Below are positions 1 through 64,000 of a stretch of 64,000 bases of DNA, piece after piece. Made by a program: the position numbers and the translations under genes. Positions within the stretch are counted from its first letter, which is position 1. Each line of letters starts with the position of its first letter. This stretch comes from Aplysia californica (taxonomy: Eukaryota): positions 2,032,009 through 2,096,008 of the forward strand of contig NW_004797278.1 in assembly GCF_000002075.1 (NCBI RefSeq). Reading direction: 5' to 3'. Under the pieces are notes generated by a model. The model did not search any database, was not told the origin of the DNA, and saw only the letters and a program-made list of their open reading frames with translations.

Positions 1-30
<30 letters not shown>
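1..30. repeat. (GA)n microsatellite
   Basis: Direct; further tracts at 1101-1144, 45763-45821, 47631-47758. Confidence 0.95.
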
Positions 31-37
<7 letters not shown>

Positions 38-520
38 GGTATGGGCATGTGTGGCTGTTTTTGGGAAAAAAAGATTGTTTGAGGCCTTGACACAATCAAC
101 AAAACAAACTACACGTACCATGACCATAACTTGTGGGCGAAGTCAAGGTAAACACAACCAGAATAAAAGACTAAACAATAAAATAAAATAAAATAACAGG
201 AAGGAGAGAAAATGTAACTTTTAAAGAAACGCTTTTCTCTTAAAAAATTTTTTTTGGGGTTTTTTGTTTGTTTTTTGTTTTTTTTTTTGGGGGGGAGGGG
301 GGAGGGAGACGAGCAGAATGCAAATTAGGGAACATCGGATAGTTTTTCAGACAGAGACGTCAATTCTGTAAAAACTGGATCATACTCATAGACTGACTGA
401 CCCGTAACATCTACACCCGTCCCTCCTCCCTTTTCCCACTCTTCCTCATGCTATCCCTTTCTGCAATCTCTTACTCCGGCACGTCAGAGAGAGAGGGGTT
501 TTTTGTTTTGCCGTTTGTTT

Positions 521-1060
521 TCAGAAGTGTTTTACGGTGCTCACAACTACATAAGGTCATATGAGTGCGTAATACACATAAAGCATTTTCAGCCTGGTAG
601 GAATTACTTTCGTATTTTGCCCAGCTGGCGGCCGAAGCCTTCTCTTATCGATTTTAGGACCTTCGTGGGACCTTTAACTTTAACGGGCACAACTTGCACA
701 CGTACGGGAGGGACCTCCAAGAATTTTTCGGTCTTATCCGAGAATGTCAAGTGTTAGCTCTTAACTACCCTAAGATCAGGGGTGTGGCTGAAAGACAGCA
801 GTGAGAAGGAGCCAATTAGTAGTAGTAGAAAGGCTGCAGAAAGAGTCTGGAGCCCAGAGGAGGGGGCAAAGGTGGAAAGGGGGGGGGGAGGGAGGAACGT
901 GGAGAAGAAAGCAGTCAACAGAACATGGTAGGAGAGCAGGAAAGGAGGTGGAAGGAGAACATGATTATTTAGAGAAGAACATTTTTCGTCGCTGTCAGGT
1001 TTCGAACCTAGGACCTATTGAATGAGAGGTAAACACCATACTTCAAGAACACGAGAGCCC
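521..1060 (-). mobile_element. tRNA-derived SINE, family A
   Basis: Head GGCTCTCGTG...GGTTCGAAACC (A/B boxes); colinear with the copy at 34991-35400. Confidence 0.8.
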
Positions 1061-1100
1061 CCTGAGAGAATTTGAGTACAGAGTAAAGATATGTTTATAA

Positions 1101-1147
<47 letters not shown>

Positions 1148-1889
1148 GGGGGAAATGTGTGGATTAAGGACAAGCAGTTTTCTTTTCACAGTGCGTCTCC
1201 TCTAAAGCATAATTTGGCCAGATTTCACTTGGACTAGATTAGGACAATGCATGAAGTAACACAGAAAAGACATTTTATAAGAGAAGCAGGCACATCAACG
1301 CACCCATCAGAGGTACAGAGATGATTGAAAAACTATGGGCACCTAGGGAGACTAAAAAATGAAACTAGTTTTGTATAAAAAAAGGCTAAGGGCATTCTAA
1401 CGCACTAAACACAGTTTCCTACTGCAGAAGAGGCGAGGCCTCAATAAGAACTGCGACTCATTTAAGTGAACTCGCTCCCCCCTCCCCCCGTCTCTCTCTT
1501 TCTCTCTCTCTCTCTCATTTAACACCCTACTAAACACACACTGTGCTACGAAAGTTATAACTCTTGATTCTCTGCCAGGACACCAGGCTGAGAGGACATG
1601 TTCCAGGAAGAAAGAAAAAACTAATTCGGGTCCCCATTTGAATCGGAACCTTGAACTTCTGCATAGAAAATTAGGTTTGTAACCACACCTTCTCTTCTTT
1701 ACGAACCCCCCCCACCCCAAAAAGTCACTCTTGTTTCTTCAGAATATGGTTCTGAACAGGTACATCTATTCCAAGAAATAACTTCCCACACTTACATTAA
1801 CAGTTCCAGGGTAAATTTTTTTGGGGACAACAACACTTGGCATTGAACAAAATAGAAAATAAAGTGAGGAAACTTTGCTGAACATAGTT

Positions 1890-1895
1890 TTTATT
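1890..1895 (-). terminator. Candidate polyadenylation signal of EXOC4 (3'UTR about 1.45 kb)
   Basis: AATAAA on the minus strand followed by T-rich downstream sequence. Confidence 0.55.
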
Positions 1896-3339
1896 GCACA
1901 AATCAGATTCAAAGGGCAAACATTACAAACAATCATGGGCAATGAAAGACATCTCTATAGAAAAGCAGTGACTTAATAGATACAATGTATAGAAATTGTT
2001 GACAGTACAGAAAACAGGTCCTATTTTGATCTTACGCACACTTGACAAAATATAGTGGAGTCTAAGTGGTAGTGACAAATAGTGATTTCCTACTACAACA
2101 ACTTTTGACAACATTCCTTTATGATACCTAGGCCTACAAAGTTCCTTTTAAGCAACTGGTAGAATTTGACATAATACTTGTACTTTTTCATTTACTTTGA
2201 CAATGCCACTCCTGGGTTTTATCCTTCCTCTACAGGTGGATGTGGGGGGTTTTCTCACCTTGCTTTCACAGAAAAGCCTGGAAACTTTCACATACTACAC
2301 ATATTGACATCAATGGAATGCATGAGTATTATGGGGCAAAGCATATAAAATGAAATGCTGAACCAAGATAGCAAATTCCAGACTTGGTGTCATCAGAAAA
2401 AAGTATCAGATGAGAGAATGGAATATGCAGAACTGGGTATACTTGGTAAACAGTCTATACATTGTAATCAAATGATAATTAAGAACCCTTAAAATAAATA
2501 ACAGGGAAATGCAGTTTTCAGGACTCGGTTAAAAATCCTCAGTAACTAACACCTTCATTCAGTTGTACCATGCAATATGACTTTATGACTTTGTGATATA
2601 CGTGGATTCGTTTTCCCTTTTAATCTCTTCTACAGGATAAAGGTGAAAAGGTCAACAGAAAAAGACACAGACATTAATATCACAACTGGAAAACATTATA
2701 AGATACCTTAAACAGAGTGGAACATTCTTCCACATTTCTGTACCATACTTTCTTTACAGAAAAACAACATTCCTAATAAATGTTGCTATGAAATTACACA
2801 ACAATGAATATTCAGATATTCCTTGCAAACCATATCTATCAGAACCATTTCACTATCTCTACTTTTAATGGTGGTCTCAAAGTACTTATCACATATACAA
2901 GACAAACATTATTATACTGTATTTATGCACAATAAAGTAAAATGAACTTGAGGTCTTCTTTATGCACAATATGTTTGGCTAAATGTAGTGCAGAGGATAA
3001 GTTAAATGAGTCCAAGTCATTTTAAGTACAGCGATCACGCTTGGGAAAAAAACGCAACGTTTTGAAAGTGTGAGCCATTCCTCTCACGCTGTCCTCTCTC
3101 AAACTTCTTAATCTCACTTTATGACCACTCATACAGTCTCAATCTGGTCTCTCACACTCATGACACATTAAAATTTGTAACAGTCTCATCATTAACCCTC
3201 ACACAGTCGAACCTAAAAGATCTTTCTTATGTCTATTTTGACCTTTTATCATGTAGACTCACCTCTGACCTCACAAATTTTCATCTTGACTTCTTAAACA
3301 GTCTTACCATAATCTCACACACTCTGTCATCTCGACCTC

Positions 3340-3510
3340 TCACACCGTCTCATCTTGACCTTTCTCCATGACACTTTGAAGCCTTTGCATGCGAGCGTCC
3401 TGCACAGATACAGGATTGCCGGCAAAACTTCTGTGGTACAGCTGAATCAACTGCTGGTATTCATTCAAGGTGAACTGTGGGCCTTTCTCAGCGAGGGAGT
3501 TGAGAACATC
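3340..3510 (-). CDS. EXOC4: EXOC4 exon 28, terminal coding part (...QDETV*)
   Basis: ttcctctag| acceptor; TGA at 3342-3340. Confidence 0.93.
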   Translation of the reverse strand, partial: DVLNSLAEKGPQFTLNEYQQLIQLYHRSFAGNPVSVQDARMQRLQSVMEKGQDETV

Positions 3511-6500
3511 CTAGAGGAAAGAATGAACACAATGGAAATTATGTAGGGGCCTATATATCTTTTTATAAAGACCAACATTAGGAACAGGGCCTACAGCCTC
3601 CATATGTATTTTTCCTATCACATGGGTTATAAACCGTATAATGCTCTTCAGTCTTTTATCTCTCTGTGGCATGAAGTGACAGAACCCTTTACCGTCTCAG
3701 AAAAGATGCTACAGAAGGCTACATTCCCGTTCCCTGTTTACCAGCAGGACTATGTCTGGCAAAAGTGCCAACTTTTAAATACATGACGTATGTAGCAGAG
3801 ATTTGGACATTAACTACTTGTTACTACCCAACAAACATTCTCCCTTCCCTTTTTATTTGCATCAGACAATCAATGAATAATAGACTGATACCGAGAAAAA
3901 AACATTGAACCCCATAATAGACCAGACCCAGCTTACATCAGGGTTCAGATACAGCAGCTCGTAGAAGTGCCTTGCCCTGTCAAGATCCGACTCTCTGGTC
4001 AGGGTTATGTTGGTCAAGTTCTGCTGGATAGCCAAAATATTTCGGCACCTGTGGAGAAACAGAGTAGCTCTTAGCCTCCGAACTAAATGCTAATGTGAAA
4101 TATAAGAAACACAATAACAGGCAAAGTGATGGTAAACTTTTGAAAAAAAGTCTCACTAACCAGTTCTACCAACCAAACCAACGACACTCAAAACTGTCAA
4201 AAAAATAATCACACTAATTTACTGAGAGAAATGGAAGGACATACAGGAGAGAGATCCGACTGGAAGAAAACTTAACTAAAATCCAAGGAAAGTACAGACA
4301 CCCTCAAACTCAAAAGGTTACCACTAGCACCTGAACACAGCACATACCACAAGACTCAAACCAAAACGGGATCAACCCAGACAATCCATCAACACTACAA
4401 AATTGCTGAAAATTATTTCAAAAGCCTCAGCCCACACCACCTCCTTCCACAACTTCCTCCTCCGGCTCCTATACAAAAAAACACCCAGTCCTGCACAAAG
4501 GAACAACTCTACAACTGGGGTCACAAACCTTTTTCAAAGTGGGTTGGATAGCCGAGAGAATGCCGCGCAAGGGCTGGCTGTCTATTTTGTTCCGTGCAAT
4601 ACACTGAACACAATAAAATTAAAGCAACCAGGCTATTATTATCTTATCAATATACAAAATACAAAAATACATGAAAAAAAACTTGTACAACAATCAATGT
4701 ATATATTCATGAAATATTCATGTGCGAGCAACCAATTTTGAAAAGGGAATCCTCATTTGTGGTAGGAAATGTGTTAAAGGAAAGATTTTGTCACACTGAA
4801 GCCGAGCAAGAGTGTGATACATTAGCTTAACATTTTCTGATCTATAAAAGCACATTTCACATGTACTGCAAAGTTCTATGAAATTATTAACCCTATCCGT
4901 ACGCCCTGGGGTCATTTTGTACCCAAGCATTGTATTCTTCACATTTTAGTTTTAGAATACTTTTAGTTCGAAGATCTCTTTGAAACTTTCAGTATTTCTC
5001 AAAAAATCATTTTGACAGACTGCTATGCAAAGCGTACGGATTGGATTAACGAGTAAATTTCCTCTTTGGAAAGTGGTGGCACAGAGTTCCCCACTTCGTA
5101 TGGATACGATAGTAAAACATGACGTACGGATAGGGTTAAATCCTTTTGGTGACTAAGTTATGAGCACTCTATCCAGATTTTTCCCCCTGCATGTTAGCAT
5201 GGCAGTGGGCCAGACGAACTGACCTCACATGCTGGATCTGACACGCAGACTGTAGTTAAGTGATCCCTGCTATACAATATTACTTGGAGCAAAAGTAGAC
5301 AAACCTAGAGGCTTCTAGATATACAACAACAGCAACAAAGACTATAACTCAATGTGTAAGACTTCAGTAGGGTAGGCATGTGTTGCAGCTTAAGGAAGCA
5401 GAAGACATAAATGGACTAAACAGATAAACACTCTTACATTTTCTTGATCCCATTTTCATTGATTTTCTTCAGAAACTGGACACTGGTAATCAAAATTGAT
5501 GCCACCAGGTACCCCAAGCTCTCAAATATATACCTGTAAGATAAAAACATAAATACCACACCTTACCTAAAGGCCTCACAATGTCATATGAGTATTAAAT
5601 AATTAGAACATAACACATAGTTGCAGGTGTAGAAAAAATAGATTTAGAAACAAACTGATATTTAAAGATAATTCTTTTCAAGCGTTTTGAACTTTCATTA
5701 TGAAACTTGGAAACTAGCAGGTGAAAAAGGAAATAATCAATAAACCAACGGTGACACAGACACATACACGGGGGACAGACACACACACGCGCACACACAC
5801 AGACCCACGCACCCCCCCCCCCCCACACACACATGCATGCACAGGCCCACACATGAGGGCATTTACAATGAGACATAAATAACATCTCGCAATTTTTCAG
5901 ACGGATCGAAAGAATCTGCTCAACAACAAAGCAATGTACCAACTAAGACTTCCTGAGATATCAGTATATCAGCTAAGTGTACTGTTAAACTACGGATAGA
6001 GTTGCACTCACTTGAATTTCTTTGGCTGCAAACTTTGCGCCATCATCTCTTCCATGCCACTCAGGTCCTTATTTAGCTTCAAAACATTGGAATCTGGGTC
6101 CAGGTCATCTATGGGACCAGCGTAGTTGGACTGGAAAAACAGCATACACCATGAGATGGGTCAGTAGGCGAGATATTAACATTCTTTAAAATCTTTTCTA
6201 TAAAAATAAAGCAATGGAAAACAATAAAAGACTACGTGAAGCACTTAAAAACTTCAAGAAAAACAAACAAGACTGCTCAGTGTAAGACTGTGCCATAAGC
6301 TATTTTGAAAAGTGAATCACAGAGTTTTACACTGAACATTTGACTTGCATTTTTTTCCAAAAACCTTCATTGCAGTACTCCTGCCTCCATTATTTGAGCA
6401 GCATTCTCAGGTGTCTTATGAAACAAGTTTCAACTTGACTTCTAAGACTCTTTATTTCATTTTTAAAAGTACATGTTTTTACGACCCCACCATCACAATT

Positions 6501-9500
6501 AAGATCACTTGGGAGGTGGGTTAACCATCCTTCCAGTCAGGGCCAACCCGGACTCTATAAAAATTCTCTCCACTTGGAAATCAAACTCGGGTCTCCTGCA
6601 TGTGACAGCAAAGCACGTAACTGCTATACAACAGATACCAGTCCCAAGGTCCCAGACAAGAAATGCAAAACAAAACATAAATGTTTATGGCAAACTGACA
6701 ATCAGTAAGGACGGAAAAGGATGGCATCACGGATATACAAGAACTGAAAATAATGAATTGGAAAGTACTGACCAGCAATGTGAGACATTTAGAAGCTTTA
6801 TATAAGCTTTTCTATGAATGAGACCCTTGACAAAAAAAAGCACTATAACTTTCAAAATCTACTGTGGATTATCACAGCATCCCTTACTTAACAGGTTATT
6901 TGGTTATTATTCACACTTATTTCTAGACCATACCTGCTTCGCCACTGGCAACAAGTAATAGAAGCAGTGTACTCTGACTTCCAAGTGGAGAAGGAGAAGA
7001 CAGATTTCTGCCAAATCCTTAAAGTCTTGCACAAGTGACTTCAGAGACCTGGGAAGAATAAAAAATGACAAAAGTTATAAACATGAAATAAAAATTTTAA
7101 AAATTATGAAAAATTATAATACAATTTTTATTATAAGACGTTCCCTTGAAAATCAAGCTCAAAGCCCTTTACACATAAAAAGTACAATTTTAATATCAAT
7201 AAATGAAAATGGTGAACAAATAAAAATTCAACAATAAAAATTGTTAAAAGGTGACATAATTAAGGTCATGAAAAAAAGCAAAAGAGCCTGAGAAGATATT
7301 ACTTTCAAACAACAGTTAAGATCATATACATTCTTTTAACAGTGATGAAGTGTCAACGATTTCTGATAAGATTATTCAAATACACTTTGACATAAGTAAC
7401 AGTATGGAACTCAAACAACTTTGTTCAAACATATGAATAAAACTTACTCAAGAGTCTTTTCAGAAATAGGGGGCATCTCCTGTAATAAGAAGCAAAAAAC
7501 ATTAATTATATTTAGTAATTATTCAAAGACACAGAATTCAAATCACAATGATATATATCAGTCTTGAAACATAACTTGACCTTAAAATTAAAATTTATTA
7601 TCTTTTTCTGCTCATATTCATCATTCTTTCCTGACAGAGCTTGACAGTGCTGTCAACCTGATTTATGATGATCGAATGGTAACATCATACTTTCGAAACT
7701 TATTTTTTTTTCTTTATATAAAATTCTTATCTCCAAGAATTTCTCTTGCTGTGCAGTGAGTTTGCACAATGAGTATTTACAAGATTATTAACGAAAGTGT
7801 AAGACATGATATGAGAAGTGAAAAATTCATGAACAGAATTGTGGGCCTGGAGTAACCAAATACTTCGGCCTCCATATTTCTAAAGACAAGCCAGTGAAGG
7901 AGTAACAATAGTTGAAAAGGCCTTTTCCTTAACTCTCAAGGACATCAAGAAAAAAGTGCCCAACAAAGAACTTTTTTTTAAGGTTTTGTAAAAGCAAGCA
8001 TGACTCACAGTGGGAAGTTCCTCTTGAACTGGGTTTAGAGTGTCTTGTGGGGTCAGACTGGTGCAGAACTGGTTCAGGCGGTCGCCAAACCATTCCTGTC
8101 AGATGCAAACAGAGTCACAGTTAGTCATAACCTTGTATTTACTTAGTAAGTGATCTGCACATACATCTGACAAAAACAAGAAATTCGAATAGGACAAAAA
8201 GGGAACTCTCTCGACCTCCCATGTTGGATATACACATTTGTACACAAACAAATGTGCAGTTTCTTTTGAAGCCCCGTTCATACATACACGTGTGGTTTTC
8301 ACCAGGGAAGTTGTACAACGGAAGGATGAACTCAAATCTATGACTGTATACAACTCAAGTGTGTTTTACCCTGTGGGGCAGTGCCCCTTGTTGTGCTATT
8401 CATAACATTAGACTAAACAGTTGTGGAACAAGATATAGGTGCCAAGGGCACACATTTACTGCTCCATACATTTTACACATTTCCCACTGAAAACAAAGCC
8501 TGGCTTGGAAACACTCACCAAGCTCTCATGCACATTTGCCACTGTACGCATCTGGGTGACATCTGTGATGATTTCCTGCTGGGGGATCAGTGACTCATCA
8601 CTGGACAGATTGCTGATCAGAATCACAGCCTCCTTAGAGTTGAGAGCCCTGATCTCTTCCTCTGAGCATATAGTGCGATCTAGTTCTTTGCCTTGTCGAG
8701 GCTGGAGACTTCGCCAGCTGGGCAGTGACCTGATTAAAAAGCACAACACAACATTTTACTGAAGCCAGAGAGAAGCAAATAAAAACATTAATGATTATTT
8801 AACATGACTTAAAAGATGCAATCACCCCCCCCTTGCCCCCTAAACAACAAACCCTACAAATGTATTTCAATAAAGTCAAAAGCACTAAGCAACTCAAAAT
8901 ATAAGAAGAAAGCTATTTTAAATTCAAGACAAGGAATGAGACTATGAGCAGCTCAACGGGTAGAAAAGGAATTACCACAAATCAAACATTTTCCCCACAG
9001 CAGCCACTCAAAATGCAGACCTATCTGCAACATGTAACAACAAAAACTTGAAACAAAAACACCCCCCCCAAAAAAAAAAAATAACCAACAACTAGATTCT
9101 TAAGAAATCCTGTTTCTCAAGCTGATGTGGGCATGTAGAAAAGCTAAGTCTCTCATTTAAAAAGAAGTTTTCATTAGTAATAGAAAAAAAGCACAGTACT
9201 AAAAAAACTGTTTTAAAAAAGTATCAACAATTAACCAAACTTTATGCATTGTTTTGGTATATCATACTTCATTACAACCTCTAAAAAGGGGAAAAGTCCT
9301 CATGAACGTTATATATCCGTTTCTTCGCTCGCTTTTTTAATGGTTCGACACGGAGGGAAAACTAGGTGAAATACCAGACCACAGGCAGCCACGAAAAACT
9401 GGGGATACATGATATCAAGATAACCTCTGCTGTTTTCACTCTGGTGAACCCTGACTGCACCCTGCCAGCACTTGTGTGATGTTTGCGACCTGTAAATATA

Positions 9501-12500
9501 TTACCTTTCCATACTGAACTTTTTACCGATAGCTTAGCCTTTAAACGTTTTGTATTGCCTCGTATGGTGGCAACAAGTAAGACTGTTTGCATTGAATCAA
9601 AGGTTATTGGCTATAATCCAGAAACAATCGGGACATTTGTCACAGTCTGGGTGAGGTTCAAGCCTCATCATTGGCAATGTCTCATTTTTACCTAAAAATC
9701 ACAAGAAAATTGAAAGAACAGAAAAAAAAAACCCTACCAAAATGGGGTTAGGGTAAGCGGAGATAGACCAACAGACAGATGGAGAGAGAAAGAAAGACAG
9801 ATAGCGACAGATGAAAAAGCAGCTAAAACATGAAAGACACTGACCTCAGGAACCTGCTGATGTCCTCATCCTTTGCCCACATTGAACTAATAATTCTTTT
9901 CTCATCAGATCCATGCTGGACGATATCTGCAAAGGTGAAAACATAGACCGGTGAGAAAGACTTCATCTTCATCAGATCTTTGTTAAACCAAAAATGTTTT
10001 TAATGCATGTTATTTCACGCTCCCATCAAAACCATTTAGATCATTTAGGAGGCGGCTTCAACCCTGCCTGTCAGGGTCAACCTTGGCTAAAAGGATACAG
10101 TATCCCAGCAGAAAGACAGAGATACTTGATAAAAATTTTCTCCACTGAGGAATTGAACTCGGGTCTCCAGTATGTGACAGTTAAGCACTTAACCGATACA
10201 CCACAGATGACGGCTTGGTCTGTTGTGCCATACGTCTACTATATGTGATTTCATAAGCTTCTTGTTCAAACAGAACACAAAATGACTGGTGTTGCTTTTT
10301 GTTGCTAATGATCCAGTGACCTAAAGCCTTTCTCTCTCTGATCCACTGCCATATATTCTTCAATTGTTGCAAAGTTCCCCAGAGTGTATATACTGTTTCT
10401 AGTCTCGGGAGAAGAAGTACATCTCTGATGTCTTTTGGTGTTGCATAAGGGCTAACACACAAGGGAGCATATTGGAAGAGACTGTAGCTTGGCTCCATGA
10501 GAATAAATCATACAAGAACGTTTTTGTTTATACGTCAATTGGTGCTGAAGATTAGAGGTGTTACAAAGGAGTAACAAACACAAAAAAGAAGGAGAGATCT
10601 GGAAAATAGAGGTTTGATAGGAAAGAAGGACCACACCATACCACAGCTCCCGCTAATCACACATTGATTAAAATTTGGTAATAAACCAGAAATTTAAAAC
10701 TACCTCTGTAAGCAGAATGACACTTGTCCCTGTAGTCCCTCAAAACATTGCATATCATGTTAAGAAACTGGTCGGCGTAGTCAGGCAGATCATGCATCAG
10801 TTCTTGTAGCTCCTGAATGCTGTTGTCCACAGTCACTGTGCTCTGGAAGGATAGGGAGGGACATACATGATGTCAAACCGATAAACTTGAGGGTTTCATA
10901 ACACCTGGCTTATGTTTGTCTGTTGGAGTAAACTGTAGCAAATGGACACAATAATGGTCATTTAGTGCTGGGAAAGTCAGACAGACGGACAGAATCAACA
11001 GAGAAATAAAGCAGGATCTACCAGTGGCACCCTCCAACCACCCACCACCTAGCTAACCAATTTGCTTAAAGAGAAGAAAGAAATGGGGGGGGGGGGGATT
11101 GGGTAACTGATATAGAATTAAGTATTGTATGCCACAGTGGTTCAACAAATAAAACTAGTCACTGAATGGCAATCCAAACAAAATTAAACTTTGAGACTTT
11201 TGTGGTTTTGAGTATACACCAAGTGCCTTCCAACACGTTGAACATACTGTATCTTAAAAGCCTCCTCAAGACAAAGTGTGAAGTCTTCAAAAACTGCCCA
11301 ATTCTATATATAAAGATCATCCTGTTTGCCCAGTTAGAGTGGAGCAAATTGACACAATAACAGTTATTCAATCTGACAAAGGAAAGACAGACAGACCAAA
11401 TCTAGAGGTACAGTATAACAAAAAATATTTTAAAAAGCAGCATCTACCACTGCCGAAGGGTAGAAGACTCCAGACACCAACAGCACAGTGACGTGTTTTA
11501 ACAACAGAGCCAACAAAATGCATCCACACAATAAGAACAGCATTACCTGTAGTAGTGGTCTTGGAACTCCAAGTTCCCGTTTGGTCTTTTCGTCTATGAC
11601 ATTTCTAAGGGCATCAAAACCTGAAAAAGGCATATATACATTGATGAGTATTCACAAGAGTAATATTTTTCTCTTTTTAGTATTAGTAGAGTTTTAGCAA
11701 CCTTTTTAACTATATTTTTCAAAATGTCATATTAATTCTTTTAAAGCAGGGAAAAGGGTAGAGTGGCAAATGAGTTGTTTTCTCATTTATTTTAAAAAGA
11801 CTCTGGAAATGGGAGAATGTAGCAGTGGTTTCTGAGTTTAACATTTTGGACATATTATCCCAGAAGCCCAGTGGGAAACCGGGTATCTAAATCAGTTAAG
11901 ACAAATATTTGGAATCAAATTACAACACACACATCCCAAATGACTACAATACAATGATATTTCTTTTTTCAGAGATGAAGATTCTCCATCAGCACAGAAA
12001 AAGGTTTTGTAAGGAGACATCTTTTATCACTCACTCTGTATACAGTATCTTTTCCATCAAAAGGAATACAACAATATTTCTGCAGTCAACACACTCTTTA
12101 CAATGGCCAATGGATTTCTCTGTCACTTTAAAATGTCAGCCCAAACATATCTTTCCTATCCTTAAAATGATTGGGGATCAAAATGACATCATCAAACGCA
12201 GTGCTAGTCTCGCTACAACTAGAACACTCTTCAAGGAAAGCCTTCTTAGTATACTGTCCCAATGAGAAAAGCTATTCTTAATTTGGGAATATATCACAAT
12301 TTTTCATTAAGCAGTATTTTCATTAACAACAGAGACAATGGTAATAAAGAATAAACAGGAGAACGTATGATCCTGATTTTTTTCTGTTCTAAGAACACAA
12401 TTATTACTCTAATTGTGCAGGTGGAAGTCAATAGCTGCAGACAATTCAAGGCATCTAGACTAGAGAAAAGAACAGTACTTCCTCATGATTTCAAATGTAT

Positions 12501-15500
12501 TAGATTTGAAGTTAGTTTTTGTCTCATCCATACCTATGCATCACCTTCAACATAAAAATATAATTTAGGAATTACAGGCTTTTTTTTTAACTTCAAAGAA
12601 CAGACATTCTTGCTATATATACATGCAAATATGGAAGTGTCTGTGTTCAACATTGAAATAATACAAAAAAAACACTCATAATGTATTTGCACTTACAAAA
12701 ACAATGTAAGAACAGCAAGTACCATCTTATTCAGCTCAAAACATAAACACACTGAAGTCGAACAAGAAAAGAGCACAATCACGATCAGCACAACAAGGAA
12801 AACACCCATACCACTGACAAAACATTCTCACATTAAATATGTAACAACACCGTATTAAAACAAGGCACTGACGTCTGTGGAAGTAAGCTAAGACCATTTG
12901 TTCTAAACTGCAAGAGATACGGCACAGAAGTATGTCTAGCTGTAAGACATAAACGCCAGTACATATTCTAGCTGTGATAAGGATTACTTTGACAGTTTTA
13001 ACAGCAGCAGAGAGTGGTTTTGCTTGAAATCTCTTCTTTACAAACATGTACCTTGGTGAGGAAAATATTCCTTTCCAAAAAATTTAAAGACCTTTGTGTT
13101 ATTACAGCTAGACATTTATTTTTGTATGGAACAGGCTGCTTTACACATCAAAAGCTCATTCTGTTTTGAACTTAAGACGATGGGGCTAGGAACACTTGTT
13201 TCTATGAATAATGGCAGGATTATGCTTTATGTTATCCATTATCTGGCAGTAATTTAATGTCCCCCCCTGTCCCTCACGACATGATCAGTAAACTGCAGAT
13301 GGTAGAAATTCATGCAGCAAGGTTCAATACTAAAGGATAAAGCAAAAAAGAAAACCTGTTTCAACAATCTGAATTCCTAAAATACTTCATTGGGCAGTAG
13401 TTGATGCAAGAATGGAGTCTACAAATATCGTTTTTGATCATTGCGTAATTGCTCATCAGAACAAAAATGTCTTCACAAATGGAAGAAACAAAACAAAAAA
13501 ACTACCAGTAGACAGCTTTTAATTTAACTGAGTTTAGTGGGAGAAACAAGTTGTGAAACATGAATAATAGTTTTTAGAAAGAAGGTCAAAGATAATAAAT
13601 CATCTTGAGTCAGATGGGATTTTTTAAAGCTGTTAAAGCTTTCTTTATATTCACCAAGTAAAGCTTTCAAAGCAAAAATCCCACTTATTGAGGCAACCCT
13701 TGAGCCTGCCTATGAAAGCCCTATAATAAAATTCAACATCCATATGATTATTTAGGGTTAATCATTATTTGAAATTCCTGCACAAAACACCAAAACAAAT
13801 TTTGAAAATTTTTAGTCTACAGAGACACACACACACAAATTTTAATTTCACTTCCACATGTATGAGTAAAGAGAAGCACATTGACAGGCGGCTGACACTG
13901 TGTGCTGGAAAAGATCAAGACAGACAGATAATATAGACAGTAGAGGGAGAGCGAAAAAGTAGGACCTACCAAACCAGCCACTTTCATGAGAAACAAACTG
14001 AAATTATGAAAAAGTGTTAACTTGGTGCTGCTGAGTGGTGTTTCACATTAAATTCCAACACTGAAAGCCACAATCTGCTAAACAGTTGTGTAACCATAAA
14101 CATTCTAAAACTTAATTCAACAAAAGAGTGAAGTGAAAGATCTGACTGTAATCCCACCAAACATAAACACACAATCCAACCCATCTATGATTTAGAACTT
14201 ATTAAAGACTAATAAAACAAAAGACTTTGAGACTGGCTTTTTTACCCACAGGATTCTCCATCCGATAATTCTATAAATTTTAAACACCCGTAGTCTGAGA
14301 GTAGACATGTAAGCCAGAGAGCATGATAACAGGCCACATTTAACCAGTAACAAAGAACAAAGGAAACACTGAAAAAGGTAGGATCAGGCCATCCTGGAGT
14401 GCCCACCAAAAAAGAAGTCTAATGAAGCATATCATTCCTACAGGACAAATAAAAGTTACTGGCATCCTTTTGCCAAATCTAGCATAAATTGAGGGGTCGC
14501 TGAAAAGAGCACTCCCCTCTTCTAACAAGGCACTGCAAACAAATACAACATCAACAAGACAAAGATTTGTTCAAAAAGACTTGCAGACTAAGAAATTTAT
14601 AAAGTAATAAACAAAATATTGTAAGCTGCCAGAGATAATATACACAAAAAGCAGTAGAAAATACAACTTGCAGCAAACAGATTACACCAAGTGGAGGAAA
14701 GTACAAAAGAAGGAACAGATCAGTGGAAACAACAGCAGCCTTGAGCAGACTGTTCTCATATGTCAACATCAAAACATCAAATATTTGTGTGAAATAGGCG
14801 AACAACGTGGCTAACAACGTGGCTAACAACGTGGTACTCATCACTCACACTTGTGCCCATCTTCTTCTTCCTCCACTGAACGTACGTTATTCAACAGAAA
14901 AGATAGAAATTTACGTTGGGAAAGCATGAAAATAACATTTTGAAAGGCGAAGTTTTTGTTTTATTCTAGGATGTCATCCCAGCGAGCAGATTCGACCTTT
15001 CCCATATTAGAATGAATATATCTATGAAAATTATTCCAGTCATGAAATTAACTACAATAGGAAAGCAACCAGTGATGGAGGAAATGTCAGCTGGTAAACA
15101 GTAATCAAGTGCATAAGACATTTTCATGTTAGTAAATACAACCACTTTAATATTACAGTGTACCACAATCCATAGAGGCACGTTGGTTTATTGTATCATT
15201 TCTGATAGGCTAATCATACCCTCCTAAACAATGTTCAAACAGGTTTTACTCATCTTTCATCAAGTGATTTAAAAAGAGAACATTTTAATGTGTAGCATGT
15301 AGATTCCTCACGCATAATTAATGACATAAGGTTAAAATTTATAGTCTTTTATGGACATCTATTTCTTGAACACAGTGATGGCTGGGGTGCTTCAAATACT
15401 GACTTTCAGATTAAAGTGAAAAATGTCCTGTTAATCACTGCCTTTTAGTGCAGACACATGCACAACCCTTGCCTATTCAAGAGAGAAGAACATATGAGAG

Positions 15501-18500
15501 GAAAATATCAGAAGTCTTCATACAGGAGAGGCTCAACAGTAACATTCTTTGACATCAGTATGTTCAACAGGTCATTCTGTGAAGGTAGCAGTTAGTAAAG
15601 CCATTGAATTTCTACTGCTAGTAATGCCAGCAGGGAAGAGCACTTGCATACGGCCCAGAGTACATTAGGAAAGCATGGGGTTCCAGCAGTTCATACATAT
15701 GTCATTGAAGTCCCATCCAAGAGCGAGAAAAAAGGGCGCGCTAGACCCTCAAGACTAAATCTCTCCAAACATACATTTATTACCCCCAAAAAAGTCATTT
15801 AGGGCAGATACTTCCAGCACCTTGTATAGAGTAGTGCAGAACACGAAGCAAAGGATTTGATAGAGGGCATCATATATATTGTAGATATGTACAATAAGCC
15901 ACACTACTTGACTGTAAAATACTATTTTTATTCCATCTCATTTACAGTTAGATTTCAACTTGAATTAATGTTATGTTGGCAGGGCATGCTATTGAACAAT
16001 ATTTAATTCTCACAAGTGTTAGAATGATACAACAGCTAAGATGTTAGCATAGTCTGTTGGAGGTTATTTTACTGTGTATAATCCAGTCGACAAGGTTATC
16101 CCATATATCATCCATCTGGTGGTCATCAACTATCTCAACTTATGTTCTACAGACAGGAATGAGGACCACCTGATGCTCCAAATAAAAACTAAATTAAAAG
16201 TATAAATTTTGCTATCAGCAGCTTCTCCTGAGAAGTTCACACTCAGAGAATGTTAGATAGATGTGCATTTTTCAAAAGCATCTCTCTGTTTATTCATTCT
16301 TAGCATGTTATTCAAACTAAAAGAACAAGTTTAAAAGCAGCATAATAGAACAAAAAGTATCAGAAGAAGAGAATGAAATCATTGGCAGAATAGCACTCCT
16401 TGGAAATTGTTATTGTTGTATATTGTTTGGTTACTGTGTAAGTTCTACATTTTAACCAAAAAGAAAGTTATTATACATTGATTATTCTGGCTGCATCAGA
16501 GAAGAGGTCAAAAGTTTGCTTTTTCTGCCATTTACAAAGGAGTAATTTAAAAAAAATTTTATGCAAATTCTCAAATTATTTCTTATGCTCAAAGGAAAAA
16601 TTACAACCCATAAACACAAGTTTGCGAAAGAGAATTGTTTCAGCCTCAGCAACCTCTTCCCCTACCCCAGTCTAGCTACCAAGGAGAGAAGGATTAGGAT
16701 ACTACACTTTACAAGTTGGACACTATTACATGTTATTTATAAAGTCCTCAAGCCGGTCATTAAATATTACTGCGCAAAGACAAGATAAGAATGGAAACAA
16801 AGTCTGTGCATTCACCTATAGATGAAAGCCTATGTCTAGTGCCTGAACTGATATCTGAAAAAGTAACAGCCAAACAAAAGGTTAAAATTCAGCAATAGTT
16901 TACAGAGTTAATGGGAAGATTCAGCCCAATGCTTCATTGCTCAACAAATGCAAAGCTGAGATGGATTTCCCTGACTGCAGTCATTCTCTGTGAACATACA
17001 AATCCACTTAGGCTTGAGTCTTAGTCACAAGGTACTTTACTGAGCAGTCACCAGTAAGAAGTCACTTGTCTTAAAAGAATTGTTACCATGCAGCTCATTA
17101 TTACAGCCATTCTTAGATAGCGTACTGCATTGGAAAAGTGATGACTTAACAAACAAAAGTCAAAATCAAAAGCCTTAGTATGAGTACTGATTTGCATGTT
17201 CATTCTCTCAGGGTCGAAATGTCACTCATGTCACTTACTAAGAGGTTCTTCATCATCTTTATCTAGTACTGAATAAGTAAAAAAACACATGAAATATAAA
17301 ACACATTACAATTTCCAAAGTCACATAACATATATCAGTTACAAAAAGAAAGAAAGCTTTGTAATGAATTTACTTTCCTTAATTTTGTCCAAGAGCAAGA
17401 TTTATGAATCCTAACCTTAGACAAAAAAAAGTACCGATGTATCACCAAAAAATACAATAGGCCTACAGTGGTCTCAAACAAAGCACACCCTGCTAAAGAA
17501 CCTGGCTCACGTAACAGCCCACTTTTTCCTTGTAATGGATTGTGTCTCTACAATTATCATGAGTAAGAACCCGTTCTAAAAATGTAAATCTGTACCAGGG
17601 CGATAAGTCAGTTAAGAGTAAATAAGCATGGATACCCAGAAATTAACCAATAGGAGTCCTGGGGCCCAATGAAATTCAAAGAACCTAACCTTCCTTAAAA
17701 CCCACTTTTTTTGGTCCTCCTGATGACTGGATACTTAAATGAAGACCATTGTTCATGTTTCTTTACCAATAGAGGCACAAAGTTGGAGGTATACTTTTAT
17801 GATCATTCAGTTTTTTTAATCAAATTCCCTGTCTATCTACTTCATAAAAGCAAAAATTAATTACACGTAAGAATAAACATTTTCAAGGACTTTTGCTTTT
17901 TTATTAAAATCACAAAATTGTCAGAATGGTACAAATCTGACCACATAACTCTCTGAGAGTGAACTCAAAAGATTTTAGGACATGAAATATCATTTTGCAG
18001 CACATTTCGGGGGATTAAGAGGAAAAGATTTCAAAGATGTTCGTCTGATAAGTCTTTGCAAGTCTCCACAACCAAGTGCCTGGCTCCTGTAAGATAATGT
18101 TGTAATAAACCAGGCTTAAAAGAAGTCAATGAGGATTAATATTGTTTAAAACTAGGTTCATCATTTTCTCACAAAGTTGCCTTATACAATTCCTGAAGGT
18201 GTGGTTAGTTTCCAAATCCATGGAGCGGCAAGAACTTGAAACTATCTTAGCAAGAAAACAAGGCAAAATTGGAATCTAGAAGACAATAAGTTTACAAAGA
18301 AAGAACATGAATACATTTATCTTTGTGGACACTGCTTACCTCTGGTAGCAGCATCAATATTTTCAGACACTCTGGCATGGACTTGACCCAGGAAAGCATT
18401 TTGAACGAACTCAGTGATAAATTCTTGCAGTCTGCAATATGCCATTCAAAACAGCAAGATTAATTATGATGTTCCACATACATATGGAATAGCAATTTTA

Positions 18501-21500
18501 ATGCACATACAACACTCCATAGTCTTATATCAAAATAATCAATCTTACTCTAAGTACAGCTGACACAATATGAAAAATGGAAAAGGAAACCAGATAAAAA
18601 TATTGGAGAAAGTTGCATCTTCAATTGGACGCCCCTCTAGTTTAACTGAAGAAAGAAAAAAAAATCCCACGAGCAAGTGAAAAAGACAATATTGTCTGGT
18701 ATAAAATAATTTCTAATATGTGGAAACTCAACAGCACTTAAAACTTACCCGGAGGTGGTTTCCATTATCGCCTCAACTTCTTCAATAAACGATCGAAGGG
18801 GTTTGTAAATAGCTGGGCATGAAATAAAGACAGCACAAATGAAATCATCACTTCAAAAAATGCATTTTACTTGCACAGCATTAACAAAAGACCACATTCT
18901 TAGAATTTGACACAGTTTCAAAACACAAAATCAATATTTTAGTTAGATAACCTCGAGTAAAAAGATAAACACAATGTTATATATTTCATCATACCCTGAT
19001 TTTAGTTTTCATAGTTTTACGGCACTTGTAACACAATAATCTCACATAAGAGCCGAAGAATAGAAGTGTTACAAGAGAGTAACATACACAAAAAAGAAGG
19101 AGGAGAGATAAGAATGATAGAAGTTTGATAGGAAAGAAGGAGCAAACCACACCAGAGCACCCACCAACCACCCACCATAACGTGATGTTCATGAACTGCC
19201 TCATTAAGCGCTCATAATACAGACTATCTAGATACAATTATAAACTTCTGTGAAATAAAGCGGAGTCTAAAGAACATTGTAGAAGAACAAAGTATAAAAT
19301 GAACTAAATGCTGTGCCTCTGTTTCAATATTATTCATATCTTTACAGACGTAAGATAACTCAACTTACCTGTTATGTTAAAAGCTCCTGGCTTGCAAACT
19401 TTTACTATGAGCCAGTTGTCTGACTGACCAAGGGAATCCTGTGAGGGGATATAAGACAACACATCTTGCACAATAGGGTTGGTAATACAACATTTACCAT
19501 GGAAAAAAAAAAGTGAAAAGTCGTCCTGCTGGAGCAGGGTTTATGTCGCCCAATAAGCCTATTTCGGCACCTCGCCTACGTTCTGGTCCCGAGTCAGTTT
19601 AGCCCCTGGCTCAGCGCACGCGCAGCGCGCATCATCTTACGTGTCATTTGGGTCCCGAGTCCGACCCCCATTCACGCAGGTCAAGTGTGTGTGCGTCAGT
19701 CTGCTTGAGTTTGTGTGCGTTTGTGGCCTTCTTCTAGAACCGCCTGCGTTGGTTCGTAATCGAGGCATGCGTCTCATTCAAAACATGCCAAGTTGGTAGC
19801 TCTAGATGTTCGTCCAATGAAATTATAGAACAAATTGACTCATTTAGACATGAGGAGCTCGAAAGGATCGTCAGGAAACAAGACTTCCATTTTTCTATAC
19901 AAAATCTTTCAAATGAGCTTGATTTTGTATGAAATCATACTACCTGATAAAAAATAAGCTTGTTTGATAGTTTTGAAAACCATTGTGCAGGTTCAAAGAA
20001 CAGTTTGAGTGTAAAACATTCGGAAATTGACCTATATTATCCCCTTTTAAACCTCAGGTCATTCATAACAACAAGAGCGTCCAGAAAGGTTATTCGAATG
20101 AGCATAACTACTCTAATGTCTTATCAGCTTGTGACAGGGGGTTATTCATGTGTTTGTAACACTTTATAAATAGAAAGCTATGAAAGATAGAGCGTTATTA
20201 ACACACTCCCGCGGTATTCATGGCGAAAACACACGTTTCCCGGCGCGCAGTACACACTGAGTGACCCCGGCGGCCTGCCCGGCACGTCCAACGTAATTGG
20301 TTGCTGATAAGATTCACATCTCGGCACAGACGCAGGACAAGAGTTAAGTTGTAAATCACAAGATTATGACACCTAACAGAGACCACCCTTCAAAAAGGAA
20401 GGTTTACTTCAGAGATAAAATATGAGCTTTTTATTATTTAGTAGAGGTTTTACGGCGCTCGCAACTGCATAAGGTTATAAGAGCGCCAAGGGGTGGATGT
20501 CAACAGAGAAGTCTTTACAGGGAATCGGGCTTACTCTGCTCACCTCTCTAGCTTCAACCGCACAAAGTCTGTTCCGACTTTCAAGGCACCCCGGAAATAG
20601 CAGTTCACAAAAGAGTGACAAAATACAAAAGAAGTAGAGGAAAAATGACGATAGTCAGGGTTAGGAAAGAAAAAGCAGCAGTTCCCTGTTGTAGTTCAGG
20701 CACAGTTATGAGCATGACATTGATGAATCAACCCATTTACAATTCTACTATGCATAAGAACGAGAAATGTCCCCCCTTTGGGAATGGCCTAAAGACACTT
20801 CAGTCAGTGGCACTGCCCGGGGGGGGGGGGGGGGGGTCATGAGCTTATGAGCTTAAGCATACAGCAAATCAGTAAGGTAACACCCATACTGTGTCAGGAA
20901 CAGACGGTAATTTACACTATAATAGAGAACCTGTCAAGAAACCACAAACCAAGTACACAGACTCAGGGCCCAGAAGTGGGAGCAGACAAGGCACAAGTCA
21001 TCAATACCATACCCAAACAACAACAAACAACAGTTTGAGCAGCATGGCAAGGCAAACCTAAAATTAGAAGCCCACAAAGTAAACTTGAAGTGTGAATAAC
21101 TAGAACAAGTAACCAACATACAACATAATACATGATTATGTTTTATGTACTGATTATTTTGTGAACTGCTGCGGCAGATAATCTAAAAAATTAACACACT
21201 TACATGTTCAAACTGTTGAATCTGTTGTCTTGCACTGCTGACACTTATAGCATGTTGAGATGCATCAAATCTGAACAAAGAGACCTGGAACAGTACAGCA
21301 TGTACAGGTGAAATAATGTATTCCAGGCTTGACCTGAAAATTTCTTGTTTAAAATTTCACAATTCACAAAATCTGTACACAAATACCAAGGCTGAAGTTA
21401 CCCTTATCCTTAAATACCTTTACCCAAATCTTGAAAGCTTCCTTGCAGTATGGACCATAATATCACAAAAACGATATTCTTGAACGTCTGTACTTTTTGT

Positions 21501-24500
21501 TTGCTGAGATAATCAGTGAGTAGTGGATTGAAGTAGGAAGAAAGGGATATGGAAGCTCGCACGCCCATATGTGCATATGAGGGTGTGTGTGTGTGTGTGT
21601 GAGAGTGTGAGTGTCGGGGGTGGGGGGTGGGGGGGGGGGGGGGGAGCAATCGTCCATGGACATCAAAACCGACATGTACCTATGAAAAAGCTTGTGCTCT
21701 CACTATAGCTGACTATGTTGCATTCTCGAGTGAGAAAAAACTATCCCTTTTTGTCATTTTCCTTTATTCTCACAATATACATTGTAAATAGAGTTTGGAT
21801 CATTAAAATCTTGAGAAAAGTGAATGTTACAGAGAAAATGAAATAAATGTTTTACACAGGTACGTTCAAGACGTAGCTTTTTAAAGAGAAAAAATACTAA
21901 ATGGGACTCCAGACTTCGGAAACTCAACCTTACAGCTGAGAATACGTTTTAAGCCGAGAACATTACACAAGGTTTTACTGTACCATGTAGCTAAGTGACA
22001 AGGAAATGAGGCAGGACACTGTTATTACCTTTTTGGGTCTTGCAGGTTTCTTCTTGCTGAAGTACTGGCTGATGTCCATGCTTGGTTCATCAAAACCTGT
22101 GGGCGCCTGCTGTCTAGACGACATCGTGTTCTTCACATCCAAGTACTGACTCAGCAAAATCTGAAGCTAAAGTTGAGCATGGAAAGTTTAATCAAAACAA
22201 TCTGCTTAGAAATGATACTTTAACATCTTGAGGACACGTTGTTGGACTAGGAACAATACAATCTTTAAAGAAAAGTATCTACATAAAATTAGACAGTAAA
22301 ATGTTATCTGTAGAAAATATCATGTTTGAGCTTATGCAACCTGCAACCTTGTATGAGAGACTATCTAACATCGATCCTGCAACATTGATAAACTGCAAGC
22401 TTATACTGTTGAATGACATCAAGGGTGGTCACCTATGCATTGTGCTTAAGACAAAGTATAAATAGCCTCTGAGACAAAAATACACCCATAGCAACCCAAG
22501 AAAGAAAATTTACCTATTCTCTACACTTCTTTCACAACACAGAAATGTCTCAATGACAGAGACATGTTGGACTAAGAGGGCAAAATCAAATTTCACAGAA
22601 TGAGCTCAGAGAGCAAAAAATTGTCAAGAGATCAATAAAACATTAATAGTTCAATTAATCCCCTCAACAACAATATGGACCTGATACAACAGTTGAAAAT
22701 TTCCGGTTGAAGACAGGAACCTAGGCCTAACCCTCTAAACAGAAAATTGAAGCAAAACTAAACCAGTTAATCAGTAGCATTCAGATACTAGTTACAAATA
22801 CATAGGCCTACAGAATGATGAAAGGACAAAAAATACATTTTTAAAATTGATGTTTACAGAACTAAACAAAATAATTGTCATGAGACTCTTCATTTCTTTG
22901 AAAGTTACAAAAAAGAAACAGAGAAAACAACAGAAACCATGAAGCTTACCCTTGCTTGTATTTCTGACCAGACATCTTTCATATCATACAGGACATTCCC
23001 ATGCAAGGGCATACCAGAACTCTGAAAAGAAACAATGACTCTGAACCAAGCTCAGTTTATCTTTTCCTGAAGAACAATGTCCATCTTAACTAATTTTAAA
23101 AGAAAAAAAAATCAACAACAAAAGACAGTCTTAAAATGAAAAATATATATTCTGATCAGTCCTATTTATAAACGAAACAGTTATTTCAGTCTGACATTTT
23201 AATTATTTCGCTGAAAAACCTGAGCAATTCAAGACTTAAAAGTAATAAAAAGTTATAAAGTCTATAAAATCATTCACATAATGAAACATACATCTATCTA
23301 TTAAACTATGTCCTGGTGCTAATCAAGTTCTTCTGAAAAAGAAACAATAAACATGTTTATCTTCAAATATCAACTTTAATCTTCAAACATAAAACTTCTG
23401 ATTCTAAAAAATAACATGTATAAATCATTGTTCTCTGTTCTCAAGCAGTCTTCAACCATAATACAATATCAATCAGTCTTTAATTTTCCAGCGATTACCA
23501 TACTGCCTTGATAAGGACTCCCTCTAACTACAGAGGCAATAAAGCCAAAAAAGAAACTCTTCACATAGCACAGTAGTTAACAATGTTATAATCCAATAAA
23601 TATGACCAAGATATTCAGAGTTCTCTTTATGAATTATTGTAGAAGTGCAAAACATTTCTGAATTTGAATTTATGAATGTATAAACTTCCCTGATTTCTTT
23701 ATGGGACAGTGGCATGACACACTTGAAGTGCTAGCAAAGCCAGCTTTTTTCTTCTTTTTTTTTAAACAACATGTTCAAATAAAACCTCCCAGTGCTCAAA
23801 CTGTTAAAGAATCATAATGCTATTAACTGGAAATTTTCCTCATCTACATAAGTATCAACATCAAACAGCTTGTCAAAGTCAAAAGCTCAGTCAAGACATA
23901 GTTCAATGTTGAAACTATCTGAAAGATGCTCATTGCCAACAGTATGTTTATGATGAATGAGGTCACTGCATGCATGTCACACGTTTCATCTTAGATAGTA
24001 TGCACACCCTTCAGAGTACATAATGACGATAATGGCTGACAAAATCATGCCGAATTAGAAGCTGGCATCTCTGGAAAATTTTTATCACAGCTAATATATA
24101 ACAGTTCAACTATAACCAGACACATCATAACCACACAAAATGTAGTGGGTTGTAAGTCAAATTCATTGCCACGAGGCACAATTTTACACACAGATGAACA
24201 TGAGCCAAAAAATGCTTTGTTATTTCTTCATTCATTATAATTCTTCCTCTCCACCCAATTGACTTTCTACACTAAATGCAATTCTTATAATGGCCTTTTC
24301 TCAAATTTTCATTAAACCTTTAAAAAAAATTAAAGTGATGGTCAAGTGTACACTTTAATAATCTTGACTGCAAAGAAACAACTCAGAAAACAACGCCTCA
24401 TTATTTTCTAAATAGAGCTGCCTTGAATACAATTTAAGATGATTAAAAAGCCTTGCAGATACAGGCCACAGAAAAGCATACTACATTAAAATCAATTTCG

Positions 24501-27500
24501 ACAAGGTTAATGTTAACATGCTGGTTTGCAGTTTTTGTAACAGCTATAAAACGCATAACTGAAAAATTAGAAGTACAGGAAAAGTCTTTCAACACAAAAG
24601 TAAATGATGGGAGCCAAACAGAAGGAAGCCACAAAAAAAAATAAATACAGTGCTACAAGAAAATAAACCAAACATTTCCATGGGGTCAGTTCTTCAACTT
24701 CATAACTGCTGCCAAGAACAACTGGGGCAAATGAAGAATAACAAAAACCAAAAAAATTTGAAACTTTGTAACTTTGAAAATGGGTAGAGGAAAGGACAAA
24801 GATAGGATACAAAAACTCTGTGCACAATATTTCAAAACAACCCAGGAAAAATGAGGATAAATAAATATTTTATTCTAAAGATAATAAGGTTTGAAGGCTT
24901 CACACACAGACAGCACACACAAAGCAATGCTACCAAAGAATCTCATGCCTCATTCTGAAATTTTGAGCAGATTTTGTGCAGTAAAATTTTTACTGAGGTA
25001 AGATTAACAGCAGTTTAGCCATAAATAAAATCAAGTTTGCTCAAAATGAAATGCAAGGTAAATAAAAGACATAAAAGCCAACAGATTTAAATTTTGAACT
25101 TCATTTTACAGAGTAAGCCAATGCCATTTGTTGTACAACATTCATCTTGTGTTACCTCCTTTTCCACACCAGAAGACCGCTTAAACACAAAACAGAGATA
25201 CCATTGCTGTATCAACATATTTACACATGTTTTTAAATAATAAGACCAATGGTGTTTCTGATATGTTCAAGGCATCACTGTCAGCAAAAAAGTTACAGCT
25301 TTTATTGAATTCAACATCAGAACAAGCTTAATAACTCCAAACACGGGCCCAATTTCTTATCACATCCTCCTTACTGTTCTCTCTTTTAACACTAAAATTA
25401 GCCAGATTTTTTATGCCAAGATTCACCTGTCATTCAAAGAACAGAAAAATACCCAAACACCATTCAAGTATAAGTCTAGATCCTAACACAAAGAGCAGGT
25501 TCAAATGATCTTCCAATACTTTAAATTAGAAACAATATATCTGCAAGACCAAACACCAACCAAACTACAGCAACCAACCCAAAGTTGGAGAAATAATAAT
25601 TAAATCGGGAGCTTAGCAGAATGAAGCTTGATTACCAGCTAGTAGCATTATTCTACAACAGATGAGACTCAATAAAAGAGAGCACAGGTTACGCAAATGA
25701 ACTAAAGAAACAAAATATGTGAGTCACTGAATACTTTTCATAGGCACAAGTTTATTAGTATAGCAAGAAAAGACAGTTGCCTCAACAAGCTACTATTCTT
25801 TTTATTTATTACGCCCTATGCACAGATGATAAATTCTCGAACAAATAAAATCCCATGACCTACTTCCCCACCCTATTTCAACCTCTTTCCAAACCATAAA
25901 GCACTAAGCAGAAGCTAATGCACCTTCTGTGTAGCCAAACCTTGCAGACTACTCAGTTGCTGATGTTTACCACAAGCTAGTATATATGTAGATACCACAA
26001 CTTAATATAAAAATGACTTCTATATAAATCAGAGACGCTGGTGATGATACATTCTGAGGTAAAAAGTACACGTATATGGGATACACACAAATAATATTGA
26101 TACGCTTTTGACATCTCTTGTGAAGCCAATTTTATGACTGCAACGGAGTTTTGCAAGTTACACACTACAGAGAAATGATCATTAGACACACCGTGAGGCT
26201 ATCACTTCTCAGAGAGTCAGCTTACCGTCAGCCTGAAAACATTGTCCAGGAAGGTCTGATGGGTCTCAGCCACACAACGAGTTTGTTGGAAGACAATCTT
26301 GAGAAGTTCGTTCAGATACTTTGGTTGAACATGGTTCACCATTGAATCCAGTTGTTGACCTGAACTGCTCGTGAGAAAGAACAAAAAAATCAATTTTCTT
26401 CATGTACTTCACTATCAAATACAAGTGGCTCACACTGATGATGAAACCTGTGTGACACATCGGGCATTAATATACGCTAAATGAATGGCACAAGTCAAGT
26501 GTACCTCAAGAAACATATTTGATCTAAGCTAATTATTCATTGATAGTCAAACAGGAACTGTATGACTTTCCAAACAACACTGAATAAGAGATCTAACCAA
26601 TCAAACCAGAGCAGAATAAACAATGCCATCCACTGAGTTTCCAAAACAGACAACTTACTTTCACACAAAGAGACAATACTAAGGAGTAAAAATAGCAGAT
26701 AATTTTCTCTCACAAAAACGAGTTTACTATGGTGATAAGGTAACTGCACAAACAGCACTATTTTGCTTGAATTAACACTCACCTCAAATTTCAAACATGA
26801 ACAGACTATTGCAGGAAGCAAAGATAGTAATACAAATACAATTGTCTCCGCTAAGACCCTGGTGCTCGGAAAAATGGAAAATACGGGATCTTAGGCAAAC
26901 GGGATTTTAGCCGATGCACAAAGAGAAGAAACTACGGTGACCCATGTTAAGGCACACAACCTGAACAACCGGTAAAATGGTCTCCCTTCACTCTAAAATG
27001 AACTGACATGACCCCTGGGTGGAATTCGAGCAAAGAGTGGTCAACCTTGATGACCAATCACAGGGGCATGAGGCATGCCATTTTCACTTATTATCCTATT
27101 GTGATTCTCCAAGATCTACGCTTATCCAGTTGCCCCTCCCCTTCACCTGTCCAAAATTTATAGCTTTTCATCTCTGACCGAGTCCCCCCCCTCCCCCCCC
27201 CTTGCGCCTTTGTTGTTATGCACCATTACGTTGTGACCACACCAATTAAAATTCAGTATGTCTCCAAAATTCGGAAGTACAGACAGCTGCTGCAATGGTC
27301 AGAGAAGAGTTCACAGTTCAATGCGATCCCGCCTGGAGCGAAGTGGTGTAAGTTTAGGTGGAAAGCTCAGATGAGAGTGCGATGTTTGAGGAAAACAAAA
27401 GCGTTGGTCGGTTCACACCTCATTGTGATCCCTTCGGGGTAAACATTGTACTGTTTCATCGAGTTTTACAAAGCTTAATTGATCATATTCATGAGAGTGG

Positions 27501-30500
27501 CTGATCTTTGACGTGATGGGCAGTTCAATGATCTCAACTTTTCACTCTTGATTGAACAACTGTGTCCGTCCGATTTTTGTTCTGTAAATTATGATCTTAA
27601 ATGAGGGATCTTAGCCGAATGTGGACCTTCAGAGTGAATCCAAGCGGGATCTTAGGGGTGACTTTTATATATGTATACAGTCGAACCTGTGTAAGACGGA
27701 ATCGCAAGGGAGCGGGTTAAAAATTCCGTCTTAGACAGGGGAATTTAGGGGGGGGTACAAAGACCCAGCCGGTGAGATCAAGGATCGCTTGTCTGATCGG
27801 CAAGCAGTGGTCAAAACTTCACACCTCTCAGCTGCTATCCTGTCTGATAGTAACATGCGTCAGTCTTACTTATCCAATTACCACCAGTGCTTGCCTTTCA
27901 TAGGACCACTGTTAGACCTATTAAAAACAGAAACGTTTGAACACCTCCTTTGCTTCCACCCTTAGTCCCACCCACCAATGCCACCCCTCACTGTCATCAT
28001 TGTAACAACGATTCGAGGAACTCTTTTCTCAGCAGGCCGTACGATCAGGGCGGCAGGCATTGGTCAATCTAATTTCACACCTCTGGCTTCTGGCTACTCA
28101 GGAAAGTTTCCGTAGTGGCTGGCTACTCGAGCACTCTCACGGGCAGTCGTGAGATATCACACCCACACTACACTGACCATTTGTAGCGCTCAGTGCTCAC
28201 ATGATGGGGTAACATAGGGTAACTTCTACTCTACCCCCATTGCACCCCTACTCCCCTTCCTCGCCCAGTGGCATGGCCACGGCGTTAAATTTAGAGCCGG
28301 CGGAATCAAACTTGCGAGTTTTGTTTCAAATCAGAGCTGAGTGGGCAAAGCATTTTCCGTCTTTGACAGGTGAAACCCTCAGAAGGGAGCAGATTTTTCT
28401 TTCCGTTTCCGCGTTAGACAGATTTCCGTTTTATACAGGTAATTAAAGAGGAATATATCAGGGGGGGGCGGGGAGATTCCGTAAAGACAGGTTTCCGTTT
28501 TACACAGGTTTCCGTTAAGGCAGGTTCGAATGTATATAGTAAAAATTCTGTTTTCTTAAAACAGCGGGATCTTAAGTGAACCAGGATGGTAAGCGGTGGG
28601 ATCTTAGGAGGAGACTATTGCATGTCATCAAAGCTCATGCAACTGACTATTGCATGTCATCAAAGCTCATGCAACTGTCCTCAATAAAAAAGTTATTAGG
28701 TAGCAATAAGCCTGGAAACCATCATGTAGTGGTTTTTTAGCTGCTATACAGGAAGACATTATTTGGAAAGTACTCTTCGGTGCTTCAAACTGGAAAAAAT
28801 AACAAGCCGTTCTTTACTGAAAGAATGCATTCATCAGGTCTGTGAGTACCACTAGCAGACTACAGTTTATATGTATTATAAAAGCACAGAAACATTCCTT
28901 AGGTAAAGAATAATTTTCTGCTAACAAATTCAAAATCACATAATCATAACTTCTGATTTTGTTCAGCTTACCTCTCTGCAACTTGCTGAGTGGCTGTATT
29001 TATCAGCTTGTTTAGGCTTCCTTTCATCCCCAATTTCAACCTCTGAAATACAAAATGTATAAATAAATGACACCAATCAGGATCATGGTGAAAACAGCAA
29101 CATGTGCTGGAAACTGATGAACAAATTTCAAACCACAACCCGATTTCATATTCATAGCAATCAAACTGTGATGATATTTTTCCAGCATAAAACTATGCAA
29201 CTGTGAGAGACAAACATATTTTCATTAAGGCTGGATTTTCAAAAATTACAAATTCCCATTAGTCTTAAGCTGCTGAATATGACACCACAATAAAGACTGA
29301 ATATCAAAAGCATTCATTATATCACAATAACACCTGAAGAGCATTTGAATGCTGAGGGGCAAAAAATGATATAACAAACCAGCCATTTCTATAGTAATCT
29401 GTTTTGCAGGGACAAATGCACCAATACACTGTGGACCATGTCTTCATGTCCACAGGGAACAAATCACTGGATTTCAATTTATAGGAAACACAACAAAGGA
29501 AAAACATTATAAGATTTCAAAGCCTACCTCCACAGCATCTGGCAGTTTGCGGAGGACAAACAAGGACTCTGTGAGAATAGCCACAAAATTCTTCAAGTTC
29601 TCTTCAGGATTGCTGTTCAGATCCTCCTTCACTTCAAAGTATGTTTTATTTACAGATGATTCAGTCCCGTCTGTTTCTAGAAAGAAGCAATAGAAGAATT
29701 ATGTACCTTCTGAGGCTCACGTTTGCTCATAATCATTCTGAAGTGACTGACAACACAAATATACTGACTTTTCAAAAGATTTGTACTCATGTGTGCAAGA
29801 TTTATTCGTGGATAAATAGAAGTCCTCACAGAAGGCCACAAAAGCCAACAATGAAGTCTACCAAGACAAGAATGGAGTTGGGAAGGACACAAGTTTACTT
29901 TTTGTGACCCATAACATATTAGCACAACAAATGAGATTGCTTATTTGTGTTGCTCCTGCTAACATTTTCCAAAGCCAATGAGTTGTTGAGTCAAGCTTTA
30001 CTGCTATTAAGCATGATGAATGATACATTATGTATCACGTAAAAACTGATTGAGGTAATAAAAATAATGACAAGAAGTAGAAGGAGTCGACCACTCTGCA
30101 TCCCTCTCCCAACTTCTGACTGCAATTTGTCAAATGTAGTCTCACTTTATGTGACTGAAAAGCAATACACTACAGCACTACTATAATGACAAGCACAAAA
30201 GGTAACCCCTAAATCTAACTCTCCTGTAGAAATAAAAAAACCTGAAAATCATTTGCATAAACAATAACAAACAAAAAAAAGCTGAGACAAAACTCACTTG
30301 GTGCTCTTTTAGGGGAATCCAAGCCATCAGACCAGCCCCAAACACTGGCATCTTTACGACTCAATCTCATCTGGCTGCCTCTATGCATGCTGGAAGTTGG
30401 CAGTGAGCGCTCGTAGATCTGCTTTGTTAACTCATCTATCAGAGTCTCGTGCATTTTCTATGGAGAAATATTGTTCTTATTGAAGTCTTGCACTACTGAA

Positions 30501-33500
30501 GGTAACCAATTACCCAACACTATTGCAGGTCACTGCAGAGCAGCATTCTTTGACCCTGGGGTAGTATATCATGCACACAAAATAAAACAACAATGACCTC
30601 TCTTAATAATATAGTCAGTGCTCAAAACTGATTGGGGTTTTTTTATGGTCGCAGCATAAACTTTCTACAAATCACTACTCTGCATTCTTAAATATACTTC
30701 AATTCTCTCTTACTACTTCATATTTTAGGAAATAACAAGGAGTCTCTCGAACTGCCCTGTCATAAAAGACAACAAACTAAGTTGATTTAATAGCATGTAT
30801 TAATAAAAAGACAGCAATGCCTAGCTGTGAACTGAAAAACATAAATACTAACTCTCCTGCAAATTTACAATATCAGAAAGAGCTGTTAACATTAGCAATT
30901 TAGTGTTATAGGAGCCTCTCAGAGAAAGCCAGGCCTCCTAAACTTATTACACAATTGCTCAAAAGAGATGTTGTCAACACCAACAAAAAGCAGGGCGTAC
31001 ACAGTCTCAAGAATACAAGAAACAAAGCAGGATGATGACATTTAAAAACTTACTTCCAAAGTACTGAGAAAACCACGCAAACACATTTCTACTAAAAAGA
31101 ATGTAAAACTCACCAGCATTAAAATTAAAAACTCACTTCTCGAATATTGACAAGATCAATCTTGACCTCTCTCAGAGCTTCTATTCCATTCAAGGGGCCT
31201 TCAAGCTTTGCAACTTTTGTATGGAGAAAAGAAAGCAAAATGAAAATGGCAGTGATATCATTTAAACATTTTTCTCTCTAAATTTTGCTTCTCTCAATCA
31301 TAAAAGACCATCATCAAGAAACGAGGATGATATCCAAATTGGCACAACATCAAATTGTGAAGTGTATAGAGCCTACTTTCAAGTAAAGATAAGTTCTATA
31401 AAAATGCAATCTAAACTCATTATCAATTATTATCATAATGGTACTGCAGAAAGAAGTTTGTTGCACAAAACTTAGCAGCTAGAAGAATAAAAAAAAGTCC
31501 TAAAGTATCAACAGTAAAAGAGCACTTGAACATAGTATCCCAATCTCTGAATAGAAATTCAAACCTATTTGTTCTCCTACAAATATATTCAAAACTAGTA
31601 TCAAAAGCAAATTCTGAAACCGAAATAGAAAAAAAAAACCCACTTGTAAATGTGATAAAAGCTCACCTGCTTGCACAATGGTATCAGTAGCATGCAGGTA
31701 GTGTTTGTTTGCAATTAAAGTGTTCATCTTGTCTTGAACTTCTTTGATTTGCTCACTGTAACAAAAAAGAGGTTTATTACATTCATTTGAGGGGAGCTAT
31801 ATTCCATCTTAAGTCTTAATGACAAAGTATAAAAGATCACACAATCCACTTGCTAGTTATTATGAACATCAGAAAGTGATACAGTGAATGATTATATTTC
31901 CAAATGTGACACGAGAGGTATACCTCAACATTGAACTATATATCATAACTTTATGCAAATAAGAATATCAAGTTCAAAGCAATCAGCACAATAAACTTCT
32001 TGACTGTTCAAACATTATTCTGAAACTTTGTAAACGACTCATCTTTTCCCTTTCAGTAAGTGTGCATTACACTATGAAATAATTTACACCATAATAATTT
32101 ACACCTTTCACCATTAGCCATAAAAGACAAATAGTTAAGATTATTTCTTCACTATTAAAACATCATTATTTCATCTTTGAGTTCACTTTCAGGCAGCTAA
32201 CATTACATCTTTAATGTTAAAACACCCTTGCGAACACCTCAAATTGAAAACAACAAACCATTCAAAGAATGAAAGACTAAATCTACAAAACACAACTTAG
32301 AGCACAAATAAACTTACACTTGTTCCAGCATAGACAACACAGCTTTATGCTCCACTCCATCTTTCCACAGTTTACGCAGTTCATCACGCTTGAAGTGCAA
32401 AAGTGTCTTGCAGGAATTCAAGTCTTCCTTAATCTTTCTAATCTTGTCCCTTGATTCTGTTGTGAGTATCAATACCAAAAACATCTATCAGAAGCAGTAA
32501 CACTAACTAATTCAAAAATACATGTACATGGTGTTCATAAATCAAAGGTACTAAATCTGTACAAGATATAAAAAGAACACTGCTTGCTGTGTATGAATTT
32601 GCAAAATTGAGCAGTGTTTCTTCCCTTATTAGACTTTGGCAATGCTCTACTTGGTCATTTCAAACATATCACTCCTTGTGTTGGAGCAAGTGATGATTTT
32701 TTGATGTGACACATAGCATTGTTATCATTTTTTTTATACTTCATATTGAAATTCTTTTTTGAAAGTAACATACAACTTAAATTCTACGTAAATTTACATG
32801 TGTCTTTACCATTTGTGTGGAGCCATACAAAATTTCCCCCGGGGGCAAAAAAGTAGTTTTACCTCTTAAAACTACACCTAACATTTTGAAAATATTTTTC
32901 TGTTCAATATAATTATATCTATGTACACATTTTACTTAATCTATGTATACTGAACAATTACAAATTTCAACAGATAATGAAATCAAAATGCAAAAAACCT
33001 CACAACAACACTGTTGACCATATGAGGTTTCTAGGAGACTTTCTCTTTTAAGGTTGTTGTTGTTGTTGTTAGCGATCCAGTAGCATCTGAGCATTACCTC
33101 TTCTGCATGATGCCATTCGGTAATAGCTGCATGTCTGTTCAAATTGTTGTCTTGAGGATTAGAGGCAATTAGATGTGTGGGGTAGCTTGGGAAGAAAACA
33201 TCCCCTTAAATCAGTTAGTTTTCTACACAAGAACAGATGATGTTCCACTGTCTCTCAGGGGTAGTCACATAGTGGGCAGGCAGCAGACTGCTTTACTCCA
33301 ATTCGGTTGAGAAGTTGGTTGAGGGGTACATGTTGTGTTCTAAGTTGGAAGATTATGGATGAATCTCCCCTCTTCAACTCATTGATAGGCTCTTTGAACA
33401 GTGGTTTATTCATGTGGCCATACATCATCCTTCCTGTCGTACCTGTGGCCCAATCATTTATCCAGTCTTCCTTGAGGTTTGACCCGATCATTTGGCAGCA

Positions 33501-36500
33501 GGTGGTGTAATCAGTGGGAATTTCAGGCTGAGGGAGGCTAGCTCCTTTCTTTGCTAGAGCATCAGCTCTTTCATTTCCCGGTTCTCTTTTAAGGTAAACA
33601 TATGGATTAATATATTCTTAAAAAACAACAACTTAAATGATTCACACATAATAAAACAGGGGTAACTTACCATTTATACTTTTCGTCATGCCATTAAAGG
33701 ACTGAAGAATCTTAGTCACATCTTGGTAGTTCTCTGTAGGTATAAAAAGTATATTTTAAAAAGACATGTATGATGTTTTATTTAGCAAATACTCAATGTT
33801 GCTGTTGCTTACATCTTACAGAGCTGTTTAGTTGTTCACTTCTTTTCAGCTAACACTTGCTAAGCTGATGAATGCTCATGTCTGCCATAGGATACTCTAG
33901 GTTGAATCTATTCACATCTTCAGACTTATTCAAGTTTAGTCCATAAACTGGAAGGTTAGACCTTGGTCCTTTCTATATATAGCTTACTATAAAAAGACTT
34001 TAAACTGCAATAAAAGCATAGCCGGTTCCCCAGGTTGTCCACCTGTTTAGCCATTATCAGATCCAACTTGGATAACAAAAAAAAGAAGAAAAAAAAAAGA
34101 AAAGAAAACAGAAAACTAACAAGTTGTACCACTATAGTGTGACCTCAGTGCTTTCTTGTCGTATCTCTGGGTTTTTTAACATTGAAAATGTGACTTCTTC
34201 TAAAGCTCATTCTTTGTTACGAACTGTTTTCACTGGTTCAAAAAATGGAGATGCGACAAGAAAGCACTGAGGTTGCGATAGCACAAATCAAAGCCATAAA
34301 TAAATCAGTCTATTGTGCATGAAATAGACTCAAGATTTTTATAATCTATTGATATTACTCCTGAACAGTAGACGTCTAGTTGAGTTCTCTCTTTGTAACT
34401 TATTTGACCTACTCTACACTATACACATGCAGGGTCTCTACTCTCTGTGGAGCTAACATGGGGGTAGCCATGATGTCATGCACAAAAGACAATGTGGAGT
34501 CTGCTTTAAACCAAAATCAGCGGGACAGTCAGATTTTCTTCAGTTTAGCCCCGTTTTCCATTTACAGAGATTGCTCAGATACGGAGGAAAAAAATCATGG
34601 ATTTTATTTTCTTTAGATGCACCATTGTTTTCCGATTAACCATCTTCAGTTTAAGCGGACTCCACTGCATTAAAGAAGGGAGACCACAGTCTGACCTTTA
34701 CCTTCTTGCACTCCAACACACATGTATTGGTAACCAGTCCAAAGATCTTCTGTACAGCTACACAAGTAAAAGAAGTTTGGTGCAAAACGCTTACCTGCAA
34801 CTAATTCACCAAGAAGCTTGTCACTATTGATGTACGCTTTTTCAATTCTCGTCTTTTCCTTTTCTCTTTGTTCAAAATCAGCACTGAAAAGTAAATAAAT
34901 ACAATACATTGTATTCTTCTATAAGAACATAAAACCATGCTCTTTTAGATGTTAACAATGGCACTGAACCATGCAAACTTAAAACAGGGTGGCTCTCGTG
35001 GCCTAGAGGTTAAGGTGTTTGCCTCTCATTCAAAGGTCCCAGGTTTGAATCCGGACAGCGACCGAAATATTTTCTTCTCTAAAATGCCTCCATTCACCTT
35101 CTTTCCTGCTCTCTAGCAATGTTCTGTCATCTGCTTTCGTCTCCACTTTCTGCCCCTACCCCCTTTGCCCCCTCCTCTGGGCTTCTGACTCTTTCGGCAG
35201 CCTTTCTACTGCTACTTCTTGGCTCCTTCTTACCGCTGTCTTTCAGCCACATCCTTGATCTTCTGGTAGGAAAGATCTACACCTAGCCCTCTTGGACAAG
35301 GGCGAAAAATCTCTGAGGTCCCGAGTGCAAGTTGCGCACGTTAAAGATCCCTTGGTGGTCTAAAATCAATAAGAATAGGCTTCGGACGATAGGCTGCTGA
35401 TAATAATCTTCTAACTGGAACACATCCCCCCCCCCCCCCCCGAACCACACATACACAAGTTACATAATTCATGACTATACAATAAAAAAAATAAGAGAGT
35501 GATTTTAAAATTCCTTAAAAGTAAAGCAAAAAGCTTATTATATAAATAAAAACTTATCAGGAGTTTAAAATTGAAACAATAAAAATAATCATTATTTTCC
35601 TCAGAAGTTTTATAATATTTTTCAAGTTATCTGTAAAGAAATTCGTGTGTTTATCTTACCTTGATGAAAGCGTGGTAATTATTGACATCAAATACGCTGA
35701 CTGGAAAAAGAGAAAAGAATACAAAAAAATTACAATTTCAGTTCACGACAACGATGTATGACATAGAATTTAAAACTTTCACACGGGATGAGAGAATTTA
35801 GCACTATTGGACCTTATTCCCATTATAAAGGTGCTGAAGAAATGGAGAAAGAGTTTTTCGAGACAGTATGCCCTTTCTCTGACGTCTGTTAAAAGAAAGT
35901 GAAAGCAAGCCTCAGCCAACTGGCTAAATATGTGAGATTTGGCAAAGTGTAGGCCATCATAATAATATAAAAATACAGCTGAAACTGTCAAAGATGGCCA
36001 CCACCTGTCTAGGAGAAAAGTGGCTGTTGTAGACAGGTGGCCATCTTACACAGTGTCATTACAATGTAACAAAAACACAAGGGGGAATGGGAGCCTTTGG
36101 TATCTATAGAGGAGATTGTCTTTTGCTTTTACACAGCAGGTATACACTGAACAGCTCTTCCAGAGAAACAGCGTCAATTACTGCTGGGTCGAAGATGACC
36201 AAGATATCCAAGAGCTTACAATTGTTGCAACTATGGGTCTTCCCTAGTATAGGCCTACAGAAGACAGAGACTTCTATGTAGTTACTGGAGACACTGTAGT
36301 AGTTGTGTAGGCACTGTGACAAAGTCTATATAAGCTTACTACCTTTTAGTCTAGACTTAGAAGAGCTCCGGATTAGCCAGCTTGATCTGGTAGCAGTGAA
36401 CAAACCATACTTATGGCATGGACTAATAATGACATGACTACTGGGTAGCCTAATCTTCCAGATCTGGATGTTTTAGTTTCATGCTCATCATCATCAGTAG

Positions 36501-45821: not shown

Positions 45822-47237
45822 NNNNNNNNNNNNNNNNNNNNNNNNNNNNNNNNNNNNNNNNNNNNNNNNNNNNNNNNNNNNNNNNNNNNNNNNNNNNNNN
45901 NNNNNNNNNNNNNNNNNNNNNNNNNNNNNNNNNNNNNNNNNNNNNNNNNNNNNNNNNNNNNNNNNNNNNNNNNNNNNNNNNNNNNNNNNNNNNNNNNNNN
46001 NNNNNNNNNNNNNNNNNNNNNNNNNNNNNNNNNNNNNNNNNNNNNNNNNNNNNNNNNNNNNNNNNNNNNNNNNNNNNNNNNNNNNNNNNNNNNNNNNNNN
46101 NNNNNNNNNNNNNNNNNNNNNNNNNNNNNNNNNNNNNNNNNNNNNNNNNNNNNNNNNNNNNNNNNNNNNNNNNNNNNNNNNNNNNNNNNNNNNNNNNNNN
46201 NNNNNNNNNNNNNNNNNNNNNNNNNNNNNNNNNNNNNNNNNNNNNNNNNNNNNNNNNNNNNNNNNNNNNNNNNNNNNNNNNNNNNNNNNNNNNNNNNNNN
46301 NNNNNNNNNNNNNNNNNNNNNNNNNNNNNNNNNNNNNNNNNNNNNNNNNNNNNNNNNNNNNNNNNNNNNNNNNNNNNNNNNNNNNNNNNNNNNNNNNNNN
46401 NNNNNNNNNNNNNNNNNNNNNNNNNNNNNNNNNNNNNNNNNNNNNNNNNNNNNNNNNNNNNNNNNNNNNNNNNNNNNNNNNNNNNNNNNNNNNNNNNNNN
46501 NNNNNNNNNNNNNNNNNNNNNNNNNNNNNNNNNNNNNNNNNNNNNNNNNNNNNNNNNNNNNNNNNNNNNNNNNNNNNNNNNNNNNNNNNNNNNNNNNNNN
46601 NNNNNNNNNNNNNNNNNNNNNNNNNNNNNNNNNNNNNNNNNNNNNNNNNNNNNNNNNNNNNNNNNNNNNNNNNNNNNNNNNNNNNNNNNNNNNNNNNCAC
46701 ACACACACACAAGAAGAGAACCAAAAAAAGAAGAAAAAAAACCCCACCCAAACCTGTCGCATTTTAAAAAAAACAAAGAAATTAAAGAATTAAAAGGTCG
46801 CGGACTTTGGGTACAAAGTATGAAAGGCACCTTGATTATTATACATCATGACACCGATTTGATGACACTGTAGTTTTTTTTTAGACCTTCGCACTGTTTA
46901 AAGTGGCATGTTCCCGATCAGAACATAGGCGGTGCACTCACTGCTGTCAAACTCCCAAATTGAACCAAGTGACAAATGGCAAGATAAAAGATGGGTGAAA
47001 CACTGATAATACAGGTATATCACACTCAACAACTTAACACATCATTAAAAGAGTGCAGGCACAGATAATATGGATAGGCCTATAATATTAATGTATAAAA
47101 AACAAAACAAAACAAAACCAAAGAAAAGCCATTTAAAAAATCCCAAACAGATAGGCCTACCGACTCATACACACGTGCGCGCATACAGACACACGAAAGC
47201 ACACACGAAAGCACACACACACACACACATGCACATC

Positions 47238-47274
<37 letters not shown>

Positions 47275-47635
47275 ACAACGGCCATCACAACCACGGTCGC
47301 CTGAGACAAAATAATAAATAAATATTATGAACAACGGCCATAACAGTACAGGTCAAACAATCTACTCAAGATTCAAAGAAGACAGACTATGCATTTTTAT
47401 AAATTAAGATGAAAGGGGGGATATTCACATGTTTCAACATTAATATAATATATTATTTGGTTAGTAGTCTACTCCCAAGCAGCAATAAAAAAAAAAATTA
47501 ATGCGTTCACACGCACACTGGTTGAGAGTTGAGAGTGCTTCTCTGTAGATCAGACGATACAATATAATATTAATTGAGACGCCTGATTATTATACATGTA
47601 CAGTCCAAGTGAGACCATTTAAACGCACAAAGAGA

Positions 47636-47684
<49 letters not shown>

Positions 47685-47716
47685 GGGAGAGAGAGTGAGA
47701 GAGATAGAGAGAGAGC

Positions 47717-47758
<42 letters not shown>

Positions 47759-50700
47759 CATAGCCAACATAATATACATCATGTATATATAGCCTTTGTG
47801 CATACACATTTTCAAAAGCCTCAACTTAGTGTGTTTAATGCACTGTGAAATTAAGAGGGTTACGATACAACAAGTGCAGCCATATAACATGTGAAAAAGC
47901 AATTCCCTCCCTTCATCTCAGGTTGATCTACGTGTAGACCGACACGTATTAAATATCCTCAGTCTAAATCAATCACGTACATACTAATGGAGAGATTAGG
48001 GGGTTGTACTATACGTCATTCCTCTTATGCCGCTGTCCGCCCAGGACAGGCCCTGATAGAGCCGTACAAAAGACAGTCTGTATAATACATGTACAGCATG
48101 CCAATTACGCCAACTATACGCCGGACCAGCTGGCTACAAACGTTCATATGATTAAATGATATACATGTGGTTAGTTGAGTTGTCATCCTAGGGGACAATA
48201 AATTTAAGACATCAGCCCCCCTAACAAATTGAATTCTTTGGCCTGGCAATTTAGCCTAGGCTAACTGCGAGTCCTGTCACCAAGTATCACACGTCCTTCG
48301 AGATCACAGTAAGATGTATTTGGACGCTGGTCTGACCCAAAGGATGAGTCCCACTGGACATGTGAATAGTACACCATTCCTCCGCACAATGACCAACATA
48401 TAACATCATCATTATCATCATCAAAGCCTTCCCCACCCTCCATAAGGTAAAGGCCACGAACAAACACTTTCCACCTTTCCCTATAACCGGTCTAGCCTCT
48501 TGATGTTATTCCATGTCTTCTCACTTTTTTGTACATATATCTAACATACCAGCTTAAAAACGACCGTGGCAACGAAGACGACAGTAGTTTAATTTATTTA
48601 TAGAGAATATCTTAGACTTAGAGTAGACTTTTTAGGAGGAACAACCCCAAAAGACGACCCAAACTCCATATATATGCATGGATGAAGGAATTTCCGACGC
48701 CACAGTACAAAAAAAATACCAATTGTTAAGATAACTGATAACTTAGAAAATATGGCTCGACTTCCACCTATCTACACTTTCTTCCTTTCTTTATTTTCCA
48801 TTTTGTTACAGTGTGTGGGAATTTGTAGTACACACGAATTATTGTTAGAATAAAAAGTGAACCAAATGTTCACAGTCACGGCTGCTACAAACCAAATTAA
48901 ATCATAGGTCTGAATAAAGGAAAACATGTACATGGCAGCCAAAGTATTATATAAAAATATATTAAAATATACAAGGCAAAGGGCAAAGGTAAACGTGAGA
49001 AGACCATATTGACGAGGGCCGAAACAACAGAATACCTGACAACCACGGCAAAACTGAAAACTGACAGGATTTGCTTCTTTACTATCCCTCCAAATTTCAT
49101 AATAAACAGGTATCTTGTTATTGACAATAACCCTGTGGATGCAGTGTCTTCAATAGAAACTCAAATAGGGTAAGGTCAATTAAAAAATGGACGGATAAAG
49201 TGTTGGTAGTAAATGCATGAACAGTTGGGTGAGTAAAAGATGCCCATTGCTTTGTGAAAAGAGTTGTAGCCAGTTGAACCCAACATAACAGACACGCCAA
49301 GTCTTGAGCACAACACTAAAGATATATTATGGAAGTCAAGAAAAGTTGATAAATAATATATATACAAGAATTAAATCTTTCAAGCAAATTGTAAAAATAT
49401 TAGCTTGCAAACACACAAAAAAAGTTTGAGCAAACGCAAAACTGAATCAGTAAAGAATTGCAGAAGTTGAAAAAAAGAGGAGTACGGTATGTCAAAAAAT
49501 AAAAAGTTCAAAGTGAAACGCAATAGCGAATTCATCAATATTGAATTATCTTTTCGAAACGACAGGAAAGAGTTATCAGACAATGTCAAGACAATAAATT
49601 TTATATGTAACTGACTCTGAAATGAACATTGCTTGAAAAGGTGAAAGTAAATTACAATTATTGCTTAAAACTATCAAAATTGCATGAATATCAGATTGAA
49701 TAATTATCCTTCTCGCATGGTAACAAAAGCTAAAATTACGACAGAAAGCATCTTTCATTCTCAAGTAGTGCATTCAGATATATCTACCTATTTGCGCAGT
49801 ATCCAGGAAGTGGAGGGATATCTACAAGTACTACTGTGCAAAATTTCAATTACAACTTTTAATGATTAAATATAGGTAACAGGACCGAAGTTTCAAAATA
49901 ACACCCCAAAATAATTACTTTTCAGTTCCTATGCTCAAGTAATCCAACATAAGATTGGCTGTCTACTCTTTAATGCGATTTAAAAATCATGTCATCAGTT
50001 GAGGTTTTATCCCAATCCCACAATGAGACAGAATAATGAGGATTCTTCTTTTCAGATCTGGATCTGAAAGCCAATCATTTGACATTTGACATGACATGTT
50101 CAAAGTCAAAAAGAGTAAGAGTTCCAGCCTTAAATGAAAGCACAATGTGCCCTTGTAGAATTTGTGTCAATTCAATCAAAGTGAAGAAATAGTAATGGTG
50201 TTTGTTTGTTAATTGTTATGATAATTTTGTGAACAAACCTTCATAAATCAAACTGACATGTTCTGGGTCATGTGGGTATGAAGCTCACACAAAACAAAAC
50301 CTAAAAATCTATGACAACAAACCACACATTCATTGCATTGAAGAAGTTATTGATAAGTAAGTTTTTTCAAAGAAATCACATTTCCAGAACTCAGAACTGC
50401 AAATATAATCACGCGAAGAGGCAGAGAAGCAAGTTCATAATATATGCAAATTCTTGATATCTTTGAAATAGAAGTACTGCAAAATAAGTAATTTGTGAGG
50501 ATGAAATCTTTAGCAATAAATAGCTTTCATTCATAAAGACATAATTTTCACAAATCCGGCCAAACCCTCTTCTCTCAGACTTTCCTGTTTTGCACTTCTT
50601 CTTCACAAATTTAAAGGCACTTGTGCTGATGTGGGCAGCTGCACAATTTATATTACACGTATCTTACAGACTGATGATTGCATGTAATGATCCTGTAATA

Positions 50701-51521
50701 TCCCTAGTTCAAATGCTACTTGTTCATGCCAGTGTGCCTTGTGAATTATGCAACACCAAATTACAGGGTTCTCTAACTCGTTACTGGTCACTTTCATAAC
50801 CAAAGTAAAGATTCATTTTTTTTCACTTTCAGAGGGATATCCTTCATGCAAGTTGATGTTATTCTTTGTGAAAAAATCCTGGTTTGCTGCACCGCACCAG
50901 GAAACAGATGTGACATCCACTCTGAACCCCCCCCCCCCCCCCCCCTCATCTTTTCCTGTCCAACCTATTTGAAAGAACATTAAAATGCAAATACACCCTT
51001 CCACATTCCCACCAGCACCATCAAAAAATAAAAATGTTTACCCTCCTATGGGTTCGGACCTTGACCTTCAACATTTCATAGAGTTCATAGTCAACATTAT
51101 TTCAGTAATCAGCACAACAAGATGAAAACACTTACAAATTCATAAAATATAGGGGTGATTTGCCACCCACATGTAGTAGCTTACAATGTTCCACAACCTA
51201 TTTGGGCTGGAAATTTCTTTCCTTTAATTAACAGAATATTTTAAGACTTGCATGTGAAAGTTTTCTTCTAAATATCAACAAAACACATGACAACAAAATT
51301 CATATAATAAGGTAAAGAGATATTTGGCACGTAAAAATAAAGGAGCACATATATGTGAGGCAGGGTGGTGAAATCAGGCCCTCGTCAAAATAATCAAAGT
51401 GAAGAAACTGGCATTTTTCTGCAGGTTTGGGAATTTTTATCGAATTTTTGTTTTTTGGCTCAACTCTCTTCATGCCCATTAAAGTACATATTTCTGTATG
51501 GATTTTACTGAAAAACATTGC

Positions 51522-51794
51522 TTAAAGGCACAAAAAATGTTAATTTTCAGTCTCCACTGACTCTCAGGCTAAGGAACTAACTATCTTAGAGGGCCATTTT
51601 CTCACTCATTTTATCTCTGAAACCAGGTGACCCCCACCTCCTGCATTTGCAAACATATCGAATTCTATTCAAGAAAATGGGATATTTTTAAAATTCAAAG
51701 CAAGACAAAAGAACAAGCTTTAAGATGATACCAATAACTCTGCATGCCTAAAAATTGACGTGAGCCTGATTACACCGCGTCGTGACACATATTT
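51522..51794 (+). repeat. Dispersed repeat, Kolobok-like TTAA-AGG end, copy 1
   Basis: Colinear with 56803-57069. Confidence 0.7.
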
Positions 51795-51988
51795 ACATAA
51801 ATACATTCTTTACATTATGTACACTCAGGCACCATATTATGCAACACATGCATTAAAATATAAAGGGCAAATCAAGTAGGGCCTACTCTCTTGATATTTT
51901 GACCACTCTATGAGAACAGAACTTTAAAACATGAATGAACATCATGTTTCTAAACTGAGCATGGTTTGTTTCCTGTTTCCTGAAAATG

Positions 51989-54900
51989 TCACTGGAGATT
52001 GCAAATTCGAGTGGTGCTCTTTTTGCTCGATGATGATGCTGAGCTCTCAGCTCTTGGGGTGCAAAAGTCAGAAGATGCTGAATCGTCAGCTTGAGAAAAA
52101 TTCCTGCTAGTCCTCGGGGTTCTAGGTGTTGCTCCACTTCCCGTACTTTGCTGTTCCGACATAAGCTGCAACTGTTGTTGCAATTCCCCAACAACACGCT
52201 GACGATCGCTTAGCAAACAATTCTGAGTTTCAATCTCTAGCCTAAGTCTTTCTACTTCAGAGATAAGAGATTGCTCTCTTTCACTGGCCAGTTTTTCAAC
52301 CTCTTGCTTTAACAGAGCCTGCTGATTATCTTTCTCCTTTTCTAACATCCGTACGCGTGCGTCGGCTAATTTCTTTTCCTGTTTGATCCTCTCCAGTTCA
52401 AATAGTAGAGACTCCTCTCTTCTTTTTACAGTCACATCAGAAATGAAACCTCTCCCAACAGGATTTTCTTTAGGCATCACCAGTCCACGACCTCTACCTT
52501 TGGCTGACGATCTTTGTTTTCCCTGAGCCTTTGATGGTTGAGATTTTGTGCTCATGTAACCAGTCAGTACATTCTTTAATGTCTCTCCTTCACTCTTCAT
52601 AGGCTTAACCCTCTGATCTTTGGAGATATCCCCAGAACTGCTATCTGAGCAAAGTTCAGGTTGCAGAGCATCTGGGTTGCTTTCAGAACTGTTTACAGAG
52701 GATGCACGGAAACGACTCTGAGTTATAAAGTTCTGATTACGTGGACTACACTTATCACCACTGATAAATGTCTGAGAGGTGAGATGGGGAGGATAGTTGA
52801 CATCAGCTACTGGTGTCAAGGCTCTATTTATTTGTATGCTGGACATAGATGAATCAATACCATCTGCTCTTCTTTGTTCGTCAGATTCACCACTTGTATC
52901 ATCTGCCTCATTGCCATCATTCACCTCTATTGCACTTTGGGCCAGCTCTTCTCTCAGCCATGTGGGTATTGCACTGTGAGTATCAATCTCTGAAGTTTCT
53001 GAGGAGCAAGAGTTGTCGTCAGTTTTCTTCTCCTTATGAGAAGAAATGTCATTGTGAAAATGCCTTGGAGAAGTAACACCCAGAGAGTGGCTCGACTTTC
53101 GTCGCATAATACGTTTCTTGAAGGTTCTCCTCCGCGGGGGAGGGGCAGTTGTTTCAATATGAATAAATAGATTTTCCCCATGGCAAAATATATTACCAAG
53201 GAGCATCTTTTCAGGGCCTTGCTTTAGCAGTATCAAATGTTTAGGAACCGCTATCACAACACTGTCATCTCTAATAAATTCTCTGTCTTTATCTTTAGAG
53301 TTTTCCTGACTGCTTGCACTCAGTGAACGTTGGGGAACACTGCTGAGTGGTCTGAATCCCTGACTATCGACATCATTAAATACTGATGGGGGACTGTTTT
53401 CCACCGTCTCTTTACCTGATGAGTCAAAAATCCTATTCTTTATCAGATCTTTGTCAGAAGCTGGCATCCCATTTGAATTTGACACGTGGGAACAGGCACC
53501 TTCTATATGCAGTTCCTCCTTGTTGTTAGGGTGTTGAATGCAAGTAATGCTGTCATTTGTACTTGACTGGCTGGTAGTATCTTCATAGTGCAACATCGGA
53601 GATGATGTGTACCGCAAACCCCAGTAGTACAACTCATGGTCTTTTGTGCCAGCAACAGTGAAATGATCTCCGCACTGGACACGGTTTACACACTTTTCCT
53701 CCAAAGCCTTCACTTCAACTGGATTACTTGCTGGTTTAACATTTTGAGTGCCCAGTTGACCCTCCAAGTTACGTCCAAATGTTATGACATGTCCCGGTTC
53801 AACAATAACTGCTGTATGATTACGCCCCATGGATACTGCAAGCACACGATGACGAGCCAGGGCTCGAACAGGAGTGGGAACATTTTTTCCATCCACTTCA
53901 GTCTTTGTAAAGATATTTTTCATGGCCATTAGGAAACCCTGCCGATTATTCAAACCAAGTTTATTATGCTCATTATTTCCACAAGCAAACACCCCACCAA
54001 CATCTGATATGAGCATAGTTCCATCAACTCCACATTCCACATCATTGAATACAACACTCTCTTCTCCAATTTGAACAGTGGTAGGGACACACTGGCTTTC
54101 CTCTGAGCCTAGGCCCAACTGTCCATGAGATCCGTTCCCCCATGACATCACTTCTCCATCACGTCCAAGGACAACAACATGTTTCAAACCACAGGCTATG
54201 GCAACCACATCAACACTGAGAAGACTTTCAATCAGTCTGGGTCGAGCAGAATTACACCAGTCACCATGACCTAAACACCCAGAACTCCCATCACCACAAG
54301 TTAGAACCAATCCATTATCACTGCCAAAGATGCTGAACCCAAGCCCACAGCTCACCAAAGATACAGACTTTCCCTTCAATGCTTCTACCAGGGTGGGTGT
54401 GTATCTGTCTCTTGTATCTCCATGACCCAATTGTCCAGACCCTCCAAAACCCCAAGTAAAAACTTGTCTTTCTGTTGTAGTCACAATCACATGATCAGGA
54501 CCCACACTCATGTGTTTGATTTTCATACGTGGAGGCAAATTGTAAATGCAAGTTAATGTGGCAGTTGAGCACTCTAAATAATAGAGTACTGATCTGATTT
54601 TTGTTTTTTTACCAAGACTTTCTGATGATGTTGTATCATCTTCTTGATCTGACTTGGCTTTGTCAAATTTATTCATGAGAGATGGAAGACGTTGGTACAT
54701 GATTGTGTTTGCTTCTGGACGGTCCTCCGGGCTCCTCCTTAACATATCTGTCACTATTTCCTTAAACTCTTCACTGTAATTCCCTTTGACAGGCGCAAAC
54801 TGTCCTTTCATGATCTTATTTACTAATGCTGGCAAATTTGATCCTTCAAAAGTCTTTTGAAAACAAGCCATCTCATACAAAATACAACCCAAAGCCCAGA

Positions 54901-56350
54901 TGTCAGACTTAAAGCTGTACAGTTTCCCTTCACACATTTCAGGACTTATGTAATATGGTGTACCTAAAACAGTCTCTGCTCCTTTATTAGCAGATCCCAT
55001 CATTTTGGAAATCCCAAAATCACCAATTTTAACGACCCCTTCTTTGGTCAAGAAAATATTGTCTGTCTTCAAATCTCTGTGTAAAATATTATGAGAGTGA
55101 ATATGCCTTATGGCAGCAACAATCTGCTGAAACATTAGCAAAATCTCTCTTTCCTCAAGAGGACGATCTTGCTTTGACAAAAACTGGGCAAGTGTTCCAT
55201 TGTCTGCATATTCCATTTCTATCATTAGAACACCATCTTCTTCAAAGCTGTCATAATAACTAATAATGTTAGGATGGTCTAACATTGCTAAAACACTGAC
55301 CTCATTCAGAGCTAATTGGCGTTCATTGACATTGAGATCATGCATGTTGATCTCCTTGAGGATAACAAGAGACTCATCATCCTTCTTTTTGTACAGCACT
55401 GCAGCTCCATATGCACCTTTTCCAACAATTCTGATCTTTTCAAAACCAGCCAAACTTTGTTGATGTCTGCCACTCCAGTTTCTCAACTTTTCCAAACGAA
55501 AATACAGTTCTCCCATGTACGGTTTACTCGCACTTTCATCACTTTTCCTCTGTGGGGAACTATAGCCAGTCAAATCTCTCCAAACACCAACTGTCACTCC
55601 TGTCAAAAGTTGTAGTTCAGAAACAACAGGTGGAAGAGAATCACTGTTCTGTAAACCATGCCATCCAAAGAAATCTATTCTGGACTTTGAGTCCTCTGGA
55701 AGAAAATAGTTTTTCACTAATCGAGAGAAAAAGTCCTGTACACCCTTTTCAAGATTTCCATCTTTACTTAAAATCTTGTCCTCTTTGATAACCAGCTGAA
55801 GAGATGAACCTGAGCAGCTAAGAATAAACGCTGTACCTTGCACTTTTTTGCCATTGAGAACTTGAGCAATCTGAACTTCAAGATCGTCAAGATTTTGAGT
55901 GTCACAATTATACTGTATCAAAATAACCCCAGGGAGTAATGAATGTCTGATTGAAGAAATATTCCTTACTTTGCTTGATACAATAACAAGTCTGAAGCAA
56001 GGCACATCTGCAGCTTTACCACTACGTCCTCCATGAACATCTTCATAATTTTGAGATGAATCTCTGTGAAAAATTTCTCCATCTTCCATCTTAATGACTT
56101 TTTCAGCTGCACCAGGCTGATAAGATAGTGACCTATGGAACTGTTCAAGTGGTGACTGAGGTGATAACGATTGGGAGTGTGAGCGTCTATGGCTTTTACT
56201 GTCGACATTTTGAGGGGGTTTGCTGGAATTATGGCACTCGCTCTGAATATTTTGAAGAGATTTGCTGACATGTTTTGGTGATACCAAGGGAGTATTCGTG
56301 TCAGAAGAGGGATCCTTTTCTTGAGCTGTTGCACTGATTTCTGAGCTCAT
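51989..56350 (-). CDS. NEK8/NEK9-like NIMA-related Ser/Thr kinase with RCC1 repeats, 1453 aa, CDS in a single exon
   Basis: Kinase motifs GKGAYG, VILKEI, HRDLKTDN, DFG, GTPYYISPE, SDIWALG from aa 303; RCC1 repeats (VFTWGFGGSGQLGHG, SWGNGSHGQLGLG, TFGRNLEGQLG); C-terminal coiled coil; ends CNLQ*. Confidence 0.95.
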   Translation of the reverse strand: MSSEISATAQEKDPSSDTNTPLVSPKHVSKSLQNIQSECHNSSKPPQNVDSKSHRRSHSQSLSPQSPLEQFHRSLSYQPGAAEKVIKMEDGEIFHRDSSQNYEDVHGGRSGKAADVPCFRLVIVSSKVRNISSIRHSLLPGVILIQYNCDTQNLDDLEVQIAQVLNGKKVQGTAFILSCSGSSLQLVIKEDKILSKDGNLEKGVQDFFSRLVKNYFLPEDSKSRIDFFGWHGLQNSDSLPPVVSELQLLTGVTVGVWRDLTGYSSPQRKSDESASKPYMGELYFRLEKLRNWSGRHQQSLAGFEKIRIVGKGAYGAAVLYKKKDDESLVILKEINMHDLNVNERQLALNEVSVLAMLDHPNIISYYDSFEEDGVLMIEMEYADNGTLAQFLSKQDRPLEEREILLMFQQIVAAIRHIHSHNILHRDLKTDNIFLTKEGVVKIGDFGISKMMGSANKGAETVLGTPYYISPEMCEGKLYSFKSDIWALGCILYEMACFQKTFEGSNLPALVNKIMKGQFAPVKGNYSEEFKEIVTDMLRRSPEDRPEANTIMYQRLPSLMNKFDKAKSDQEDDTTSSESLGKKTKIRSVLYYLECSTATLTCIYNLPPRMKIKHMSVGPDHVIVTTTERQVFTWGFGGSGQLGHGDTRDRYTPTLVEALKGKSVSLVSCGLGFSIFGSDNGLVLTCGDGSSGCLGHGDWCNSARPRLIESLLSVDVVAIACGLKHVVVLGRDGEVMSWGNGSHGQLGLGSEESQCVPTTVQIGEESVVFNDVECGVDGTMLISDVGGVFACGNNEHNKLGLNNRQGFLMAMKNIFTKTEVDGKNVPTPVRALARHRVLAVSMGRNHTAVIVEPGHVITFGRNLEGQLGTQNVKPASNPVEVKALEEKCVNRVQCGDHFTVAGTKDHELYYWGLRYTSSPMLHYEDTTSQSSTNDSITCIQHPNNKEELHIEGACSHVSNSNGMPASDKDLIKNRIFDSSGKETVENSPPSVFNDVDSQGFRPLSSVPQRSLSASSQENSKDKDREFIRDDSVVIAVPKHLILLKQGPEKMLLGNIFCHGENLFIHIETTAPPPRRRTFKKRIMRRKSSHSLGVTSPRHFHNDISSHKEKKTDDNSCSSETSEIDTHSAIPTWLREELAQSAIEVNDGNEADDTSGESDEQRRADGIDSSMSSIQINRALTPVADVNYPPHLTSQTFISGDKCSPRNQNFITQSRFRASSVNSSESNPDALQPELCSDSSSGDISKDQRVKPMKSEGETLKNVLTGYMSTKSQPSKAQGKQRSSAKGRGRGLVMPKENPVGRGFISDVTVKRREESLLFELERIKQEKKLADARVRMLEKEKDNQQALLKQEVEKLASEREQSLISEVERLRLEIETQNCLLSDRQRVVGELQQQLQLMSEQQSTGSGATPRTPRTSRNFSQADDSASSDFCTPRAESSASSSSKKSTTRICNLQ

Positions 56351-56448
56351 TCTTTCTTTTTACTAAAAAAGTTTATTTCTATTTTCCAGCCGCAAGGGTT
56401 TACGGCAAGACTTGTAATTTGCTCTATCCTCAAGAATCCGGTCCAAAC
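56351..56448 (-). other. 5'UTR part of the NEK-like coding exon; acceptor AG at 56450-56449
   Basis: tctatttcacag|GTTTGG 98 nt upstream of the ATG; candidate upstream donor CG|gtaagt at 58138/58137. Confidence 0.6.
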
Positions 56449-56802
56449 CTGTGAAATAGAGAAAAGATCTAATTATGTTTATCTGAAGTATAGAAAGTAA
56501 TCCGTTATTAATATATATGCTAAAAAAGTCCAAGCAAAATCTGGATGCAGGATTGACTCTACCTCATGTAGGCTACTTTGCTTCTGACTTTCTTCAAAAT
56601 AGAGTTGTAATAAACAAAGATAGCCCCCACCCCCCCTCCCATTTAATTTGCCTGTGCATGGGCATCATGAAAATATTAACTGAAAATAGCGAGCAACAAG
56701 TTTGGACACTTCTTACCAAGGTCAGAGCTTTTTTGGTTTATTAACACGTTGTATGCTCATTCAAAAACATTCTCATGTGTGGATGTTATGGAAAAACATA
56801 GT

Positions 56803-57069
56803 TTAAAAGCACAACAGATGTAAATTTTCAGTTTCCACAGACTCTCAAGCTAAGGATATAACTAATCTGAGTAATCTTTGGCAGCCATTTTCTCACCTCC
56901 GAAATAAAGTAAAACCCACCTCCTTCCTTCAAAAATATCTCGACTTGTATTTAAGATAAATGGACATTTTTTTCACCAAAAGCAAGACAAATAAACAATC
57001 TTTAAAATGATACCTCTACACGCTGAAAAATTGACGAGCGCCTGATTCCACTGCGTCCCGACACATATT
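56803..57069 (+). repeat. Dispersed repeat, copy 2
   Basis: Shared AATTTTCAGT...GACTCTCA.GCTAAGGA...AAAGCAAGACAAA...AAAAATTGACG...GACACATATT. Confidence 0.7.
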
Positions 57070-57142
57070 GACTATAAATTCTATGTGCACATTTATACCA
57101 TGTAACATAATTACATCGCTTTCATAAAATGATTCGCTGTGG

Positions 57143-57184
<42 letters not shown>

Positions 57185-57205
57185 TATATATATATATATA
57201 TATAT
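57143..57205. repeat. (TA)n microsatellite
   Basis: Direct. Confidence 0.95.
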
Positions 57206-58370
57206 CTTTAAGTCAGTTAGTATTAAATTACTTTGGAATATGGGGTAATAGTAAATTTAATGTCCCCCACTTAACTCAATATGCATATCGAGGGGCCACC
57301 TTTCGGCATACGTGACATTTTGGGTTGCTGTTATAAATCCCTCCCTTGTGAGTCGTCAAGGTTATTTCTTCAGACACTAGGCAAATTGTTTTTTATTCGA
57401 ACTTAGACTCAGCCCAATAGCGTAGTATTTTTCTGAGCTGCGCATCAATCTGGGGGGGNNNNNNNNNNNNNNNNNNNNNNNNNNNNNNNNNNNNNNNNNN
57501 NNNNNNNNNNNNNNNNNNNNNNNNNNNNNNNNNNNNNNNNNNNNNNNNNNNNNNNNNNNNNNNNNNNNNNNNNNNNNNNNNNNNNNNNNNNNNNNNNNNN
57601 NNNNNNNNNNNNNNNNNNNNNNNNNNNNNNNNNTGAACTNNNNNNNNNNNNNNNNNNNNNNNNNNNNNNNNNNNNNNNNNNNNNNNNNNNNNNNNNNNNN
57701 NNNNNNNNNNNNNNNNNNNNNNNNNNNNNNNNNNNNNNNNNNNNNNNNNNNNNNNNNNNNNNNNNNNNNNNNNNNNNNNNNNNNNNNNNNNNNGTCCCAG
57801 CCCGTGAGACATGTATTTACTTGGCAAAATGTCCTGTCTTGTTGTGCGTTTGCGTGAGTGCACCTTTAAGTCTAACCTTTGTAACGTCTACTGCCATTGT
57901 TAACGACCAAGACAAATTTCTCCCTGCGAGATGAATAAAGATTGTCATTGTCATTGTCATTGTCATATACATATGTGTAATCTGAGGGAGCTCTAGGCAG
58001 ACCCTCCAAAGCATCTGTGTGGAGGAGTGAAAGTAAAAATTTACTCATGGCTGCCCTTGTTCTTTATTAGTGAGACTAGGCTGCTAGGCCTATATGGAGA
58101 AGACGAGTTTTTGAGAAGGGATGCTCTCTTGACTTACCGAAAATGGTGCCGAATGACCCCACTTCAAATCAACAATGGGGTATTCTTAAATTTTGGGTGC
58201 AGAGTTTAAAAAGCTTTAACTTTTATGCAGACTTTTCAGAATGCATTCAATTTTTTTCATTGTGTGGGAATGCTCAGAGTAACAACGAGTTAGATGAATG
58301 CATCCTCCTGTAATAATATGAAATAGAAGTATCCCACTGAACAATAGCCTACTGAATACAGATGGAATTG

Positions 58371-58600
58371 CTAGATCTAGATCTAGATCTAGGCCTAGAT
58401 CGCGAAATCATCATGTGGAATTAATTTCTCCTCGATCTCCATCCACTGCAAGATCTAGTTCGGTCAGCCCACCGCTCGTCAACAGCCAACATGCACAGCG
58501 TGAACAGGCGGACACACACAGACCCTCTAAATGTGGAATGCATAAACTGCCAATGACACCTAATTCTAGATCTAAATCTAGATCTAGATCTAGATCTAAA
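58371..58600. repeat. (TAGATC)n palindromic hexamer tracts
   Basis: Tracts at 58371-58400 and 58566-58600; also 60762-60860. Confidence 0.85.
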
Positions 58601-59701
58601 TCTTATTTCAAAGAAATGTTCTTAGAATGGAAGATATAGAGGACAAAAAGGTGGCTAACCTTCACACTAAGGGATGGTTCCCCAAGCTACTTTCGACTCT
58701 TTCGTGCAGAATTTCTAACAACCATTATTATTGTTTACATCTAGCGTACTACGGTACCGGATGAGCATACGCCGAAACAGGTCCGAACTTGGAGCACAAT
58801 TTCAACGCGATTTTTCCGTTAGGCCAATTTCATAAATAAAAAATCAGCCAATTTGATCTTTTACACGAAAAGTAATTCCATATCGAGAGAGTATGTCAAT
58901 TAAAGAATACTACCGACAAAATCAAAACACACACAAAAAGTAGGCTATCCAGCGATGGTAATATTTATGCCCCTGCTCGTTATTTCTCTCTTTTTTTTCT
59001 TCAGCTTTTTATTTTGGCAACATTGTTAATTTTGTGCTTAGCCATTTTATGTTGATTTGCTGAAGTTTGTACTTTCTGTTTTCAAGAACAGAAGNNNNNN
59101 NNNNNNNNNNNNNNNNNNNNNNNNNNNNNNNNNNNNNNNNNNNNNNNNNNNNNNNNNNNNNNNNNNNNNNNNNNNNNNNNNNNNNNNNNNNNNNNNNNNN
59201 NNNNNNNNNNNNNNNNNNNNNNNNNNNNGTCTCTGGACACTCATATAGATCTATGCACCCCAGACCAATGATAAAATTATCTTGCACTAGGCCACGTACA
59301 TCGAGAGGGAGCAAATAGGTTATAAATACTAAATAGTACTNNNNNNNNNNNNNNNNNNNNNNNNNNNNNNNNNNNNNNNNNNNNNNNNNNNNNNNNNNNN
59401 NNNNNNNNNNNNNNNNNNNNNNNNNNNNNNNNNNNNNNNNNNNNNNNNNNNNNNNNNNNNNNNNNNNNNNNNNNNNNNNNTGGCGTTTTAACTATGTTCT
59501 CCTAGACGATCATTTTTTTTATCAAATGGGGCACATATATCAGCAATATTAATATTATATTCTATATGAATACATGTCAATTAAAATATTTCAAAATGAA
59601 GCTATATTTTGACTTAAACTGATTTAAATAAGTTATTTTAAAAAATGTCATAAGTAAAGCTTTCATTCGTGTTGGGGTCTGGCTTCAAGAGTGTGTTCAA
59701 G

Positions 59702-59803
59702 ATGTCAGCCTCCATGCTCAGTCGAAGTTTACTCCGGTTACATTTATTTAAGAGGGCAACTCTGTCACAGTTTTGCCGCAAGTACAGTATAGCATCTGTT
59801 CAA
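59702..59803 (+). CDS. LAP3: Leucyl aminopeptidase (M17, LAP3-like) exon 1, mitochondrial-presequence-like
   Basis: MSASMLSRSLLRLHLFKRATLSQFCRKYSIASVQ: Arg/Ser/Leu-rich, no acidic residues; donor CAA|gtaata, phase 0, fits exon 2. Confidence 0.72.
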
Positions 59804-60182
59804 GTAATACAATTGATATCTTTACGATATATTTTTTATTCAATATGTGCAAACGATATTGATTACATATTTGTAACAACTCGGTCGCATTAGCAGCCTC
59901 TCACTTAGAGTTAGAGTAGATTGAGGCCAAGCCTTCTATCTTGTCCTTGTTCCGACCCCAAACTCTTTATTATTATAATTATTGTCTCCTTGTCTGCAAG
60001 TTGGCTGACCGAAAATAGCTTTAATTTAGATTATTATTTACAGTCTTGCGTCGGCTTTTGGACTATAGCCTACTATGGAGCCTAGTCTACAAGTGAAGTC
60101 AGGGCCAGGGTACTCCTCCTGTACACTTGCGATTAGGCCGCCTCTATTCTCACCCGGAGTGAGAATAGTGCAGGCGAGTCTT

Positions 60183-60620
60183 GTGGCTATTCTCACCCGG
60201 TGCGCGTTCACCAAATTTTGCGTTCACCCTAAACCACAGAATTTTACACTGTGGTAACAGAAAAATTGTAGAATTCTGTGCCGTGAACAAACGTTCCATT
60301 ACAACTGTTGTCTGTAGCCTACTAAAAGCGTACAATTTATCTGTGGGCAGTGGGGAGAGAGAGGAGTAGCGCGAGAATTTCCGGGCAAAACAAAATGGCG
60401 ACCCGCGTAGTTCGGCTCGATTCGAAAAGTTAAATAGCCGTAGCATCTTTGTAGACAACCAAATTAATTTACTTTTGTGTTTTAACATCATTTTTTAACT
60501 TTGTTTTGGTCAATTTGATCGTCCACACCGATAGACAGTATTCAGAAAGAGACAGAGAGAGAGAGAGAAGAGGGGAGGAGTTGATCTTGCGAGAACTTCC
60601 GGGCGGGTGAGAATAGCCAC
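60183..60620. mobile_element. MITE in LAP3 intron 1
   Basis: TIR GTGGCTATTCTCACCCG / CGGGTGAGAATAGCCAC. Confidence 0.7.
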
Positions 60621-60635
60621 TTTCTTGCGATTAAA

Positions 60636-61878
60636 CGATATGCCGTTGTTAAAAGTAGAAGACGCATCTTTCTGATTGGCTGCTAATTTTAGTACTGTGT
60701 TGTCATCACTTCCTGGGATACCCACATGGAACGACATGTTTTCGGTAACATTTCGGATTTCCTAGATCTAGATATAGATCTAGATCTAGATATCTAGTTG
60801 GCCAACTTGGAAATGATGGAAGATCGCTTAGATCTATAATCTAGATTCTAGATCTAGATCGTTGATGCTCAGAAAAGGGTAAGAACGCTGATGCTTGAAA
60901 TTGAAACACGGTTAACACAAAGACAATAAACCGCACGAAAATTGCCGTAAAGACTCTGGAGGATTAGATCTCGATCTACCCCCCCCCCCCCCCCCCTCCT
61001 GCATTCTTCATCACTAATATACATTAAAAAAACAACTTCAAAGCAGCTTTACAAATTATAATTTATGGGACTGTTGGTCAGTCGGGAGGAGGAGAAGAGA
61101 AAAAAAACCTCCTGTGCCGGACCGGGATCGAGCCGCTCCTAAAATCATTGCTTGACTTCAAACGCAGACGCGTTGTCTATTCGGCCATCAGAACTTCCGA
61201 GAGTGAGGTGTAGATTAAGCATGATATACATAGACACTTCCATCTTTGGTGCCATGCGGTTGGCTATACTTAGATGTAGTCACGTGATCGGAGGGGGTAT
61301 CCTGGTCTGACGTCAAACAAGATGGGCGCCTTACCTAAAAATAGTTTGCGTCTTTCTGTGTTGAATCGCATGTGATTAAACGTAGAAGGACGCAAACTAT
61401 TTTTAGATATAGCGGCCATTTTGTGTGACGTCAGACCGGACCACTCCTCCGATCATATGACTATATTATACTATATATGTAAATATAGCCAACGGGATGG
61501 CACGACGCTTTGGTGCAATGTTTTTCCAGGAATACCGGTAATGTGATATTATGCGGTGCTCCGATGATGAATAATCTCTTTTATACGATAGATCTAGAGG
61601 AAACTTTCAAAGAATGACATGAATTCAATAGACGCAGTGAACCGGAAAATTAGGAAGCTCAAACCCGTCAATGTCTCAATGAAGGAAATTGTTGAACATT
61701 CGTACAGTGTCAATACTGGAATTCCGAAATGTTATTAACATACTGGAAACTCGTCATTCTATGCGGTACCTCCACGGCCTTCTTAAAATAGTCTGTGGGT
61801 ATCCCAGATGACGTCACGTTACTAAAATTAGCAGCTAATCAGAAAGATGCGTCTTCTACGTTTATTAACGGCATGTCT
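60636..61878. mobile_element. Foldback element with ~90-bp TIRs
   Basis: ATGCCGTT...GTAGAAGACGCATCTTTCTGATT...CTGGGATACCCACA, inverted at 61794-61875. Confidence 0.75.
61249..61503. mobile_element. Nested ~255-bp palindromic MITE
   Basis: GTGCCAT..GTTGGCTATA..GATCGGAGG..GGTCTGACGTCA..CTAAAAATAGTTTGCGTC mirrored about ~61365. Confidence 0.75.
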
Positions 61879-62119
61879 CCGTACAATTGCGGTCCCGTTT
61901 AGGGATAGAATTTTTAAGTAGAAGGCCTGGTTTCTTCATCCAATTTGGTTCTTAGGAATTAGTCCCATCTCTTTTTAAAGTTTGTCCTCCTCTTAATATT
62001 AGACTAACTAATTGCTATTGAATCTCCATATTCCTCAGTGGATAGTCTCAGGTCATTTGGTAGAGGTTCTGGTGCTTTTAAAGGTTTATTGATCTGAATT
62101 TTTTCTCTTCAAATTTCAG

Positions 62120-62241
62120 GGAAAGAGCTTGATTCTTGGAGTTTATGAACCTGCAGAAAAAGATGGACAGTTCATCCTCACTCCATCATCAAAGGAGTTT
62201 AATCAAAGAACCAATGGAAAACTTGAAAACATCCTGAAAAT
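62120..62241 (+). CDS. LAP3: LAP3-like exon 2 (GKSLILGVYEPAEKDGQFILTPSSKEFNQRTNGKLENILK); gene continues beyond the window
   Basis: tttcag|...|gtaggc; resembles LAP3 N-terminus KGLVLGIY...FTSAGENFDKLLAGKLRETL. Confidence 0.82.
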
Positions 62242-64000
62242 GTAGGCAAAATTAATTTCCTTTATTTCTTTGTGATAATTTCCATACACTTGTAATAATA
62301 TGTACACACGTTAAATCAGTTGAATGCTCTTGATTGAAAATGTGGTCAGTTTGCTGTATAAATTCTTTAATTCTTGTCCTTTTCCTTCACCTTTCACAAC
62401 CATTGACTCCCTCTCATAACATATTTCTTGCATGCATACTTTTTTTTACAACTGTAAACTATTGTCTTCACTTCATGTGCATACCTACTCATGATATTGA
62501 AAGGAGCCTTCATAGATATCATTGCTTTGTGTTTAGAAGGTTGTGATTTAGTAGAGAGAAACAAGTAGGTACTTCACNNNNNNNNNNNNNNNNNNNNNNN
62601 NNNNNNNNNNNNNNNNNNNNNNNNNNNNNNNNNNNNNNNNNNNNNNNNNNNNNNNNNNNNNNNNNNNNNNNNNNNNNNNNNNNNNNNNNNNNNNNNNNNN
62701 NNNNNNNNNNNNNNNNNNNNNNNNNNNNNNNNNNNNNNNNNNNNNNNNNNNNNNNNNNNNNNNNNNNNNNNNNNNNNNNNNNNNNNNNNNNNNNNNNNNN
62801 NNNNNNNNNNNNNNNNNNNNNNNNNNNNNNNNNNNNNNNNNNNNNNNNNNNNNNNNNNNNNNNNNNNNNNNNNNNNNNNNNNNNNNNNNNNNNNNNNNNN
62901 NNNNNNNNNNNNNNNNNNNNNNNNNNNNNNNNNNNNNNNNNNNNNNNNNNNAACACATGGGTCGCCACCACTCGGAGAACAAGCAACGCTTCTGTCAGAA
63001 GTTCATGCTGACGTCCATTGTTACTTTGTTACAGACTGGGTGTCCACTCATCTCACTTACGGTTTGTGTATGGGTTCTGGGTGGGGCTTATGGGTTATGA
63101 GGGATCACATGCTTCCCTCACCAGCACCCAAAAATTAATTTTCTTACCTATTGGTCAACAGTGGGATAGGCCTACGCAACATGATCGGTTGGAGGGACTA
63201 CCTAACAACGACAGGTTTTTAGATTATGACGGCTCGCCCACAACGCCAGGGGCCAATGCACAATTTATGCAGAGATGCCAACCAGTACGATTTTTGGCCG
63301 AAAATACGCGAATACGACTTTTCATGAAAAAATACGCATCCTGGAATGCGAAAACTACGAGATTCAGCTTGGGCGAGTAAACCAAATTATCTCAGGTCCC
63401 ATCTTTTGTCAAAATAGTATCCGTATCGCAGAACTGGAATATTTGAAAACCAAGTCCGATGTGGTCAGTAAGTTCATTTTTGCCGGTCGCGATCATGATA
63501 TTATATTCATTCAGCTTTTCCCCGTCTGGAGAGTACGTTTCACTTTCACGCGAAAAGGCAGCTATGGCGGCAGGCGGAAGCGTATGTGACACCGAAGCTC
63601 GATCGGGAAAATCAAGATCTACTTTCGCTTTCGTTACCACCGAGAAGTTTGCCAGCAGTTGTCTGATAACGCAACATTTGTGGCATGCAGGTTGTGCAGT
63701 ATAAACACAATGTCGCCGTGCAAATAAAATATAATAAATACTCTGACTCGTCGCTGTGCTGTCACTTGTGGAAAAAAAAAAGAAAAGAAAATACAACTGT
63801 CGTCAGATTTTTAGATTCGTCTGGCTCGCCATCGTGACCGCTGACCGGTCACTGACCCTGCGTGCATTCGCGTCACAAATAAATGCGGCATCGTGTGAGA
63901 AAACACCTTGTTTGGTGGGAGTAACGGCGTTGCGAAGTATAGGACTACGGAATAGGGGAGGAGATTATTGATTTTTTTTTTGGTGGGTGTAAGATACTAT

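Follow-up and report, generated by a model that had tools for sequence, protein, structure and literature searches.

Short alternative exons of Aplysia EXOC4 at a predicted Sec8 hinge where other lophotrochozoans also carry inserts

The gene for the exocyst subunit Sec8 (EXOC4) in Aplysia californica raises the question of whether a long intron holds a set of very short exons that all add peptides at one position of the protein, and what they would do there. The window analysed, 64,000 nucleotides long, contains this gene, and its product matches both Sec8_N and Sec8_C of Pfam. The coding sequence (3343..37895, on the minus strand, as is every feature given here) has 29 exons and encodes 952 amino acids in the form that skips the three exons described below, and one exon chain of the window in this form reproduces RefSeq XP_012937759.1 exactly. 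The host intron (11621..18339) is 6719 nt long, is in phase 1 and is the longest of 28, as had been claimed from the sequence alone; its numbering as intron 17 holds only if an upstream 24-nt alternative exon (25156..25179, RSSGVEKE) is left uncounted. That exon, skipped in isoform X4, forms a second alternative microexon site of EXOC4. The constitutive exon upstream of the host intron (18340..18431) ends in ...DAATR and the first base of the Gly541 codon, and the first two bases of the downstream one (11547..11620, FDALRN...) finish the codon at the junction, which reads Gly, Ser or Cys. Contrary to the claim that the intron held no recognisable transposon, it does contain repeat sequence: a dispersed repeat of ~113 bp (13859-13971), away from the microexons, matches at least 42 other places. 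No Rfam family was matched in positions 11000-27000 of the window, which include the intron.

Four AG..GT-bounded segments of 30, 39, 27 and 21 nt had been proposed as microexons of this intron, and all four lie where that proposal placed them, on the minus strand and stop-free in phase 1. Four of the five RefSeq A. californica EXOC4 isoform models hold one of the three longer segments letter for letter. The 30-nt exon (17239..17268), whose peptide replaces Gly541, is in isoform X2 (XP_012937748.1); the 39-nt exon (16816..16854), with a basic peptide, is in X1 (XP_012937742.1) and X4 (XP_012937756.1); and the 27-nt acidic exon (14849..14875, VEEEEDGHK) is in X3 (XP_012937750.1). Isoform X5 has none of the three, so that they are included in some models and skipped in others. 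Thus, the isoform models bear out a cassette array that inserts short peptides at one Sec8 position for three of its four proposed members, and we are highly confident that these three are real alternative exons. They were already present in RefSeq predicted models, which give them no tissue labels. By the strict microexon definition (3-27 nt, as worded in the excerpts available), the 27-nt exon falls inside the class and the 30- and 39-nt exons above it. The latter lengths resemble those of fly eMIC exons, whose median is 31 nt in the accessible part of PMC8797185.

Could these exons have been recognised from splice sites and frame? Segments in the host intron that were AG..GT bounded, a multiple of three in length, stop-free and 6-51 nt long numbered 204, compared to 210 on average over 200 block shuffles, and the notion that such features exceed chance did not survive this count. 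Segments scoring at least as well as the weakest real exon numbered 11, with 8 expected by chance. The 30- and 39-nt exons rank first and second of the 204 on splice score and the 27-nt exon 11th, using matrices built from 27 sites only. Splice-site scores and frame rules alone cannot tell real exons from chance here. The 21-nt candidate (14250..14270, ELSDGES) was rejected as a likely chance AG..GT segment: it is in none of the five isoforms, ranks 27th of 204, has an AG-exclusion zone of 22 nt and yields a stop codon when joined behind the 27-nt exon. A 45-nt version of it with its acceptor at 14294 does better (rank 6, 72-nt zone) but is likewise in no isoform.

The AG-exclusion zones of the three exons are long: 86 nt before the 30-nt exon (17271..17356), 75 nt before the 39-nt exon (16857..16931) and 88 nt before the 27-nt exon (14878..14965), compared to a median of 36 nt for 27 constitutive acceptors. 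Only seven acceptors of frame-keeping segments in the intron have a zone of at least 70 nt, and three of these seven belong to the three exons. Ranked among the gene's own acceptors, that of the 27-nt exon is weak (4th percentile); the acceptors of the 30- and 39-nt exons fall at the 63rd and 70th percentiles, from average to strong. None of the three acceptors has a TGC within 39 nt (none within 60 nt for the 30-nt exon; nearest at -40 for the 39-nt and -51 for the 27-nt exon), so that the proximal UGC of the eMIC class is lacking. The branch-point motif CTRAY was found at -70, not at all and at -135 across the three acceptors.

RefSeq XP isoforms are predicted models, taken to rest on transcript alignments. 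Three raw RNA runs compared with positions 11400-18900 gave only 1, 3 and 5 reads, with no joint, skipped or included; in one run a depth of ~27 letters in the bin of the 27-nt exon, equal to about one read and below threshold, is suggestive only. The predicted status of the models and the lack of junction reads would fit an origin of all inserts as gene-prediction artefacts. However, genomes of four mollusc classes, annotated independently of one another, and Logan assemblies all place the same peptide at one and the same residue, and we find such an origin barely credible.

To what extent are the exons shared? Database and Logan proteins were compared by taxon at the Gly541 site; the Logan proteins are taken to derive from spliced RNA because they are full-length open reading frames on contigs of 3-5 kb. 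A counterpart of the 27-nt acidic exon was present in 11 of 18 gastropod rows, in 11 of 19 bivalve rows, in cuttlefish-cluster proteins and in a chiton. The seven gastropod rows without it comprise one or two proteins each, and skipped and acidic forms were both found in every gastropod (8/8) and every named bivalve (7/7) taxon with at least three proteins. The Logan Sepia cluster carries the acidic insert on 10 of 111 contigs, a minority form and hence the pattern that tissue restriction would give, and none of four Octopus proteins and one Argonauta protein has it. Inclusion is the majority form in some bivalves (8 of 10 models in Dreissena). Junction residues (G, or V..C/S) fit a single phase-1 intron in all species, and in all mollusc classes seen the acidic run stays directly before F-D-[A/S]-L-R. 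Orthologous introns were also sought in metagenomes, and none was found. Judged from these comparisons, the acidic exon is very probably ancestral to molluscs. It would be a selected cassette, apparently 18 nt long in bivalves and cephalopods, probably also in the chiton, and lengthened to 24-30 nt in gastropods.

The peptides of the 30- and 39-nt exons had no match in eight other heterobranch taxa (23 proteins) and are confined to Aplysia among the species sampled; they may be later additions of this lineage at a site that tolerates inserts. Unrelated inserts occur at Gly541 in several molluscs, a nemertean and a brachiopod, amounting to about a dozen unrelated peptides at that one residue and, by junction phase, in one intron. 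A supposed Mytilus insert, AYRG, was dropped as an alignment artefact from a partial protein. No insert was found at the site in 84 deuterostome or eight coral proteins, and the statement that vertebrate Sec8 has none held in all 51 vertebrate proteins compared (mostly fish; human and mouse not among them). No length change was seen outside Lophotrochozoa, a result that for arthropods comes only from a separate set of rows; in the main comparison one arthropod row had no usable alignment and another was a residue short. By these alignments the acidic exon is pan-molluscan and its site a lophotrochozoan hotspot, both of which the sequence-only reading had missed.

Such variety could also mean that the acidic exon alone is functional. 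The 30- and 39-nt exons would then be products of low-level, near-neutral exonisation or alternative acceptors at a site where Sec8 tolerates inserts, as would most inserts specific to a lineage. The extra inserts are unrelated between lineages, Mytilus GLQIIISG, Babylonia PVLCAG and Haliotis GLIVLPTFSLHS, as read from the peptides, resemble translated acceptor regions, and chance supplies about 8 segments in the Aplysia intron that score as well as the weakest real exon. On the other hand, the top two of the 204 segments are the 30- and 39-nt exons, which also have long AG-exclusion zones, and some extra inserts are themselves conserved (a 10-aa insert in four oyster genera, a 24-aa insert in two venerids, and AVPT/VVPT in two caenogastropods); the deuterostome and coral proteins, in addition, have no insert. 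We place near-neutral origin on the unlikely side, and it can hold together with the explanation that we prefer for the acidic exon.

Are the Aplysia exons alternatives to one another? Inclusion in the isoform models is always single (39 nt in X1 and X4, 30 nt in X2, 27 nt in X3), no two exons occurring together in any of the four inclusion models. If tandem duplication had produced a cluster of strictly mutually exclusive exons, as in Dscam, this would be explained, and so would the single inserts in Biomphalaria, Physella, Mytilus and Mercenaria models; Physella also has a same-length look-alike (VQRDGDSHLC) beside its 10-residue form. Of 10 pairs compared, the 30- and 27-nt exons were the most alike in sequence (p = 0.02), but this similarity is lost after correction and their flanks do not align. 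Moreover, the spacers between the three exons are 384 and 1940 nt and the reading frame is open in every combination, so that there is no steric or frame block to co-inclusion, and inserts do occur together in Magallana (6/15), Ostrea (2/9), Pomacea (2/7) and Babylonia (4/8), as well as in 2 of 6 oyster-like Logan proteins. We consider such a strictly exclusive, duplication-born cluster improbable.

The sequence-only reading had placed the peptides in an existing Sec8 loop. The structure model instead shows a two-residue turn in an ordered region, with Gly541 between helices 510-539 and 542-545 (pLDDT 86-89). The crystallised chain of rat Sec8 (8AY2, the C-terminal half) begins at the position equivalent to Gly541, and this turn is predicted to act as a hinge ahead of the helical C-terminal half. 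In the predicted model, the 27-nt insert loops out (pLDDT about 58) and leaves the flanking helices intact. An acidic loop here may alter a contact or a bend between the two halves of Sec8. The peptide of the 39-nt exon contains R-x-R-x-x-S, which we take to be a basophilic kinase consensus, and this basic loop may thus add a kinase site. We put it at slightly less than even that an insert measurably changes the contacts of the exocyst or its conformation. A more specific proposal is that the acidic exon and the residues that follow (C/S-F-D-A) form an FFAT-like motif for the ER protein VAP, tying the exocyst to ER contacts. The position of the acidic run before F-D-[A/S]-L-R and the exposure predicted for the insert would suit this. 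The FFAT consensus bound by VAP is an acidic tract with an aromatic residue required at position 2; that position is Cys or Ser here, and FDAL stays helical and is confidently modelled, which makes the proposal very improbable.

What might control inclusion? Neural microexon programmes had been invoked, and an eMIC-type regulator is indeed encoded in this genome, as judged from matches to cwf21 and SRRM_C. The cwf21 exon scores over the cut-off in a profile search of the genome. SRRM_C lies 46-50 kb downstream on the same strand in two pieces (positions 1-55 and 56-67, two exons) of 20.6 and 18.9 bits, each below the Pfam cut-off of 27; at E <= 0.001 the search gave no match, the two pieces appearing only at a loose threshold. 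In the accessible parts of the sources, the bilaterian neural programme of eMIC/SRRM3-4 (Srrm234) shares with the Aplysia locus very short cassettes that keep the frame, an eMIC-coding locus and long AG-exclusion zones, which mark eMIC targets (PMC8797185; 10.1101/2024.09.17.613571). There are also differences. The Aplysia exons have no proximal UGC; in the portion of 10.1101/2024.09.17.613571 available, 74-79% of human SRRM3/4 targets have one between the branch point and the AG, and it is not strictly required. Fly eMIC exons are located in short introns in the available text of PMC8797185, and the intron that hosts the Aplysia exons is long. Typical eMIC targets combine a weak 3' splice-site context with a strong CURAY branch point; the average to strong acceptors of the 30- and 39-nt exons and the length of the intron both count against eMIC control. 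Even so, we lean, if only slightly, towards neural, eMIC-driven inclusion on these sequence features.

The exons could also be real and regulated in other secretory tissues or in muscle, or by other factors such as ELAV, Nova, CELF or ESRP. The missing UGC, the strong acceptors of two of the three exons, the lengths of 30 and 39 nt and the high inclusion in Dreissena would all agree with this. Long AG-exclusion zones on all three exons, the weak acceptor of the conserved 27-nt exon and the presence of a regulator that does not strictly require UGC argue against it, and we regard it as unlikely. Our preferred explanation, which we consider probable, is that the three exons, spliced singly in the transcript models at the predicted Gly541 hinge, are likely switched by an eMIC-type factor in neurons and would add a charged loop. 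Skipping would be the default state, the factor would likely switch the exons on in neurons, and these cells would then have exocysts whose Sec8 carries an extra charged loop on its surface.

Tandem microexon sites are familiar from agrin z (8 + 11 aa), PTPRD meA and NCAM MSD, which are extracellular and change ligand binding. As in EXOC4, several tiny exons in one intron supply peptides, alone or together, at one position; in contrast, Sec8 is a cytoplasmic tethering subunit, and it has a single conserved core exon while the further exons vary by lineage. The published excerpts available describe how orthologous genes have repeatedly gained short, regulated exons, there at different positions of the same gene. 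The accessible part of PMC8797185 table S2 lists a 45-nt 'eMICsens' and a 21-nt 'Neural' exon in mouse Exoc1, which makes the exocyst a known eMIC target class; its mouse sheet has no Exoc4 row there, and fly Sec8 appears only as a constitutive exon. Exon 7 of EXOC7/Exo70 is also an alternative exon of the exocyst, examined for an effect on secretion (10.1101/459263, as available), but belongs to another subunit, is vertebrate and is of ordinary size (69 nt in the mouse table). We found no published description, tissue data or comparison of these EXOC4 exons, which microexon supplements or VastDB entries beyond those consulted could list, nor any account in the literature searched of a conserved, repeatedly colonised hinge site in Sec8.

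Sec8 is a single, near-universal core exocyst subunit, and the length of the site is constant in every deuterostome and coral protein seen. The acidic cassette has been kept across four mollusc classes, a span of more than 500 million years, and together with the repeated new exons it marks a natural insertion port for structural work on the exocyst. Speculatively, and we think this rather doubtful, a lophotrochozoan splicing code may act on the core exocyst, with the Sec8 hinge residue as a plug-in port for cell-type-specific loops. Neurons or other secretory cells would insert there either the old acidic loop or loops that arose within single lineages, whether acidic, basic or bearing a kinase site. 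If so, cell types would build exocysts that differ in conformation, partners or phospho-control, and the 27-, 30- and 39-nt exons would mark different Aplysia neuron classes or plasticity states. Aplysia allows testing in single identified neurons. Only four eMIC exons are at equivalent positions in fly and mouse in the part of PMC8797185 available, and the literature searched yielded no study of molluscan neural microexons; the Sec8 exons thus offer a ready marker in a third lineage.

Downstream of the 30-nt exon, at a distance of 147 nt, is a TGCATG (17087..17092) that we take to be an Rbfox-type hexamer, in agreement with the ~150 nt given by the sequence-only reading. The Rbfox argument built on it did not stand, since the hexamer is at background density in the 31.7 kb of introns (13 sense compared to 12 antisense copies), and activation by Rbfox is not supported; a downstream copy accompanies only this one of the three exons. 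In DNA reads from a second allele, a 15-nt insertion alters and then re-creates the hexamer.

The 29-exon chain on the minus strand of the window (37895 to 3343) is exactly RefSeq isoform X5 of EXOC4 (Sec8; 952 aa), and a 70-aa exon is a 100% match to A. californica EXOC4. The host intron (18339..11621, minus strand; 6719 nt, phase 1) interrupts the Gly541 codon in DAATR-G-FDALRN. It is single-copy except for a ~113-bp dispersed repeat (13859-13971), which has at least 42 further matches at 73-83% identity. A sequence-only reading had placed four frame-preserving microexons in this intron, and its positions for the four segments proved correct. As exon evidence its criteria performed no better than chance: the intron held 204 AG..GT-bounded, stop-free, 3n-length segments between 6 and 51 nt long, compared to 240 on the antisense strand and a mean of 210 in 200 block shuffles. 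We therefore judged exon reality by the RefSeq predicted models X1 to X5, which we take to rest on transcript alignments. These already include the 39-nt exon (16816-16854; X1 and X4), the 30-nt exon (17239-17268; X2) and the 27-nt exon (14849-14875; X3); X5 has none, and no two occur together in any of the five models. Splice-site matrices trained on 27 constitutive sites of EXOC4 itself ranked these exons second, first and eleventh, respectively, among the 204. The proposed cluster thus stands for three members and fails for the fourth, a 21-nt segment (14250-14270) that ranked 27th and is in 0/5 models. Three shallow raw RNA runs gave 1, 3 and 5 reads over the locus and showed zero splice joints; depth across the 27-nt exon amounted to a single read.

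Conservation was scored in every named or grouped protein spanning the site, within the best 120 of 777 matches and at most 15 listed members per cluster. Among the matches listed, the acidic peptide of the 27-nt exon was present in 11/18 gastropod rows (a ten-residue form and variants), 11/19 bivalve rows (VDEEDES, VDEEDGS, VDEEEQC, VDEEEES) and 3/8 Sepia-clustering Logan proteins (VDEEEGS; 10/111 contigs); the chiton Liolophura has EADEEGS followed by an additional piece. The seven gastropod rows lacking it held just 1-2 proteins each, and it was absent from the listed Octopus (0/4) and Argonauta (0/1) proteins. Where at least three proteins were listed for a taxon, skipped and acidic forms both occurred (8/8 gastropods, 7/7 named bivalves). 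The 30- and 39-nt peptides were not found outside Aplysia among the matches listed. In our preferred reading the acidic loop would be the ancestral, selected cassette, and the 30-nt exon (acidic) and the 39-nt exon (basic) would be later additions. A tentative alternative, compatible with this for the acidic exon, is that the extra exons are near-neutral around a single functional core. The 39-nt peptide holds an R-x-R-x-x-S kinase consensus, spotted after the fact.

Other inserts occupy the same residue. Oysters carry the unrelated DLIRYYKNPQ, which accompanies the acidic exon in 6/15 Magallana and 2/9 Ostrea proteins among the matches listed, venerid clams an unrelated 24-aa insert, and Pomacea and Babylonia co-included VVPT/AVPT inserts. 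Further unrelated inserts occur in Physella, Biomphalaria, Mytilus and Haliotis, and the residue also bears an unrelated insert in one of two isoforms of the nemertean Lineus and in the one protein of the brachiopod Lingula; some of these lineage inserts may be alternative acceptors rather than separate exons. Owenia and Tubulanus (one protein each) have no insert. Among the matches listed there was none in 24 amphioxus, 7 echinoderm, 2 hemichordate and 8 coral proteins, nor in 51 from vertebrates, in line with the sequence-only reading, which knew of none in vertebrate Sec8. By these comparisons the site appears unusual in being recurrent. Tandem microexon sites as such are known already (agrin z, PTPRD meA); what appears to be new is a recurrent insertion site in Sec8. 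The open-access literature yielded no paper on EXOC4 microexons, on eMIC microexons in octopus or on alternatively spliced Sec8 isoforms in Aplysia; judged by titles and the openings of abstracts, its papers on microexons in Aplysia, in molluscan nervous systems, in cephalopods or in the exocyst include none on this gene, and subscription papers or supplements may hold one; the available part of the fly/mouse eMIC table (PMC8797185) has no Exoc4 row.

The insertion had been envisaged within a pre-existing loop. The structure predicted for Sec8 without inserts (mean pLDDT 78.9) argues against this, placing Gly541 in an ordered two-residue turn (pLDDT 86-89) between helix 510-539 (30 residues) and short helix 542-545. 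Length at the site is constant in an alignment of distant relatives. When the acidic insert was modelled, the flanking helices were kept and the insert looped out (pLDDT ~58). In rat Sec8, the C-terminal half that has been crystallised (8AY2; PMC10577314; fold match TM 0.92) starts at the residue equivalent to Gly541. Because this is a construct boundary, it lends indirect support to Gly541 being a putative hinge or domain boundary.

The AG-exclusion zones of the 30-, 39- and 27-nt exons were 86, 75 and 88 nt, compared to a median of 36 nt (range 15-94) for constitutive acceptors and 22 nt for the 21-nt candidate. Targets of eMIC in flies and mammals combine a long AG-exclusion zone, a proximal UGC and a weak acceptor, according to the available text of PMC8797185. 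The Aplysia exons share the long zone. In contrast, their nearest UGC lies at -40 (39-nt) or -51 (27-nt) or is missing within 60 nt (30-nt), and only the conserved 27-nt exon has a weak acceptor; UGC is likewise missing from roughly one in four human targets of SRRM3/4 (10.1101/2024.09.17.613571). A minus-strand locus of the A. californica genome (contig C323:552391-603240) has a cwf21 exon and, 46-50 kb further downstream and after RS-rich sequence, SRRM_C split over two exons of that strand; we read it as a putative eMIC-coding Srrm234 gene. We consider it probable that skipping is the default, which would give ubiquitous Sec8, and that in neurons an eMIC isoform would favour inclusion of a cassette whose charged loop takes the place of the hinge glycine; here we infer tissue, regulator dependence and functional effect. 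That the regulation is real but non-neural, a main rival reading favoured by the lack of a proximal UGC and by the stronger acceptors of the 30- and 39-nt exons, seems less likely. An argument for Rbfox from TGCATG lapses, as the hexamer is at background frequency. Spacers between the three exons are 384 and 1940 nt and every combination stays open in frame, so mutual exclusion is not forced. In one DNA sequencing run the TGCATG is altered by one base and an adjoining 15-nt insertion re-creates a copy (17085-17092); 0 of 30 listed base differences fell in microexons, against ~0.4 expected, too low a number to be informative. A 12-nt tandem repeat (3.2 copies, 14797-14834) begins 15 nt 3' of the 27-nt exon donor.

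A second alternative microexon (25156-25179, minus strand; 24 nt, RSSGVEKE) is skipped in isoform X4. Alternative inserts at this site also occur in cephalopods (10 aa), scallops (9), Dreissena (5), the hemichordate Glandiceps (6) and amphioxus (17), and the site may therefore predate the protostome-deuterostome split. In the predicted model it closes helix 328-362, inside a low-confidence loop. The EXOC4 protein ends in DETV (3343-3354, minus strand), a PDZ-binding-type end like the rat Sec8 ITTV that binds SAP102 (PMC10577314, available text); this resemblance suggests that Aplysia Sec8 keeps a synaptic scaffold link. By eye, a 120-aa open frame in intron 4 (33255-33617, minus strand) resembles a retroelement fragment. 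A 1456-codon intron-free open frame with kinase and RCC1-like domains (51989-56359, minus strand), which we take to be NEK8/9-like, is atypical among many-intron genes and is possibly a retrocopy.

What the first reader, a model, noticed from the sequence alone, without database searches (positions are those of the whole stretch)
55475..55995. DUF4347-like (ECT2L/NSMF-type) domain fused N-terminal to a NEK kinase
Seen: aa ~120-291, RLVIVSSKV...LPGVILIQY...LNGKKVQGTAF...VQDFFSRL...RIDFF...SELQLLTG...LYFRLEKLRNWS, precedes the kinase. From memory this pattern parallels the DUF4347 region of ECT2L (RVVLISSRI...AGVVSVVY...LDGQKAQSIG...VRDFWEKL...VDFF...SQLSQLTG...YFCESKLQTWS). Known: vertebrate NEK8 starts at its kinase domain and NEK9 has only a short leader. 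Inference: a distinct invertebrate NEK subfamily with an extra globular regulatory module.
Basis: partly seen in the sequence, partly recalled or inferred. Interest (0 to 1): 0.7.

Follow-up and report, generated by a model that had tools for sequence, protein, structure and literature searches.

The report
NEK9-like kinase with dead protease head
This snail gene encodes a NEK8/9-type kinase that starts with an extra domain related to a bacterial domain predicted to be a cysteine protease; the snail copy lacks both predicted catalytic residues and likely works as a docking module, while corals, a sponge and a ray keep them, and the roundworm kinase NEKL-1 carries the same overlooked domain.

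Summary
Observation confirmed. One uninterrupted 1,453-codon frame (51989-56350, minus) encodes leader, extra domain (aa 120-293), intact NEK kinase, RCC1 propeller, NEK9-type P-x-W-L motif, likely coiled coil and a CaaX end. The extra domain is DUF4347-like: Pfam misses the snail copy, but orthologs pass the cut-off, a mollusc-only profile finds human-type ECT2L (PDB 11xu, E 1e-4), profile-profile to bacterial DUF4347 gives 94.8%, and the AlphaFold model's best match is the DUF4347 protein Tce1 (Z 9.4), a putative His-Cys protease. The His/Cys sites read Ser178/Trp230 here; 14 of 82 family domains keep both. The subfamily is not invertebrate-only and not nameless: it runs from sponge to manta rays and contains C. 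elegans NEKL-1, reported as the NEK9 ortholog. The genome has a separate NEK8. Best reading: a membrane-anchored NEK9-like kinase with a pseudo-protease docking head. Its relation to vertebrate NEK9 was not tested by tree (no NEK9 sequence obtained). Several database entries already carry DUF4347 plus kinase automatically, and this scan noted the architecture before on another genome (e1-7708488). Ten paper searches found no description of it.

The parts
58660..58722 (-). 5' UTR exon (at least this long; its start was not mapped)
   Evidence: Loose ends of contigs in runs X5, X18, X20 at 56450 match 58662-58701; donor GT at 58659
56449..58659 (-). Single GT-AG intron, 2,211 nt, in the 5' UTR
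51989..56350 (-). Whole coding sequence, 1,453 aa, no intron; in-frame stop just upstream of Met1
55994..56350 (-). Ser/Pro/His-rich leader aa 1-119, poorly conserved (19-32% to heterobranchs, aa 1-114), likely disordered
55472..55993 (-). DUF4347-like alpha/beta domain aa 120-293 (cysteine-protease-like fold, predicted inactive here)
55817..55819 (-). Ser178, at the column of the DUF4347 His
55661..55663 (-). Trp230, at the column of the DUF4347 Cys
54695..55444 (-). NEK kinase domain aa 303-552; Gly loop, beta3 Lys, alphaC Glu, HRDLK, DFG, GTPYY all intact
53609..54532 (-). RCC1-like beta-propeller aa 607-914
52943..52966 (-). P-x-W-L-x-x-E-L motif aa 1129-1136, same spacing as the NEK7-binding residues of human NEK9 (P809, W811, L812, L816)
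52151..52438 (-). Conserved charged helical stretch aa 1305-1400, likely coiled coil (judged by eye, no coiled-coil program run)
   Evidence: 55-74% identity in three heterobranchs, 29-50% in distant orthologs; inference
51992..52003 (-). C-terminal CaaX box (Cys-Asn-Leu-Gln) after basic residues; predicted farnesylation site

Best explanation
The gene encodes an intact NEK kinase of the NEKL-1 (NEK9-like) clade whose N-terminal DUF4347 domain has a predicted cysteine-protease-like fold but lacks both His and Cys sites, so it likely acts as a non-catalytic docking module on a kinase that is likely membrane-anchored. Shown: architecture, homology to DUF4347/ECT2L, Ser/Trp at the dyad columns, intact kinase motifs, spliced transcripts, conservation of domain, motif and CaaX across animals. 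Inferred: the CaaX cysteine is farnesylated and with the basic residues holds the protein on a membrane (likely ciliary, by nekl-1 expression and ECT2L location); the C-terminal helix dimerises it; the P-x-W-L motif docks NEK6/7 as in NEK9, so the kinase would activate NEK6/7 at that membrane; the dead protease fold binds a partner or substrate and so sets where and when the kinase acts. Inferred history: the fusion predates the sponge-bilaterian split with a His-Cys pair, and catalytic sites were lost several times (His in molluscs, then Cys in heterobranch snails; Cys in most arthropods; both in most nematodes).
For: Domain homology: Lineus 30.2 and an unnamed ortholog 50.5 bits vs cut-off 24.6; hhalign 94.8%, E 5e-8, 149 columns; HG column on Ser178, GC column on Trp230; 7 of 7 bacterial domains keep His and Cys. 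Fold: pLDDT 85, pTM 0.84; best of 48,161 chains is Tce1, Z 9.4, rmsd 3.7, 147 aligned, next 6.7; Tce1 = PA0256, DUF4347-bearing (PMC8262886) and a putative His186/Cys240 protease (PMC13323088). Kept without the dyad: 54-61% identity among heterobranchs against 21-42% in low-complexity stretches. CaaX in 95 of 146 family proteins, 0 of 5 NEK8, Cys frequency 2%. Motif in 69 of 146, 0 of 5 NEK8, 7 of 14,600 shuffled tails. nekl-1 is called the NEK9 ortholog and is expressed in ciliated cells (PMC9879004 citing Casey 2016); ECT2L sits on transition-zone doublets (bioRxiv 2026.06.11.731632).
Against: No function of any DUF4347 domain is shown: Tce1 had no measured protease or toxic activity. Foldseek gave no match at E<=0.001 and the known protease domain of TcdA scored only Z 5.4, among generic Rossmann-like folds. 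The two-domain model has pTM 0.66 against 0.84 for the domain alone, so no fixed domain-kinase orientation is predicted. The docking motif pattern is absent from C. elegans NEKL-1 and most nematode, mite and dipteran members, its downstream F821/I822 positions are only half matched, and many members (dipterans, mites, some nematodes) show no domain, so neither part is essential to the clade. Three polyA runs gave next to no reads on the coding sequence. One review table pairs NEKL-1 and Niki with NEK8, not NEK9 (PMC4577287).
Confidence: 0.55

Rival explanations
1. The dead domain is an intramolecular regulator that packs on the kinase N-lobe and holds it off (or on) until released.
For: The distance from the domain's last Tyr-Phe to the kinase Gly loop is exactly 27 residues in sponge, corals, nemertean and molluscs (38 of 70 rows at 27, 5 at 26), and the linker is among the best-conserved parts.
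Against: Linker is 23-36 residues in arthropods and nematodes; two-domain pTM 0.66; domain lost in several lineages that keep the kinase.
Confidence: 0.25
2. The domain is a live or ligand-gated protease in members with His and Cys (self-cleaving or cutting a partner), and in this snail only a relic kept for folding.
For: 14 of 82 distinct domains keep His and Cys, 8 of them with His-Gly as in bacterial DUF4347, spread over sponge, corals, nemertean, ostracod, and (without the Gly) echinoderms, hemichordate and one ray.
Against: 68 of 82 lack one or both; one Mobula species has His, the other Tyr; the snail domain stays at 54-61% identity, more than a relic would need; no DUF4347 protease activity is shown.
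Confidence: 0.15
3. The clade is a third RCC1-NEK paralog unrelated in function to NEK9; the motif match is convergent or ancestral to both.
For: No vertebrate NEK9 appeared among the 120 best kinase+RCC1 matches while NEK8 proteins did; rays keep a full-architecture gene.
Against: One search scored only 7,993 word-sharing candidates and listed 120 of 921; only two kinase+RCC1 genes (this and NEK8) were found in the genome; reviews pair Nekl-1 with Nek9.
Confidence: 0.35

Closest known systems
C. elegans NEKL-1 and insect nimA-like kinase (Niki) clade
   Same: Same side of the tree against NEK8; the C. elegans protein P0150 (98%-type neighbour of CBR-NEKL-1 in the tree, branch 0.05) has the domain at aa 3-159 (E 1e-27 to the family profile) and a CaaX end.
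   Different: Worm domain has Gln/Thr at the dyad columns and no P-x-W-L match; dipteran members have no domain; snail protein is about 470 aa longer. Fly Niki itself was not among the named sequences.
Human NEK9 (Nercc1)
   Same: Kinase + RCC1 + P-x-W-L-x-x-x-L motif + C-terminal helical stretch (PMC4632185).
   Different: NEK9 is described with an N-terminal kinase domain and no extra head (PMC12564199); that it lacks a CaaX box is recalled, not checked. Orthology not tested.
NEK8
   Same: Kinase + RCC1; 56% identity in the kinase to bivalve NEK8.
   Different: Five NEK8 proteins start 10 residues before the Gly loop, lack domain, motif and CaaX; separate multi-exon gene in this genome (G000:C228).
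DUF4347 (PF14252): bacterial domains, P. aeruginosa Tce1/PA0256, ECT2L
   Same: Sequence profile and fold match.
   Different: Bacterial copies keep His-Gly and Gly-Cys; the snail has Ser and Trp; ECT2L couples the domain to a RhoGEF, here it is fused to a kinase.
NEK10
   Same: The one human NEK with a folded region ahead of the kinase (PMC12564199).
   Different: That region is ARM repeats; no RCC1 domain.

Membership tests
DUF4347 (PF14252) | Score over Pfam gathering cut-off (24.6 bits) | tested here: not met
   Snail domain: no hit at E<=1. Orthologs pass: 30.2, 29.2, 50.5 bits; corals 20.9-23.1 just under.
DUF4347 (PF14252) | Profile-level homology over the whole domain | tested here: met
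   hhalign 94.8%, 149 columns; ECT2L E 1.1e-4 from a mollusc-only profile
DUF4347 (PF14252) | Same fold as a solved DUF4347 domain | tested here: met
   Tce1 9qpe_G Z 9.4, rmsd 3.7, 147 residues; only chain at Z>=8
Toxin-type cysteine protease domains (TcdA/TcdB/RtxA CPD, His-Cys dyad) | Fold match to a proven protease | tested here: inconclusive
   TcdA 576-762 Z 5.4, tied with generic folds; the link runs through Tce1, whose top structural hit is reported as TcdB CPD
Toxin-type cysteine protease domains (TcdA/TcdB/RtxA CPD, His-Cys dyad) | Catalytic His and Cys | tested here: not met
   Ser178 and Trp230; met in 14 of 82 family domains
Toxin-type cysteine protease domains (TcdA/TcdB/RtxA CPD, His-Cys dyad) | Proteolytic activity | not testable with these tools
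   needs biochemistry
NEK8/9 subfamily | NEK-type kinase followed by RCC1 propeller | tested here: met
   (best PDB hit NEK1, E 3.5e-71)
NEK8 | Groups with NEK8 orthologs | tested here: not met
   NEK8 rows form their own side, SH-aLRT 100; a separate NEK8 gene exists in G000
NEKL-1/Niki clade | Groups with NEKL-1 and nimA-like kinases against NEK8 | tested here: met
   (quick tree, rooted on NEK8, no outside outgroup, fly Niki not included by name)
NEK9 | NEK6/7-binding motif P809/W811/L812/L816/F821/I822 | tested here: inconclusive
   First four positions match, +12 is Ile, +13 is Glu; binding untested
NEK9 | Orthology by kinase/RCC1 phylogeny | not tested
   no NEK9 sequence was returned by any search
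CaaX-prenylated proteins | Conserved Cys four from the end | tested here: met
   95 of 146 family proteins (isoforms and partial records included), 0 of 5 NEK8; the modification itself is untested

The most novel reading that the evidence does not exclude
The ancestral animal NEK9 was a farnesylated protease-kinase fusion: a bacterial-effector-type His-Cys protease domain sat on the kinase and switched it by cleavage. It is still active in sponges, corals, ribbon worms and some deuterostomes, survives as a pseudo-protease in molluscs and in C. elegans NEKL-1, is kept whole in sharks and rays, and was stripped from the NEK9 studied in mammals.
Probability: 0.17. Interest if true: 0.8.

Novelty: new variant of a known kind. 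Interest (0 to 1): 0.5.

Why it matters
NEK kinases are described as having the kinase at the N-terminus with rare exceptions (PMC2031824; NEK10 the human one). Here a whole animal clade, with a model-organism member (NEKL-1), carries an unrecognised protease-fold head and a lipid-anchor signal. That gives direct tests in C. elegans of a little-studied ciliated-cell kinase, a first handle on what eukaryotic DUF4347 domains (ECT2L) do, a natural series from intact to dead dyad, and a sharp question on where vertebrate NEK9 came from. It is tempered by the architecture already being auto-annotated in databases and by no function being shown.

Tried and rejected
Gene-model artefact: rejected, single stop-free frame, 23 of 23 profile hits share the architecture. 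Processed pseudogene: rejected, intact 1,453 codons, spliced UTR, no closer intron-bearing parent among 150 scored of 407 candidates. Pfam on the snail domain, phmmer on PDB and Foldseek: nothing significant. PF14252 search of the genome rang nowhere, controls included, so it says nothing. Broader profile A3 did not reach Tce1 by sequence, and its ECT2L hit is circular because an ECT2L-like row was in it. Complex prediction of domain with kinase gave no answer (score 0.01, alignments not used). Atlas search with kinase+RCC1 did not complete. Run search listed no holder on record as RNA. Four phmmer hits (P0047, P0049, P0052, P0055) were dropped as spurious: ankyrin/LRR/low-complexity, not matched by the family profile. 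Pfam on 147 of 275 short frames elsewhere in the window found nothing. 'NEK12' is used in the library only for trypanosome kinases and unrelated items. Caspases were not listed in the fold searches; that does not exclude kinship.

Full report
1. Observation. The finding lies in one stop-free frame on the minus strand, 51989-56359, with Met1 at 56350 and an in-frame stop just before it. The product has 1,453 aa. Pfam finds a kinase (aa 303-552, E 2e-63) and an RCC1-like domain (aa 607-914) but nothing on aa 115-302. Kinase catalytic motifs are intact and the best PDB sequence hit is NEK1. The nearest named relatives are heterobranch snails (Physella, Biomphalaria, Elysia). The domain is single-copy in the genome by a protein search (5 candidates scored).

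2. Gene structure and expression. Contigs of runs X5, X18 and X20 (two studies; run kind guessed or unrecorded) stop at 56450 and go on with letters that match 58662-58701, which defines a GT-AG intron 58659-56449 in the 5' UTR. These runs therefore hold spliced transcripts. Contigs of X5, X18 and X6 cross the domain-kinase junction. Against: three polyA runs of 2026 (tissue unknown) had almost no reads on the coding sequence, so expression is low or restricted. The genome has a separate, multi-exon NEK8 on C228; no third kinase+RCC1 gene was seen, but only part of the candidates were scored (58 of 58).

3. What the domain is. A profile of 8 mollusc domains hit ECT2L in the PDB (11xu, aa 291-458, E 1.1e-4, next hit 0.13), and 3 of the 8 members touched DUF4347 weakly. 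phmmer over 1.84 billion proteins gave 39 hits, among them a bacterial DUF4347 protein (6.9e-6) and an ECT2L-like RhoGEF (2.1e-4); four were spurious and dropped. Orthologs pass Pfam's DUF4347 cut-off, and several database records carry PF14252 with kinase already (Macrobrachium, Dysidea, Saccoglossus, Lineus). A NEK-only profile scores those two outside proteins at 109.6 and 79.3 bits against at most 5.3 for 400 shuffles. The ESM Atlas ranked DUF4347 clusters first (0.82) and NSMF at 0.80, leads only. AlphaFold gives a confident alpha/beta domain (pLDDT 85, pTM 0.84). Foldseek found nothing at E<=0.001; VIA-align over 48,161 chains gave one chain at Z>=8, Tce1 of P. aeruginosa (Z 9.4, rmsd 3.7, 147 residues). 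Tce1 is PA0256, which holds DUF4347 (PMC8262886, passage) and is proposed as a cysteine protease with His186/Cys240 aligned to the TcdB protease dyad; no activity of Tce1 was shown, only yeast toxicity of Tce2 that needs its Cys (PMC13323088, passages). TcdA's protease region scored Z 5.4, not above generic folds.

4. Catalytic sites. Seven of ten plasmid DUF4347 matches were fetched; all seven have His-Gly/Ala and Gly-Cys. hhalign of 82 NEK-family domains against them gives 94.8%, E 5e-8, and places the His column on Ser178 and the Cys column on Trp230; the 52-residue spacing compares with 54 in Tce1. Among 82 distinct domains (isoforms and near-copies included) 38 have His, 31 have Cys and 14 have both: sponge, three corals or coral-like records, Lineus (2), sea urchin, sea star, hemichordate, Mobula hypostoma, an ostracod, one aphid relative and two unnamed records. 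Molluscs mostly have Ser at the His column; all ten heterobranch-type rows have Trp at the Cys column. The snail domain is thus a predicted pseudo-protease, yet it keeps 54-61% identity among heterobranchs and 30-43% to distant animals, against 21-42% and 9-40% in low-complexity stretches.

5. The family. The architecture occurs in a sponge, corals, flatworm, nemerteans, molluscs, arthropods, nematodes, echinoderms, a hemichordate and rays. The C. elegans member has the domain at aa 3-159. A quick tree of 57 chosen rows of the 209 proteins in hand (607 columns, LG+G4, SH-aLRT only, rooted on NEK8, no outside outgroup) puts five NEK8 proteins on one side (100) and the window protein with NEKL-1, nimA-like insect kinases, sponge, Trichoplax and cartilaginous fish on the other. 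Dipteran, mite and some nematode records lack the domain; some others look 5'-truncated. Two more features mark the clade. A CaaX end is in 95 of 146 proteins over 600 aa (partial records and isoforms included) and 0 of 5 NEK8; that Gln or Met at the end favours farnesyl transfer is established knowledge, not tested. A P-x-W-L-x-x-E-L motif is in 69 of 146, 0 of 5 NEK8 and 7 of 14,600 shuffled tails; its spacing equals P809, W811, L812, L816 of human NEK9, each needed for NEK7 binding, with the coiled coil needed for activation (PMC4632185, passages; its supplement was searched but the alignment figure is not held as text, and may show which invertebrate homologs the authors used). No NEK9 sequence came back from any search, so orthology is open.

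6. Mechanism. Most likely (0.55): an active, lipid-anchored, dimeric NEK9-like kinase that docks NEK6/7, with the dead protease fold as a partner-binding head. Ciliary context is indirect: nekl-1 is expressed in ciliated cells (PMC9879004, passage citing Casey 2016) and ECT2L binds transition-zone doublets (bioRxiv 2026.06.11.731632, passages; that paper does not mention the DUF). Rival 1 (0.25): intramolecular control of the kinase, favoured by a 27-residue spacing kept from sponge to snail, not favoured by pTM 0.66 for the two-domain model. Rival 2 (0.15): live protease in dyad-intact members, relic here.

7. Literature. Ten searches found no paper describing DUF4347, a protease fold or CaaX on a NEK; DUF4347 appears in 5 papers, listed, three read as passages. 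The library lacks most subscription journals. Reviews read as passages: PMC5716973 (Niki in the Nek8/9 group, Nekl-1 homologous to Nek9), PMC4577287 (NEKL-1 and Niki tabled with NEK8), PMC2031824 (NEK kinase domains N-terminal with rare exceptions), PMC11974183, PMC10166553, PMC12564199. No whole paper was read. This scan reported the same architecture earlier on another genome (e1-7708488, seen after my own analysis; one search found nothing by sequence); it is not independent support.

8. Verdict. Real, ancient and undescribed in the papers searched, but a variant of the known NEK8/9 group and partly auto-annotated. Interest 0.5; new variant of a known kind.

Noticed in passing
window 51989-56350 (-); G000:C228:191206-216228: The 4.4-kb coding sequence has no intron, whereas the NEK8 paralog shows eight exon-sized matches over 25 kb and bivalve/ray ortholog records differ by exon-sized gaps; fits retroposition or wholesale intron loss in this lineage, with one 5' UTR intron.
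   Followed up: partly
window 55814-55816 (-), Cys179: Molluscs have an invariant Cys right after the His column (Ser-Cys where others have His-Gly); bivalves thus have two Cys near the old active site, perhaps a redox or metal site.
   Followed up: no
window 58672-58686: Run X18's contig lacks 15 nt of the UTR exon present in X5, X20 and the genome; likely an allele.
   Followed up: partly
window 51193-51885 and 56737-57198: Two copies of one high-copy repeat flank the coding exon (3' side and inside the UTR intron) and draw almost all reads of the polyA runs.
   Followed up: no
P0025, P0026, P0063, P0064, P0189, P0192 (Lineus longissimus, one contig): Several gene records of this family on one contig, some without RCC1: a local expansion with His-Gly and Cys intact.
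   Followed up: no
P0079 vs P0034/P0081: Two Mobula species differ at the His column (His vs Tyr), suggesting relaxed constraint on catalysis in rays.
   Followed up: no
G000, rows on C546, C244, C33, C16, C815, C174, C231, C127 and others: Many clusters of intron-poor kinase genes (open frames 230-400 aa) in tandem: a lineage expansion not examined.
   Followed up: no
window 33255-33617 (-): Frame resembling the RNase H end of a non-LTR retrotransposon by eye; no Pfam hit at E<=5e-4.
   Followed up: partly
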